Source: an uncultured Acidobacteriota bacterium
Lineage (GTDB): Bacteria; Acidobacteriota; Terriglobia; Acidiferrales; UBA7541
NCBI GenBank assembly: GCA_963832975.1
Contig: CAWHVX010000006.1
Location: forward strand, 912,243 to 976,242
Length of the DNA: 64,000 nucleotides
Direction: 5' to 3'
In this document: piece after piece, positions 1-64,000 of the stretch
Layout of the letters: each line of letters begins with the position of its first letter
How positions within the stretch are numbered: the stretch's first letter is position 1
Translations under genes and position numbers: made by a program
Notes under the pieces: generated by a model
What the model was told of the DNA's origin: nothing
The model's input: only the letters and a program-made list of their open reading frames with translations
Database searches by the model: none

Positions 1-457
1 CGATGTCGTCCGCGTGCGTCACGAGGTAATTGTGCTTCGTGATCGGCAGCGTGACGCCGGTGATGTCCGTCTCTTGAAAGGCGTCCGAGCCGAGCAGCTT
101 GCTGCCGACCTGGCCGGTGATGCAGACGATCGGCGAAGAGTCCATCATCGCCGTCGCGATGCCGGTCACCATGTTGGTGGCGCCGGGGCCGGATGTGGCC
201 ACGGCCACGCCGATGCCGCCCGTGGCGCGCGCATAGCCATCGGCCATGTGCGTCGCGCCCTGCTCGTGGCGTACGAGAATGTGGCGGATCGAGCTGTACC
301 GCAGCGCGTCATACGCCGGCAGGATCGCCCCGCCGGGATAACCGAAGACGGTCTTCACGCCCTCGCGCTCGAGACATTCCCATAAAATTCTCGCGCCGAT
401 CATTGGTTCCTGTTTCGGCGATTCTTTCTTCTGGCCGGACTCTTTTTGACTGCCCAT
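1..457 (-). CDS. ilvB: acetolactate synthase (AHAS) large subunit, N-terminal part; gene runs off the left edge
   Basis: Own minus-strand translation from ATG 457: [52 protein letters not shown]...[54 protein letters not shown]. This is the canonical ThDP-enzyme N-domain of AHAS. GAGGGAG RBS upstream. Absent from the ORF track because truncated. Confidence 0.85.
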
Positions 458-473
458 CTCTCGTCTCCCTCAG

Positions 474-520
474 CCGCAAAAAATAAAACCCACCTTGCCA
501 GCGTCTCTGGCGGGTGGGTT
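474..520 (-). terminator. rho-independent terminator-type hairpin immediately upstream of the ilvB RBS (possible attenuator)
   Basis: CCCACC(489-494)..GCCA/TGGC..GGTGGG(513-518) imperfect stem. On the minus strand it is followed by TTTTATTTTTT (476-488), then GAGGGAG and ATG 457. Confidence 0.55.
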
Positions 521-1038
521 TCTTGAGCTTTCCGGTTGCGTGTTACTCAGCTCAGTCATGCCCTCCGGGCAGAGACGCGTTCGCGAGCCGTACTATTCCT
601 ACGATTTCGAGTCGAAGCCGGCTTGTCGTGAGTTTCATATTCGCGTCCAGTAACTGAGCCATTCCTCGGTGCGCGCCAAACTCGCGCGCCCCTCAAACAC
701 AAGCTAAGTTATCCTCAGCGGATTCCTATGTCAAGGAAGGTTTTGCATACGGTTCTACCCGATCAATCAGTGCCCTGTAGATCGAGCGCAGAGCCAAACG
801 AGTTGGACCTGGTGCGGGGCAACGCCACGAGCCTGAAGGAACGATCGTGCCTCGTTTTGCTCCATCCACTTCGAACGCCTCATCTGTATACTTCTCGGTG
901 AGGCCCAGATCGTGCGGGAGCGCCCCCGCAGCGACGAGCTCGGGGTCTGGTGCTGTCTTCATCTTCGCTCCAAGAACCGACGCGAACAGCCAGGATCATG
1001 TCCGTCAGATCGCCCCTGGAGATCAAGGTCGAATGGCT

Positions 1039-2481
1039 TTAGTAGTCGAACCATTGATCGAGCGCTTGTACTTTTTCTTTGGTATATGGCGGAAACAGGT
1101 GATCGATCGCCACATCCGGTGGGGAAATCAGGATTGATTTGGCGTGCGTGAGAGAATCGTAGCCATATTTCCCGTAGTAGTTTCCGATGCCTGAAGATCC
1201 CACCCCGCCGTACGGCATGGATTCAATGAACAAGAACACGTTCGTCTGGTTCACGGCGCCCCCGCCGAACGAAACGGACTGCAGCACCCGATCGATTGCC
1301 TGCTGATTCCGGCTGAACACATAGGCCGCAAGAGGCTTGGGCATCGACTTGATCTTTTCGATCAGCTTTCCAAGGTCGGAGTAAGTGAGTATAGGCAAGA
1401 GCGGCCCAAAGATTTCGTCTTCCATGATTTTGTCGGACCAGGAAATTGGGTAGAGAATGGTCGGATCGAGATAGCGTGCCGGAGCCTCCGACTTTCCACC
1501 GTAAACGACCTGCTTTGGATCGATCAGGGACGCTAACCGGTTTACGGCTGAGGGGCTGATGATGCGGGAATAATCCGGATTGCTCTTTGGATTGGCGCCG
1601 TAGAGGTCAACGGCAGCCATTCTGGATTCAGCTACGAACTGATCTGCGATCGATTCGTGAACGACAGCATAACCCGGAGATGTACACCACTGTCCTCCCC
1701 ATGTCATTGCGCCCCAAACGATTTTCTTAGCGGCGTCCGAAATGTTCGCTGTCTCGTCGACGATGGCCGGATTCTGCCCTCCCAACTCAAGTAACACCGG
1801 CGTCAGATTTTCGGCTGCGGCGCGCATCACGACCTTCCCAACCCCCACGCTTCCTGTGAGAAACAGAAAATCGAACGGAAGCTTCAAAAGATTGGTAACC
1901 ATGTCGCGTGCGCCGACTACAGCGCTGAACGATTCGGGTTCGAAATACCGGGGAATCAGTTCTAAGAGCAACCCATCCGTCGCCAGAAGTGCCTCAGAGA
2001 GTTTCAACATGCAGGGGTTGCCGGCAGCCAATGCCGCGACGGCGGGACGCAGCGAAAGAAGGAGCGGTCCGTTGAAGGGACAGATGATGAGCGCAACGCC
2101 GTAAGGTTCGCGGTATACCATTCCCTTGTGCCCGGACTTTGCGAGGAATTTTGGGAGAGGCGCTTCGACCGGCTTCATCCAGTCTTTAAGCTGAGATTTT
2201 GTGAACTCGGCCGTTGCAATTGGCGCGGAAACCTCGAAGGCGTTCTCCTGACTTGCCGTCTTGAAGTCCTTACGCGATGCGTCCGCAAAACGGTCGTAAT
2301 TCTCCCTCAGCATGCGCACGAGGCGATCCAGTTGGTCGGTTCTCCACCCATAGGGCTTTGTAGCGTCGGTGTCGAAGTATGCTTTCTGTTTGCGAAACAA
2401 TGCTTCGGCTTTGTCCCACGGGGTGAACTGGATCGAGCCTGCTTGAGTTTCATTCGTCTTTGCATTTGTTGGCGTAGACAT
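1039..2481 (-). CDS. aldehyde dehydrogenase family protein (ALDH3/coniferyl-aldehyde-DH-like)
   Basis: 480-aa ORF with ALDH hallmarks: ICPFNGPL, LELGGQNPAIVD, catalytic-Cys region GQWCTSPGY, EEIFGPLLPI. Confidence 0.9.
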   Translation of the reverse strand: MSTPTNAKTNETQAGSIQFTPWDKAEALFRKQKAYFDTDATKPYGWRTDQLDRLVRMLRENYDRFADASRKDFKTASQENAFEVSAPIATAEFTKSQLKDWMKPVEAPLPKFLAKSGHKGMVYREPYGVALIICPFNGPLLLSLRPAVAALAAGNPCMLKLSEALLATDGLLLELIPRYFEPESFSAVVGARDMVTNLLKLPFDFLFLTGSVGVGKVVMRAAAENLTPVLLELGGQNPAIVDETANISDAAKKIVWGAMTWGGQWCTSPGYAVVHESIADQFVAESRMAAVDLYGANPKSNPDYSRIISPSAVNRLASLIDPKQVVYGGKSEAPARYLDPTILYPISWSDKIMEDEIFGPLLPILTYSDLGKLIEKIKSMPKPLAAYVFSRNQQAIDRVLQSVSFGGGAVNQTNVFLFIESMPYGGVGSSGIGNYYGKYGYDSLTHAKSILISPPDVAIDHLFPPYTKEKVQALDQWFDY

Positions 2482-2526
2482 TCAGTCGCCTCTTTGTTCT
2501 ATTTCTGTTGTTCCCACCTCTCCGGT

Positions 2527-3564
2527 TTAGCGCGCATTCGGAGCGGAACCATTCTTTGTGACCAGCACCATACGAAAGCGAGCCTTCCCGGCCATCATCT
2601 TGGCGTAGGCGGCGGCCGCCTGCTCGAGAGGCATCGTTTCGATCATGGCAGACACCCCGCTGAGAGCACTGAAGCGCAGTGTGATATCCCCGACCTCGGG
2701 TGTTCCTGTGAGGGCACCTTCCAATTTGCGTGTGGCGAAAATCAGATCCATGCCGGAGACCTCGATCGGCTCTGGTCCCACTCCTACGACGATCGCGACA
2801 CCGCTCGGCCGCAATCCTTTAAACGTGGCAGCAACAGTCTTTCCCCCGGACGCGGTTATGAGAATGACGGTAGCACCGCCGAGTGCTTGCAAAGCAGCGG
2901 CAGGATCCGTCGCAGCGCTGTCGATATAGTGGTGAGCGCCAAGCTTCTTGGCTAGTTCGGTTGTGTCAGTTCCACGATCAATTGCAGCGACCTCGAATCC
3001 CATGCGCCTCGCGTACTGAACACCCAGATGACCCAGGCCGCCGATACCGAGCACAGCGACAAGATCGCCCGCTCTTGCAGGCGAGTTCCGCAGGGCGCTG
3101 AACGTCGTGATCCCCGCGCACAGCAGCGGCGCCGCATCGGCGGATGATAGACCGTCAGGAATCGAAACGAGGCCGCTTGTTTTTGCGATCATCACTTCGG
3201 CGTATCCGCCATCGTGATGAACGCCGGTATATTCCTGGTTCAGGCAGTTCACGAGATCGCCATTGCGACAGAATTTGCAATAGCCGCAAAAGCCAGCGAG
3301 GAACCCGACTCCGACCCTCTGCCCCACCGTCCAGCCTTGAACGCCTGTGCCAATGGTGTCTATACGTCCAACGACCTCGTGCCCCGGAACGCGCGGGAAA
3401 TCGATCGGGAAAAGCGCCTCTACGGTCGCGGCGTCCGAATGGCAAACACCACATGCCTCGATTCGGATGCGCACCTGACCAGGACCAGGATCCACAAGTG
3501 GCTTTCTTACTTCCGAGAACTTTCCGGGGCCCGAGAGCTCAATGGCTTTATACGTTGTGTTCAT
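2527..3564 (-). CDS. zinc-type (MDR) alcohol dehydrogenase
   Basis: ORF 2527-3783. Likely start is ATG 3564 (MNTTYKAIEL...). Motifs GVCHSD, GHEVVGRI, Cys cluster CGYCKFCRNGDLVNC and Rossmann LGIGGLGHLGVQYA. Confidence 0.9.
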   Translation of the reverse strand: MNTTYKAIELSGPGKFSEVRKPLVDPGPGQVRIRIEACGVCHSDAATVEALFPIDFPRVPGHEVVGRIDTIGTGVQGWTVGQRVGVGFLAGFCGYCKFCRNGDLVNCLNQEYTGVHHDGGYAEVMIAKTSGLVSIPDGLSSADAAPLLCAGITTFSALRNSPARAGDLVAVLGIGGLGHLGVQYARRMGFEVAAIDRGTDTTELAKKLGAHHYIDSAATDPAAALQALGGATVILITASGGKTVAATFKGLRPSGVAIVVGVGPEPIEVSGMDLIFATRKLEGALTGTPEVGDITLRFSALSGVSAMIETMPLEQAAAAYAKMMAGKARFRMVLVTKNGSAPNAR

Positions 3565-3643
3565 GGAAGCCTTCGCATTCGAACTGACGGTAGGGGTTGG
3601 CCGGAACGGCTGCAATGACATATAATCCACTTTTCCGGCCATT

Positions 3644-4684
3644 GTGAGAATCATGCCTGGGCTGACAATGAAACCAATACCGGCAAGCAGGCGACTCCCC
3701 ATATCGGTGGTTATCCTTGGGGTACCTCCCGTGGAGGAGCTCGATCTGATTGGTCCACTTGAGGTTTTTGCGGGCGCGAACATCGTACTCGGCGCGCGGG
3801 GTCCGGCTTACGACGTTCGAGTAGTAAGCTCCCAACCCAAACCAATCATTGCAGGCGAATGCGGAGTTTCTTTGTTAGCGCATGGCTATTACCGGAGACT
3901 GCGCGAGCCCGTGGACACACTGGTCGTCGTTTGCGGACCGACCTCAAAAGACACACGGGACAGCCGCTTTTCTCTCTGGCTTCAAAAGACTGCGGGCAGC
4001 GCACGACGAGTGGCATCCGTCTGCGTCGCAGCCTTCGTCCTGGCTGAAGCGGGTTTACTCCATGACAAGCGAGCAACAACTCATTGGGCCTTTGCTGCCG
4101 ATTTGCAGAAGAAATATCCAGATGTCAAAGTCGATGCGAATCCGATCTGGATACAAGATGGGAATATCTATACCTCTGCGGGAATCACGGCTGGCATCGA
4201 TCTCGCTCTGGCGATGGTAGAAGAGGACCACGGTGCGTCCGTGGCATTGGATGTAGCGCGCAACCTTATCGTGTTTCTGCGCAGACCCGGCGGTCAGGCG
4301 CAATTCAGCGTTTCCCTATCAACGCAAGCTTCGGGACGTAAGGCGCTACAGGACCTTCAGGTGTGGATGGCAGAAAACCTGAACAAGAATCTTTCTGTTG
4401 ATGTACTCGCCAGGCGTGCTGCTATGAGCCCGCGGAACTTCAGTCGCGTCTTCAGAAAGGAAACTGGCATTACACCCGCTAAGTTCGCGGAACGCTTGCG
4501 CGTGGAGGCTGCACGCCGACAGCTAGAACAAACTGTCAAGGCCATCAAGGAAATCGCTGCTTCCTGTGGCTTCAGCAGCTCTGAGATCATGAGACGTACT
4601 TTTCTCTCACAACTGCAGGTTACACCCAGCGCTTACCGGCTGCATTTTCAGCGCCGTAGTCCACCTGGGACAAGCCGGTCGTAG
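3644..4684 (+). CDS. GlxA-type transcriptional regulator (DJ-1/PfpI-like domain plus AraC HTH)
   Basis: 346-aa ORF, divergent from the ADH gene. N-terminal DJ-1-like part (ISVVILGVPPVEELDLIGPLEVF...TSAGITAGIDLALAMVEED). C-terminal AraC HTH (LARRAAMSPRNFSRVFRKETGITPAKF...GFSSSEIMRRTF). Start may be the internal ATG near 3668. Confidence 0.85.
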   Translation: MRIMPGLTMKPIPASRRLPISVVILGVPPVEELDLIGPLEVFAGANIVLGARGPAYDVRVVSSQPKPIIAGECGVSLLAHGYYRRLREPVDTLVVVCGPTSKDTRDSRFSLWLQKTAGSARRVASVCVAAFVLAEAGLLHDKRATTHWAFAADLQKKYPDVKVDANPIWIQDGNIYTSAGITAGIDLALAMVEEDHGASVALDVARNLIVFLRRPGGQAQFSVSLSTQASGRKALQDLQVWMAENLNKNLSVDVLARRAAMSPRNFSRVFRKETGITPAKFAERLRVEAARRQLEQTVKAIKEIAASCGFSSSEIMRRTFLSQLQVTPSAYRLHFQRRSPPGTSRS

Positions 4685-4689
4685 CGCTA

Positions 4690-4960
4690 TCGACTCCTGA
4701 ATTGTCGGCAAACGGGAAGTAACCCGTTTTTGTCCGTCCCGCGGCCAGCTGGCGACGAATCTGCCGCTGTTCCCGCGCCGCCTCCAGCTTTCGATCCCGC
4801 TCGGCCTGAATCTCCTGTTTGATGCTCGGCGAGCATGTCCTTCGGCGTGATGTTTCCGATGGCGCCGTTCAAACGCACGTTGTTTAGCATCGCGGCCCGC
4901 GCGGGGTCGGAAATCAGTAGCCGTCGACGCAATTCACACGCTAAGACTACCGCAGAGACG
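4690..4960 (-). mobile_element. relic of an IS3-family transposase (integrase-core C-terminus), frameshifted and 5'-truncated
   Basis: Minus strand reads ...NNVRLNGAIGNITPKDMLA. After a 1-nt frame change it continues QEIQAERDRKLEAAREQRQIRRQ, the typical YNxxRxHxAxGyxTPxxxL tail of IS3 OrfB. No DDE core is found upstream. Confidence 0.6.
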
Positions 4961-5241
4961 ATGCCAATGTTTCAACATCAGCTGGACTATTGTTGCCTCT
5001 ACCCAGGTCCGATCAGGCGCCCAGTTTTTGCGTGGGGTACTAGCCAAAAGCTCCAGTACGAGCTCAGTGGAAATTCGATTCACTGAACGTGGGCCGATGG
5101 CCACGGATGTTCCGCTTGGCACACTTCCGGGAATCCCCACGCTTGCTTCTTCTGCCTTGCAATCAATCGGTTACGAACTTGGGCCGAGTGGATCATGCCG
5201 TGCATTCGTTGCATCGAAGGAAGAGGGGGAAGGAGGGGGCC

Positions 5242-5391
5242 ATGGTGGTGCTTTTGATGATTGGAGTTTTGGCATGCCTTATCTTTCTTTGCGTTTCGCC
5301 GATGATTGCCCATTTTGCATCGCGCAAGTCGCGCGACGCGGCTCCTTCGAAATCGCGCCCGATTCAGAAGCACACTTTCTCGGCCCGCTGA
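5242..5391 (+). CDS. hypothetical 49-aa single-TM peptide
   Basis: ATG 5242 is preceded by GGAAGGAGGGGGCC (strong SD). Product: MVVLLMIGVLACLIFLCVSPMIAHFASRKSRDAAPSKSRPIQKHTFSAR. No homology recognised. Confidence 0.35.
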   Translation: MVVLLMIGVLACLIFLCVSPMIAHFASRKSRDAAPSKSRPIQKHTFSAR

Positions 5392-5525
5392 TTCACAACC
5401 CTGGGGAGGGACTCGGCGGGCCAAGGTTGGTCTTGGGAGACTGAATGATGGAATCGAAATGCACCGTTCGTATGAAACTGGGAACATGGTCGAGCCACCA
5501 GCTTGGGGGAACTTGGGCGCGCACC

Positions 5526-5834
5526 ATGCGCCGCGAGTCGAGACGCCGGAAGAGACTGAAGATGTCGCTGCCGCTTCACGTGCGCACGCTCGACGACCGC
5601 TTTGAGGACCATGAGGACCTGGGCGAGGTGGTCGATTTCAATACCGACGGCCTCTACTTCACAACGTCGAAACTTCACTACGAGCCGGGAATGAAACTCG
5701 GCATCACCTTCCCCTTTGGGGAGAACGTATCCGCGCGACGGAAGTTTGTCGGGTCGGTCGTACGCGTGGAGCATCGCTGGATCGGAAGCCGCGGAATCGG
5801 GATTCGGCTGTCAGATGAGGGGTCTGCGTCGTGA
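5526..5834 (+). CDS. PilZ domain protein (single domain)
   Basis: RRESRRRKR (RxxxR) followed by DFNTDG (D/NxSxxG-like). About 100 aa from ATG 5526 within ORF 5445-5834. Confidence 0.7.
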   Translation: MRRESRRRKRLKMSLPLHVRTLDDRFEDHEDLGEVVDFNTDGLYFTTSKLHYEPGMKLGITFPFGENVSARRKFVGSVVRVEHRWIGSRGIGIRLSDEGSAS

Positions 5835-5989
5835 GCTTCCTCTCAATTTGGCCTTTGGGCAATCGTCCCGGGATTGGGCTTGTGGGGGATCGAACCGCTA
5901 GAGACAATATGGGTGTACCGGCCGTCCGCCCCTCGTTCCTGGACGAAAAGCATCCGAACCACGAAAACGGAAAGCAGGTAGCGAATACG

Positions 5990-6523
5990 ATGCACGACAA
6001 GGGTCAGAAGAAATATTCGTCGGGCGGGGCCACCCGGGAAACCGGGACAACAGAAGCCGAGCGTCGCGGCGCGGACCGCCACATCTTCACGGCGTCCGCC
6101 GAGGTCGTCGATATGGCGACGGGCGCGCGATTCTCGACCAGAACCACGGATTTAGGCCCCGGCGGATGCTTTGTCGACACACTGTCCCCATTGCCAGTCG
6201 GTTCACAAGTGCATGTAAGCGTTCGCAAGGGAGAGACCCACTTTCGGTGCGAAGGTACCGTCGTGTATTCGCAGGACGGTCTTGGCATGGGCATCGGATT
6301 CGAGTCTCTCGACGCCACGCAGCAGCAACACCTCGAAACCTGGCTCACCGAGCTTACGGGCGGGCGCTATGTTCCGGCGGTCGACCTTCGCCGCGAAAAA
6401 CGGGCTCCGAAGTCGAGCAGCGGCGATCACGCCATGGTCGTTCGTTTGATCCAGCTGCTGATTGGCAAGGGTCTTCTGACCGAGGCCGAGGGTCAGTCCA
6501 TTTTGCACGACCCCTTGCTATAA
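5990..6523 (+). CDS. PilZ domain protein
   Basis: ERRGADRH (RxxxR) then TDLGPGGCFV. The ORF is open from GTG 5831, which overlaps the preceding stop as GTGA. I prefer ATG 5990 because codon third positions upstream are AT-rich. Start uncertain. Confidence 0.65.
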   Translation: MHDKGQKKYSSGGATRETGTTEAERRGADRHIFTASAEVVDMATGARFSTRTTDLGPGGCFVDTLSPLPVGSQVHVSVRKGETHFRCEGTVVYSQDGLGMGIGFESLDATQQQHLETWLTELTGGRYVPAVDLRREKRAPKSSSGDHAMVVRLIQLLIGKGLLTEAEGQSILHDPLL

Positions 6524-6686
6524 GGCACCGAACGGGCTGCCGAGGCTCTGGCAGGCTGTTCTCGAACGCGCCTCACGGACGTGCAGGTATTTCCTGTAGC
6601 AGGAAATTTTTCCCCGATTCATGTCAAATTGTCGTCCTGGCACTTAGCTAACCCCTTTGAATTCAGTGGCTGCTTCAAGTCCGGCC

Positions 6687-6702
6687 TGGCACACCTCGTG
6701 CA
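6687..6702 (+). promoter_or_regulatory. sigma-54-type -24/-12 candidate (TGGCAC-N5-GTGCA)
   Basis: GG 6688-6689 and GC 6700-6701 obey GG-N10-GC spacing. Lies about 28 nt upstream of ATG 6730 of the third PilZ gene. Confidence 0.25.
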
Positions 6703-6729
6703 CATACGAAAGGGTGAGGGGTGAGTCCG

Positions 6730-7074
6730 ATGGGGGAACGAAGAAAAGCCCGGCGATACGAAGTTTATCTGCCTTTGCAGGTTTGCATCTCGCGTAAGCG
6801 TCCGGCGGAATTCCACACGGCGCAGCTTCGCGATATTTCCCGGTCCGGCATCTACTTCCAGTCGAATGTATCGGTAGAGCCCGGCGCGGGAATGGAACTC
6901 ACGTTTGCGCTTCCCACGGACAAGGAACGGGGAGCATCCGTCCTGGTTCGCGCGAGCGCCAAGGCGCTGCGGATAGCGGCTGTGGAGGGCGAAATAACGC
7001 CCATCTACGGAATTGCGGCCAGCATCGACCGGATTGATTTCGTCCGGCCGGTCGTCGCGACGAACGCCGCCTGA
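6730..7074 (+). CDS. PilZ domain protein (single domain)
   Basis: ERRKARRYEV (RxxxR) and RDISRSGIYF (perfect DxSxxG). The ORF track starts at GTG 6721. ATG 6730 has better RBS spacing (GAGGGG). Confidence 0.75.
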   Translation: MGERRKARRYEVYLPLQVCISRKRPAEFHTAQLRDISRSGIYFQSNVSVEPGAGMELTFALPTDKERGASVLVRASAKALRIAAVEGEITPIYGIAASIDRIDFVRPVVATNAA

Positions 7075-7153
7075 TTTCGCTGGTTCCTGCCGCTTCGCTG
7101 GTCTGGGCTACAACTGCCTCCGATTGCCCTCTCTTTTGTCATTGGGTTCGCGT

Positions 7154-7183
7154 TTGCCGTCGCTTTAAGACCAACGCTAGAAT
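7154..7183 (+). promoter_or_regulatory. sigma-70-like promoter candidate TTGCCG-18nt-TAGAAT
   Basis: TAGAAT at 7178-7183 lies 6 nt before ATG 7190, which would make the mRNA leaderless. Confidence 0.35.
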
Positions 7184-7189
7184 GGCCGC

Positions 7190-7612
7190 ATGCGCATTTC
7201 CCCGCGATCGAGCGCGCGTTCCGGCGAATCCTCCGCTGAGCCTGCCGATCTCGAGCGCCGCGTCTTGCGCGGACTCTGCCACGCCAGAGTGGCGCGCCCG
7301 ATGTGGGCCAAAATCTCGATGGCTTTGCGCGAATACACTTGGCGGGATGTTGAGCACGGACTTGTGTACGCGGCGATCCAGCGCCTCGGCCCTCAAGATC
7401 CGAAAACGCTGCGCGAACAACTCCCTGCGCAGGCCACGCGCATGGGATTCCCCGACATCGACTGGCAAGCGTACTTTTCCGCGGAGGAGAAGCCGCGTGC
7501 GACGCCGGGCGCCGATCAGATCGTGCGCCAAATCAACCGACTGATTCGACCGCCACGAGCCGCCGCCGCGCCCGCGGGCGCTAAATCCGGGGGCCAGCGG
7601 CGCCCGGCCTGA
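7190..7612 (+). CDS. hypothetical protein (140 aa)
   Basis: Protein-like composition (..WRDVEHGLVYAAIQRLGPQDPKTLREQLPAQATRMGFPDIDWQAYF..). No family recognised. Confidence 0.45.
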   Translation: MRISPRSSARSGESSAEPADLERRVLRGLCHARVARPMWAKISMALREYTWRDVEHGLVYAAIQRLGPQDPKTLREQLPAQATRMGFPDIDWQAYFSAEEKPRATPGADQIVRQINRLIRPPRAAAAPAGAKSGGQRRPA

Positions 7613-7623
7613 TTCCGCTACAA

Positions 7624-7745
7624 GCCATCTCATAAACGTTCGCGGCGGAAGCGAAGAGTGTCTTCAGGGGCTAAAGCCCAGCTTTTCTTCGTCCTGAATG
7701 TCGGAGCTGAAGCTTCGACCCTCTGACGAGCATTTATGAGATGGC
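7624..7745. repeat. MITE-like 122-bp unit with 13-bp perfect terminal inverted repeats
   Basis: GCCATCTCATAAA (7624-7636) and TTTATGAGATGGC (7733-7745) flank GGGGCTAAAGCCC (7667-7679) and GGAGCTGAAGCTTC hairpin modules. Confidence 0.6.
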
Positions 7746-7754
7746 TGATGGCTT

Positions 7755-8816
7755 CTAGTCCTTGAAGGAGAAGTTGACGCCTGTCGTCAGAATGAGGTCG
7801 TTCCTCAGCGTTCCGGGAATCGGGTCGCTCAGGAAACGATCGCTCGCCGTTGTCTGCCAGCCGAGCCACTTGTTGATTTTCGTGGCCAGTCCCAAATCGA
7901 ACGCGGAGCGGTATTGACCCGCGTCGCTGAGATCGGGATAGAAATAAAACTGCTCGTTCACGGTAGTCGATTTTCCGAGCTTGCGCATGAAGTCTTCCCC
8001 CGCCGTCACGCCGGCGATATTGCGCTGGATTGCCGGGGTGGAGGGATTCGCCGAATACGATTCGCGGGTATAGTTGCCGCCGAGCAGCAGATCGAGCGTC
8101 ATATTCGGCTGTTTGATCGCGTGGTAGCCGAAGCCGGCGCTATAAATCGAGCGCAGATTCAGGTCCTGAAGCTCGTTGTATTCGTAATCCGCGCTGCCGA
8201 AGGCGAAGGCGAGCGAGCCGATATTGTGGTCGTAGCGCGCGCCGCCGCGAATGTCGTTGGCTGTGACGCCTCCCGCGCCGGGTGTGTTGTCCGAGGCGTA
8301 GATCGACGAGGCGTAGGTGAGCAGTTTGTCGTCGAGCGTGGTGCGCGCCCCATTGAAACCGATCGCGAGATTGGTCGTATTGCTGTTGCCGCGTGCCAGC
8401 GAGAATCCGACCGTCGCCGCGCCGTCCCAATTCTCGGAAAAGCCCGGATGGAGCGAATGCTCGTAGGCGGCCTGCTCGGATTCGGATCGCACCATGGTCA
8501 CGTCGCCCAGCGGCACCTGGACCGTGCCGGCGTCGGACGTTGCGACCTCGAGATTCGTGTCCTCCATGGTCAGTTTTCCGCTGATGATCTTCTTGTCTTT
8601 CGTGGTGACGGCGACGGGCGCCTCGGAAACGATCTGCTTCACCGCCGACACCTGCACGCTGATCTCTCCCGCGTAATCGGTTTTCAGCGTGAGCTGTTTT
8701 CCGTCGGAATGCTCGATCGTGCCGGTGAGATGATCGCCGTTCTTCAGGAGGATCGTGTCCGCCCTTGCCGCGCCGGCAAGGCCTATGAACAGGAAAAGTG
8801 CTCCGAGAATTTTCAT
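7755..8816 (-). CDS. DUF481 family outer-membrane protein (YdiY-like)
   Basis: Signal peptide MKILGALFLFIGLAGAARA. Beta-rich body with GNSNTTN, DYEYNELQDLNLR, RNDLILTTGVNFSF and a C-terminal aromatic residue. Confidence 0.7.
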   Translation of the reverse strand: MKILGALFLFIGLAGAARADTILLKNGDHLTGTIEHSDGKQLTLKTDYAGEISVQVSAVKQIVSEAPVAVTTKDKKIISGKLTMEDTNLEVATSDAGTVQVPLGDVTMVRSESEQAAYEHSLHPGFSENWDGAATVGFSLARGNSNTTNLAIGFNGARTTLDDKLLTYASSIYASDNTPGAGGVTANDIRGGARYDHNIGSLAFAFGSADYEYNELQDLNLRSIYSAGFGYHAIKQPNMTLDLLLGGNYTRESYSANPSTPAIQRNIAGVTAGEDFMRKLGKSTTVNEQFYFYPDLSDAGQYRSAFDLGLATKINKWLGWQTTASDRFLSDPIPGTLRNDLILTTGVNFSFKD

Positions 8817-8967
8817 ATGGATGGTCCTTTCGGAAAAAGATCAGCTGGGGAGGCTTCGAGTCTACCAGATGGGGCGAATACGGGAGCCGGCAAGATGGGC
8901 CAAGCTGAAAATTGCTTGCCGGCGCGTGTACGGCGGCCCTCAAGAACGGCGAAACGGGCCGCGCAAG

Positions 8968-9876
8968 TTACTTTTTCGATTCCCCCTTTGCGGCGAGTTC
9001 GAAATCGATGTACTGCACGAGCGTTTGCGGATCGCCTCCGGCCAGCGGCCGGCCGTTGACGTATGCCGTCGGCGTGCTGTTCACGCCGAGCGCCACGCCC
9101 TCGGCGCGCTCCGCGTCGACGGCCTTTTGCGCGCCCGCCGACGAGAGGCACGCCTTGAATGTATCGGCGTTCAGTCCGGCCTGCGACGCGTACGACACGA
9201 GTTTGTCCCACACATTTTCGGGCGAAATCACGTCCTGATCGTCGAAGATCGCGTCGTGGACCTTCCAGAAAGCTTCCGGCGACTGCTCGTAGGCGCAGTG
9301 CGCGCCGATCGCCGCCGTCTGGGCCCATGGATGGATCGTGGTGAGCGGAAAATTCTTGTAAACGAAACGCACCTGCGGATATTTCGCCTCGATCCCCTGC
9401 AGGCTCTCGTAAAGCTCGCGGCAGTGCGGGCACTCAAAGTCGGCGTATTCAACCACCGTCACCTTCGCGTCCGCGGGGCCTTTCGACGGGCTGCCGGCCA
9501 AATGAATCTTGGACACATTATCGGCGAAGGGGTCGGTATGCATGTCGAAAATTTCGCCGCGCAGCAGCGTCTTCCCGTCCTTGCTTACGTAGACTTCGCC
9601 GTTTTCCTTGTCGTTGTTCAGCGTCACTTCCACGGGCACGGCGTAGAAATCGGCCGCCGACGATTGGGCGAGCGGGCCGAGCGTGACCTTGATCTCCGGC
9701 CCCCAGGCGAAGAGCCTGCGCACGAATGCCTCAGTCGACTTCAGAAGCGCCGCATCCTCGGGCGAAGCGGCCGCAGCCGGCGCGGGATCCGAAGCCGGCT
9801 TCGGCGTCTGGCCGACGGCCGGCAGCGCTGCCAGCAACAGCGCCAAAGTCCCCAACAACGCATTTCGATACGACAT
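8968..9876 (-). CDS. DsbA-family thiol:disulfide oxidoreductase, exported
   Basis: Signal peptide, CPHC active site (YADFECPHCRELY), and TPTAYVNGRPL typical of the DsbA fold. Confidence 0.85.
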   Translation of the reverse strand: MSYRNALLGTLALLLAALPAVGQTPKPASDPAPAAAASPEDAALLKSTEAFVRRLFAWGPEIKVTLGPLAQSSAADFYAVPVEVTLNNDKENGEVYVSKDGKTLLRGEIFDMHTDPFADNVSKIHLAGSPSKGPADAKVTVVEYADFECPHCRELYESLQGIEAKYPQVRFVYKNFPLTTIHPWAQTAAIGAHCAYEQSPEAFWKVHDAIFDDQDVISPENVWDKLVSYASQAGLNADTFKACLSSAGAQKAVDAERAEGVALGVNSTPTAYVNGRPLAGGDPQTLVQYIDFELAAKGESKK

Positions 9877-9984
9877 CGGAATAAGTCCTCCATAAATTCG
9901 CGCCAGTATCTTAGGAAGTCTAGAACAGGATAAAGAAAAAACGCGAGAAGAGCAAAACGCAATGCCGCCCCGGCGAACGCCCGA

Positions 9985-11061
9985 TCAGCGCGCCACCTGA
10001 TTCGCGAGCCAGTCCCCTATTTCGCGCGTGCCGAGCGGCCCGCCCAAGTCGGCCGTGGTCTTGCCTTCGCGGATGGCCGCGCGGACCGCGTCTTCGACGA
10101 GTTGCGCCTCAGCCGTCCATCCGAAATACGAAAACATCATCCCGGCGGCGAGCGCCGCGCCCATCGGATTCGCGATGTTTTTTCCCGCGATGGCGGGCGC
10201 CGACCCGTGCACCGGCTCGAACAGCGAAACCTGCCCCGGATGAATATTGCCCGATGGCGCGAGCCCGATCCCGCCCGCAAGCTGTGCGCCGAGGTCGCTG
10301 GCGATGTCGCCAAAGAGATTGCACGTCACGATCACGTCGAATTGCCCCGGATCGCGGACCATCTGCATCAGCAGGTTGTCGATGTACATGTGGCTCGATT
10401 CGATCTCGGGATATTCGCCGCGCATTTCCGCGAACGCGCGCTGCCACAGATCGTGGCCGAAGGCGAGGGCGTTGGCCTTGTCGCTCATGCAGACGCGCTT
10501 CAGCCTGCGCTCGCGCGCGAATTCGAAGGCGTAGCGCAGAATCCGCTCAACGCCTTTGCGCGTGTTGATGTCTTCCTGCGTGGCGATCTCGTCGGGGGTT
10601 CCCTTCTTGAAAAATCCGCCCATGCCGACGTAGGCGCCCTCGGTGTTTTCGCGGAACACCATGATCTGGATATCTTTCTCGGTGCGATCTTTGAGAGGGG
10701 TGAGCCGGCGATCGAAAAGAACGCACGGGCGCACATTCACATACAGATCGAGCTTGAATCGCAGGCCGAGCAGGATGTCCGCGCCGTGCTGATTGCCGGG
10801 AACGCGCGGGTCGCCGAGCGCTCCGAGGAGAATGGCGTCGTACTCGCGGCGGAACATTTCGACGGCCCCCGCGGGCAGCGTGGTGCCGTCGCGCAGGTAG
10901 CGATCCGCGCCCCAATCGAATTCCGTGAGCTCAACTTCGCGCCCGCCTCGCGCGGCCGCTGCCTTCAGCACCTTCACGGCCTCGGGGATCACGTCCTTGC
11001 CGGCGCCGTCGCCGGGGATCACCGCAATTCGCTTGCGCCGCGAAGATGTCGCCTCCGTCAT
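9985..11061 (-). CDS. isopropylmalate/tartrate dehydrogenase family oxidative decarboxylase (TtuC-like)
   Basis: From ATG 11061: MTEATSSRRKRIAVIPGDGAGKDV.., FRENTEGAYVG, NLFGDIASDLGAQLAGGIGLAPSGN, FEPVHGSAPAIAGK. The track ORF extends to 11322, but that N-extension is not protein-like. Confidence 0.8.
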   Translation of the reverse strand: MTEATSSRRKRIAVIPGDGAGKDVIPEAVKVLKAAAARGGREVELTEFDWGADRYLRDGTTLPAGAVEMFRREYDAILLGALGDPRVPGNQHGADILLGLRFKLDLYVNVRPCVLFDRRLTPLKDRTEKDIQIMVFRENTEGAYVGMGGFFKKGTPDEIATQEDINTRKGVERILRYAFEFARERRLKRVCMSDKANALAFGHDLWQRAFAEMRGEYPEIESSHMYIDNLLMQMVRDPGQFDVIVTCNLFGDIASDLGAQLAGGIGLAPSGNIHPGQVSLFEPVHGSAPAIAGKNIANPMGAALAAGMMFSYFGWTAEAQLVEDAVRAAIREGKTTADLGGPLGTREIGDWLANQVAR

Positions 11062-11285
11062 TCCGTCGCGGAACGTAGCATGCGCCCCGAGTCGTGTCAA
11101 CGCGCCTGGGATGATCCTTCGAACTGCTATTCGGGCGGCGGCGCAACCTGGTATATACTCTCGCCCGGACCGGGAACCCTGCGGGGCTTCGGCCCGCCGC
11201 TGCGGAGCGACGAAGGCGCTTTGCGCGGCACCCGTCGTTGCGAACGATTTTAATTTCAAGCAGGCAAATTTTGAGGAGGCACCAG

Positions 11286-11879
11286 ATGAAGAAGTTTGTA
11301 ATGGCTCTTGGATTGGCTGCAATTCTGGCGGTCCCGGCGTTTGCGGCGACCACGACCTGGACGCTCGATCCCAATCACACGAATGCGCAGTTCACGGTCC
11401 GCCACCTGGGAATTTCGAACGTGCAGGGCGATTTCACGAAGATCAGCGGCACGGTCCAGCTCGACGATCAGGATATGGCGAATTCGAGCATCGACGTCAC
11501 GATCGACGTCAACTCGATCGATACGCGCGTCGCGATGCGCGATAACGACCTCAAGAGCGAGCACTTCCTCAATGCCGCGATGTTCCCAACGATCACGTTC
11601 AAATCAACGAAGGTCGAAAAGGACGGCGACGGCTATAAGGTGACCGGGAACCTCACGATTCGCGGCGTCACCAAGGAAGTCGTGCTCAACGTGGGCGCCT
11701 TGAGCGCCGCGCGCAAGGACCCCATGAGCCGGACGGGCGGATTCCGCCGCGGCGCGGCCGCTTCCCTGACGATCAACCGCCAGGATTTCGGCGTGGCCGC
11801 CGATGCGGGGATGGTTGGCGACGAAGTGGCGATTCAGATCGATCTCGAAATGACGGCGCCGGCGCCCGCAGCGCAGTAG
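11286..11879 (+). CDS. YceI family periplasmic protein
   Basis: GAGGAGG RBS, signal peptide MKKFVMALGLAAILAVPAFA, then WTLDPNHTNAQFTVRHLGISNVQGDF and the GNLTIRGVTKEV motif. Confidence 0.85.
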   Translation: MKKFVMALGLAAILAVPAFAATTTWTLDPNHTNAQFTVRHLGISNVQGDFTKISGTVQLDDQDMANSSIDVTIDVNSIDTRVAMRDNDLKSEHFLNAAMFPTITFKSTKVEKDGDGYKVTGNLTIRGVTKEVVLNVGALSAARKDPMSRTGGFRRGAAASLTINRQDFGVAADAGMVGDEVAIQIDLEMTAPAPAAQ

Positions 11880-11934
11880 CCGCTCGCAGTCGCCATCCCG
11901 ATTCGATCGTCGCCGCTTTCGCGGGCCCGGAGGT

Positions 11935-12927
11935 TCACGCCCCCGGGCCTTCGCTTTCCCTCAGCCGCGCGTCGCCCGTAGAAACCCGTTCGACGAAGTA
12001 AACGCCGATCAGCACGAACACGCCACCCGAAATCAGATGGCCCGTGGGATGTTCGCCGAGAAATAAGATCGACAGGATGATCACAAGAAACGGCTGAATG
12101 TAGTTGATGGCCGCCACGCGCGATGCATCCAGGTGTTTCAGCACCCAGTAGAACAGCGTGTACGCCCCCACCGAGCTCCCGACCGCCATATAGATCAGCC
12201 CGCCCCATCCCACCCAGCCCACGCTCTTCCAATCGAGCGTGACCGCCTGCTGCAACGCCAGCGGCAGCAGCATGATGGCCGCCGCCACCGTGATGAATGC
12301 GTTGAGTGAAATGGAATCGTATTTTCCCGTTCGCGACGCGTTCAATATCTTTTTGCCGAGGACGCTGTAGACCGCGAAGCTCATCGTGCTCACGAAGGTG
12401 ATTGCATCGCCAATCACCGGCGATGAGTGGCCCACGCGCCCGCCCTCCGTCTCCAGCAGCATCACGCCGAAAAACGCAACTGCCATCCCCGCGATCTTGC
12501 CCGTGGTGAACGCCTCGAGCTTCATAGCGCGCGCGAAAACCAGAATCAGAATCGGCCCGAGCGCCTTCACCAGCACCGAGCGCTCCGAGGTGGTGTAGTT
12601 CAAGCCCACCATAAAGCACCCTTGATTCAGCACCACGCCGAGAAAACCGAGATAGGCGAACATCCAGAGATCGCGCCGCTGGAAACGAGCGCGCTCCCGG
12701 CGAATGAAATGGAGCGCGAGCATCAGAAGCGCCGCCAGCTCGATCCGCAGCGGCGCGAGCGTCCACGGGCTCATGTGCCGCAGCGCGATTTTGCCCGCCG
12801 TGTAATTGAAGGACCAGAGCAGGAGGATCACTGCGAGCGTCGCGCCGAGCAGTACGCCGCTCGGGCGTCGGGTTTCCGCGGTTTGTGCCAGCGGGCTGCT
12901 ACTCTCGGTGTTGGGTGTGGGCGCCAA
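11935..12927 (-). CDS. EamA/DMT-family transporter
   Basis: 330 aa, about 10 hydrophobic segments. Two EamA-like halves (NYTAGKIALR..., VGSSVGAYTLFYWVLKHLDASRVAAINYIQP). Confidence 0.8.
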   Translation of the reverse strand: MAPTPNTESSSPLAQTAETRRPSGVLLGATLAVILLLWSFNYTAGKIALRHMSPWTLAPLRIELAALLMLALHFIRRERARFQRRDLWMFAYLGFLGVVLNQGCFMVGLNYTTSERSVLVKALGPILILVFARAMKLEAFTTGKIAGMAVAFFGVMLLETEGGRVGHSSPVIGDAITFVSTMSFAVYSVLGKKILNASRTGKYDSISLNAFITVAAAIMLLPLALQQAVTLDWKSVGWVGWGGLIYMAVGSSVGAYTLFYWVLKHLDASRVAAINYIQPFLVIILSILFLGEHPTGHLISGGVFVLIGVYFVERVSTGDARLRESEGPGA

Positions 12928-12930
12928 CTC

Positions 12931-14040
12931 CTACTCGAGGATTTCGCGGCGCTCCGTCAGCGCCTCGATGCGCTCAACGCGCGGCGCGTAGCCGATGCCG
13001 GGCGCCGAAGGTACGTGGATCGTTCCCTGTGCCGATACCTCGACCTCAGGCTCGATGATGTCTTCCGCCCAGTAGCGCTTGCTCGCCGAGACGTCGCCGG
13101 GAAGAGAGAAATTCGCGAGCGACGACATGGCGATGTTGTGCGCGCGCCCGATCCCCGATTCCAGCATTCCGCCGCACCACACGGGAATCGAGTTCGCCTG
13201 GCAAATGTCGTGCACCTGCCGCGCCGACGTGTGCCCGCCCACGCGCCCGAGCTTGATATTGATGATTTGGCAGGCGCGCAATTCGATGGCGGCGCGCGCG
13301 TTTTCCGCATCGTGGATACATTCGTCGAGGCAGATCGGCGTCTCAAGCTGGCGCTGCAGCTGCGCGTGCGAATAGATGTCGTCGCAGCCGAGCGGCTGCT
13401 CGATCATCATCAGGTGAAACGCGTCGAGCTTCTTCAGCAGTGGAGCGTCCGCGAGCGTGTACGCCGAATTTGCGTCGGCCATCAGCCGCAGGCGCGGAAA
13501 GCGCTCGCGCAGCGTTCGCACCGGCTCGATGTCCGTGCCCGGCTTGATTTTGATCTTGATGCGCTGGTATCCGGCAGCCAGCGCTTCTCCGACCTTCGCG
13601 ATCAGCTTGTCCATCGTGGGCTGGATGCCGATCGATACGCCGCACGGAATTTCTGCGCGCGTGCCGCCCAGCAGGTTTGCGAGCGGCACGTTTTTTTGCT
13701 TCGCTTCGATGTCCCATAGCGCGGTCTCAAGCGCGGCCTTTGCCATGTTGTGCCCGCGCACTTGCGCGAACAGGCCCAGGACTTCCGATGCCGACGCGAT
13801 TTCCTTGCCGCGCACGATCGGCCAAAGGTAGTCGCGCAGGACGTACCACGCCGTCTCGATCGATTCGTAGGAATAGAACGGGTGCTCGCCCGCCGTCGAT
13901 TCGCCCCAGCCCGCGATGCCGCCGCCCGCGTCCGCCTCGACCAGCAGGATTCGCCGCAGGTCGGTGGTGCCGAAGCTCGTCTGAAAGGGCGAAAGCAGTC
14001 GCAGGTGAATCTCGCGCAGCGTGACTTTATTAATTCGCAT
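12931..14040 (-). CDS. menC: o-succinylbenzoate synthase / N-succinylamino-acid racemase (enolase superfamily, MenC/NAAAR group)
   Basis: MRINKVTLREIHLRLLSPFQTSFGT...GWGES, IKIKIKPG, LMADANSAY, IEQPL, CLDE: the pattern of the Amycolatopsis-type OSBS/NSAR subgroup. Confidence 0.8.
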   Translation of the reverse strand: MRINKVTLREIHLRLLSPFQTSFGTTDLRRILLVEADAGGGIAGWGESTAGEHPFYSYESIETAWYVLRDYLWPIVRGKEIASASEVLGLFAQVRGHNMAKAALETALWDIEAKQKNVPLANLLGGTRAEIPCGVSIGIQPTMDKLIAKVGEALAAGYQRIKIKIKPGTDIEPVRTLRERFPRLRLMADANSAYTLADAPLLKKLDAFHLMMIEQPLGCDDIYSHAQLQRQLETPICLDECIHDAENARAAIELRACQIINIKLGRVGGHTSARQVHDICQANSIPVWCGGMLESGIGRAHNIAMSSLANFSLPGDVSASKRYWAEDIIEPEVEVSAQGTIHVPSAPGIGYAPRVERIEALTERREILE

Positions 14041-14049
14041 CGCGTTCCT

Positions 14050-14874
14050 TTACTCTTCCCTGAATTCGGGCAGCTTCAGTCCGGCAATCGCGTCCGCGGG
14101 CTCGAGGATATAGCTTGTCGCTCCGTCGCTGCTCTCGATGCCCGTTGCCACGTAGCCCTTCGCAAACCATTCCGCGAACTGCTCGCCTGCCTTCGCTTGA
14201 ATGCGCGCCGCAGCCTCCAGATCGCTGGCCCGGATTTCGGCGAAATCTGTCGAAAGCGCGATTTTCGCCGCAGGGCCTTTCGACGGCAGCGGATCGTCCG
14301 CCAGAATCGACTTCACGCGCTCCGAATTGAGCAGCCATCCCGCGACAAGCCGGTCCGTGGGCAAGCCGCCGTGCAGCGGACTCACCGTGACCCCGTAGCA
14401 GTTGGGAATGTAACGCCGCGCCACGGCGCCCAGCCGCACCAGATTGAAATGCGCGTTCTTGAATTCCAGCGGATCGAATGTCCACTCGACGAGGCCGATC
14501 CCGCGCTTCAGCGCGTCCTGCCGCTGAAATAATTTCAATCGCCGGCCGATTCCGAGGTCGCGGCATTCCGGCAGCACTGCGGTCATGTGCGAATGCAGAA
14601 ACCTTTCGCCGCCGCGCACGCCGGTGAGCGCCAGCGTAAAGCCGACCATTTTCGATCCGTCGAACGCGCCGATCACCTGGCCGCCCGTGTGATGCGCCAC
14701 CACGAAAATCGACGACACCACGGCGATTTCCTCGCCCCACGTGGCGTGCTCCACGCGGACGCACTCCTCGTATTCGGCGAGGTTCGCGCAGTGCCGAACT
14801 TCGATCTCGTGCATGGCGCGCGGTTGAGTCATCAGGCGAAGTGAAAGTATACGGGCAATTCCCGCGGAGTTCAC
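14050..14874 (-). CDS. GNAT-family acyltransferase (COG3375-like)
   Basis: CRDLGIGRRLKLFQRQ (acyl-CoA loop) and WTFDPLEFKNAHFNLVRLGAV. 9 nt downstream of menC-like gene. Start uncertain (14874, 14832 or 14814). Confidence 0.7.
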   Translation of the reverse strand: MNSAGIARILSLRLMTQPRAMHEIEVRHCANLAEYEECVRVEHATWGEEIAVVSSIFVVAHHTGGQVIGAFDGSKMVGFTLALTGVRGGERFLHSHMTAVLPECRDLGIGRRLKLFQRQDALKRGIGLVEWTFDPLEFKNAHFNLVRLGAVARRYIPNCYGVTVSPLHGGLPTDRLVAGWLLNSERVKSILADDPLPSKGPAAKIALSTDFAEIRASDLEAAARIQAKAGEQFAEWFAKGYVATGIESSDGATSYILEPADAIAGLKLPEFREE

Positions 14875-14927
14875 CGGAAACGAGTGGGTCGCCAGGCGGG
14901 CGCGGCGGCGCGTTTATCGCCGCGGGG

Positions 14928-15593
14928 CTAATTCCCCGGCTTCGTGCCTGCGAATAGCGCCAGCTCGCGCCATTTCCAGTGGCAATCAACGTCTTCAAAT
15001 CCGATTTCGCGCAGCCACGCGAGCTGCGTCTCGAGATCGAGCAGTTTATTCGATGGATCCTCGTCCCCCGAAGCGAGCGCTCTGAGGAACGCGCCGTGCA
15101 ACGCGGGAGTGGGAGACGCGACGTGCTCGAGATTGCAAAACACGCCGCCAGGCGCGAGCATCGCGAATACTTTGCGGTAAATTGCCCGCTTCCGCTCGTG
15201 CGGCGCGTGGTGAATCGCAAAGCTCGATATCACCGCATCAAATCGCCCCATCATCGGAAGCGGCTGATCGAAATCGTGCGCGACGATCGTCACGGCGGAA
15301 TCCTTCCCAAAGAGCTTGTGCAGCTCCGCCAGCATCGTGGGCGAAAAATCCAGCGCGACGAATTCCGCGCCGGGCCGCGCCGCCTTCACGAGGGCCAGCA
15401 TACGTCCCGCGCCACTGCCGAGGTCGAGAATGCGCTTCGGGCTTGCCGGAATAAACTCGAGCAACGTCGCTTCACCCTCCACGCGATGCGGGATCGAATC
15501 CGCCTTGCGAAGATAGTCGAGCGCATGCTCGGCTGACGACCACAGATTCACTTCCGGCGAAGTTCCCATTGGATCGGCTCCTCCCGCATCCAT
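14928..15593 (-). CDS. class I SAM-dependent methyltransferase
   Basis: Motif I ILDLGSGAGRM, post-I FVALDFSPTM, and LAPGGVF. Confidence 0.8.
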   Translation of the reverse strand: MDAGGADPMGTSPEVNLWSSAEHALDYLRKADSIPHRVEGEATLLEFIPASPKRILDLGSGAGRMLALVKAARPGAEFVALDFSPTMLAELHKLFGKDSAVTIVAHDFDQPLPMMGRFDAVISSFAIHHAPHERKRAIYRKVFAMLAPGGVFCNLEHVASPTPALHGAFLRALASGDEDPSNKLLDLETQLAWLREIGFEDVDCHWKWRELALFAGTKPGN

Positions 15594-15677
15594 TAGGCGT
15601 TGCCGCGAGGTGCCCCGTCCAATTTATAGTGTTTGCCGGAAATATAAGGTGGCCTTATGGCTCGGCCATCCTCGGGC

Positions 15678-16526
15678 TCATCGCGCTTTTGCGGCCGCCT
15701 CGTGAGCCTTCGATTCATTCCACAATTCTTCCATTCGCTCGCGCCGCAAATCCGCGAACGGAGCGCCCTGCCTCGCGGCCGCCGATTCCATCCATTGAAA
15801 TCGCCGCTTGAACTTGCGATTCGCAGCCTTCAGCGCGATCTCCGGATCGACGCCCAGGAATCGCGCGATATTCACCCCCGTGAAGAGCACGTCGCCAACC
15901 TCTTCTTCCAGCCTGTGCGCCGATTCTTCCTTTGTAGGGGCGGGTTTCAAACCCGCCCGCTCGGCTGGCATCAGAGCCGAGAGTTCGCGTTTCTCTTCGT
16001 CGAGCTTTTCGAGAATTCCCGCGAGATTCTCCCAATCGAATCCGATCCGCGCGGCGCTGCGCGTCAATTGATATGCCTCGAGCACTCCCGGCAGCGAGCG
16101 CGACACGCCGGCCAGAATGGACTCCTCGGCGGCGCTTCCCTCCTCCGCCCGCTCCTCACGCTTGATTTGCTCCCAGTTCTTCAGCACCTCGCGCGAAGTC
16201 TTTGCGGTCACACTGCCAAAGACGTGCGGGTGCCTCCGCACCATTTTCGTGTGGACGGATTCAATCACGTCGGAAATCGTGAATGCGCCCGCCTCCTCGG
16301 CAAGAATCGAATGGAAGACCACTTGCAGATCCGAATCTTCGCCCGCGGCCGCGCCGCCGATCTCCCCGCCTTTTTCGCAGGTTGCCTGCGCGATGCCCGC
16401 CGCTGTTTCGCCATAAAAGTGGCCGTCCTCTCCGGAAACACGCCAATGTACAAGCCATCGCCGCCCGCCGCAACCGCGCTTCGCCCGCGGCCCACGCGAG
16501 GGGCCTTCGTCTTGTAGCGCACACAC
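15678..16526 (-). CDS. mazG: nucleoside triphosphate pyrophosphohydrolase MazG (tandem MazG domains)
   Basis: KMVRRHPHVFG, WEQIK, second domain EEEVGDVLFTGVNIARFLGVDPEIAL..NRKFKRRF. N-terminal domain motifs are atypical (see findings). GTG start assumed. Confidence 0.8.
   Translation of the reverse strand: MCALQDEGPSRGPRAKRGCGGRRWLVHWRVSGEDGHFYGETAAGIAQATCEKGGEIGGAAAGEDSDLQVVFHSILAEEAGAFTISDVIESVHTKMVRRHPHVFGSVTAKTSREVLKNWEQIKREERAEEGSAAEESILAGVSRSLPGVLEAYQLTRSAARIGFDWENLAGILEKLDEEKRELSALMPAERAGLKPAPTKEESAHRLEEEVGDVLFTGVNIARFLGVDPEIALKAANRKFKRRFQWMESAAARQGAPFADLRRERMEELWNESKAHEAAAKAR
15934..15960. repeat. GTAGGGGCGGGTTTCAAACCCGCCCGC palindromic repeat, embedded in the mazG ORF
   Basis: Near-identical copy in the opposite orientation at 41547-41573. 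Encodes ..RAGLKPAPTK.. in the mazG frame. Confidence 0.8.
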
Positions 16527-16540
16527 GCCGATGCTAGAAT
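16512..16540 (+). promoter_or_regulatory. sigma-70-like promoter candidate TTGTAG-17nt-TAGAAT
   Basis: Upstream of the DUF1844 gene (GTG 16578, GAGGA RBS). Confidence 0.4.
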
Positions 16541-16577
16541 TTCAATTCAAGCTTCGCGCAACTCTGAGGACACCACT

Positions 16578-17099
16578 GTGCCCGATCCCAAGCAGGATGA
16601 AGGCTTCAAGGTAGTCGATCGGCGGCTTTTCACCGAAGACGGCGAGCTCCGCAAGGACGCCGTCGAGCAGGAACGCCGCGACGAGGAGGCCGCAAAGGCC
16701 CGCAAGCCCGCGCCGCCCTCAAAGCCCGCTTCTCCGGCGCCCGCAGGGGCTGCGCCCATCGCACAAGCCGGCGCAGCCGATGCGGCGGCTGCGGAGGCGG
16801 ACGCGGACGCGATTCCCCCCTCGCGCAATTTTCAGATGCTGGTGGATTTCCTCACGCGCAATGCAGCCGCGATGCTCGGCGGCATGGCCGACCCGCGCAC
16901 CGGCCAGGCCTTTCTCGATCTCGAAGGCGCGCGCGAATTGATCGACATGCTCGACGCCCTGCGCGAAAAGAGCCGCGGCAATCTCGCCAAGGCGGACGAA
17001 GATCTGCTGATCGAAGTTTTCGGCAGCCTCAAGCTGAGTTTCATGGAAATTTCCAAGGCCGCGGCCGAAGCCATGGCCAAGAAGGCCGTAAAGCGCTAG
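16578..17099 (+). CDS. DUF1844 domain protein
   Basis: FKVVDRRLFTEDGE N-terminus, low-complexity Ala/Pro linker, then FQMLVDFLTRNAAAMLGGMADPRTGQ, typical of DUF1844. Confidence 0.7.
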   Translation: MPDPKQDEGFKVVDRRLFTEDGELRKDAVEQERRDEEAAKARKPAPPSKPASPAPAGAAPIAQAGAADAAAAEADADAIPPSRNFQMLVDFLTRNAAAMLGGMADPRTGQAFLDLEGARELIDMLDALREKSRGNLAKADEDLLIEVFGSLKLSFMEISKAAAEAMAKKAVKR

Positions 17100-17174
17100 G
17101 CCTTTGAAAACGGGCGGGCCACAGGGCGAGGCCAGGTATCTGACGATGCGGTTCGTAACCCTTCCTGCGAGTTC

Positions 17175-17948
17175 ATGTCTTCGCTGAAATTGACGGTCCT
17201 GGGATCGGGCACATCGATGGGCGTGCCGACGCTCGGCTGCCACTGCGCCGTCTGCGAGTCCTCGGACCCGCACGACAAGCGCACGCGCCCTTCGGTGCTG
17301 CTCTCCTACGGAGGGCACAACGTGGTGATCGACACGACGCCCGATTTCCGCTATCAGGCCATGCGCGCCCACATCGATCGCCTCGACGCCGTCATCTACA
17401 CGCACGCGCATGCCGACCATATCCTCGGGCTCGATGATATTCGCCCGTTCAACCTGAAGCAAAAGGGCGTCGTCCCGATCTACGCTTCCGCGGAAACGCT
17501 CGCGCTTCTCCGCCGCCAGTTCGCCTACATCTTTGACGAAGCGCCGGCGGAAAGCACCGTGCCGCTCGTGGAGCTTCACGCGATCGACGGTCCCTTCGAA
17601 CTTTTCGGCGCAAGAATCATCCCCGTGCCGGCCATGCACGGCTCCCAACCTGTGCTGGGTTTTCGAGTCGGCAGCGTGGCGTATCTCACCGATTTCAGCC
17701 GCGTGCCCGAAAGCTCGAAGGCCCTGCTGCAAGATCTCGATCATCTCATCCTCGACGCGCTGCGCTACGTCCCGCATCCGACGCATTCGACCGTCGAGCA
17801 GTCGCTCGCGCTGGTCCGCGAATTGAAGCCCAAGCACGCCTGGTTCACGCACATCTGCCACGATCTCGGCCACGCCGAGGCCAACGCGCGGCTGCCCGAA
17901 AACGTGCGCCTTGCTTACGATGGACTCGAATTCGAGGCGCCGCTCTGA
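17175..17948 (+). CDS. MBL-fold metallo-hydrolase (PhnP-like)
   Basis: LTVLGSGTSMGVPTLGCHCAVC, HAHADH, and DHLILDAL..HPTHS. Confidence 0.8.
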   Translation: MSSLKLTVLGSGTSMGVPTLGCHCAVCESSDPHDKRTRPSVLLSYGGHNVVIDTTPDFRYQAMRAHIDRLDAVIYTHAHADHILGLDDIRPFNLKQKGVVPIYASAETLALLRRQFAYIFDEAPAESTVPLVELHAIDGPFELFGARIIPVPAMHGSQPVLGFRVGSVAYLTDFSRVPESSKALLQDLDHLILDALRYVPHPTHSTVEQSLALVRELKPKHAWFTHICHDLGHAEANARLPENVRLAYDGLEFEAPL

Positions 17949-18898
17949 TGCCTTTCGCGATCGCGCATTCCGAGGCGGAGTGGGCCGCGCTCTTTGGCGA
18001 GCCCGCTGAGCCCAGCATCGTCACCGTCGGCAATTTCGACGGCGTGCATCTCGGGCACCAGCGCGTCCTGGGAACCGTTCACGAACTTGCTCGCCGGGCC
18101 AATTGCAGATCAGCTGTACTGACGTTTTTCCCTCACCCCGCCAGCGTCCTGCGCCCGAAGGAAGCTCCCCCGCTGCTGATGACGCTCGATCAGCGCCTGG
18201 ACGCAATCCGGCAGCTCGGCATCGACGCCGCATTCGTGCTCCGCTTCGACATGCAGCTCGCCGCGGTTGCCGCGGAAGATTTTGTCCGGCGCTTCCTCGT
18301 CGACATGATGCATGCTCGCACGGTGCTGGTCGGCGGAAACTTCCGCTTCGGTCATCGCCAAGCGGGAGACGTAAAGCTTCTCGTGCAGCTGGGGCAGCGC
18401 TGGGGTTTCGACGTGAAGACGCTGCCGCCGGTGATCAAGGACGGCATCGTCGTCTCAAGCACCGCGATCCGGGGCGCGCTGCGCGAAGGACGCGTCGAAG
18501 ACGCGCGCAGCCTTCTCGGAAGGCCCTACGCGCTGCTCGGCGAAATTCGCACTGGGAGCGGCCTGGGCAGAAAGGTCATCGTCCCGACGCTCAATCTCGC
18601 AACCGAGCAGGAAATGCTGCCCAAGAATGGCGTCTACGCGACGGAGGTTACGCTAGCGGACAAAACCTATCGCGCCGCCACCAACGTGGGCTTCCGGCCC
18701 ACTTTCGACGGCGGCCACATCACCATCGAATCGCACCTCTTCGATTTCAGCGAGAATCTCACGAGCGGGAAAATGGAAGTGCACTTCTGGGCGCGGATGC
18801 GCGACGAGCGGAAGTTTTCCGGTCCCGACGCGCTGCGCCGCCAGGTCTTGAAGGATATCGAGGGAGCTCGCCGCTACTTCGCCGCCATGCCTACATAG
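17948..18898 (+). CDS. ribF: bifunctional riboflavin kinase / FAD synthetase
   Basis: VTVGNFDGVHLGHQ, GGNFRFGH, C-terminal kinase PTLNL..GVYA..NVGFRPTF...ESHLFDF. The start overlaps the preceding stop. Confidence 0.9.
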   Translation: MPFAIAHSEAEWAALFGEPAEPSIVTVGNFDGVHLGHQRVLGTVHELARRANCRSAVLTFFPHPASVLRPKEAPPLLMTLDQRLDAIRQLGIDAAFVLRFDMQLAAVAAEDFVRRFLVDMMHARTVLVGGNFRFGHRQAGDVKLLVQLGQRWGFDVKTLPPVIKDGIVVSSTAIRGALREGRVEDARSLLGRPYALLGEIRTGSGLGRKVIVPTLNLATEQEMLPKNGVYATEVTLADKTYRAATNVGFRPTFDGGHITIESHLFDFSENLTSGKMEVHFWARMRDERKFSGPDALRRQVLKDIEGARRYFAAMPT

Positions 18899-18924
18899 CG
18901 ATGCCTTGTGGCCGTTGACGTTTC

Positions 18925-18958
18925 GGGTGCCCCATCCTCGGTTTGTGAGGGTGGGGTC
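18925..18958 (+). repeat. hairpin repeat GGGTGCCCCATCCTCG-N-GAGGGTGGGG
   Basis: 10-bp stem (one G-U). A second copy is inverted at 26554-26587. Both sit between convergent genes. Confidence 0.75.
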
Positions 18959-18987
18959 TTCGCCAGAGACAGATGCTACAGGTTCGT

Positions 18988-19497
18988 CTAGGAGATGGGT
19001 TCTGCCGACGCTTTCTTGGCCCGGCAGTCGTCGCAGATTCCGCCGACTTCGGTGCGCGCCACCGTGATCTCAATCCCGCAATCGCGCGAAATCTGCTGCT
19101 TCAGCTCTTCGTAGAGCGGGCTTTCCACCTCGCGCACCTTCCCGCAGCGGATGCATGCGACGTGAATGTGGTCGCGCGGGCCGTGGCTTTCGTAGTAGTG
19201 GCGATGGCCGCGCAGGTGGAGCAGATCGAGCTCGTCGATCAGTCCCTGGCGCTTCAGCAGGTCGAGTGTGCGGTAGACGGTGACGCGCGTGATGTCCTTA
19301 TCGATCTGCTGCGCGTTTCCGAGAATTTCTTCCGCGTCCATGTGGCGCGACGCCGATTCGATCACCTGCAGCACCACGCGGCGCTGCTTCGTAAGCCGGA
19401 TACCGCGCCCGCGCAGCTCGCGCTGGAGGCTGCCGTCCGGTTCCTGCGCGTTGATGCGCTCGCCGATCGAAACGCGATGTTCGGGCGTGGCTGACAT
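18988..19497 (-). CDS. Fur-family metalloregulator (Fur/Zur/PerR subtype not resolved)
   Basis: RLTKQRRVVLQVI, VYRTLDLL, HHYY..H.H..C..CG, and C-terminal CDDC. Confidence 0.85.
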   Translation of the reverse strand: MSATPEHRVSIGERINAQEPDGSLQRELRGRGIRLTKQRRVVLQVIESASRHMDAEEILGNAQQIDKDITRVTVYRTLDLLKRQGLIDELDLLHLRGHRHYYESHGPRDHIHVACIRCGKVREVESPLYEELKQQISRDCGIEITVARTEVGGICDDCRAKKASAEPIS

Positions 19498-19594
19498 AAT
19501 TTTCCTGAAAGGTAGTATAGCAGAGACATTCCTCAGCTCGTGCGGCGGAAGCGGGGCTGCAGTGTGAAGCGCAGGACGTCGGAGCGTCTGTAGA

Positions 19595-19654
19595 TGAAAG
19601 CGTGAGCCTTCAGGCTCGCGAAAAATGTGCGGAGATAATCGGACTTTAGCCCCC
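19595..19654 (-). repeat. copy of the GGGGCTAAAG-CC...GCCTGAAGGC-CACGCTT-C multi-hairpin repeat family
   Basis: The reverse complement reads GGGGCTAAAGTCC...GAGCCTGAAGGCTCACGCTTTCA. Confidence 0.65.
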
Positions 19655-19683
19655 GGGCCGCTGTGCAGCTGCGACGACGAGTT

Positions 19684-20760
19684 CTAGTGCCCGCGCGTCT
19701 GGATCACGCGCAAAATATCGCTATACATCACGAAAGCGAAAACGCTCAGCAGGAAGACGAGCCCCACCTGCACGAACCGTTCCTTGAACGCGAGACTCAG
19801 CTCGCGGCGGAGCAATCCCTCAATCGCCAGCATCAGCACGTGCCCGCCATCCAGGATCGGTATCGGCAGCAGATTGAGCAGGCCCAGATTCAGGCTGATC
19901 GCGGCGGTTAAGAACAGCAAGGTCATCGGACCCGATTTCGCGGCTTGGCCCGAAAGCTGGACGATTCCTACCGGGCCCGCCAGGTCGTGCACCGAAACCT
20001 TGCCGTCGAAGAGCCCCACGAGAACGTCGCCGATCTGCTGCGTCTCGTAGATTGTTTCCCGGACCGCGTGTTTCGCCCCTCCGACGAATCCATCGCGCGG
20101 CCTGCCCTGCTGAGAATCAATCGTCGCTCCGATCAGCCACGTCAAGCCGTCGCTATCGGGCGCTTTCGCGTGCATGGGCGTGATGGTCAACGGCAGTATT
20201 TTGCCGTCCCGCCCGATCGAAAACTGGATCGGGTGCCCATCCGAACCGCGAATTGCAGCCACCGATTCCGCCGACGTGTCGACGGATTTGCCGCCGATCG
20301 AAAGGATGATGTCGCCCGATTTCAATCCGCTCTTATCAGCCGCCGATCCTGACTGCACTTGATCGATGGTGGGCGGCACGTAGGGAATGCCGACGGACGC
20401 GTAGATGCCCCAGAGGATCAGGAATGTCAGCGCGATATTCGTGGCGGGCCCGGCGATCGCGATCAGGAAACGCTGCCAGCGAGGACGCGACAGAAATTCG
20501 TAGGGAGCGCCCGTGCGCTCTTCGACGGGATTGTCGCCGGCCATGCGCACGTAGCCGCCGAGCGGCAGCGCGCTCACGCGATAATCCGTGTCGCCGCGCT
20601 TCACGCCCCACAGCCGCTTGCCGAAGCCGATCGAAAAAACGTCCACGCGAACGCCGCAGAGCTTCGCGACGATGAAGTGTCCCCACTCATGCACCAGCAC
20701 CAAGACGCCCAATACGATGGCGCCGGCGACGATCGCCCGCAAAAACGCGACAGCTTCCAT
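19684..20760 (-). CDS. rseP: RIP site-2 metalloprotease RseP
   Basis: HEWGHF zinc motif, PDZ segment (GLKSGDIILSIGG), and LNLLPIPILDGGH. Confidence 0.9.
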   Translation of the reverse strand: MEAVAFLRAIVAGAIVLGVLVLVHEWGHFIVAKLCGVRVDVFSIGFGKRLWGVKRGDTDYRVSALPLGGYVRMAGDNPVEERTGAPYEFLSRPRWQRFLIAIAGPATNIALTFLILWGIYASVGIPYVPPTIDQVQSGSAADKSGLKSGDIILSIGGKSVDTSAESVAAIRGSDGHPIQFSIGRDGKILPLTITPMHAKAPDSDGLTWLIGATIDSQQGRPRDGFVGGAKHAVRETIYETQQIGDVLVGLFDGKVSVHDLAGPVGIVQLSGQAAKSGPMTLLFLTAAISLNLGLLNLLPIPILDGGHVLMLAIEGLLRRELSLAFKERFVQVGLVFLLSVFAFVMYSDILRVIQTRGH

Positions 20761-20800
20761 GGTCCCTCAGCTCGTTTGGGTTGGATTCAGTCGATCACTC

Positions 20801-20806
20801 ATTCTA
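20801..20806 (-). promoter_or_regulatory. -10 box TAGAAT (minus strand) between dxr and rseP
   Basis: The minus strand reads CTGTAGAATGAG about 40 nt upstream of rseP ATG 20760. Confidence 0.3.
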
Positions 20807-20888
20807 CAGAATTCGCTTCCGTTTGAAAATGCGTCCGGAGCGGGGATGGTACCCAAAAGCATACCGCCGCATTTGCTGCGCCTCAAGT

Positions 20889-22109
20889 TCAGTGCGCCAG
20901 CCGTTTCGCGCTTCGCCCTGAAAACTTCTTGATCTCGAGATGCGCCAGCCGCCGCGCCTCCGCGTCCGCCGCGATCACGTCGCCGATGCTGCGCAGCGGG
21001 CTGCGCGGCATATGCTCGAGCACCCCCTCGACCGTCGCCGCGATGCCCAGAAACGGCAGCCGCCGATCGAGAAACGCCGCCACGGCCACTTCGTCCGCCG
21101 CATTCAGCGCGCACGGCAGCGGGCCGCCCTCGCGAATCGCCGCTTTCGCAAGTTCCAGGCAAGGGAATTTTCGCGCCGGCACTTCCGCAAAGTCGAGCTT
21201 TTTCAGTGCGGACCAATCGAGCTCACAGCCATTAGATGCAACTCGATCTGGAAACGTTAGCGCGTATTGAATCGGCATGCGCATATCGGTCGGGCCAAGC
21301 TGCGCGACGATCGACCCATCCACAAACTCGACCATCGAGTGAATCGTCGACTGCGGATGGATTACCACGCGGATCTTGTCGAGGCCCACCCCGAAAAGCC
21401 AGCACGCTTCGATCACCTCAAAACCCTTGTTCATCAACGTGGCGGAATCGATCGTGATGCGCCGGCCCATGTTCCAGTTGGGATGCGCCAGCGCCTGCTT
21501 CGGCGTCACTTTGCTGAGCTGCGAAATCGGCGTTTTGCGGAAGGGCCCGCCCGATGCCGTCAGGACGAGCCGTTTTACTTCGCGGGACTCGCCGGCCCGG
21601 AGGCACTGGTGGATCGCGTTGTGCTCGCTATCGACTGGCAGCAGCGCAACGCCATGCCGCGCCACCGCAGCCATCACCACTTCGCCGGCTGCCACAAGCA
21701 CTTCCTTGTTCGCCAGCGCGATGTCGCGGCCCAGCTCTATCGCCTTGTAAGTCGCGGGCAAGCCGACAACGCCCACCGCTGCCGAGACGACCGTCTGCGC
21801 ATCGGGATGCGTCGCAACGCGCTCGATTCCCTCCGCGCCGAATACGATTTCCGGCAGCCTCGTGTCGCCGCCTTTGGCGCCGCTCTTATCCCGCGCGTCT
21901 TTGAGCCGTGCGCAAAGCTCGGACGCATCCGCTTCCGTCGCCACCGACACCAGCGCCGGCTTGTGCCGCCGCGCCTGCTGGGCAACCAGCTTCACATTCG
22001 AGCCCGCCGCCAGCGCCATCACTTCGAAGCGCCCCGGCAGCGAATCCACCACGCTCAGGCATTGCCGCCCGATCGATCCCGTCGAACCCAATATCGCGAT
22101 TTTCTTCAT
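20889..22109 (-). CDS. dxr: 1-deoxy-D-xylulose 5-phosphate reductoisomerase
   Basis: MKKIAILGSTGSIG, LPVDSEHNAI, NKGFEVIEA and HPQSTIHSMVEF. Confidence 0.95.
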   Translation of the reverse strand: MKKIAILGSTGSIGRQCLSVVDSLPGRFEVMALAAGSNVKLVAQQARRHKPALVSVATEADASELCARLKDARDKSGAKGGDTRLPEIVFGAEGIERVATHPDAQTVVSAAVGVVGLPATYKAIELGRDIALANKEVLVAAGEVVMAAVARHGVALLPVDSEHNAIHQCLRAGESREVKRLVLTASGGPFRKTPISQLSKVTPKQALAHPNWNMGRRITIDSATLMNKGFEVIEACWLFGVGLDKIRVVIHPQSTIHSMVEFVDGSIVAQLGPTDMRMPIQYALTFPDRVASNGCELDWSALKKLDFAEVPARKFPCLELAKAAIREGGPLPCALNAADEVAVAAFLDRRLPFLGIAATVEGVLEHMPRSPLRSIGDVIAADAEARRLAHLEIKKFSGRSAKRLAH

Positions 22110-22233
22110 GCGCCCGTAATTCTATAGGCGTTTCCCGCAATTTGCGAACGTCACACAGGTAATCTTTCCGACGTATGTCGAATTCAGCAGCCGATTAAAT
22201 CCCGGGCGTCCGGATAGAGCAGATGCGTCCGTT

Positions 22234-22839
22234 TTATTTGCAGTCGTCCCAGTCCTCGCTGGTGAAAAAGCGAACCACGTACCAATGACTCTCTAAACGG
22301 CTCACTTCGTCGACCGCGCAGGGTAGGCCGTCGAATTTGCCCGGTTGACGACCCGAGACAGCTGCTGAAAGTGAATTGGTGGGGTCAAAAACAAGATAGG
22401 CCGTCGTGTCCTGCCCAGCAAAGCCCCAACCATCCCACTCGACATGCTTCAACTCCCCGTTTGGCGGAGCATGCTGTGCTAAGACTTTCTCCTTATAGCT
22501 ACGCGACCAGACGAGCCATTTCGCGGTCGTGCGGATCGCGGAGGGATGGTAGGTGTGAAAAACAAAGGCGAATATTGAAACGACCCAAAGGGTCGCCAAT
22601 GTGACCAGCACGGTCAGGCGCCTTCGGCGGGCTTTGATGAAAATCGCGTAAGAAAGTAGCGCAATGCTGAAGACAATCAAAATCGGAACAAGAACGAACA
22701 AATACAGGATAAGCGCGGTGTCCAGCTGGCAGACACCGACCAAAACGAAAATGACACACGCGACGAATCCGGCCAATAGGGGTGGCCGCCAAACAATCGG
22801 ATTCGACTCAGGTGCTTTCTCGGCCATCTGCCCCCGCAA
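22234..22839 (-). CDS. hypothetical membrane protein (3 TM plus soluble C-domain)
   Basis: AT-richer ORF. TM segments LLAGFVACVIFVLVG, ALILYLFVLVPILIVFSIALLSYAIF, VLVTLATLWVVSIFAFVF. No family recognised. Confidence 0.55.
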   Translation of the reverse strand: MRGQMAEKAPESNPIVWRPPLLAGFVACVIFVLVGVCQLDTALILYLFVLVPILIVFSIALLSYAIFIKARRRRLTVLVTLATLWVVSIFAFVFHTYHPSAIRTTAKWLVWSRSYKEKVLAQHAPPNGELKHVEWDGWGFAGQDTTAYLVFDPTNSLSAAVSGRQPGKFDGLPCAVDEVSRLESHWYVVRFFTSEDWDDCK

Positions 22840-22949
22840 GGTTGGCTAAGAAGCAAGATTATCGCACTGTTTCCTTCAACGCTTATCTTCTAGGCCCGAG
22901 AGTGCTAAATTATGGGCGCTCGAAACCCCGACAACTTGAGGAGACGCCC

Positions 22950-23411
22950 ATGACCCGAATCATGCAGAAATTCGCGCTCGCTGTCGCTGCGCTCGCGCTC
23001 GTGCTTGCCTTTGCGTCCTTCGCGAATGCCAGGCCCGCGCCCGAGCGGCATGCCAACTACCTTCATGCGCTCGCCGATCTGCGCTTTGCGCGCGCCTTGA
23101 TTTCAAATCCCGATAGCGGACGAATCCAGGATCCCGAGCGCCAAGCCATGGCGGAAATCGACGCCGCCATCAGCGAACTGAAAGCCGCGGGCATCGACGA
23201 CGGCAAGGATCTCAACGACCATCCGGGAATCGATTCGCATCTTCGCTGGATTCCGCGGCTGAACAAGGCCGGCAAGGTTCTCGACAACGCGCATGATGAA
23301 GTCGCCAAGGAAGAGGACGATCCATCGGCGCAGGGTCTTCAAGGACGCATCCTCGAACATATCGGCAAAGCGCGCCGCCACGTAGAAGAAGCTATCGCCA
23401 CCGAACAGTAG
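22950..23411 (+). CDS. hypothetical secreted helical protein (153 aa)
   Basis: ATG 22950 after GAGGAGA. Signal peptide MTRIMQKFALAVAALALVLAFASFANA. No family recognised. Confidence 0.55.
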   Translation: MTRIMQKFALAVAALALVLAFASFANARPAPERHANYLHALADLRFARALISNPDSGRIQDPERQAMAEIDAAISELKAAGIDDGKDLNDHPGIDSHLRWIPRLNKAGKVLDNAHDEVAKEEDDPSAQGLQGRILEHIGKARRHVEEAIATEQ

Positions 23412-23526
23412 CGCGCCGCCTGCGCGGGTCGTTCGCCGCGGCGAACGACCCCAACGTGTGTGCCCCACCGCAGCTGCCATCGCGCTGTGATACGATGTTC
23501 CCTGAAGTTCTAGGACGAAAAACAAT

Positions 23527-25200
23527 TTGAGCACATCTTCTTCGTTGTGGGCCATTCCGCTGGGCGGACTCGGCGAGTTCGGCATGAACATGATGGCCCT
23601 TCGCTTCGGCGACGACATCATCGTGATCGACGCCGGCCTGATGTTTCCCGAGCAGGAACTGCTCGGCGTCGACATCGTCATCCCCGACATCACGTACCTC
23701 AAGCAGAACAAGCGCATGGTGCGCGCGATCATCCTGACGCACGCGCACGAGGATCACATTGGCGCGATTCCCTACATTCTCGGCGACCTCAACGTGCCCA
23801 TTTACGGCACGAAGTTCACGCTCGCGCTGGTGCGCAAGAAACTCGAAGAGCACGGCCTGCTCGATTCCGCCAAGCTGCACGAAGTGGCGCCGGGCGACAC
23901 GACCACGCTCGGCCCATTTCACATCGAGTATCTGCATGTGACGCACAGCACGATCGATTGCGTCGCGCTCGCGGTGCGCACTCCTGTCGGCGTCGTCATC
24001 CACACAGGCGATTTCAAAATCGATCCGACTCCCGTCGACGGCAAACCTTTCGACCTGCATGCGTTTGCAAGATACGGGCAGGAGGGCGTGCTCGCGCTCT
24101 TCAGCGATAGCACCAACGTCGAGCGCCCCGGATTCACACCCTCCGAGCGCGCCGTTGTCGTACGCCTGGAAGAACTTTTTCGCGCGGCACCCGAAAAAGT
24201 CGTCGTCTCCTGCTTCTCGAGCTCGGTTCACCGGATTCAGCAAGTGATTGATATCGCGCGCGGTGTCGGCCGCAAAATCGGATTTGTCGGGCGCAGCATG
24301 GTCGACAACATCGAGATCGCGCACGGCCTCAATAAGCTGCGCATTCCCGACGGCAGCGTGGTGCGGCCGCAGGATATTCGCAGCTTCGATCCAAAGCGGC
24401 TCGTGGTGCTCGCGAGCGGGACGCAGGCCGAACCGATGTCCGCGCTCTCGCGGATCGCCGTCGATAATCACCGGCTGCTCAGCGTCAACGAAAACGACAC
24501 CGTGATTCTCTCGGCCCGCATTATTCCCGGAAACGAAAAAGCGATTTTCCGCATGATCGATCATCTTTTCCGCCGCCGCGTTCTCGTCTATTACGAGAGC
24601 GGGCGCTCGGCGCCGATCCACGTTTCCGGCCACGCCAGCCAGGAGGAAATGAAGATCCTGCTGCAGCTCGTGCGCCCGAAGTTTTTCATTCCGGTGCACG
24701 GCGAATACCGGCATCTCTTCCGGCACGCGGCGCTCGCCGAGCAAGTAGGAGCCGTTTCAGGCCAGATTTTCCTGCTCGAAAGCGGCCATCCGCTCGAATT
24801 CACGGCGGACGGCAGGGCCTACGAGCGCGAGCCGGTTCCCGCTGGACGCGTAATGGTGGATTCAGGCTCGCTTGAAGAGATCGAGGACGTGGTGATCCGG
24901 GACCGGAAGCATCTGTCTGAGGATGGCGTGGTCGTCCCGATCATCGCCATCGACAAGCACACGGGCCGCGTGGAAATCTCGCCGGAAATCGTGACGCGCG
25001 GATTCCTACCGAGCGACGACGGACAGGCGATTCTCACGAAGGCGCGCGAAGTGATCCTGAAAACGATCGAAGAATCCAGCGCCGAAGAAAAAATGGACTG
25101 GAGCGTGATCAAGGAGAAGATTCGCGTCGACCTGAAGCGCTATCTGAATAAGCAAACCTCGAAGCGGCCGCTGATTCTTCCCGTGATTCTCGAAGTCTGA
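23527..25200 (+). CDS. rnj: ribonuclease J
   Basis: PLGGLGEFGMNM, THAHEDHIGA, beta-CASP and C-terminal domains (HVSGHASQEE, IPVHGEYRH). TTG start. Confidence 0.9.
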   Translation: MSTSSSLWAIPLGGLGEFGMNMMALRFGDDIIVIDAGLMFPEQELLGVDIVIPDITYLKQNKRMVRAIILTHAHEDHIGAIPYILGDLNVPIYGTKFTLALVRKKLEEHGLLDSAKLHEVAPGDTTTLGPFHIEYLHVTHSTIDCVALAVRTPVGVVIHTGDFKIDPTPVDGKPFDLHAFARYGQEGVLALFSDSTNVERPGFTPSERAVVVRLEELFRAAPEKVVVSCFSSSVHRIQQVIDIARGVGRKIGFVGRSMVDNIEIAHGLNKLRIPDGSVVRPQDIRSFDPKRLVVLASGTQAEPMSALSRIAVDNHRLLSVNENDTVILSARIIPGNEKAIFRMIDHLFRRRVLVYYESGRSAPIHVSGHASQEEMKILLQLVRPKFFIPVHGEYRHLFRHAALAEQVGAVSGQIFLLESGHPLEFTADGRAYEREPVPAGRVMVDSGSLEEIEDVVIRDRKHLSEDGVVVPIIAIDKHTGRVEISPEIVTRGFLPSDDGQAILTKAREVILKTIEESSAEEKMDWSVIKEKIRVDLKRYLNKQTSKRPLILPVILEV

Positions 25201-25347
25201 AACGCGCGCAAAAACCTGCTCCGACAGGGGGGTCAACGAGTCCCTCGTCGGGAGGTTAAATGGCCGCGAAAAGCCAAAAAATCGCTCCGTTTGATACTCT
25301 GAGCTCCGTTGTTTGCGATGGAGCAGCGCGGCGGCCTCGCAAGGGGC

Positions 25348-25377
25348 TTGACAGTTCGCCTTTTATTCGCCTACCAT
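25348..25377 (+). promoter_or_regulatory. sigma-70-like promoter candidate TTGACA-18nt-TACCAT
   Basis: Perfect -35 hexamer at 25348-25353 and TAnnnT at 25372-25377, about 40 nt before ATG 25419. Confidence 0.4.
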
Positions 25378-25418
25378 CTTGCGCGTCAAATCCATCCGCC
25401 AACCCGCGAGGAGGACCC

Positions 25419-25901
25419 ATGGACCACAAGGATTTCTTCATCAGCTACTGGGAAAGGGAGGCGCTGGCCACACGCAAAGTGATCAGCCGGATCCCGGAGG
25501 ACCGCAGCGACTATCGAGCCGATCCCAAGGCGCGGACGGCGCGAGAGATTGCGTGGCTCATTGTGCGGGAAGAGGCTGTGCTCGTCGAATCCATGGAAAG
25601 AGGCTGGTTCACCTGGGCCGAAGTTCCCTGCCCCGACAAGGTCGGCGAGGTGATCGCGCAGTACGACCGGCAGCATGATGATTTGACCAAGCGCCTCCAC
25701 GCCGTTCCCGCGTCGCACTTCGAAGAGAAACTTCCGTTCATGATGGACGGAAAGGAAGTGATGCGGGAAACCGGCTACCATATGGCCTGGGGGTTCCTGC
25801 TGGACCAGATCCATCACCGTGGCCAACTCTCGACATACCTGCGGCCCATGGGCGCGAAGGTGCCCGCGATCTACGGGGCAAGCGCCGACGAGCAGGCGTA
25901 G
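25419..25901 (+). CDS. DinB-superfamily protein
   Basis: ATG 25419 after GAGGAGGA. 160 aa with the DinB_2-like His pattern (..LLDQIHHRGQLSTYLR..). Confidence 0.7.
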   Translation: MDHKDFFISYWEREALATRKVISRIPEDRSDYRADPKARTAREIAWLIVREEAVLVESMERGWFTWAEVPCPDKVGEVIAQYDRQHDDLTKRLHAVPASHFEEKLPFMMDGKEVMRETGYHMAWGFLLDQIHHRGQLSTYLRPMGAKVPAIYGASADEQA

Positions 25902-25925
25902 TTTGCCGGCGCGAGGCGTGCTGCC

Positions 25926-26435
25926 ATGAGCGGCGCGTCGATGCGCCGCGCCTCGAACGCGTTTCAACTGCGGGAATACCGGCCGCAGGATTTCGAAACG
26001 CTCTACGAAATCGATCAGGCGTGCTACGAGCCTGCGATTGCTTATTCGCGGCGCGAGCTTCGCAATTATCTGCGCTTCCCTGGCGCGGATTGCGTCGTGG
26101 GTGAGGCGGAGATTGCGGGAAAAACCAGAAGCAAAGCGCACAAATCATCGATCGGCGGATTTTGCATCACTGCGCATGAAGATGATTGGGGGTACATCAT
26201 TACGATCGATGTCGTCGAAGCGCACCGGCGGCATGGGCTCGGGACGTTGCTTCTCGCCAAGGCGGAGCGCCGGCTCGCGGCGAATGGCGCGAGCGAGATC
26301 GCGCTGGATACCGCGGTCAACAATAGCGCCGCAATCGCCTTCTGGCAGAAGCATGGGTATCGGATTCGCGGCACGCGCGAGGGCTACTATCCCGGCGGCG
26401 TCGATGCTTATGCGATGGCGAAGAGAATCGGGTGA
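25926..26435 (+). CDS. GNAT-family N-acetyltransferase (RimI-like)
   Basis: VVEAHRRHGLGTLLLAKAE (Q/RxxGxG/A loop) and AIAFWQKHGY. Confidence 0.8.
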   Translation: MSGASMRRASNAFQLREYRPQDFETLYEIDQACYEPAIAYSRRELRNYLRFPGADCVVGEAEIAGKTRSKAHKSSIGGFCITAHEDDWGYIITIDVVEAHRRHGLGTLLLAKAERRLAANGASEIALDTAVNNSAAIAFWQKHGYRIRGTREGYYPGGVDAYAMAKRIG

Positions 26436-26553
26436 GATTAGTCAGAGGGAAAGCACGCCTTTGGAAATCGAAGCGGCTACAAAGACGCAAAGCGATCGAA
26501 TGGGCTGCTCGCTGCGATTACAGGGTAAGTGTCGCGCTAGGTGACGCGGAGGT

Positions 26554-26587
26554 CCCACCCTCGCAAACTGCGCGAGGATGGGGCACC
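26554..26587 (-). repeat. inverted copy of the CCCCATCCTCG...GAGGGTGGGG hairpin repeat
   Basis: CCCACCCTCGCAAACTGCGCGAGGATGGGGCACCC, between the convergent GNAT and SBBP genes. Confidence 0.75.
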
Positions 26588-26630
26588 CAGAAAGGCAAAA
26601 GCTACGCTCGCGTTGCCGCAAACCGCTCCA

Positions 26631-29600
26631 CTAATTCACTGTGAGCGGGAGCTGGATTGTTCGGCTTACGGTGGTCGACGATACGGTCACCGTTGCGGTG
26701 ACCGTGATTGTGTACGTTCCGAGCGGCGTGCCTGGGTCCGCGGCTGGCGGATCGCTGCTGCCGCCTCCGCACGCGGCGAGGCCTGCGGCGAGCACCAGAA
26801 GGAGTGCGCCGGCCTGCACGGCTTGGACGAAGCCCGGCCTGTGTTTTTTCGCCCGTGAAGCCGCGATCAGGATCGCGATGGCCGCCAAGATTGTGGCGAG
26901 CGCCAGAGAATTCGGTGGAGCGGCGCTGGGCGGCTGCTTGCGCGGAACGTAGCTCGTCGACGTGGGCGTTGGCGCGGTGGTTGTGACGTTCACGGTGAAC
27001 GAGCCGGCCGCCGTTGGAGTGACGTTCACGGTTGAGGCCGACAGCGCACACGCTGGCGCATCCGTCGCCAGTGTCGGCGCAGGCGCGTCTACCGGCGCAA
27101 CCGAACAGGAGGCGAGGGCGACGCTGCCGGTGAATCCCGCCGACGAGTTTACCTGCAGGTTGTAGGTCGCGGTCTCACCCGGCGTGATGGGCGCGCTTGC
27201 TGCCTGGCCTGACGGAGCGCTGAAGCAGAAATCCTCGGCCGTGCCCGTGAGCGCGACGCTTTGCGGGCTGCCCGGCGCGTTGTCGCTGAGCGACAGCGTG
27301 GCGTTTCTTGTGGATTCCGTGCCGCAGGTGGACGCTTGCAGCGGCCGAAATGCGATTTGAACCGTGCACGTGCCGCCGGGCGAAGTGCTGGCGGACGAGC
27401 AGGTGTTGCTTGCGATGTCGAAGTCGCTGCTGCTCGGGCCTTTCACGCTCACACCGGTGAATGTGAGCGGTCCCGCATTTGATCCGGTGGCGCTGTTTGT
27501 GATTGTGATCGGCTGCGGCGCTCCCGCGCTCTGCGCGAGCTGGCTGCCGAAGTTGACGCTGGACACGACCGAAACCGAGGCGGACAGAGCTACGGAGGCG
27601 CTTCCAGTGAGGGGCACGACGAGTTCTTGCTCCGGGCTGCCGTTGAAGTGATACGAGAACGTCGATTTCAGACTGAAATGAGCCTGCCGACTGCGGCACG
27701 AAAACGGCGCTCACGCTGCATCTGCTGGTGGGATTCATCTGTGCGCCGACCATGCAAGCGTTGCCGCCCGCTGCGAGCTGGAACTGGCCGGGATTCGCGC
27801 CGCCAAGCGAAGGCGCAGCGTCGATCGTCATGGTCTGCTTCACGGGGCTGACCACCGTGAACGTGACTTGCTGCGGATCGCTCGGGGCGCCCACTGCTTG
27901 CGCGGGAAAACTCACACTCACGGGCGAAGCCGCTAATCCCGGCGCAACGCCGAGCAGTTCGAATTCCTGCGGGCTGCCGGGCGCGTTGTCCGTTACGCGC
28001 ACCACCGCCGTCTCATAGGCGGCTCCCGACGGAGAGAAATCAACGGAGAAAGGGCACGATCCGCCCGGGTTGAGAGGCTGCGACGTGCATGCCAATTGGC
28101 CCGAGAGCGAGAAGTCCGCGCTATTGGGGCCGGCGAGCGTGACCGTGGTGATATCGAGAGGTGATTCGCCCGTGTTCGTGAGGCCGAGGTATTGCGTTTC
28201 CGAGCTGAAAAAATTCAAGCGCGGCAGACTGAAGCTTACCGCAGGCGCGAGCGTTGAATTTTCCTGTAGTTCGGCGAGGAAGGCGTCCGTTGCCGGCGGC
28301 GAAACCAAGCAACTCGAGCAGACAGGCTGGCTGCCATTGAGCGAGCCGCCGCTCGATGTGATGGCAGTGGGAAAATCGGGCGAGGTGGTGGCGCCCGCCA
28401 GATAGACGAGATTTGCGGCACCCGTTGAATTCACCGCGACCGCATTTCCGGCGGCGCCTCCGCTTTGGCTTGCGGAAGACGTGCCGCCGAGCGGCGTGGC
28501 GTACGCGAGCGACGCCGCGCCGGCGGACGTGGGGTCAAACTTTGCGACGAAGGCGACCTGCTGGCCGTTGAACGGCTGAATGTTGTCGTGCCATGGAAAA
28601 TCCCACGACGTAGTGGTGCCGCCGACGTAGACCTCGTTGGACGCGATGACTGAGATACTCTGCCCAGCGTCGGCGGCCGATCCGCCGATGTAGGTGGAAT
28701 AGAGCAGCGAGGTTTGTCCTGTGGCACTTTGGCCGACGACCACGAGGAAGGCGTTCGCGGCCGCGTTTGGGTTGAGGCTCGTGCTGAACCCGGCCAACAG
28801 GCTTTCCGTGGGGAAATCGGTCGAGTCCGTTGCGCCGGTGATGTACGCGCTGGGATTCGAGTTCGAGTCGAGCGCTACCGCGAGCGCCTGATCGGTGCCG
28901 CTGCCACCAAGCAGCGTCGCGTAGACCAGATCGACGGTGCCTTGGGACTGCGGCGAGATCTTCATCAGGAAGGCATCCGACGTGCCTCCCCCGTACGCGG
29001 TTTGAAACGCGTTTGTGTATGGAAAGGCGGTCGTGGCGTTTTGCGCGCCTCCGGCGATGTAGGCGCTGCCGGTGGGATCCACGGCGATGCCGCCGACGGT
29101 GACTAACGCGAGCGCGTTGGTGCCGAGATACGAGCAGTATTTCAGGGTCGCCGCGGCGCCGGGTTGCGCCGGGGGCGTGAAGATGGCGAGAAAGCCGTCG
29201 CTCTCATCGCCGTCCCACGTGGCCGAGTACGCGCCGGTTGTGACGGGCAGGTCGGCGGAGGTTGCGTCGAGCGACGTGGTGTTCGTATCGGACGCGATGT
29301 AGACATCGCCGGAGGAATCGAGCGCGATCGCACCGGTTCCGTTTTGCGATTCCGCGCCGCTGCCGCCGAAGAGCGTCGAGAAGACGAGCGTGCTGCCCGA
29401 AGGGCCGATTTCGCTGACGGCCACGTCGTTGCCGATGCCGCTGGTGAGCGCGTTTGTTGGCAGCGTCGAATCGGTGACCGGGAAATCCGGAGATGTGGTG
29501 GCGCCGGTGATTGCGACGCTGCCGCTGCTGGTGACGGCGATCAGGCCGCCGGCCTGGGTCTGGCTGCCGCCGAGGAACGTGAGATAGACGAGCGAGTTTG

Positions 29601-30687
29601 CGCCGGTGATGGTCGGATCGATCTTGGCGACGAAGAATTCGGATGCGCCGCCGCCGGGACCAAGGGTGTGAAACGTACCCGGGAACGTGCCGGGCGAAGT
29701 GGTGGTGCCGGCGACGTACACTTTGCCCGCGCCATCGAGCGCGACGCTTGCCGCTACGTCCGCGCCGTTGCCCCCGAGGAATGTGGCGTAGGCAACGGAG
29801 AGCGATGGATCGATGATCAGCGCGGCGTGAGGATCGTGCGGGCCGATGCGAAAGCCGAGTGAGCCGTCCGCTTCGAGGATGTAGGCGCCAGCGATCTGGC
29901 GCTTGCGAGCGGCATTTGCGCCGGCGGACTGTGCTAGCTCTTGAAACACGACGGGCTTTTTCATGCGGAGCTCGCCCTCGCCGGCTTTCAGGAGAATGTC
30001 GCCGTTCGGTGCGAGGCGTCTAGCGTCCGCGCCGGAGATTTTGAAACGCAGCGCCGAGAGATCGGCGCCCGGGGCGACGCGAAGGTCGTATTCGACGCCT
30101 TCGTCGTTGCCATAGAGGACGATGCCCACGCCCGGGGCCGCGTTTCTCGCGCCGACTTCGGCGAAATGCGGGACGTGGGTGTGCCAGCGGCGCGGATTGT
30201 TGCCGAGGATGTAGTTGGTTTCGCCGCGAAGCTTTTCGCGGCCCTGCCATGCGAGGCCGGGTGCGCCGGCGAGGCGCATGGTTATCGTGCGCGGACGGCG
30301 CGAGGTTCGAGTGCGCGCGGCGAACGATGTTGCGGCCATCTGCACCACGATTTCGCGGCTTTCGAGAAATACTGTCAATCCCTTGCCGCGGCCAATGAAT
30401 GCGACGCGGGAATCCGCCTGGCCGAGGTTGGGCTCGAAGGCAAAGGGCAACGACAAGGGGGACTGGCGGGCGAGATTTGCGGCGCCCTTGCCCGCGGCCG
30501 GGAAAGCGTCACGGCCGGGCGCACTTCGGGCGGCGAAGTCGCGAGCCGGCGTTCTCGCGACCAATTTTGCGGATGCGCGCAGCGTTGCAGAGCGATAGGC
30601 GGAAATCTTTCGTGCGAAGAGGAGACTCCCGGCGAGCGCCAGAAGACAGACGGCGAGAACGCACAGCCACGGCAATTTCCTGCTCAT
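26631..30687 (-). CDS. very large exported SBBP (beta-propeller) repeat / Ig-like repeat protein, frame broken once near 27660-27680
   Basis: Signal-anchor MSRKLPWLCVLAVCLLALAG. Many ..VYVAGTTTSPDFP.. SBBP-type repeats, then Ig-like repeats (..TDNAPGSPQ..LTGT..). The conserved repeat continues from ORF 27175-30687 (..SAGSFQS) into ORF 26631-27617 (STFSYHFNGSPEQELVVPLTGSAS..). The last ~170 aa of the track ORF are Arg/His-rich out-of-frame text. Confidence 0.75.
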
Positions 30688-30865
30688 TTAGGCCCTCCTC
30701 CGGAAACGGCGGCGTTTCCGGGTTGGGCGGCTCAAGTACAGCCGAGCCGACTGCGATTAGTAGTGGTGAGGCAATTCCCTACAAAGGGAACGCGTGAACT
30801 ATCGCGCTAAATGGCTCCGCAAGTCAATCCGTGTTATTTCGGTGTGGGCGCGGGCAAAGAGCAGC

Positions 30866-31015
30866 CCGGGGCTAAAGCCCATTTTGTTGCGTGGGCTTTT
30901 CGAGGGCCTGAAGGCCCACGCTTCCACCGTTTTTGCGCTTCGCGCCTTCGCTCAAGCGAAGAATGCGCTAAGCGCCAGGCCAGTCGAACAATGTTATTTC
31001 GACCTGACAAGCGCC
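30866..31015 (+). repeat. 150-bp multi-hairpin repeat, copy A
   Basis: About 90 percent identical by eye to 31910-32057, same orientation. Modules: GGGGCTAAAGCCC, GGGCCTGAAGGCCC-ACGCTTCC, CTTCGCTCAAGCGAAG, GCGCTAAGCGC. Confidence 0.85.
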
Positions 31016-31770
31016 GCGGATTGGATTGGGACCTTGTGGATGCTTTGGACGACGCGGTTAATTTCAGGCTGAGAGATCTCGGGGGTGCTGCCATCGATCT
31101 TCTGAATGAACATCAGATCGATGCCGCCGTCGCTCGAGTAGAGCTCGTCGGTGACTCTGAATGGTCGGGCCTGCGGGTTCTCGAATTGGAATCCGCGAAA
31201 ATCCGGCGTCTGAATAGAGAAGATGCCCGATTCAGCTTTGGGCATGGAAATGCCCTTAAAGAGAAGCAACATCTGACCGGCGACTGCCTCTCGCTGCGAA
31301 ATGAACGGCGTAATCCGCGAGGGAGTGGTTCCGAGCATTTCCTTGTAGAAGCCGTAGTCGGATTCGGAAGCTTCGTCGCCGTAGATGAGCCGAAAGTGCT
31401 GCGGGTCAAGCTTGCTTTCCTTCATGATTAGATTCACGAAGTTCTTCGGCGGGAAGGTCGAGAACCAAAACGCATTGCCGGATCGAAAGGCGGTCAGGCG
31501 GATCGAGCCACCGGTTTTGCTTTTCGCTTCGTCCACATCGTCCCAAGGCAATTCGAGTTCGTAGCCAAAATACGAAATCTTGGTGTGGGGCGTGGCGGAA
31601 ACCGATGTATCCGAAAGCGGTATCGGCGTCTTCTCAATGTCAGGCAATTTGCGAGCCCAGTCTCGGACGAGAAACGCAGAAAAGGTCTGCGGACCGAAGA
31701 AATAGAGATACGCGACAGCCGCGAGGGAAAGAGAGCCTAGAACTATGAGAACGCGCGCCCATTTGGGCAT
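30994..31770 (-). CDS. hypothetical membrane-anchored protein (258 aa)
   Basis: GGGAGGG RBS. N-terminal TM VLIVLGSLSLAAVAYLYFF. AT-richer. Preferred over antisense ORF 30811-31431, which starts inside a repeat. Confidence 0.6.
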   Translation of the reverse strand: MPKWARVLIVLGSLSLAAVAYLYFFGPQTFSAFLVRDWARKLPDIEKTPIPLSDTSVSATPHTKISYFGYELELPWDDVDEAKSKTGGSIRLTAFRSGNAFWFSTFPPKNFVNLIMKESKLDPQHFRLIYGDEASESDYGFYKEMLGTTPSRITPFISQREAVAGQMLLLFKGISMPKAESGIFSIQTPDFRGFQFENPQARPFRVTDELYSSDGGIDLMFIQKIDGSTPEISQPEINRVVQSIHKVPIQSAALVRSK

Positions 31771-31798
31771 TGGTTTTCCCTCCCGGGGGTAATCTCGT

Positions 31799-31847
31799 GA
31801 TTGTTTTAAGGCATGGTGGCGCGCGGAGGAAGAGTACGAAAGGGCAG
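31799..31847 (-). promoter_or_regulatory. bipartite upstream element CTGCCCTTTCGTACTCTTCCTC-16nt-TTAAAACAATC
   Basis: Same element, spacing and distance to ATG as at 37043-37090. Confidence 0.5.
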
Positions 31848-31909
31848 GTTCCTTGGCAGATTAGGCACGGCAGGGCAGGCGAGGTCTACCCCCATAAAAG
31901 ACGGAGGAT

Positions 31910-32057
31910 CCGGGGCTAAAGCCCATTTCGTTGCGTGGGCTTTTCGAGGGCCTGAAGGCCGGCGCTTCCACCGTTTTGCGCTTCGCGTCTTCGCTCAAGC
32001 GAAGAATGCGCTAAGCGCTCGGCCAGTCGAGCGATTTCGTTCGACCTGACGAGCGCC
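31910..32057 (+). repeat. 150-bp multi-hairpin repeat, copy B
   Basis: Direct repeat of 30866-31015. Confidence 0.85.
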
Positions 32058-32125
32058 CCAGGCACCTCGGAGCGGACAGGGTCTACACCCCTTCAAAGCA
32101 AATTAGCACGTGCTTTTGCCACGCC

Positions 32126-32692
32126 TCAACGGCTCGCCGGCGGAACGATGCCGTTCATGCGCAGGTATTCGACCATCTGACCGTAGTGATTGCTCGAGTG
32201 CGCGACCACGTCCACGGCCAGCTGAAGGCGCGTCTTCTGCTTGGGGCTTGGGTAGGCCTTCAATTGTTCGAGCATGTTTTGCTGGTTGATTGCAGCCATC
32301 GCGCGATGCAGGGCCGCGAATGAGCCTTTGAGGTAGTCCATGATCTGGGCTTTGGATTGGACTGCGTCTGGCCCGGTCTCGGACTTCTGATCGGGCGTGG
32401 GAGTCTGATTCAGGATGTAGGTGGCCATGCGGTAATTGTTGGCGGCGAGGTGCTTGATCTGCTGGGCGAAGGTGCGGACGCCAGTGAACTCGCCAGCGGT
32501 TGGCGCGAAGGAGTATTTCTCCTCGGGCATGGCGTCGGCCGCGGGAACGACCTCGTTTTCGGTGTTGGTGATCCAGAAATCAAGAGCCTGGCTGACCGTG
32601 TGGATCGGCGCCGGCTGGCTTTCTTGTGCGCGGGCCGCGCCGCAAGCGGTGAGCAGAACCGCGACCGCCAAGACATAGTGGAATGGTTTCAT
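32126..32692 (-). CDS. DinB-family protein with lipoprotein signal peptide
   Basis: AAGGAGGA RBS. MKPFHYVLAVAVLLTACGA lipobox. DinB-like HLAANNY...VVAHSSNHYGQMVEYLR. Confidence 0.7.
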   Translation of the reverse strand: MKPFHYVLAVAVLLTACGAARAQESQPAPIHTVSQALDFWITNTENEVVPAADAMPEEKYSFAPTAGEFTGVRTFAQQIKHLAANNYRMATYILNQTPTPDQKSETGPDAVQSKAQIMDYLKGSFAALHRAMAAINQQNMLEQLKAYPSPKQKTRLQLAVDVVAHSSNHYGQMVEYLRMNGIVPPASR

Positions 32693-32739
32693 AAATCCTC
32701 CTTGGGCCCGCATTGCCGTGCAGAAGCGGGACGACTGAA

Positions 32740-32770
32740 ACCGTACAACTTCAAGTTGACTTTAAGTCAA
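32740..32770 (-). promoter_or_regulatory. MerR-type promoter: TTGACT-19nt-TACGGT with dyad TTGACTTtAAGTCAA
   Basis: Dyad at 32756-32770. On the minus strand, -35 is at 32765-32770, the spacer is 19 nt, and -10 is at 32740-32745. Drives the DinB-like lipoprotein gene, divergent from merR-family gene. Confidence 0.5.
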
Positions 32771-32830
32771 GGAGTATCAGAACCGAACTTCGATATGGCC
32801 GGCGGCCTGGCACTGGCTTAGAATGCCGGC

Positions 32831-33289
32831 ATGCCTCCACTGCACATTTCCGAAGTGGCGCGGCAGGTCGGGCTCCGGCCGTCCGCGATTCGCTATTACG
32901 AGCAGATTGGGCTGCTTCCGCCCGCGCAACGCGTGAGTACACAACGACGTTACGACGCGACGGCGCTCTACCGGCTGGCCATCATTCAGCGCGCGCGGCA
33001 GCTTGGTTTTACGCTGGACGAAATCAGGCAACTGTTTTTCGGCTTTGGCAATGCGACGCGGGCGTCGGAGCGCTGGCAAAGGCTGTCGCGGCGAAAGCTG
33101 GCGGAGCTGGACAGCTTGATGGACGGCATCAAGGAAGTGCGGCGTTTACTGAAAAGGATGATGCGGAAGTGCCGGTGCGAAACGCTGGATCAGTGCGGCA
33201 AGGGCATATTTCGCAACGCTTGCGGGGAGGGTACGACTCTCATGCGAATCGCGACGCGGCAAAAGCCTCACCCCGGGAAAGCGGGGTGA
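32831..33289 (+). CDS. MerR-family transcriptional regulator with Cys-rich C-terminus
   Basis: HISEVARQVGLRPSAIRYYEQIGLL HTH, coiled-coil, C-terminal KCRCETLDQCGKGIFRNAC. TAGAAT (32819-32824) lies 6 nt before the ATG. Confidence 0.85.
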   Translation: MPPLHISEVARQVGLRPSAIRYYEQIGLLPPAQRVSTQRRYDATALYRLAIIQRARQLGFTLDEIRQLFFGFGNATRASERWQRLSRRKLAELDSLMDGIKEVRRLLKRMMRKCRCETLDQCGKGIFRNACGEGTTLMRIATRQKPHPGKAG

Positions 33290-33471
33290 GCTACATAAAT
33301 TCAAAAGCAAACCCGCGGAGGTGGCCATTTGCACGATCAGGAGCGAGCCGCTACGAAGGCGAAGGCCGAGGCGCCGATGGAACCGTGCCGCGCGACGTAC
33401 CATTCGCGTGAAAAGTCGACGCCTGGGGCGGCGGATTGGAGTAGGATGCGGTAAGAAGGGGGGACAACAAA

Positions 33472-35248
33472 ATGGATAGACGAAAAGTATTGAGATTTCT
33501 GGGGATCAGCCCGGCGGTATTGGCGGGATTCCCTGCTAGCGCTGAGAAGAGTCGGGCCCGGGGTGGCGTCATCTGACGGAAACGCGGGCGATCTGATTAC
33601 CGTAATGAACCCTGCGATTGCCGGGAAGTTGGCGGAACGGGTGCCGCTGGTGGCGCCGCTCGATACGCTGAACGCCAAGTCGATCTACATGGTCAACCTT
33701 TCGTGGGAGGGGCCGGATGCGGCGAACTACTTCTACGAAGCGATGACGGAGTGGTTGCAGAAGCACTACACCGGCGTCACAACGAAGGTGAAGGTTACGG
33801 CGGAGGGGATGTTCGGCGCCGATCCCGGGCTACTGAAGGACATCACGGCCAGCAAGGCCGATGCTGCGATTGTGGGCGTCGCTGGTTGAAACGGCTGCTG
33901 CGCGGCCGTGAGCCGCTGGGCGAAACAGATTGAGATGGTTTGCAAGATTCCCGCCATTGGTATTGCCTCCTCAAACATCGTGCATTACGCAACCGGGTAC
34001 GTGGCCAAATATCAGACGGGCATGCCGATCCGGTATGTGTCGGTGCCATTTCCTTTCACAGGGCAACCACGCGCGGTGGACGTGGGATATGTGACGGGCA
34101 AGGACATGCTGAGCGGGCGGCCGTTGATGACCGCCGTGATTGGTGCACTGACCGATCCTCTGACAGCCGAAGAAAAGATCTCGGGCGCACCGCCCGAGGA
34201 ATCGATGGAGCCGAGGCTGCTTCCGCCCGCCACCGAAGACAACCTGCGCGTGATGTTCGACGAGAAGGAATGGACCGATTTCAACACGATCATCCTTCCA
34301 ACCGAAAAGCGCGTCACTGAGATGCTCAAGGGGACGAGCCACAAGCCGGATGAGGTGATCAAGACGATCAACATCACCGGCGGGGCGCGGCCACTGACCG
34401 TCGAGAAAGTGGCGGTGAGCGCCGTGATGGCCGGGGCATCGCCGGAGCATTTTCCGGTAATCCTCGCGCTCGCGACGCAGGCGCCTTTCGGCAACTCGAC
34501 CAGTTCGATGGCGAATATGGTCATCGTGAGCGGGCCGATCCGCGACAAGCTGAAGTTCAATTGCGGGACCAACGCGATGGGGCCGTACAACCGGTCGAAT
34601 GCGGTGGTCGGACGCGCCTTCACGATCATGTCGAAGACGGCGGGCGACCTGCGCAACAACGTGAACGCCTGGGAAACGCTGGGCAACACGGCGCAGTACA
34701 ACAATATGTGCTATGGCGAGAATGAGGCGTCACTGCCGGAGGGATGGCAGCCGCTGCACGCGCAGATGGGCTTCAAGCCGACCGAGAACGTCCTGACGGT
34801 GGGGACCGGCTGGAGCGCCATCGCGAGCGTGGGAGCGAGCCAGAGCATCTATCCGACCCACTACCTGATGCGCGATTACATGAGCTCGTTCTGCGCATCG
34901 GGATCGTCGGCGACCGTCGTGATCGACCCAACCGTGGCCGGGCTGCTCAAGGACACGCACGGGTTCCAGACGAAGGAACAGCTGAGCGAGTGGTTCTCGC
35001 AGAACATCCAGAAGACCGCCGGGTCGTATTGGGGCAACGGCGTGATTCAGAGCACGGCTGTGCCGCTGGCTCTGCAAGGCCTCGAGCCTTACGCAAGCTG
35101 GAGGAAACTGCCGGATGACGCGCTGATCAAGCCGTTCACCAACCCGCGGGCGATCCATGTGATCGTGGCCGGCGGAGGAGTGCAGACCATGTGGTTCGTC
35201 ACGGACTACGGCATACGCCGGGGCGTGAAGATCGACGAATGGATGTAA
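33472..35248 (+). CDS. candidate Tat-exported selenoprotein: UGSC-like domain (in-frame TGA 33887-33889 read as Sec) fused to an uncharacterised ~350-aa domain; 1-nt frame offset near 33545-33575
   Basis: Tat signal MDRRKVLRFLGISPAVLAGFPASA (frame 1, stops at 33576). The body starts in frame 2 (ORF 33563-33889), and the same frame resumes at 33908-35248. Junction is ..IVGVAG-TGA-NGCCAAVSRWAKQIEMVCKIPAIG... A hairpin lies 13 nt after the TGA. There is no RBS before GTG 33908. Confidence 0.5.
33897..33922 (+). other. SECIS-like stem-loop downstream of TGA 33887
   Basis: GCGGC (33902-33906) / GCCGC (33912-33916) with loop CGUGA. Outer wobble and bulged pairs are possible. Confidence 0.35.
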
Positions 35249-35317
35249 AATAGAGGTTGGTCGGCGGTGTGCACGGGGCGCAGGCGCGCTCCGTGCTTGC
35301 ACCGCGAAGGAGCGGAG

Positions 35318-35848
35318 ATGAAGGCGCAATTCCTCGGGGTGGCGAGCTTCGTGGTGGGATCGCTGATGCTGATGCCTACGGGGCTTTCCGCGCAGACTGC
35401 GGCGAAAGACTCGCAGCAGAAAGCGGACCACGATGCCGCGGCATCCGCGAAGGATGCGTTGCCTTTTCCGAAGGCGCCGCGCATTACGGCCGAGGAAGTG
35501 GAGCGACAAATCAAGGACAAGAAAGACGTGGTGATCGTCGACACGGATGATTCGATCAGTTACGGCGCCGAGCATATTCAGGGAGCGGTCAACATCACGT
35601 ACGACCCCACGACGGATGCTCGGGCGGCGGATGACACGCTCAGTGCGCTGCCGGGCGATAAACTGGTCGTGTTTTACTGCGATTGCCCGCACGAGGAAGA
35701 TAGCGCACCATTCGTTTTGGAGATGCAGCAGCTGGGCTACGATCCTGCCAAGGTGAAGGCGCTCGAGGGCGGCCTCACGCGGTGGGAACAACTGCACTAC
35801 CCCCTTGCGGGCACGGATATAAGCGTGGCTCAGGAAAAGGGCAACTAA
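35318..35848 (+). CDS. exported rhodanese-domain sulfurtransferase
   Basis: AAGGAG RBS, signal peptide MKAQFLGVASFVVGSLMLMPTGLSAQ, rhodanese core VIVDTDD..YGAEHIQGAVNI..LVVFYCDCPHEEDSA..LEGGLTRW. Confidence 0.8.
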   Translation: MKAQFLGVASFVVGSLMLMPTGLSAQTAAKDSQQKADHDAAASAKDALPFPKAPRITAEEVERQIKDKKDVVIVDTDDSISYGAEHIQGAVNITYDPTTDARAADDTLSALPGDKLVVFYCDCPHEEDSAPFVLEMQQLGYDPAKVKALEGGLTRWEQLHYPLAGTDISVAQEKGN

Positions 35849-35874
35849 ATCAGGTTAGCTCGCCGCGAATTTAT

Positions 35875-37014
35875 CTATTGGCCTACCGCCCAGGCGCGGG
35901 CATTTTGGAAGTCCAGGTCGCTGTGCCACACGCTCTTGTCTCGATTGTCTCCCAGCGCCGCAAATACCTGCTCGGCTGCCGGTTTGTCGCGCTCGAGGGC
36001 CGCTAGATATGCGAAACGGTTCATTTTGAGGGGCGAGTAGCCGTACAGCTGGCCCATCACGGCGTAACCTTCCTTGATTTTCGGCCACGATAGATTTTGC
36101 AGAACCGCATCATCATCTGAATTGCATCCGCATACGATCGTGGTGGCCATCTCGAAATATATGAAGTTTCCCTGCTGCCCGCCGATCTGATCGGAAGCCT
36201 GCTCGGCGAATGCCTCGGCTTCGCCGGGCTCTCCATACCACTTTGGCAGGAGGAAATTCACGTACTGGCGATAGACGTGGTAGTAGGTTGGCTCGAACGC
36301 AAGCGCCGCATCGAGGAGTTCCTTTGCCTGCGACTTGTCCCATCCCTGAAAGAGCGCCACGTCCTGCATCACGGAGTACCAGTAAGGATCTTTTTCTTTC
36401 AGTTTAGCGGCGTCGACTAAGGCGGACGCGGCCATATCAACCCGCTCGTGGCAGAGCCTCCAGCCCTCGTCCGACACCGAATCTGCGTATCCGGTGCCCC
36501 GGGCGTAATAACCGAAATTCACGTACCCCTCCGCAAGTGCGATTCGGGCCACGGCGGATTCAGGCTTGGCGGCGACCCAATCTTTCAGTGCCGCAATTTG
36601 GCCGTCCCAATCGTCGTCGGTGGCTTGGTCCCCTGTCGGAGGCTTGCTCACACCATCGTAAAAGTCCCAGAGCTTCCATGAGCCACCCCTGAATCTCGCT
36701 CTGTTGAGTCTGGCGTCCCGCTCGGCCTGATCGAGGTGGTCGTAATCCTTGCGCACGAGATACATCATCATCTGGCTTTGGTAGTCGAATTCTTCGTGAT
36801 CAGCGATTATGTCGCTGAAGGTGGGCATTTGCTGCTTTGCGGCGGGTGCGGTCGAAGGCGTTCCGCCGAGATGGCCGCCCTCAGCGTAGTTGCGGGCGAT
36901 TTCGGCCAAGCGCGCAGAATCGTCGTTTGCGAGGACCCGCGGGCGTCCGCAGGAGCTTATGAGAAATACGGTACTTAGGGCGAGACAAAGGGAGACTTTT
37001 TGGCAAATCGTCAT
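35875..37014 (-). CDS. DUF4034-like lipoprotein (helical-repeat)
   Basis: Lipobox LISSCG. GGSWKLWDFY, YARGTGYADSVSDEGW, DPYWYSVM, FEPTYYHVYRQYVNFLLPKWYG. Family assignment is from memory. Confidence 0.6.
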   Translation of the reverse strand: MTICQKVSLCLALSTVFLISSCGRPRVLANDDSARLAEIARNYAEGGHLGGTPSTAPAAKQQMPTFSDIIADHEEFDYQSQMMMYLVRKDYDHLDQAERDARLNRARFRGGSWKLWDFYDGVSKPPTGDQATDDDWDGQIAALKDWVAAKPESAVARIALAEGYVNFGYYARGTGYADSVSDEGWRLCHERVDMAASALVDAAKLKEKDPYWYSVMQDVALFQGWDKSQAKELLDAALAFEPTYYHVYRQYVNFLLPKWYGEPGEAEAFAEQASDQIGGQQGNFIYFEMATTIVCGCNSDDDAVLQNLSWPKIKEGYAVMGQLYGYSPLKMNRFAYLAALERDKPAAEQVFAALGDNRDKSVWHSDLDFQNARAWAVGQ

Positions 37015-37042
37015 ATGGCCATCTCCAGACTAAGCGGATGAG

Positions 37043-37090
37043 GATGTTGTAAGAAATCAGGGCCAAAAGAGGAAGAGTACGAAAGGACAG
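37043..37090 (-). promoter_or_regulatory. bipartite upstream element CTGTCCTTTCGTACTCTTCCTC-16nt-TTACAACATC
   Basis: 21 of 22 nt identical to 31826-31847. In both cases block 2 lies 28 nt before the ATG. Confidence 0.5.
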
Positions 37091-37311
37091 CTGACTTTGT
37101 GGATTGGACACAACGCCCTACGCATGCAAGCCGCCGAATTCGCTTGTGATCCTTCGCGAAGCGCCCATACTCCAAGCAGCTACTGCCGCTAGACTGCTTC
37201 CTGTCAAATAGGGCCCCCAAGTCTATCTGCCCCAGCACCCGAAGCACGGGACGTTTCGTTGGGCGAGGTGTCGATGGACACCCGACTCAGCGCAACGAAA
37301 ACGAGGGCAAG

Positions 37312-37527
37312 ATGGTCAAAGTGTGTCTTACGGGGCTATGCAAGAGCGTTCAACCCACAACGCACAACGGAAATCCGGTTCACTGCGTGATCCAGGTGGA
37401 GATGGACCACGGTGTCTCGCGAGCGTACGGTTCGTACGATATACAGCTTTCGGTTCCGATCGAATTCGCGATGCTGATCGAGGCGGGGCTGCCGGTGATT
37501 GTGACACTCGAGCAAGACGGCGGCTGA
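37312..37527 (+). CDS. hypothetical small protein (71 aa)
   Basis: GAGGG RBS. Protein-like sequence with no recognised family. Directly upstream of the Rieske gene. Confidence 0.35.
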   Translation: MVKVCLTGLCKSVQPTTHNGNPVHCVIQVEMDHGVSRAYGSYDIQLSVPIEFAMLIEAGLPVIVTLEQDGG

Positions 37528-37577
37528 ACCGCCGCTTGGGGGCGGGGCGGCGTTGGGTATAGAATGCCGCCCGTCCG

Positions 37578-38837
37578 ATGCTTGAGCCTGCCAAGAACGA
37601 ACTTCTGACCCAGGTGGGCCGCGGCACGCCGATGGGCGAACTGCTGCGGCGCTACTGGATGCCGATTGCCGGCGTGAGCGAGTTCGACAACGAGTCGATC
37701 AAGCCCGTGCGGGTGATGGGCGAAGACCTCACGCTGTATAAGGATCTCAGCGGAAATTATGGGCTCGTGGGGCGGCACTGTCCGCATCGCTGCGCGGATA
37801 TGTCGTATGGATTCGTCGAGCAGTGCGGACTGCGATGCAACTACCACGGCTGGCTTTTCGATCGGGACGGCCGCTGCCTGGAGCAGCCTTACGAGGATGT
37901 GGCGCAGCCGGAGGCGCGTTTCCGCGAAAAGGTGCGCATTGCGGCATATCCCGTCGAAGTGAAGGCGGGCCTGATCTGGGCGTACCTCGGGCCGGAGCCC
38001 GCGCCGCTGGTGCCGACGTGGGAGCCGTTCACATGGAAGAACGGATTCGTGCAGATTGTTTTCGCCGACGTGCCGTGCAACTGGTTCCAGTGCCAGGAAA
38101 ATTCCGTCGATCCGCTGCACTTCGAGTGGATGCACATGAACTGGAGCGTGCGGCTGAAGGACAAGATGGGGCCGTATTCGCCGCGGCATCTGAAGCTGGC
38201 GTTCGAGGAGTTCGATTACGGGATCGTCTACCGGCGAATTCGCGAGGGGATGAGCGAGGACGACCCGATGTGGAAGGTCGGGCGCGTGTGCCTGTGGCCT
38301 AACGCGCTTTTTACCGGCGATCATTTCGAGTGGCGCGTCCCGATCGACGATGAGAACACGCTGAGCGTGACGTGGTGCTTCAGCCGCGTGCCGAAGGAGC
38401 GCGAGCCGTACGTCCAGGAGCAGATTCCAGCCTGGCGCGGACCCGTGCGCGATGCGGACACGGGGCGGCTGATTTCGAGCCACGTGATGAATCAGGATTT
38501 CGTTGCGTGGGTCGGACAAGGCGTGATCCCAGATCGCACGCAGGAACATCTCGGGACGAGCGATGCGGGCATCATCATGATGCGGCAACGGTTCTTGAAG
38601 GACATCGAGGGCATCGCGCGCGGCGAGGATCCCAAGGCGGTGGTGCGCGACGCGGAGATCAATCGCTGCATCGGATTGCCGATCGCCGACCGGAAGAATC
38701 TGGTGGAGGGCATGACGCTCGAACAGACCGCGAAGCATCCGCTCGCCGGCGGGCATTTGACCGACTACGTATTTCAGGCGGGTCAGCCCAGCGAAGTGCG
38801 CAAAGCGTATGCGGACGCGATGGGCCTTCCGAAGTGA
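37578..38837 (+). CDS. Rieske [2Fe-2S] non-heme-iron oxygenase, catalytic subunit (VanA/KshA/PAO-like, no beta subunit)
   Basis: CPHRCADMSYG...CNYHGWLFD Rieske motif. Mononuclear-iron region NSVDPLHFEWMH. Confidence 0.85.
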   Translation: MLEPAKNELLTQVGRGTPMGELLRRYWMPIAGVSEFDNESIKPVRVMGEDLTLYKDLSGNYGLVGRHCPHRCADMSYGFVEQCGLRCNYHGWLFDRDGRCLEQPYEDVAQPEARFREKVRIAAYPVEVKAGLIWAYLGPEPAPLVPTWEPFTWKNGFVQIVFADVPCNWFQCQENSVDPLHFEWMHMNWSVRLKDKMGPYSPRHLKLAFEEFDYGIVYRRIREGMSEDDPMWKVGRVCLWPNALFTGDHFEWRVPIDDENTLSVTWCFSRVPKEREPYVQEQIPAWRGPVRDADTGRLISSHVMNQDFVAWVGQGVIPDRTQEHLGTSDAGIIMMRQRFLKDIEGIARGEDPKAVVRDAEINRCIGLPIADRKNLVEGMTLEQTAKHPLAGGHLTDYVFQAGQPSEVRKAYADAMGLPK

Positions 38838-39904
38838 GCTCCGGCTCGGCGAAAAATCCAGTGGACAATCCAGCGCCGTACCTGCGGATCGCGACGGAAG
38901 AGGCGTTTGCGACGCCCGAATTGCTCGAGCGCTGGCGCGCACTGCTGCGGGAGGGGCACAATCTCGATCCCGGGTTCGTCGGGCAGTGGGGATATTTTCT
39001 GGGGCCGAGCCCGCGGGCGCAGGGCATCGCTTCGCGCATCGCCGATCTGGGCGAGCAGCGACTGCGCGATATGGATGCGACCGGCATCGCGCGGCAAGTC
39101 CTTTCGCTGACGAATCCGGGCGTGCAGATTTTCGACGGTCACACCGCGACGGCTCTGGCGATTTCCTCGAACGATCAACTGGCCGAGGCGATTCGGAAGC
39201 ATCCGGACCGCTACTCCGGGCTCGCCGCGATTGCGCCGCAGAATCCCGGCGGCGCGGCGAAGGAACTGGAGCGTGCCGTCCGAACGCTGGGCCTGAAGGG
39301 CGCGATCATCAATTCGCACACGCACAGCGAATACCTGGACGATCCGAAGTTCTGGGACATTTTTGCGGCGGCGGAGGCGCTGGATGTGCCGGTCTACCTG
39401 CATCCGAGCACCCCTTCGCGGCACATGTACGCGCCGTTTGCGGAGTGGGGACTCGAAGGCGCGATCTACGGCTTTGCCGTCGAGACGAGTTTGCATTTGC
39501 TGCGGATCATCCTGAGCGGCGTTTTCGACCAATTCCCGAAGCTGCGCATGGTGGTGGGACATCTCGGCGAAGGGCTTCCCTACTGGTTTTTCCGGCTCGA
39601 TTTCTTTCATCGCGCGAACGTCGCGTCGGGCCGCTATCCGAACGTGAAGAAGCTGAACAAGAGGCCAAGCGATTACTTGAAGGAAAACGTCTGGGTGACG
39701 ACGAGCGGTATGGCCTGGGAGCCGCCGATTCTGTATTGCCAGCAGGTGCTCGGCGTGGATCGCGTGCTCTATGCGATGGACTACCCGTATCAGTTCGTGC
39801 CGGAAGAGGTGCGGGTTACGGATGAGCTGCCGATCGGCGACGCGGACAAGAAGAAGTTGTACCAGACGAACGCCGAGGAAGTGTTCCACATCCCTTCCAA
39901 CTGA
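38834..39904 (+). CDS. amidohydrolase-2 family protein (ACMSD/LigW-like non-oxidative decarboxylase)
   Basis: GTG 38834 overlaps the Rieske stop (GTGA). RIATEEAF, INSHT, LHPSTP, VVGHLGEGLPYW and YAMDYPY motifs. Confidence 0.8.
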   Translation: MSSGSAKNPVDNPAPYLRIATEEAFATPELLERWRALLREGHNLDPGFVGQWGYFLGPSPRAQGIASRIADLGEQRLRDMDATGIARQVLSLTNPGVQIFDGHTATALAISSNDQLAEAIRKHPDRYSGLAAIAPQNPGGAAKELERAVRTLGLKGAIINSHTHSEYLDDPKFWDIFAAAEALDVPVYLHPSTPSRHMYAPFAEWGLEGAIYGFAVETSLHLLRIILSGVFDQFPKLRMVVGHLGEGLPYWFFRLDFFHRANVASGRYPNVKKLNKRPSDYLKENVWVTTSGMAWEPPILYCQQVLGVDRVLYAMDYPYQFVPEEVRVTDELPIGDADKKKLYQTNAEEVFHIPSN

Positions 39905-39994
39905 CCCCACTGGAATTGTCCAAAAGTGAACAGTATTTGGGAAGCGGCGCTTTTACACTGCGTCCTCGCCGTAGTGTAACGATACGGAGCAACC

Positions 39995-41536
39995 ATGAGC
40001 GACCTCGAATATCCCGAACGGGAAAGGCGCTTGCCGGATTCGTTCTCCTCGCATTCTTCCGATGACGCGCTTGGACGAGAGGAAATCTCCGTCGCCAAGA
40101 AGCTCCATCAGATGGTTATCCATCCGCCGAGCCTGCAAGAGGAAAAACGAGCTCTCGCGGTCCTTGCCCGAACGCTGGCTACGAATCCGCACGGACTGAT
40201 CGATCAATTGCTCGAGGAGGCGCTTCCGCTTTGCAATGCCGACACCTCCGGGTTGAGCGTTCTCGAAACTCTTCCCAACGGTGAACTGGTTTTTCGCTGG
40301 ACCAACATGGCCGGCAGACTGAAGCACTCTGTCGGCGGCGTTTCGCCTCGGCACTTCAGCCCATCGGGGCTCTGTCTCGATCAGAATTCCCCGCAGCGAT
40401 TTGCGCATCCGGCCGGGCGCTTTGAATATTTGAAAGAGACCGTAGAAGTTCCGATCGTCGAAACGCTGGTGGTTCCGGTTCCTCCGAGTTTCGGGGCGCC
40501 GGCTGTGCTCTGGATTGTGACGCACGAAGAAGGAAAGAGCTTCCACGCGGAAAGCGTTCGAATCATGAACGAACTCGCCGACTTTGCCAGCTCCGCGCTG
40601 GGGCTGATGCACTCATTAGAGGCCGCGCAGAACTACAGAGATCAGGCAGAAGCGGAAATCTCGCAGCGGCGGACGACCGAGATAGAACTCAGGACGACAC
40701 AAGAGGATCTCGAGGAGGCCATCCGAACTCAGGATGAGGCGCTTCGGCAGCGAGAGATCGAAATCGCTTCGCGCAAACGAAGCGAGGCTGAACTGCAAAA
40801 GAGCCACGATGCGCTCGAGTCTCTGGTGCGTGCGCGGACATCACAACTGCGGCAGCTTTCGGCGAGACTGCTGATTCTCCAAGACGAGGAACGCAGGCGC
40901 ATCGCTCGCGAGTTGCACGATAGCGCCGGGCAGTATCTTTCCGGCATTCAGATGAATCTGGACGCATGCCTGCGCGAAAACTCCAGCACATGGGTTTCCC
41001 GAGTCGCCGACTCAAGACAGATGGCGGAGCAGTGCCTTGCCGAGATCCGGACGATGTCGTATCTCCTGCATCCTCCACTCCTGGACGAGATGGGACTTCT
41101 CTCCGCCCTTTCGTGGTATGCGGAGGGTTTCTCCGAGCGCAGCGGAGTGCGCGTGCAGTTGGACGCCCCCGATAGATTGGGACGGCTACCCGGCGAAATC
41201 GAGGCCGCGATATTCCGAGTGATTCAGGAAGCGCTCTCCAATATCCACCGGCACTCCGGCAGCAAGACGGCGCGAATCAGCATGGCGAGCGATGCGGAAG
41301 AAGTGATACTCGAAGTCTCCGACGAAGGACGCGGAATACCGGCCGACATTTTGACCGGATTCTTGACGGGAACGCACCTTCCCGGCGTGGGGATCGCCGG
41401 AATGCGCGAGCGCGTCAGCAATATGGGTGGTAAATTCGGCATTCGATCGAGCGAGCGCGGCACAACGATCGAGATGAGTCTGCCTCTGCCTGTCGAACCG
41501 GATGAACAATCCGCGTTGTCCGATCAAGCCAATTAA
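39995..41536 (+). CDS. cytoplasmic GAF-domain sensor histidine kinase (HisKA_3/NarX-type core)
   Basis: GAF-like N-half, long coiled coil, DEERRRIARELHDSAGQ H-box, and HATPase (EALSNIHRHSG, DEGRGI, GVGIAGMRERV). No TM segment, and no response regulator adjacent. Confidence 0.85.
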   Translation: MSDLEYPERERRLPDSFSSHSSDDALGREEISVAKKLHQMVIHPPSLQEEKRALAVLARTLATNPHGLIDQLLEEALPLCNADTSGLSVLETLPNGELVFRWTNMAGRLKHSVGGVSPRHFSPSGLCLDQNSPQRFAHPAGRFEYLKETVEVPIVETLVVPVPPSFGAPAVLWIVTHEEGKSFHAESVRIMNELADFASSALGLMHSLEAAQNYRDQAEAEISQRRTTEIELRTTQEDLEEAIRTQDEALRQREIEIASRKRSEAELQKSHDALESLVRARTSQLRQLSARLLILQDEERRRIARELHDSAGQYLSGIQMNLDACLRENSSTWVSRVADSRQMAEQCLAEIRTMSYLLHPPLLDEMGLLSALSWYAEGFSERSGVRVQLDAPDRLGRLPGEIEAAIFRVIQEALSNIHRHSGSKTARISMASDAEEVILEVSDEGRGIPADILTGFLTGTHLPGVGIAGMRERVSNMGGKFGIRSSERGTTIEMSLPLPVEPDEQSALSDQAN

Positions 41537-41546
41537 CGTCTCGGCA

Positions 41547-41573
41547 GGGGGCGGGTTTCAAACCCGCCCCTAC
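41547..41573. repeat. GGGGGCGGGTTTCAAACCCGCCCCTAC palindromic repeat (possible bidirectional terminator)
   Basis: Between the convergent histidine kinase and GH57 genes. Copy of 15934-15960. Confidence 0.8.
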
Positions 41574-41623
41574 GAGCGAAAACCGGGCGAGCACCCGCGC
41601 GGAAGCGAAGGATGTGGTGGCCG

Positions 41624-43827
41624 CTATTCCGGGCTCCAGGCGTAATTTTCTTCGCCGAGGGCGATGCCGAGCATGCCCTCGACGGGGAGGACGTCCACGG
41701 GGAGGCCGCCGCTCCAGAGGGCGACGCTGAGCAGGAGTTCGCGGCGGCCGCGAAGATCGAAGAGCTCGCGCGCGAGAGAAATCTCGACGATCTTGCTATA
41801 GGCGGCCGAAAGAACCGACTCGGGATGCAGCAGGCAGACGCCGCCCTGCTCGACGATATAGCCGAGGCGTCCCTGATCGACGCTGAGCGTGATGCGCGTT
41901 TCGCGCGAATCCCACATCGTGAGCCGCAGCTGGAATTCGGACATCTCGGCGATGGCTTCGGCGATCGGATCGACGCGCAGGAAAAATTGCGAGGGCGCGA
42001 AGCCGTAGTAGAAATCGCCGAGCACGTACTGGCGGCCGTGCATCGCGGAGCTGCGGCGGTCGGTGGCATAGAAACCGGCGCCGAGCCATTCGAAGTAGCT
42101 GCTCTCGCGGCCGTCGACTTTCACGTCGAGGTAGGCGGAGGGGGGCTCGCGGCGGCCACGCTCGGGGGCGCGCTTGATCGGATGGGCGAGCGCGTCGGGC
42201 GCGGACTCGCCGAGCGCGTTGTAAACCTCGGTTAGGTGCTTACGGTAGAGCGCGTCGAATTCCGCGTCGTTTGCAGAGCCGTGCTCGGGGCCATACCACC
42301 AGTTCCAGTCGCTGCCTTCGGCGGCGAGGAGAGCGTCATAGGCGCGCTTGCCGTGGCCGTCTTCGTTGAATTTCACCGGGGGGACGCGCTTGGAGGGCAG
42401 GCGCGCGGCACGGGCAGCGGCGCTTTCGTAGGCTTCGCGCGCGTCGCGGAGGAGTTCCCACGAGCGGACGTCCTCGCCGTGGCCGATCCAGACATCGAAA
42501 TTGGCGTTGATCCACGATGCCGGGAAAATTCCCTCGAGACGCGGCTGGTTTGGCAGGCCTCGATCGCTTCGCTGACCGTCAGCGCGTTGATTTCCGGATC
42601 GCTCTGGATGCGGCGGTAAAACTGGCGGAGAAATTCGCGGCCGTTCTCCGGGTAATACTCCCAGGCGTTTTCGCCATCGAGAATCACGCTGACGGTGGCG
42701 GTGCGGCCGTAGGGCTCGCGATCGCCGATCGCGCGAATGCGGCGATGCAAATCGTCGGCCGCGGCTTCCGCGCCCATGCGGCTGTAGACGAAGCCGACCA
42801 GATCCGAGATGTAGTGATCCCGGAAAAAGCCGCTCATCGCGTTGCCGTTGCGCTCGAAGCGCCACGGACTGTACAGCTCGGGGCCATTTTCGGGATAGCC
42901 GGCCGGGTCGCGCCAGAAACCGATGTTGCGCGTGCGGCCGAGGACGCCTTCGTCCGTGGCGAACCATTTGAAGCCGAGATCCATGGCGATTTCGAGAGCC
43001 TGATCGGAGACGGAGCCCTCTGACGGCCACAGCCCGACGGGCGGCTGACCGAATGTGCGCTCGTGGAATTGGCGCGCGCGGAGGAGCTGCTCGCGAGCGT
43101 CTTGAGGATAGCGGAAGGGAGGCTGCGGCAGCGGCGTGTGTGGATTCGCGACGCGCGCGATATCGGTATCGCAGAGCAGCGGCAGAATCGGATGGTAATA
43201 CGGGGTCGTCGAGATCTCGATCTGGCCGCGCGCGGCCGCGAGGCGATATTCGGGGAGGACGGCCGCGAGTAACTCACGCTGCTTGTCGAGGAGGACAGAT
43301 TTGTCTTCCTCGTCGAAATCGCGACCCTTTTCCGAGATGGCGCGGACGGCGGGATCGTGGGCGAGATACTCTTCGTCCATCCAGGCGAGTTGCGAGAGGA
43401 CCTGAAGGTCGCGCCAGTCGCGCGCGTCCCAGTGGGCGACGCACGCCTCAACACCCGCCGAGCGCCACAGCGATTGCAATTCGGCGAAGCGCGGCCAGCG
43501 ATAGAGGAAATTGTCGTTGACCTGAAAGGCGCGCTCGAGGGCCTCGCGCTTCTCGTCGGGCCTGAGCTCTTCGGCGCGCGTAAACGCGATGTCGAACCAC
43601 GGCTCTTTGAATTGGCCGCTGGCGTATTCCTCGATCTGCTCGGCGAGCAGCGGAACGAAATTGAAGGTGGCGTGAACGCCCGGGAATTCCTCGAGGATCT
43701 TCACCATGCCCCAGTAGTCCTTGAGCGCGTGGAGGCGCGTCCATGGCAGCAGGTAGCTGCAGGTGGCCGGGTCGCGATATTGGGGCTGGTGCATGTGCCA
43801 GAGAATGACGAGATTGACGCGACTCAC
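41624..43827 (-). CDS. glycoside hydrolase family 57 alpha-glucan enzyme, frame broken once near 42547-42565
   Basis: MSRVNLVILWHMHQPQY..., WPSEGSVS, ILDGENAWEYY (ORF 42373-43827). Continues as GIFPASWINANFDVWIGH...SDWNWWYG in ORF 41624-43030. The junction reads GAG-G|CC-TGC, consistent with one missing G. Confidence 0.85.
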
Positions 43828-43874
43828 CTGTCGATTTCCTCCCCGGGTCGTTACTTTCTAAAAGGCGAAGGCCC

Positions 43875-43932
43875 GCGGCTAAAGCCGCTCCAGGACGAGG
43901 CCTTTTCGCGGGCCTAAAGGCCCACGCTTCCA
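43875..43932 (+). repeat. partial copy of the GGCTAAAGCC...GGCCTAAAGGCCCACGCTTCCA repeat family
   Basis: GCGGCTAAAGCCGC...GGCCTTTTCGCGGGCCTAAAGGCCCACGCTTCCA. Confidence 0.65.
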
Positions 43933-44030
43933 TCGGCAGAACAAGGGCTGCCAGATCATTCGCCGCTACAAGGCTAAGCCTTGCACAGCACTGGCCATTT
44001 GCTTCTTCTTCGTTGGGCGCATCTCAATGC

Positions 44031-44036
44031 TAGAAT
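44031..44036 (+). promoter_or_regulatory. -10 box TAGAAT upstream of the LptF/G gene
   Basis: GCTAGAAT lies 15 nt before ATG 44052. Confidence 0.3.
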
Positions 44037-44051
44037 GACGCCGCGCTCGCT

Positions 44052-46475
44052 ATGCGCCTGATCGACCGATACATTTGCCGCGAAGTAGTTTCCCACGCCT
44101 TGCTGGGCCTCGTCGTATTTACATTCGTATTTTTTGTGCCGCGGCTCGTGCAACTGATGGACCTGGTGGTGCGGCACTCGGGCAACGCCGGGACCGTGAC
44201 ATTGCTCTTTCTGTGTACGCTGCCGCCGGCGCTGGCGTTTACGCTGCCGATGGCCGTGCTTGTCGGCGTCCTTATCGGGCTGGGCCGGATGTCCGCCGAC
44301 AGCGAAATCGTGGCGCTGCACGCGGCGGGCATCGGGCTCCGCCGGCTGCTGCTGCCGATCGGATTCGTGGCGCTGGCCGGGACGTGCGTTACGCTGGCCA
44401 CGACATTCTGGCTAAGTCCGGCTTCCCTGCGGACGCTGCGAAGCCTCGAGGATAGGCTCCTCGCGTCGCAAGCGTCGTTTTCGATCCAGCCGCGGGTCTT
44501 CGACGAACGATTTCCGCACGTCGTATTATACGTGCAAGACGTGGAAGCCGCCGCAACGCGATGGCGGGGAGTCTTCCTGGCAACATCGGGGGCGATCGGC
44601 TTCCGGACGGCCAGCGGCTCGCGGCCCGGATCGAACGAAACGGCGGTGACCACCGCCGAGAACGCCTTCATCATGAGCGGATCATCGGCGGGCCAGATTC
44701 AGCTGCATCTGGGCAGCGGCAGCACGCACGAATACGATCCGCGCGACCCGAATCGGTATAACGTGACGACCTTCGGCGAGAACGACATTCCCGTCGATAT
44801 TTCCGCCGCCACCACCGCCGCGCGAAATACGCCGCTATCGACGGCGGAGCGTCCCACGATGGCTCTGCTGACCGACAACGGGCCGCACTGGCGCGACAGC
44901 CGAATCGAGTTTCAGCGGCGCATCGCGGTTCCCGCGGCGTGCTTGATCTTTGCGCTGCTGGGCGTGCCGATCGGCGTGCGCCCGCGCCGCGGAGGCCGCG
45001 CCGCCGGGCTGATTCTCGCGCTCATTCTGATCGGCGGGTACTACTTCATTTTTGTGTATGGGATTCACATGGCTGAGCTCGGGCGCGTGAGTCCCTGGCT
45101 CGGAGTATGGGCAGCCGATATCGCGGCGGCCGCTGTGGGGCTGTTTTTCCTGCGCCGGATCGAAAATGTGCGCAAGCAAAACCCTCTATTTACATGGGCG
45201 GAATCGCTGTGGTTACGGCGCGCCCGAAAGAGCCAGGCCGCAAACGGAAATGGGCGGGTCGCGGCGATGCCAGCGCCGGCGGCTGCGGCGACGCCTATCT
45301 CGAATGGGCCGCTCGGGCTCGCGTCCGCAACGGCGGCGGCTCGCATTGAAAGAGACACTCGCGCGAGCAGCACGATGGCGTTTCCGATGCTCGTCGATGT
45401 CTACCTCTTCCAGCAGTTTTCCTACTACCTGGTGGTGCTGCTGGTCGCGTTTGTGCTGATCTTCGACGCTTTTACGCTCTTCGATCTGCTGGGCGATATC
45501 ACGCGCAACCACATCGGTGTGCTGACGGTGCTGAACTACTTTCGCTACCTCGTGCCGCTGATGGTCTACCAGCTTGCGCCGCTGGCGACGCTGGTGGCGA
45601 CGCTGGTGACGCTGGCGATCCTGGCGAAAAACAACGAGGTGATCGCGCTGAAGGCGAGCGGCATCAGCATGTACCGGCTCGTGCTGCCGCTACTGCTGTG
45701 CTCGTGCCTCGTGGCGGGCGGAATGTTTCTGCTCGACGATACGTTTCTGCCATACGCCAACCAGCGGCAGGACGCGCTGCGCGATCGCATCAAGGGCAAG
45801 CCCGCGCAGACGTATCTCGAGCCTGCGCGGCAGTGGATTTTCGGCGAGCACTCGAAGATCTACAACTACGAGCTGTTCGATCCCGACCGGCAGCTATTTG
45901 GAGGCTTGAACGTCTTCGAGCTCGATCCGGCGACGTTTCAGATTCGCCGCCGCATCTACGCGACGCGCGCCACATGGGAGCCGACGGAAAGCGCCTGGGT
46001 GCTGACCGGCGGATGGGTGCGCGATTTCGACGCCGATGGGCACGTGCTGCGCTACGAGCCGTTCACCGCGACATCGCTGCCTGAATTGACCGAGCCACCC
46101 AGCTATTTCCGGCGGGAGGTGCGCCAGTATTACCAGATGAACTGGCGGCAGCTCGGCCAGTACATCGCGAGTCTGCGGCAGGCCGGCTTCGATACCGCGC
46201 GGCTATCGGTGCAGTGGCAAAAGAAATTCGCGTTTCCGCTGATTGCGGCGATTATCGTGTTTTTGAGCGCACCGTTTGCGTTTCTTACGGGAACGCGCGG
46301 AGCGATTGGCGGATTGGCGGTCGCCGTGGGGATTGGCGTGGTGTATTGGGCAACGTCGGCGTTATTTGAGGCGATGGGTTCGGCCGGACAGCTGCCGCCT
46401 TTGCTCGCCGGGTGGGCGCCGGATGCGATTTTCGGATTTCTCGGCGTTTATTTCTTCCTGAGAATGCCGACCTGA
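44052..46475 (+). CDS. fused LptF-like plus LptG-like LPS export permease (two YjgP/YjgQ modules in one 807-aa ORF)
   Basis: Module 1: MRLIDRYICREV...SADSEIVALHAAGIG.... Module 2 from about aa 442 (ATG 45375): MAFPMLVDVYLFQQF...NNEVIALKASGISMYRL.... About 60-aa Ala/Pro-rich linker, same frame, no stop. Confidence 0.8.
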   Translation: MRLIDRYICREVVSHALLGLVVFTFVFFVPRLVQLMDLVVRHSGNAGTVTLLFLCTLPPALAFTLPMAVLVGVLIGLGRMSADSEIVALHAAGIGLRRLLLPIGFVALAGTCVTLATTFWLSPASLRTLRSLEDRLLASQASFSIQPRVFDERFPHVVLYVQDVEAAATRWRGVFLATSGAIGFRTASGSRPGSNETAVTTAENAFIMSGSSAGQIQLHLGSGSTHEYDPRDPNRYNVTTFGENDIPVDISAATTAARNTPLSTAERPTMALLTDNGPHWRDSRIEFQRRIAVPAACLIFALLGVPIGVRPRRGGRAAGLILALILIGGYYFIFVYGIHMAELGRVSPWLGVWAADIAAAAVGLFFLRRIENVRKQNPLFTWAESLWLRRARKSQAANGNGRVAAMPAPAAAATPISNGPLGLASATAAARIERDTRASSTMAFPMLVDVYLFQQFSYYLVVLLVAFVLIFDAFTLFDLLGDITRNHIGVLTVLNYFRYLVPLMVYQLAPLATLVATLVTLAILAKNNEVIALKASGISMYRLVLPLLLCSCLVAGGMFLLDDTFLPYANQRQDALRDRIKGKPAQTYLEPARQWIFGEHSKIYNYELFDPDRQLFGGLNVFELDPATFQIRRRIYATRATWEPTESAWVLTGGWVRDFDADGHVLRYEPFTATSLPELTEPPSYFRREVRQYYQMNWRQLGQYIASLRQAGFDTARLSVQWQKKFAFPLIAAIIVFLSAPFAFLTGTRGAIGGLAVAVGIGVVYWATSALFEAMGSAGQLPPLLAGWAPDAIFGFLGVYFFLRMPT

Positions 46476-46512
46476 CCTTACCCCGGACGCCGGCGCTACC
46501 AATACCCCCTTA

Positions 46513-49199
<2,687 letters not shown>

Positions 49200-49284
49200 T
49201 TCGCTCCTCAGATATTGCGGATGTCAGGTTTCAATTCCGATTTCGGTTGAATTTCGTCGGCGCGCCCACAACTGAAGCGAAACT

Positions 49285-51527
49285 TCAGGCGCGCTGCTGT
49301 GCATCAACTGTTACTTGAGACGGCTCTTTCGAGTCCTCCGCGCCCAGCTCGGAAAAATCGGCGATGGTCGAGAATTCCTTTAACAGCATGCGCGAGCAGC
49401 GCGATTCGATTGCGACGGATTTCTTCGTCTTCAGCCATCACTAGAACTTTATCAAAGAAGTGATCGACTGCCGGACGCAGCTCGGAGATTTTCTCAAGCG
49501 CTACTCGATATTTCTTTTCCTTCTTGCGGCTGGCTGCCTCATTGCCGATTCGCTGCGCGGCGGTGTAGAGCTGAAGCTCAGGCGCTTCCTTCAATAGATC
49601 GGGGCATACGGCTCCCTGCCCTTTGTCGCCTTTACCTGCCGACTTTTCGAGGATGTTGCGGATGCGCTTGAAGCTGGCCGCGAGCGGCGGGAAATCTTTC
49701 GTGTTGCGGATCGCCCGGAGGGCGGCGATTCGTTCGACAGCGTCGACCAGATCGTCCGCACCGGCGGCGAAAGCGGCGTTGATTTCGTCATAGGCGAAGC
49801 CGCGGCGCTCGCGAAGAATGTAGCGTGCGCGCTCGAGCAGGAAATCGAGCGCCTGCTGCTCGATTTCGGGCGATGCAGCAATCTTCGGCGCATGGTCGCG
49901 CAGGGCGATAGTCGCTGCGGAGATCGTCGCCGAAAGCGAGATGGGCAGCTTTTTCTCGAGAATGATCTTGACGATGCCGAGGGCCGCGCGGCGCAAAGCG
50001 AAAGGATCACTTGAACCTGTGGGGATCGCGCCGACTGCAAAGCATGTGACGAGCGAATCCAATTTATCCGCGAGCGCCACCGCACATCCCGCCAGATTGC
50101 GCGGGATCGGATCATCGAGGCCGAGCGGCTTGTAGTGATCGTAGACCGCCCAGGCGATTTCGTCGGGCTCGCCTTGCGCGCTGGCGTAAAGCCCCCCGAC
50201 GATTCCCTGCAGCTCCGTAAACTCGCGAACCATTTCCGTGACGAGATCGCATTTCGCGAGTTCCGCCGCGCGATCGGAACCCGCCACATCCGCATGAGCG
50301 ACGCCGCTCGAAAACCATTGCTCGGCGAGCCAGCGCGCGAGGGTGCGCATGCGCTCGACTTTATCGCCATAGCTGCCGAGGCGGCGCTCGTAGGTGACGG
50401 CCGCGAGCTTTGGCAGATAATCGCCGAGCGGGATGCTTCTGATCGGTCTTCCAGAAGAATTGCGCGTCGGCAAAGCGCGCGCGCAGCACGCGTTCGTGGC
50501 CCGCGCGCACGAGGCCTTTCGGATCGCGCGGCAGATTGATCACCGCCAGGAAATGTGGCGCGAGTTCGCCGGTGCGGTTCTCGACGCGCGAAGTATTTCT
50601 GATGTCCGCGCATCACCGTGAGCAGAATCTCGTCGGGCAGCGCCAGGAACGAAGGATCGAAGTTGCCGAGAATCACGCTCGGATATTCGTTCAGATAGGT
50701 AACGAGGTCGAGGAGGACCGGCGTCCGCGTGCGTATGCAAGCCTTTGCGCGCGGTGAGCGAATGGATTTCGGCTTCGATCTTCTTACGGCGCTCTTCGGG
50801 CGGCACAGCACGAAATTCTTCTTGAGCTTCGGCTCGTAGTCGGCGGCGCCGGCCAGAGGAATGCTGCGCTTGCCGAGAAAGCGATGGCCATCTGACGCGC
50901 GTCCGGAGTGAACGTCGGCAAATGAGAATGGGATCACCTTACCATCGAGCAGCGCGACGATCCAGCGGATCGGGCGGATGAAGCGCGGGCTTTCGGCGCC
51001 GGTCCAATACATGGAGCGCGGCCAGCCGATTTCGCGGATCGCTTGCGGCAATGCCTTTGCGAGGATTTCCGCCGCCGGCTTTCCGTAGACCGTTTGCTTG
51101 ACGGCGAGGTATTCGCCCTTGGGGGTGCTGACCGTCGAGAGCTTCGAGAGCGGGACGCCTTGCTTCTCGGCAAAGCTGAGTGCGGCGCGAGTTGGCTCGC
51201 CAGCGGCGTCGAATGCGACAGATTTTGGCGGGCCAGTAATCTCGCGCGTCACATCTTCTTGTTTTACTCGAAGTCCGCGAGCGATAGCGGACGAGCCTTC
51301 GCGGCGCGCCAAAAACTTGAATTGCATCTTCAACTGTCGGCCCGTCGACCAAGCCGTGCGTCGGAAAGCTGCTTCGCAAGTATCGCTTTAAGCTCCTGCG
51401 CGGCCTTGGGGATCATGCCCGCGGGAATTTCTTCGCAGCCGATTTCGAAAAGCAAATCGGCGCGCAGATTTTCTTCCTTCACTTTCGCGGCTGCGCGTTT
51501 CGCAAGTGACTTCAAGCTTCGCTTCAT
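49285..51527 (-). CDS. glyS: glycine--tRNA ligase beta subunit, reading frame broken at 6 or more places
   Basis: Conserved GlyS text is only recovered by hopping frames. [16 protein letters not shown] (51330-51710), FGAPRRLV (50939-51379), [21 protein letters not shown] (49591-51333). Then [16 protein letters not shown] (50540-50806), [30 protein letters not shown] (50361-50543), [22 protein letters not shown] (49304-50473). [14 protein letters not shown] tail ends at TGA 49285. ATG 51527 overlaps the glyQ stop. Confidence 0.85.
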
Positions 51528-52496
51528 GCCGTCACCCCAGCTCCAGTTGCGGTGACGACTGCCCCTTCGACTGCCGCCCGCTGGTCGAGCCACGCGCGCG
51601 CCACTTGCGTCGCGAGTTTGCGCACGCGCCCGATCATCCCGGCGCGTTCGGTGACGGAAATCGCGCCGCGTGCATCGAGCACGTTGAACAGGTGCGAACA
51701 TTTCAGGCACAGATCGTAGGCTTCGAGGATCGGAAAGCGACGAACCGCTTCCCCTTTGATCTTTGTGTACTCGGCCAGCAGGCGCGCGGCCTCTGCTTCG
51801 ACCAGATCGAACTGCTTGCGCGTCGAGACCGCGTCTGCATAGTCAAAGCTGTAGGCGGAAAACTGCTCTTCTTCGGCCAGCCGCACCTCGCGATAACTCA
51901 CCGTATCGGACCACATCACATCGTAGACGTTCTCCACATCCTGCAGATACGCGGCGATGCGATCGAGGCCGTAGGTGAGCTCGACGGAAATGGGATCGAG
52001 GTCGACGCCTCCGCATTGCTGGAAATAGGTGAACTGCGTGATCTCAAGCCCGTCGAGCAGCACCTGCCAGCCGATTCCCCACGCGCCGAGCGTAGGCGAT
52101 TCCCAGTTGTCCTCTTCAAAGCGGATGTCATGTTCCTTGAGATCGATGCCGACCGCGGCCAGGCTCTCAAGATAGAGATCCTGAATGTCCGCCGGGGAGG
52201 GCTTGAGTATCACTTGAAGTTGCGTGTGCTTGTAGAGGCGATTGGGATTTTCGCCGTAGCGGCCATCCGCGGGGCGGCGGCTGGGCTGTGCGTAGACCAC
52301 GCGATAAGGTTTCGGGCCGAGCACGCGCAGAGAATGTTTCCGGATGCATGGTGCCGGCGCCGACCTCGACGTCGTACGGCTGCTGCAGAATGCAGTCGCG
52401 GCTCGTCCAGTATTGTTCAAGTTTAAATAGAAGATCCTGGAACGTGAGGCCTTTGCGCGCGGCGGGCTTGCGAACTTTATTCTTGTCGGCTTGCAC
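51524..52496 (-). CDS. glyQ: glycine--tRNA ligase alpha subunit, frame broken once near 52328-52335
   Basis: [39 protein letters not shown] (frame of ORF 52167-52829) continues as [32 protein letters not shown]... (ORF 51524-52420). GTG 52496 start is tentative. Confidence 0.85.
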
Positions 52497-52504
52497 GGGA
52501 TTCT

Positions 52505-53263
52505 TCAAACGGGCGACTCCAGAAGTTCTCGGGACATAAGCTTGCGATCGATTTGATGTTCGATGACGTCGAGCATGGCCTCGGTCAGTTCTCGCATGGC
52601 GCGCGGCGGAGCGCCGTTGGAATCGGCGCCGTCGCTCAAACGGTCGAGGCGTTCGCTGAGCATCTTGCGCCCGAGCGAAAGCGCCGCGGGAGAAAGCGTG
52701 CGCATCCCGGCTTGCGGCACTGCCCGCAAACGATTGCGGAGGCGCTGGGGGAGGAATAGGCCGCTTCGCCGGCGGCCAGTTCCCTGCCGCAGCGGCCACA
52801 GCGGTCGAGGGAAGGCAGCCAGCCGCCAAGCTTTACCGTCCACAACGCGAAATACGCCAGCGGCAGCTCAGGCTTGCGCGAATGCTTTACGGTCTGCGCG
52901 GAAAGCAGGAGCAGGCGGAAGTTCGCGTCGTTCGCTTCGCGCTCCGGCAGGACGGCTTCGGTGATCTCCGAAAACAGCGCGAGGACGATGCTCGACGGGT
53001 AATCGCCGAAGGCATCGAGAAACGATTCGATCAACTCGCACTGGCTGATGCGCACCAGGTCGCGCGTCTCTCGCTCGAAGAACCAGATACGGATATGCGA
53101 GAGGCGCTCGAGCGTCGAGCCAAAGCGGCTTTTCGGGCGTCGCGATCCTGAGGCCACTCCGCGGACGCGCCCCATGGCCCGCGAGAGAAAACTTACCAGG
53201 CGGTCCGCTTCGCCGAGCGGGTAGCTGCTGCAGGACGATGGCTTCGGATTCATGAAGTGGCAT
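52505..53263 (-). CDS. recO: DNA repair protein RecO, frame broken at about 2 places
   Basis: [12 protein letters not shown] (ATG 53263), then [38 protein letters not shown] (ORF 52636-53253), then [16 protein letters not shown].. (ORF 52505-52843). Confidence 0.75.
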
Positions 53264-53520
53264 GTGAAGTGTCGGCTCGCCGACGGACGGGTGGGCCGCT
53301 CGCGCGCGTTTCGCCCTTGTGATTCGCGTGTTGAATGAACGACCGCATCGGGCCGGAACAGTCCGCGTGAGCCGCATGCACCGGAAGAAAATTTTTATCA
53401 CAGCCGCGGATGCGGCGCAATTGTTAAACGCCGCGGCGCCGGATATCGAATCTTGGAAACGCAAGAATCCTCAATCGCTTCGCTTGAAAATCCCACGCGC
53501 TCGGATAAAGTGTTTTCATC

Positions 53521-54555
53521 ATGGGTGCGTCCGAATCATCGAAGGCTGTGGATGTGGTGGGCGTCGGGATCAACGCGACCGATACGATCATCCGGCTGCC
53601 GCGCTTCCCCACGCTTGATTCCAAGGTCGAAATCATCTCGTCGCAGATGATGCCGGGCGGGCAGGTCGCGAGCGCCATGATTGCGTGCAGCCGCTGGGGG
53701 CTGCGCGTCCGCTACGTGGGGAAAATCGGCGAAGACGCCGCCGCGCAGCTTCAGATCGACGAAATGGAAAAAGAAGGTGTGGATGCACGCTGGATCACGG
53801 CTCCCGGCTGCGACAGTCAATCAGCGTATATTCTCGTGGACGAATCCTCGGGCGAGCGCACGGTCCTTTGGAAGCGCGATTCAAGTATCGCTTTAAGGCC
53901 TGGCGATCTCAAACGCGAATGGATTTGGGATGCGCGTATCCTGCTGATCGACGGGCACGACACGGAAGCGTCTGCGACGGCTGCGGGATGGGCGAGGCAA
54001 GAGGGACTTGAAGTGGTGGGCGACTTCGACAATCGCTATCCAGGAGTTGAAGCTGTCCTCGAACTCACGGACTTCCCGGTCGCATCGAAGGATTTTCCTG
54101 AGAGGCTTACGGGCGAGAAGGATTTGTTGAAGTCATTGCCCGCCATTTTTCGGCGATTCAAGTGTCGCTTGATAGCGGCGACGCTCGGCCGGCTGGGCGT
54201 GCTCGGATGGGACGGGGCGCGCTTCATTCTCTGCCCCGGTTTCTGCGTGGATGCGGTCGATACGACCGGAGCGGGCGACATTTTTCACGGGGCGTTTGTT
54301 TACGGCCTCGCCAAGAAAAGGCCGATTGAGGAACTACTTGAGTTCGCCTGCGCCGCGGCTGCGCTCAACTGCCTGGCTCCGGGCGCGCGGGGTAATATCG
54401 CTTCGCTTGCAGAAATCGAAAAGCTTCGACGCTCTGGCAAGCGCTCCGAACCGGCGTACTCGGGCGCGGAGTTGGACGAAGCCGCGCAAGCCGCGCGGTC
54501 TGCGCTCTCGACCTCGCGAGAGGATCACCGTTCCGGCGTTAGGCCCGGCCCATGA
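53521..54555 (+). CDS. PfkB-family carbohydrate kinase
   Basis: VGVGINATDTI, PGGQVASAM, and the DTTGAGDIFHGAF anion-hole motif. Confidence 0.85.
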   Translation: MGASESSKAVDVVGVGINATDTIIRLPRFPTLDSKVEIISSQMMPGGQVASAMIACSRWGLRVRYVGKIGEDAAAQLQIDEMEKEGVDARWITAPGCDSQSAYILVDESSGERTVLWKRDSSIALRPGDLKREWIWDARILLIDGHDTEASATAAGWARQEGLEVVGDFDNRYPGVEAVLELTDFPVASKDFPERLTGEKDLLKSLPAIFRRFKCRLIAATLGRLGVLGWDGARFILCPGFCVDAVDTTGAGDIFHGAFVYGLAKKRPIEELLEFACAAAALNCLAPGARGNIASLAEIEKLRRSGKRSEPAYSGAELDEAAQAARSALSTSREDHRSGVRPGP

Positions 54556-55250
54556 TTCCACTGAAGGACATGACCCCACGGCGGTCGTTTCCCGTGATGA
54601 CGTTGCTGCTGATCGCGATCAACGTCGTCGTATTCATTCACCAGCTCACGCTGCCGGGACCCGCGGGCGATCTCTTCATCAAAACCTACGGACTTGTACC
54701 CTCGAAAATCAGCCTGGCGCTTGCCGGGCACCACTACACGCTCGGACAAGCATTGCTTCCACTCTTTACCTGCATGTTTCTGCACGGCGGCTTTCTCCAC
54801 ATCATCGGCAACATGTGGTTCCTTTGGATTTTCGGCGCGAATGTGGAGGACCGAATGGGCCCGCTACCCTATCTAGCCTTCTACTTGATTACCGGACTCG
54901 GCTCGGGGATTGCAGAGGTGGCGTTTTCGTGGGGCTCGCACATTCCGTCGATTGGCGCAAGCGGAGCGATTTCCGGCGTGCTCGGCGCTTACATCGTGCT
55001 CTTTCCAAAGTCGCGAATCCTCACGCTGGTTCCCCTGCTCATCATCTGGTTCTTGTGGAAAGTTCCCGCGGTCATTTTTATCGGCTTGTGGTTTCTCATG
55101 CAGTTCGTGAGCGGCGTGGCCTCGCTCCACTCGATGGACAACGGCGGCGTTGCGTGGTGGGCGCACGTCGGAGGCTTTCTGCTCGGCATGCTTTTGGTGA
55201 AGGCGTTTGCCACGGCATCGCGGCGGCCCACCTACTATTATTCCCAGTGA
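54552..55250 (+). CDS. rhomboid-family intramembrane serine protease
   Basis: HGGFLHIIGNMWFLWIFG, GASGAISGVLGAY, and AWWAHVGGFLLG. ATGA overlap with the pfkB-family gene. Confidence 0.9.
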   Translation: MIPLKDMTPRRSFPVMTLLLIAINVVVFIHQLTLPGPAGDLFIKTYGLVPSKISLALAGHHYTLGQALLPLFTCMFLHGGFLHIIGNMWFLWIFGANVEDRMGPLPYLAFYLITGLGSGIAEVAFSWGSHIPSIGASGAISGVLGAYIVLFPKSRILTLVPLLIIWFLWKVPAVIFIGLWFLMQFVSGVASLHSMDNGGVAWWAHVGGFLLGMLLVKAFATASRRPTYYYSQ

Positions 55251-55584
55251 GGCTCGGGATGCTTTTGCCAGGCGATTGAAGCGACGCTTGAGGTCCGCCG
55301 ATTGCGTCGGCTTGCCGACAACTCGGGTTCTCGTTTACGTTTCGCCGCATTCATCATACGCCGTGAAGCCGCCGCCGGAGGCTCAAGTAAAACATGAGGT
55401 TGGATTTTCTTGCCCCGCCGCACGGCTCTCGGATCCCGAAGAAGCTTTCTTAGCCCGATTTTTTGGAGACTCCGGTGCGCGCGACGGTGCCACGGAAATG
55501 CAGATTGTGTTAAGGTAGCTGGCTTCGGTGAAGAGCGCTTGCATTCGCAATTCTAGTCCATGGAGCGCACGGGGGCACCGATCC

Positions 55585-57011
55585 ATGAAGAGTTCATATA
55601 GCGGCGTGGCGGTGCCGGCGGACGGCCAGGCGATCGAGTATAGCGGCGGCGAGTTTCACGTTCCCGACCGGCCGATCATCCCGTTCATCGAAGGGGATGG
55701 CACCGGGCGCGACATCTGGAAGGCGTCGCGGCGCGTGTTTGATGCGGCCGTCGAAAAGGCCTACGGCGGCAAGAAGAAGATCGCGTGGCTCGAGAGTCTA
55801 CGCCGGAGAAAAGTCATTCAATCAGTTTAAGGAATGGCTGCCGCAGGATACCGTCGACGCGATCCGCGATTTTCGCGTCGCGATCAAGGGCCCGCTGACC
55901 ACGCCCGTCGGCGGCGGCATACGCTCGCTCAACGTGACGCTGCGGCAACTGCTCGATCTCTACGCCTGCGTGCGCCCGGTGCGCTATTTCGAGGGCGTGC
56001 CTTCGCCGGTGCTACATCCCGAGCGCATGAACGTGGTGATCTTCCGCGAGAATACCGAAGACGTGTACGTCGGAATCGAATGGAAGTCCGGCACGCCCGA
56101 AGTGAAGAAGCTCATCGACTTCCTCGAACAACGAAATGCTGAAGGGTACGGCGAAGAGGATCCGCGAAGATTCCGGCATCGGCATCAAGCCGATCTCGCC
56201 GCACGGTACCAAGCGCCTGGTGCGCCGCGCGATCCAGCACGCCATCGAAAACGGCGCACGCGTCGTGACGCTGGTGCACAAGGGCAACATCATGAAGTTC
56301 ACCGAGGGCGCGTTCCGCGACTGGGGCTACGAACTGGCGACCGAGGAATTCCGCCAGCAGATCGTCACCGAGCGCGAAAGCTGGATCCTCGATAACAAAG
56401 ACCGCGACGCGAGCATCTCGATCGAGAAGAATGCCGCGCTGATCGAGCCGGGCCTCGATCAGGCTACCGAAGACTTCAAGAAGACGATCTACGCCGAGGT
56501 GAAGCAGACGCTCGACTCGATCTATGCGACGCACGGCCACGGCCAGTGGAAGAAGAAGATGCTGATCAACGACCGCATCGCCGATTCCGTGTTCCAGCAG
56601 GTGCTGACGCGCGCCGACGAGTATCAGGTGTTCGCGACGCCGAACCTAAACGGCGACTACATCTCGGATGCCTGCGCGGCGCAGGTCGGCGGGCTCGGCA
56701 TGGCGCCGGGCGCGAATATCGGCGATGGCTACGGCTGTTTCGAGGCAACACATGGCACAGCGCCGAAATATGCGGATAAGGACGTGATCAACCCGAGCTC
56801 GGTGATGCTTTCAGGCGTGATGATGTTCGAGTTCATGGGCTGGAACGAAGTCGGCAAGCTGATCGAGGACGGGATCGAGCGCACGATCCAGCAGAAGCGC
56901 GTGACCTACGATCTCGAGCGCTTGATGCCCGGCGCCACCAAAGTCAGCACCACGGATTTCGCCGCCTCCATCATCGACAATATGAAGGCCCCCGTTTCCG
57001 TTGGCCGGTAG
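55585..57011 (+). CDS. icd: NADP-type isocitrate dehydrogenase (homodimeric prokaryotic type), frame broken near 55803 and 56130
   Basis: [21 protein letters not shown] | [30 protein letters not shown] | [45 protein letters not shown], spread across ORFs 55528-55830, 55697-56395 and 56136-57011. Confidence 0.85.
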
Positions 57012-57331
57012 CCGCGTGCGGTCTGACGCTCGGAGATATCGCGGTCCCGAAAAATGTATTAGTTCCCGGCGAAAAACCAAGAAAAGCCGACATACTCTCA
57101 CGCGGGCCGCGAAGGACGACGGCTGGGTCGGGATGACACGCTCTTACTAGTGGAGTGCTAAATAGAATAGCCGGCAAGACGCCGGCGCTGCGTGCCCTGT
57201 GTGTCATTGAGTTTGATCTTCAGGCGCTGAAGCCCCGTGATAAAGTGTGAGCTTTATGTCGACGCCTGAAGTTGCGACCTACAATTGGATTCATTCTGCA
57301 CTATAAAAACTATCCCGGAGATGGAAAGACT

Positions 57332-58269
57332 ATGAGAAAGAAAGTGACGGTTGTAGGCGGCGGATTTGTCGGCTCGACGACAGCTCAACGAATACATGAT
57401 GCTGGGCTGGCGGACGTGGTCCTGACGGATATTCTGGAGGGGTGCCCGCGGGCAAGGCGCTCGACATGGCCGAGTCCGCGCCGATTCTCGGCTCGGATGC
57501 GCACGCCGCCGGCATATCAACGGCTGCCGGTGATTACAGCGAAACCGCGAATAGCGACATCATCGTCATCACCGCGGGTTTCCCCCGCAAGCCCGGGATG
57601 AGCCGCGACGACCTGCTGAAAGCAAACTACGACGTAATTAAAGCAGTGGTTGAAGCTGTGGTGAAGCTCTCGCCGAATGCGATTCTGATCGTGGTGACCA
57701 ATCCGCTCGATGCGATGGCGCAGGCAGCATTCAAGGTAAGCGGTTTCCCGAAGCATCGCGTGCTCGGGATGGCCGGTGTTCTCGACTCGGCACGCATGAG
57801 CACGTTCGTGGCGCGCGAATTGAATGTATCGGTTGAGAACGTGCACTCGTTCGTTCTGGGCGGGCACGGCGACGACATGGTACCGCTCGCGCGCTACTCG
57901 ACCGTCGCCGGGATTCCCCTCCCCGAGCTGATATCGAAAGAAAAGCTTGAAGCTATCATCGTCCGCACCCGCAAGGGCGGAGCAGAAATTGTCAACCTGC
58001 TGAAGACGGGCTCCGCCTACTACGCGCCGTCGGCGGCAGCGGTCGAGATGGTCGAGGCAATCTTAAAGGACAAGAAGAAGATTCTCCCCTGCGCGGTTTA
58101 CCTCGAAGGCGAGTACGGCATCAAGGGGATTTTCGTCGGCGTGCCGGTGAAGCTCGGCGCGAAGGGCGTGGAGCAGATCATCGAGATCAAGCTCACGCCG
58201 GAGGAAAAAGCTGCGCTGGATAAGTCGGCAGCGTCGGTGCGTGAACTAGTTAACGTTCTCGGCATCTAG
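57332..58269 (+). CDS. mdh: malate dehydrogenase (LDH-like type), frame broken at G-run 57439-57442
   Basis: [23 protein letters not shown] | (V)[29 protein letters not shown]... GAG GGG(G) GTG CCC restores the frame if the run is 5 G rather than 4. Confidence 0.9.
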
Positions 58270-58305
58270 CCCCTCGCCCGGTTCGCTGTGATGCTATAAA
58301 GACTT

Positions 58306-58635
58306 GTGCGCAAGAAGACGCTTCTCTGTCTAGCGGTCGGATGTGCTGTTGCGCTCGGTATTCCCGCAATGCAGTACGCTTGGTACTCGGTCCTGGGTGT
58401 ACCGTTCGATTGGCTGCAGCTCCTTTTTCTCATCATTCAGGCCCCAGGGATATTGATAAGTGCCCTTGTCTTCCGCATCCCTGTCACGAGTCACGACATG
58501 GGACTCGCGGCGATAGTTGCAAATGGCATTTTCTATAGTGCCGTTGCCCGAGCGGCCTGGAGCGTTCGAGATCTGCTACGTGCTTCGCCTAAACGGAATA
58601 CTTCTGAGCCAGGGGGAAGCGGCGGCCTACGCTGA
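58306..58635 (+). CDS. hypothetical small membrane protein
   Basis: GTG start, 3 hydrophobic segments, AT-richer. The tail overlaps the nadE 3' end. No family recognised. Confidence 0.35.
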   Translation: MRKKTLLCLAVGCAVALGIPAMQYAWYSVLGVPFDWLQLLFLIIQAPGILISALVFRIPVTSHDMGLAAIVANGIFYSAVARAAWSVRDLLRASPKRNTSEPGGSGGLR

Positions 58636-60229
58636 AGGCTTTCGATGTGACCTTCAGCCCCGGCGGCGCCTGCTTGCGCTTGTACTCGTTGCGATCGACC
58701 TGCAGTGCGACCGCTCGCACGAGGTCGATCGGGATTCCGGTCTCCGCGGCGATTTCGCTCGGCGAGCGCAGGTCCTCGACGTATGCCTTCAGGATTTGGT
58801 CGAGGACGTCGTAGGGCGGCAAGCTGTCCTGGTCGGTCTGATTCGGCGCGCAGCTCGGCTGAAGGCGCTTTCGTGAATACGCTCTCGGGAATCCGCCGCC
58901 GCTCGCGATTCGTGAAAGCCGCGAGCTCGTAGACCATCGTCTTCGGCACATCGGAAATTACCGCGAGGCCGCCCGCCATATCGCCGTATAGCGTGCAATA
59001 GCCAACGGCCATTTCGGATTTGTTTCCCGTGCTCAAGACGAGCGAGCCGAATTTATTCGAGAGCGCCATCAGCAGATTGCCGCGGATGCGCGCTTGCAGA
59101 TTCTCTTCGGTGGCATCTTCCGGCAGTCCCGCGAACGTCTGTGCCAGCGTCTTACGGTAGCTGTGAAACTCGTCGTTGATGCCCATGGTCAGCAGGCGAA
59201 TGCCGAGATTTTCCGCCAGCGCCTTCGCGTCGCGCAGGCTGCCCTCGGAGGAATACGGCCCCGGCATGGCCACGCCAGTGACGTTTTCCGGGCCCAGCGC
59301 GTCGACCGCGATTGTCGCAACCAGCGACGAATCGATGCCGCCGCTCAGCCCGATCACCACCTGCTTGAATCCGCACTTGCGGACGTAATCGCGCGTGCCG
59401 ACCACGAGCGCGCGATACACGGCCTCGATTTCTCGGTGATCTGCGGGCGGATGTCGCCCTCGCCCGTCACTGTGTCGAAAAATATGAGATCTTCGTCGAA
59501 CGATTTCGCGAGCGCGCCAATGCGGCCGTCGCCGCATAAATGCGACGCTCGAGCCATCGAAAACCAAGCTGTCGTTGCCGCCCACCTGATTCACGTAAAC
59601 GAACGGCAGCCGGTGCTGCCGCGCCGTCGCGCGCAGCATCTCGAACCGGAAGGCGCGCTTGTCGAATGTGTACGGCGACGACGAAATATTCAGCAGCAGC
59701 GTGCTTCCCTTCCCCGCCAGCTCCGCCACGGGATCGCGCTCGTAGAGGCGCTTGGCCCAGAAATTCTTGTCGTTCCAGCAGTCTTCGCAGATCGTGATGC
59801 CGAGCGTATCGGCGCCCAAGGCGAACACATGCTGCGTGTGCGCGGGCTGAAAATAGCGCGCTTTCGTCGAAGACGTCGTAGGTAGGCAGCAGCATCTTGC
59901 GCTGCTCGAAGAGAATTTTCCCGCCTGCGATCAGAGCGGCGGAGTTGGCGACGGGCTTGCCGGTATTGTCCTGCGCTTTGCCGACAAAGCCGACGAGCGA
60001 TGGCAGCGGAACCTGCTCGGCGAGGCAACCGAGCTCCTTTTGATTGCGCTCGGCGAAGGATGGGCCGCTCGATCAGATCTTGCGGCGGATAGCCGCACAG
60101 GCACAGCTCCGAAAAGACGGCCATATCCGCGCCGCCTGCCTTGGCCATCCGCGCCATGTCCATGATGCGCGCGCGGTTGCCTTCGAAATCGCCGACGGTC
60201 GGATTGAACTGGGCCAGCGCGATCTTCAT
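58589..60229 (-). CDS. nadE: glutamine-dependent NAD+ synthetase (CN-hydrolase plus synthetase domains), frame broken at several places
   Basis: MKIALAQFNPTVGDFEGN..FSELCLCGYPPQDL (59690-60568), LLPTYDVFDE (59467-59895). Then ICEDCWND..GLSGGIDSS..STGNKSEMAVGYCTLYGDM (58533-59828), and DQDSLPPYDVLD..RNEYKRKQAPPGLKV (58589-58951). Confidence 0.85.
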
Positions 60230-60358
60230 GGGAAGCAAACAGCATACGGGGCGAGCGGCGAGGTTTTCAATCTGCGAGGGGTCGTCGGAGTGTTGAGAGT
60301 CATCATCCCAAGATCGATGCGGCAATAGAGCCGCCAAAAACATGCCGAGAAACAATAA

Positions 60359-60387
60359 GGCTCCCGGAGCCATTGACTTCGGGAGCC
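60359..60387 (-). terminator. rho-independent terminator after the IscA/ErpA-family gene
   Basis: GGCTCCCG/CGGGAGCC 8-bp stem. On the minus strand it is followed by TTATTGTTTCTCGGCATGTTTTT. Confidence 0.6.
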
Positions 60388-60464
60388 TCGAAACCAAATA
60401 AAACGCCGCGCGAAGATGCGCCGCAGCGACTACCGCGATCGCTGCGAGCAGCCTACTCGGTCGC

Positions 60465-60791
60465 TTAGACCGTGAACGAGCTGCCGCAGCCGCAGGTGCT
60501 CTTGACGTTCGGGTTGTTAAACTTGAAGCCCGAACCCTCGAGCGTCTCGATGTAGTCGATCGACACACCTTCGAGGTACATCTCGCTCATCTGATCGACG
60601 AGCACCTTGAGACCGTCGAATTCATACACGTTGTCGCTGGCTTCGTTCACCTGGTTCTCGAAAGCCATGTGGTAGCTAAAGCCCGAGCAGCCGCCGCCGA
60701 CCACGGCCACGCGCAAGCCCGTGGGCGTCGGGGTCTGCTGCGACAGAATTTCCTTCACCTTCGTTACAGCTACCGGCGTAAGTTGAACCAT
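60465..60791 (-). CDS. iron-sulfur cluster insertion/assembly protein (IscA/ErpA/HesB family)
   Basis: From ATG 60791: MVQLTPVAVTKVKEIL..GGGCSGFSY...CGCGSSF. Confidence 0.9.
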   Translation of the reverse strand: MVQLTPVAVTKVKEILSQQTPTPTGLRVAVVGGGCSGFSYHMAFENQVNEASDNVYEFDGLKVLVDQMSEMYLEGVSIDYIETLEGSGFKFNNPNVKSTCGCGSSFTV

Positions 60792-60964
60792 TCGAATCCT
60801 CCCAAAGATTCGGCGCGAAAGCTGCTTGCCGACGCGCACCAAAACCCAAAGACATTATATCAGATGCAGGCAACCTCCGCGACGGTTCCGAAAGGTGTTG
60901 CTTGGCGTGAGCCGCAACGGGGTGATATTTTCTTTCGGTGCCATAGTGCCACGGGGGTGCGGCC

Positions 60965-61735
60965 TTGCACGATGCCGGAACGGTGAATCCCGAAAACGCA
61001 GCCGCCAGCAAGGTGCCACCCGCGAACCTGTCGTTCTGGACCGCCAAGATTCTGGCGACCACGGTCGGCGAAACCGGGGGCGACGCGCTTTCGATGACGC
61101 TGAATCTGGGGTATGCCGTCAGCAGCCTGATTTTCCTGGGCTTTTTCGTCGTCACCCTGTTTCTTCAATTGAGGTCGAAACGCTACCACGCCGTGTTTTA
61201 TTGGGCCGTCGTAGTCGCCACCACCACGGTCGGCACCACCACCTCCGACTACCTGGATCGCACTGTTGGGCTGGGCTATATCCGGTCTTCTCTGATGCTG
61301 TTCTCGCTCGTGCTCGTGCTGCTGGTGATCTGGCACTTCTCCACAGGCGCGATCGGCGTCGACCATATCGTTTCGCGGAAGAATGAAGTTTTCTATTGGG
61401 TGACGATCCTGGTGTCCAACACGCTGGGCACCGCGGTAGGCGATTTTACGGCGGATACGGGACTAGGCTTCGAGCGCGGCGCCCTGGTCTTCGCGGGGCT
61501 GATCGCGCTGGTTGCGGCGGCTTACTACCTCACCAAATTGCCGCGCAGCGTCCTATTTTGGTCTGCGTATGTGCTGACGCGGCCTCTGGGCGCGACCCTC
61601 GGCGATACGCTTACCAAACCACATACGCAGGGCGGCTTGGCCCTTGGCCGGATCGCCTCGTCGCTCACCATCGCGGCGGCCATGATTTTGGTGGTCGCGC
61701 TGACCTCGCAGCGCCGCCCGGAAGGCTCCCATTAA
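60965..61735 (+). CDS. polytopic membrane protein with internal GxTxGD repeats (COG4705-like)
   Basis: Recurring TTVGETGGDAL / TTVGTTTSDYL / NTLGTAVGDF / RPLGATLGDTL between TM segments. Start uncertain (TTG 60965, GTG 60983 or GTG 61013). Confidence 0.65.
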   Translation: MHDAGTVNPENAAASKVPPANLSFWTAKILATTVGETGGDALSMTLNLGYAVSSLIFLGFFVVTLFLQLRSKRYHAVFYWAVVVATTTVGTTTSDYLDRTVGLGYIRSSLMLFSLVLVLLVIWHFSTGAIGVDHIVSRKNEVFYWVTILVSNTLGTAVGDFTADTGLGFERGALVFAGLIALVAAAYYLTKLPRSVLFWSAYVLTRPLGATLGDTLTKPHTQGGLALGRIASSLTIAAAMILVVALTSQRRPEGSH

Positions 61736-61844
61736 TCCGCGGGTGCAATCCGAGCCTTTGATTGCCGGGTACGAAAGGCGCTCGCCAATCCCCGTATACA
61801 AGCCGCCCGCCGACACTCTAAAATATCCCTTTCCCAGGAGCCCC

Positions 61845-62861
61845 ATGAAACACAAGATCACATCCATCCCCGGTGACGGCATCGGACCCGAAGTATCCCG
61901 CGCGGTGCGCGAAATTATCGCGGCGGCCGGCGTCGAAGTGGAATGGGAAGACACCGAGGCCAAAGGCGACATCCACGAGCAGGGTGCGGCGTCGATTCGG
62001 ACCGCGGTCGTCGAATCGATTCGCAAGAATCGCGTAGCGCTGAAAGGGCCGCTGGCCACCGCGGTTGCGAGCGGACCGCCGAGCATCAACGTCGCGCTGC
62101 GCAAGGCGCTCGACCTTTTCGCCAACGTGCGCCCGGTGAAGAATCTTGAGGGCGCTCCCTGCCGCTATCAGGACGTCGATATGGTCCTGATCCGCGAGAA
62201 TACCGAGGATTTGTACGCCGGACTCGAGCACACCGTGGTGCCGGGCGTCGTCGAGAGCCTGAAGATCATCACTGAAAGAGCCTCCACGCGCATCGGGCGC
62301 TACGCCTTCGAGTATGCCCGCAAGCATGGCCGCAAAAAGATTCACGCTATCCACAAAGCGAACATCATGAAGCTGTCGGACGGCCTGTTCCTTTCCTCCG
62401 TGCGCACGGTGGCCGCGGAATATCCGGACATTCAATATAAGGAACTGATCGTCGATAACGCCTGCATGCAGATGGTGCTTAATCCCTCGCAATTCGACAT
62501 GCTGCTGCTGACGAATCTCTACGGCGACATTATGAGCGATCTCGCGGCGGGCCTCGTCGGCGGGCTGGGAGTGGTGCCCAGCGGGAATATCGGGGCGGAA
62601 TCCGCGATCTTCGAAGCGGTGCACGGCACCGCACCGGACATCGCCGGCAAAGGCATCGCCAATCCCACAGCGCTGCTGATGAGCGCCGTGATGATGCTCG
62701 ACCACATCGGCGAGGTGTCGGCCTCGCAGCGGATCGATGCGGCGCTGCACGAAGTCTACCGCGAGGGCCGCTCGCTCACCCGCGACGTCGGCGGCACGGC
62801 CACCACCGCGCAGTTCACCGAAGCGGTGATCAGCAAGCTCGGAGTCGGCGTCCACTCGTAG
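61845..62861 (+). CDS. NAD-dependent isocitrate dehydrogenase-like (IDH3 / homoisocitrate DH type)
   Basis: [60 protein letters not shown] and [12 protein letters not shown]. Confidence 0.85.
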
Positions 62862-62887
62862 TTTCGTCCCGGGCCGCAAAAACTAGG

Positions 62888-62918
62888 GTCGTCATTCTGA
62901 GCGGAGCGAAGAATCCCT
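62888..62918 (+). repeat. GTCGTCATTCTGAGCGGAGCGAAGAATCCCT repeat
   Basis: Related copy with an inserted CCCGGC..GCCGGG hairpin at 63783-63827. Confidence 0.6.
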
Positions 62919-63100
62919 CTGCTCTGCCAGCTCCCGCGCACCGACGCATGTCCTGTCAGTACCAGTGCCAGGAACGGATTGGCACTGTACCCTTGGGCAG
63001 TAAGCAGTTCGCGACCTGCGCGGGCCGAATCCGGGGCCGGCGCGGCGCCTCTGCTAGACTTTTCATAGCCCGAGAGGGCCGTTCGCGGAGGGAGGACCTC

Positions 63101-63769
63101 ATGGCGAATGCCACAGATGGCAAACGCTTTTATCAGGCTTTCAGCTGGGCATGCCTTGCAGTGATTGTCTTGCTGGTGTTGCTGGTGCTGCACAAATCGC
63201 CCGAGCCCAATGTCCCCTACGATTCCGCCGCCGCGGCGCGCGTGCAGCAGAAATTCGCTGCCGCCGATCAGGCCAAGGCCGCCGGCCAGCCCGCGAAAGT
63301 TTCGATCGACCGCACCGAGCTCAATTCGTATTTGCAGCAGAACCTGCAAGTGCAGGGAGCGTCGCCCGCCAATACCGCTGCTACTTCGGACGGCGTGCAA
63401 TCTGGTGGCGCTGCACCTGCCGACCCACTGGCTGACGTGGGTCAGATGACGCAGGAGCAAGTCGCATCCGCCGTCAAGGATGTGAAAGTCGATATGGACG
63501 GCGACCTCATCAAGGCGCACATCATCTTCAATCTTCATGGCCAGGACATGTCGCTCGATCTCGATGGGCATCTGGTCAACGAGAATGGCTACCTGAAATT
63601 CGAGCCGGTCGACGGAAAACTCGGTTCCCTGCCCTTGCCGCAGTCCATGCTCGACGCGGCTGTAGACAAGCTGATGTCGTCGCCCGAAAATCGCGACAAG
63701 ATGAAGCTTCCCGACGACATCAACGACATTCAGATCCAGAACGGCCAGGCCGTCGTCTCATACAAGTGA
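63101..63769 (+). CDS. hypothetical membrane-anchored protein (222 aa)
   Basis: N-terminal TM WACLAVIVLLVLLVL, followed by a soluble domain. No family recognised. Confidence 0.55.
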   Translation: MANATDGKRFYQAFSWACLAVIVLLVLLVLHKSPEPNVPYDSAAAARVQQKFAAADQAKAAGQPAKVSIDRTELNSYLQQNLQVQGASPANTAATSDGVQSGGAAPADPLADVGQMTQEQVASAVKDVKVDMDGDLIKAHIIFNLHGQDMSLDLDGHLVNENGYLKFEPVDGKLGSLPLPQSMLDAAVDKLMSSPENRDKMKLPDDINDIQIQNGQAVVSYK

Positions 63770-63782
63770 TGATCCGAAGAGC

Positions 63783-63827
63783 ATCGTCATCCTGAACCCG
63801 GCGTCGTTGGCCGGGTGAAGGATCTCT
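63783..63827 (+). repeat. ATCGTCATCCTGAACCCGGC..GCCGGGTGAAGGATCTCT repeat
   Basis: Same family as 62888-62918. Confidence 0.6.
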
Positions 63828-63850
63828 CTTCGTTAGCGGCAGCGGGCGGA

Positions 63851-63999
63851 GTCAGAGTCCCTGAAGCTTGCCGGCAGCAGGCCAGATTGGCTTGTACGCG
63901 ACGTAGAGCAGCCAATACACGATCACGCCAGTCACCGACACGTAGAGCCACAACGGCAGCGTCCATTTCGCGATCGCGCGATGCGCCGCGTATTTTCCG
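63851..63999 (-). CDS. DUF420 membrane protein, C-terminal part; gene runs off the right edge
   Basis: Own translation: ..[47 protein letters not shown], stop at 63851-63853. Confidence 0.6.
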
Positions 64000-64000
64000 C

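Follow-up and report, generated by a model that had tools for sequence, protein, structure and literature searches.

The window, a 64-kb stretch of DNA from an uncultured Acidobacteriota bacterium, carries on its forward strand, where all features described here lie unless marked otherwise, two open reading frames (ORFs), 33563–33889 and 33908–35248. They share one frame and are separated by a TGA (33887–33889) and 18 stop-free nucleotides. Reading through the TGA yields ...IVGVAG-[TGA]-NGCCAAVSRW..., a sequence that places a Cys (TGC, 33896–33898) at the third residue past the TGA, as expected for the resolving Cys of a U-x-x-C motif (here U-N-G-C) with the TGA as the putative selenocysteine (Sec) codon. 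The letters upstream of the GTG at 33908, ggctgctgcgcggccGTG, contain no purine-rich ribosome-binding site (RBS). The shared frame, the UxxC geometry, and the missing RBS had all been described in an earlier note on this DNA and were borne out by the present analysis. Past the junction, the frame continues to a TAA at 35246–35248, and a gene for a secreted rhodanese-domain protein follows at 35318–35848.

For a chance estimate, same-frame TGA junctions flanked on either side by 50 or more codons free of stops were collected and a coding-composition filter was applied to both sides. Among the 155 junctions found, three passed the filter on both sides, including TGA 33887. The other two, at 18457(−) and 23105(−), were rejected as antisense shadows of genes encoded on the other strand. 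TGA serves as the stop codon of 11 of the 29 other confident genes in the 64-kb window, which argues against a global reassignment of this codon and indicates that any decoding at TGA 33887 is site-specific.

The TGA was found at the same alignment column in 36/36 intact orthologous loci from two phyla (Acidiferrales and Desulfobacterota), and a gammaproteobacterial relative from a third phylum also carries it (GVGH-TGA-STC); one further orthologue (L025) is disrupted. The protein sequence is conserved on both flanks of the TGA, and the motif is always U-x-x-C, with the variants U-N-G-C in the window, U-D-S-C in Desulfobacterota, and U-S-T-C in Gammaproteobacteria, so that Cys occupies position +3 in all Sec-form loci. 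The 18-nt spacer always remains in frame and encodes the conserved x-x-C despite nucleotide differences between phyla. The earlier note had proposed that homologues should show either Cys or TGA in this column, and the alignment agrees: besides the conserved TGA, the column is occupied by Cys in 21 of the 71 full-length relatives, 20 of which have Cys-x-x-Cys. Examples are C-G-S-C in one such relative (P0200), C-S-T-C in a 555-aa two-domain relative (P0275) that NCBI names "UGSC family (seleno)protein", and G-I-S-G-C-D-S-C in an orthologue with 52% identity (P0322). Selenoproteins are known in some Acidobacteria (PMC1794560, Table 2).

The region surrounding the TGA belongs to a UGSC-family alpha/beta domain. 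Its N-terminal part, up to the residue before Sec, is encoded at 33563–33886 and is conserved at the protein level in 38 loci, and the remainder, together with a linker to the next domain, at 33890–34207. Membership in the family, which the earlier note had suggested, was verified by HMM search: with Cys written for Sec, residues 31–168 of the read-through protein matched Pfam UGSC (PF24696) across the TGA with 31.2 bits against a cut-off of 25, and with X at this position the score was 24.1 bits. All 22 aligned relatives matched the same model (best E 3e-34). The score of 32.2 bits against the NCBIfam UGSC model (NF041046) lies below its equivalog cut-off of 125 bits, which marks the protein as a remote relative within the domain family and not as an equivalog of the approximately 150-aa protein; the literal U-G-S-C tetrapeptide is absent from the window protein.

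Structural information was obtained by AlphaFold modeling of the Cys orthologue P0322 and not of the window's own repaired protein. In this model, the UGSC domain consisted of five strands alternating with helices, a parallel alpha/beta arrangement of the flavodoxin type, and the Cys was located at the end of strand 129–135 and the start of helix 138–153. Partial Foldseek matches of the full-length model comprised flavodoxin-like proteins, lumazine synthase, and B12-binding domains. A thioredoxin-like fold has been suggested for UGSC proteins (PMC2398784); the alternating five-strand model argues against it, and no thioredoxin occurred among the partial Foldseek matches.

The mRNA immediately after the TGA is under nucleotide-level constraint and contains a covarying hairpin, which we regard as a candidate SECIS element (33899–33922). 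Its lower stem pairs 33899–33901 with 33920–33922, a 3-nt bulge lies at 33917–33919, and the upper stem pairs GCGGC (33902–33906) with GCCGC (33912–33916) around a CGUGA loop (33907–33911). The bSECISearch criteria call for a spacing of 16–37 nt between the UGA and the apical loop and for a G within the first two loop bases. Both apply here, as the stem GCGGC begins 13 nt and the loop 17 nt past the UGA and the second loop base is G; this stem and loop, with the 13-nt spacing, are those described in the earlier note, and its hairpin proved to be the one supported by covariation. In the alignment, 96.2% of cells were paired and four of the eight pairs showed changes on both sides, values that were reached by 0–1 of 500 shuffles and were far lower in slid controls; the covariation amounts essentially to one deep split between Acidiferrales and Desulfobacterota and thus to few independent events. 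Synonymous-site entropy along a 551-codon alignment had its minimum at the TGA (codons −1 to +9), with 0.04 compared with a mean of 0.90. The hairpin core cggccgugagccg is kept in the AT-richer Desulfobacterota genes, and in the gammaproteobacterial relative, a 6-bp stem capped by a GGUC loop lies 11 nt past the UGA. The folding energy of the single sequence was no better than that of shuffles (z −1.4 and −1.8). The minimum-energy fold in the window is a competing hairpin (33891–33898 with 33902–33909, loop UGC), which was rejected as the SECIS element because it lacks covariation and its loop lies just 9 nt from the UGA. Rfam models at gathering thresholds had no match anywhere in the window.

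The 5' end of the gene required reinterpretation. The earlier note had placed the start of the first ORF at 33563, a GTG; its frame and TGA junction stood, but the start codon did not. In all Acidiferrales orthologues, the UGSC domain is preceded in the same frame by a sequence of the form MDRRK(V/M)L...LG.SPA..., and the corresponding start codon and signal peptide in the window, MDRRKVLRFLGISPAVLAGFPASAEK, were found at 33472–33549 behind an RBS-like aagaagggggg, out of frame with the rest of the gene. Between the two lies a G/C run (gggcccgggg, 33554–33563) with one base more than in the seven closest orthologues, where the window reads GGGCCCGGGG and, for example, L002, L004, and L006 read GGG-CCCGGG. 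This 1-nt indel splits the signal peptide from the mature protein by a frameshift and makes GTG 33563 the apparent start as a side effect, the real start being ATG 33472. The extra base is most likely an assembly error. The Acidiferrales signal peptides contain RR followed by a hydrophobic stretch; Pfam TAT_signal gave no match at E ≤ 0.1, and a twin-arginine reading would therefore draw solely on the RR motif. Relatives in Desulfobacterota and Gammaproteobacteria have classical hydrophobic signal peptides without RR.

The C-terminal domain (about 346 aa, 34208–35248) contains the conserved motifs WTD..P..LPTE, TVEKVA.NAVMAG, NGP, N.ANA.GRA, ENE, and PW.P.H, with invariant residues D, T-E, N, G-R, E-x-E, and H, and was modeled with a pLDDT of 89.7 and a pTM of 0.89. 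The earlier note could put no name to this domain, and neither could we: searches of Pfam, NCBIfam, and PDB sequences found no match, a Foldseek search of PDB with the domain-only model returned nothing at E ≤ 0.001 (best TM scores 0.22–0.26), and one with the full-length model gave no significant match to this domain. Weak Foldseek matches to class I fumarate hydratase, Toblerone-fold amidohydrolases, and a PrpD-family epimerase were dismissed (root mean square deviations of 12–17 Å), as was a chance-level match to PRA isomerase in the PDB profile search, which covered the UGSC part.

The rhodanese gene (Pfam PF00581, E 5e-14) immediately follows the selenoprotein gene in 39 of 40 loci, among them the Desulfobacterota loci L034 and L036, and is the sole conserved neighbor, all other neighboring genes being variable. 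The window protein has the active-site loop FYCDCPHEE; the form FYC(N/D)C(P/S/A)HEE occurs in 37 loci, and YCDC or YCGC in Desulfobacterota. Signal peptides are present on both the selenoprotein and the rhodanese. No terminator-like site was called between the two genes. The intergenic region contains a conserved GC-rich stem-loop (35268–35299) that is not followed by a T-run; in 12 Acidiferrales loci, RNAalifold gave 12 pairs, six of them changed on both sides, with a consensus energy of −24.0 kcal/mol. In the cytoplasmic CxxC form of Neorhizobium, a gene for a thioredoxin-reductase-like flavoprotein begins 3 nt past the stop codon.

Taken together, TGA 33887–33889 is very probably a real Sec codon belonging to the gene of a secreted UGSC-family protein with two domains, and we are largely confident in the explanation as a whole, in which a single gene from ATG 33472 to TAA 35248 would encode this selenoprotein. 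In every public gene call that we examined, the protein is cut at the Sec codon, by a split or a truncation: the 120 closest database proteins (426–446 aa, unnamed or "hypothetical") all begin just past the TGA column, and about 27 relatives at approximately 40% identity have called starts 9–62 residues past it. These calls agree with two separate genes, one for a 108-aa protein ending at TGA 33887 and one for a 446-aa protein starting at GTG 33908, but such a division is barely credible, given a GTG without an RBS, a spacer that never leaves the frame and keeps x-x-C through nucleotide divergence between phyla, a single Pfam domain crossing the junction, and full-length Cys relatives that align straight across it. 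The view that this copy is a pseudogene or encodes a non-secreted product, the additional base being real, is improbable, although less so. Translation from ATG 33472 would then end at TGA 33574–33576, and any protein would have to begin at GTG 33563 and lack a signal peptide. The frameshift is indeed present in the given sequence, and orthologue L025 is disrupted as well; against this, the remaining gene is intact and 96–99% identical to undisrupted orthologues, and the extra base is absent from seven close relatives and falls in a homopolymer-rich run, a typical site of assembly errors.

Between these two in likelihood, and thus very unlikely, is a reading of the UGA by a non-Sec tRNA, either a tRNA-Sec-like Cys tRNA or an opal-suppressor allo-tRNA, that would insert Cys or another residue. 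Such tRNAs have precedents in the groups concerned, as allo-tRNAs of Acidobacteria may be nonsense suppressors and selC*-type tRNA-Cys of Deltaproteobacteria mimic tRNA-Sec (PMC5389517), and the CxxC relatives show Cys to be chemically acceptable at this position. Sec machinery was also not seen in the DNA that we searched, i.e., the 64-kb window and about 600 kb of flanking DNA: ARAGORN found no tRNA-Sec in the window and 42 loci, and tblastn probes with E. coli SelA, SelB, and SelD had no match in the window and loci, results that are uninformative given the small part of each genome covered. Several observations weigh against a non-Sec tRNA. General suppression would be costly where TGA is the normal stop of 11/29 window genes, a TGC codon would suffice for Cys and yet TGA is kept in every orthologue, and a local hairpin with synonymous constraint is typical of SelB-dependent decoding. 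In addition, the UGSC family is recognized as one of selenoproteins (PMC2398784, PMC13188914).

Under the favored selenoprotein explanation, SelB and Sec-tRNA(Sec) would bind the hairpin and insert Sec at the UGA in the manner known from other bacterial Sec codons, and the predicted signal peptide would direct export from the cytoplasm. Sec and the Cys at +3 would sit at the strand-to-helix junction of the UGSC domain, a placement that, like the flavoprotein gene behind the Neorhizobium CxxC form, speaks for a redox role. In this role, the pair would cycle between selenol/thiol and selenenylsulfide while acting on a substrate that the fused C-terminal domain would hold. Motifs and gene order make the secreted rhodanese with its Cys-x-Cys loop, which is probably co-transcribed, the likely partner, which would act either as a donor of sulfane sulfur or through disulfide or persulfide exchange with the U-x-x-C pair.

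The putative selenoprotein described here adds to the UGSC kind already present in the literature. UGSC selenoproteins, including a fusion form, were reported in 2008 by Zhang and Gladyshev (PMC2398784), and the family is listed in a 2026 review (PMC13188914). The window protein shares with the family (PF24696, NF041046) the HMM match, Sec in U-x-x-C at the family's Sec column, the existence of Cys homologues, and an uncharacterized function. It differs in having U-N-G-C instead of U-G-S-C, in scoring 32 bits against the NCBIfam equivalog cut-off of 125, and in the addition of a signal peptide, the approximately 346-aa C-terminal domain, and the conserved rhodanese neighbor; its modeled flavodoxin-type parallel alpha/beta fold would also depart from the thioredoxin-like fold proposed in 2008. 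Figure S1A of PMC2398784 presents a "UGSC/Unknown_1 fusion" selenoprotein from Global Ocean Sampling data. As far as that figure goes, this protein of aquatic metagenomes likewise combines a UGSC domain with a conserved uncharacterized domain, a likeness of architecture. The fusion of 2008 had been overlooked in the earlier note, as had the signal peptide, the frameshift that hides it, and the rhodanese partner.

In selenoprotein B of the GrdB/PrdB type (PF07355), as in the window protein, U-x-x-C precedes a helix and a ...LE..GIPTVG... strand. Alignment with hhalign brought the U/C-x-x-C columns into exact register, a similarity that is not significant (E 0.011, probability 3.9%); the window protein itself had no PF07355 match, and one relative matched TIGR01917 weakly (E 0.064). 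By analogy, the same chemical principle may apply, with Sec attacking and a nearby Cys resolving to the selenenylsulfide. Unlike GrdB/PrdB, the window protein is predicted to be secreted and has a different second domain, and its sole conserved neighbor is the rhodanese, with no PrdA/GrdE-type pyruvoyl partner nearby. Periplasmic rhodanese sulfur carriers associated with a redox partner include Wolinella Sud, with polysulfide reductase, and E. coli PspE. These systems have in common with the present locus a secreted single-domain rhodanese encoded beside a secreted redox protein, whereas the partner here is a selenoprotein, the rhodanese loop is an unusual Cys-x-Cys with acidic residues, and the link between the two proteins is a putative one.

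To our knowledge, UGSC, which metagenomes brought to light in 2005–2008 and which ranks among the more abundant selenoprotein families of prokaryotes, has had no function assigned to it. With gene calls split or truncated and database hits unnamed or "hypothetical", a widespread soil selenoprotein has been effectively invisible in databases. The present findings leave knowledge of Sec decoding itself unchanged; they offer functional leads for the family, namely, the export signal, the strictly conserved rhodanese with a Cys-x-Cys loop, the thioredoxin-reductase-like partner of the cytoplasmic Cys form, and a confidently modeled domain of catalytic size without a solved analogue. It is a tentative and, on balance, doubtful proposal that the C-terminal domain represents a new enzyme fold and that the UxxC selenoprotein and the CxC rhodanese form an undescribed extracytoplasmic sulfur- or selenium-handling redox system of soil Acidobacteriota and Desulfobacterota; if true, it would open a first way into the function of UGSC proteins.

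Comparative sequence analysis indicated that TGA 33887–33889 is decoded, and several independent lines of evidence agreed. The ORFs 33563–33889 and 33908–35248, joined in the earlier note, indeed share one frame and are separated only by this TGA and 18 stop-free bases; the read-through translation across the junction is ...IVGVAG-TGA-NGCCAAVSRW.... GTG 33908 had been described as lacking an RBS, and nothing RBS-like was found upstream of it. When the whole window was screened for same-frame TGA junctions with at least 50 stop-free codons on either side (n = 155), both flanks of three, including the TGA under study, had the base composition of coding DNA. The junctions at 18457 and 23105 (both on the minus strand) were discarded as recoding candidates, being antisense shadows of opposite-strand genes. 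TGA is the stop codon of 11 of the 29 confident ORFs in the window; therefore, the code is standard and decoding is local to this site.

Each of the 36 intact loci has TGA at this codon; they include many species-level genomes of Acidiferrales and three Desulfobacterota whose orthologues showed 53–57% identity. The disrupted locus L025 (MFD09286.bin.1.244, approximately 5900–7369) kept the identical ggtTGAaacggc string; its TGA and downstream sequence are retained in a broken reading frame, and the match is approximately 34 nt longer than at other loci, due to an indel or an assembly problem. A gammaproteobacterial relative (~40% identity) was split at the same place (GVGH-TGA-STCSPAVVGH). The 120 closest database proteins are all 426–446 aa long and called from just past the TGA, and about 27 more distant relatives start 9–62 residues past the TGA column, none of them spanning it. 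Among full-length relatives (530–640 aa), Cys-x-x-Cys fell exactly in the TGA column in 20 of 71, including P0322 (52% identity; GISG-C-DSC), P0275 (GH-C-STC), and P0200 (C-G-S-C); further relatives have lost the redox pair, with Leu, Met, Ser, Thr, or Ala there. Loci L023 and L029 carry a gene 75–85% identical to that of Acidiferrales, yet their bins are labelled Baltobacteraceae and Dormiibacterota, which suggests either mis-binning or recent transfer.

When 34 Acidobacteriota sequences were aligned by codon (551 columns), the minimum of synonymous-codon entropy (10-codon window) began at the TGA (0.04 vs a gene mean of 0.90), indicating that the RNA itself is constrained. The GCGGC/GCCGC stem with a CGUGA loop (33902–33916) was present as previously described. 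In the corresponding hairpin (33899–33922), 96% of cells were paired and both sides had changed in four of the eight pairs, values reached by at most 1 in 500 shuffles and far above those of slid controls, although most of the compensatory changes trace to a single deep divergence between two phyla. The single-sequence folding energy of this region was no better than that of shuffles. A competing hairpin, which is the minimum-energy fold in the window sequence, was rejected for its lack of covariation and for a loop too near the UGA. The gammaproteobacterial relative has a different sequence, with a 6-bp stem and a GGUC loop starting 11 nt past the UGA.

Hairpin 33899–33922 would direct SelB-dependent Sec insertion at the UGA. 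Neither tRNA-Sec nor selA, selB, or selD was found in the 64-kb window and approximately 600 kb of locus flanks, a sample too small to be informative; a SelB-domain gene fragment (winged-helix) was located on the P0322 contig, and selenoproteins occur in some Acidobacteria (PMC1794560, Table 2). There is a small possibility that such UGA codons are read by a Cys-inserting or suppressor tRNA, and tRNA-Sec-like tRNAs have been described (PMC5389517). Insertion of Sec is much the more probable reading.

The interpretation in the earlier note held except for the gene start. Upstream translation of 37 related loci revealed the signal peptide MDRRK(V/M)L..LG.SPA... in frame in all Acidiferrales orthologues. 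The window encodes the same signal peptide from ATG 33472, preceded by an RBS-like aagaagggggg, but in a different frame from the remaining gene, because the run gggcccgggg (33554–33563) contains one base more than in the seven closest orthologues. The GTG start proposed at 33563 is thus an artefact of this 1-base indel, and the gene is 33472–35248. Misassembly within a homopolymer-rich stretch is the most likely source of the extra base, although this base could also be a real frameshift mutation inactivating the copy in the window.

The assignment of the N-terminal part to a UGSC-like domain was supported: the read-through protein scored above the cut-off of Pfam UGSC (PF24696) in a match that spans the TGA, and all 22 aligned relatives matched this family (best E 3e-34). 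The score for the NCBIfam equivalog was far under its cut-off (32 vs 125), and U-N-G-C takes the place of the family's U-G-S-C motif. The UGSC-containing selenoprotein family is an established one; an ocean survey counted 255 members with Sec and 21 with Cys (PMC2398784), and a 2026 review still lists its function as uncharacterised (PMC13188914). The feature is real and represents a new, distant, secreted member of this family. A 555-aa two-domain relative from Neorhizobium is already named "UGSC family (seleno)protein" by NCBI, and the ocean survey mentioned a "UGSC/Unknown_1 fusion" (PMC2398784). Databases already contain the two-domain form, which the 2008 literature probably covers as well.

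The full-length Cys orthologue P0322 gave a confident AlphaFold model (pLDDT 87.6, pTM 0.85), with a UGSC domain of five strands alternating with helices, in which the Sec/Cys position, and with it the U-x-x-C, lies at the junction between the end of strand 129–135 and the start of helix 138–153. Partial Foldseek matches were flavodoxin-like, lumazine synthase, and B12-binding domains and not thioredoxins, so the model lends no support to the thioredoxin-like fold proposed for UGSC in 2008. Locally, the sequence U-x-x-C followed by a helix and ..LE..G.P.VG is similar to that around Sec in GrdB/PrdB; in a profile comparison the motif columns aligned, not significantly (E 0.011, probability 3.9%), and we regard the likeness as a lead only. 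For the C-terminal domain, which had been said to match nothing nameable, sequence searches against Pfam, NCBIfam, and the PDB indeed gave no match. The model of the domain as encoded in the window (34208–35245; pLDDT 89.7, pTM 0.89) had no PDB match by Foldseek at E ≤ 0.001 (best TM 0.22–0.26). The residues invariant in this domain (D, T, E, N, R, E-x-E, H) are polar or acidic, and no Cys is conserved.

Clustering of all flanking ORFs identified only three real recurrent genes across loci, namely the two selenoprotein halves and the gene directly downstream (35318–35848), whose product carries a rhodanese domain and a signal peptide of its own. Of 40 loci, 39 have this gene; among the three Desulfobacterota it is missing only from L035. 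The active-site loop in the window, FYCDCPHEE, is unusual: a second Cys stands two residues past the catalytic one, and the loop carries acidic residues instead of basic ones. Acidiferrales orthologues have FYC(N/D)C(P/S/A)HEE at this loop, and those of Desulfobacterota have YC(D/G)C (YCDC, YCGC); therefore, Cys-x-Cys is conserved. Between the two genes, a GC-rich stem-loop (35268–35299) is structurally conserved across Acidiferrales: six of its 12 pairs carry changes in both partners, and it is not followed by a T-run. No terminator-like site was called in this intergenic region, and the element may stabilise or attenuate the transcript.

Other neighbours were less widespread. The DinB-superfamily protein (32126–32713, minus strand) and MerR-family regulator (32831–33289, plus strand) just upstream were found beside the gene in no other locus, even the 99%-identical L001. 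A few kb upstream (27175–30687, minus strand), a gene for a 1170-aa protein that combines DUF7948 with beta-propeller (SBBP) repeats was common to the closest loci only, and a downstream Rieske [2Fe-2S]/LigXa-like oxygenase gene (37578–38837, plus strand) was conserved in the closest relatives only. In Desulfobacterota (L034, L035, and L036, about 1300–9900), the selenoprotein lies in a conserved cluster of a ~290-aa lipoprotein-like gene, a 4Fe-4S protein with a Tat signal, an aldehyde:ferredoxin oxidoreductase, the selenoprotein–rhodanese pair, and a molybdenum hydroxylase (a xanthine-dehydrogenase-family molybdenum subunit), in this order. In Neorhizobium galegae (L045), a 325-aa thioredoxin-reductase-like flavoprotein (8671–9648) begins 3 nt past the stop of the cytoplasmic CxxC form, which malonyl-CoA decarboxylase and an AMP-binding enzyme precede. 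Distant relatives often encode the two-domain protein as a pair of neighbouring paralogues (L046, 5147–8761; L047, 7001–10607; the P0322 contig, which also carries a multihaem cytochrome gene), suggesting hetero-oligomers.

We propose that the U-x-x-C would cycle between selenol/thiol and selenenylsulfide, with the substrate bound by the C-terminal domain. Outside the cytoplasm, the rhodanese would act as sulfur donor or redox partner; for the cytoplasmic Cys form of Neorhizobium, the adjacent flavoprotein would be the corresponding reductant. As to the substrate, the rhodanese neighbour makes sulfane sulfur or persulfide chemistry the simplest guess. What is new and useful is the systematic mis-annotation, a conserved rhodanese partner, and a confidently predicted C-terminal fold without a solved analogue.
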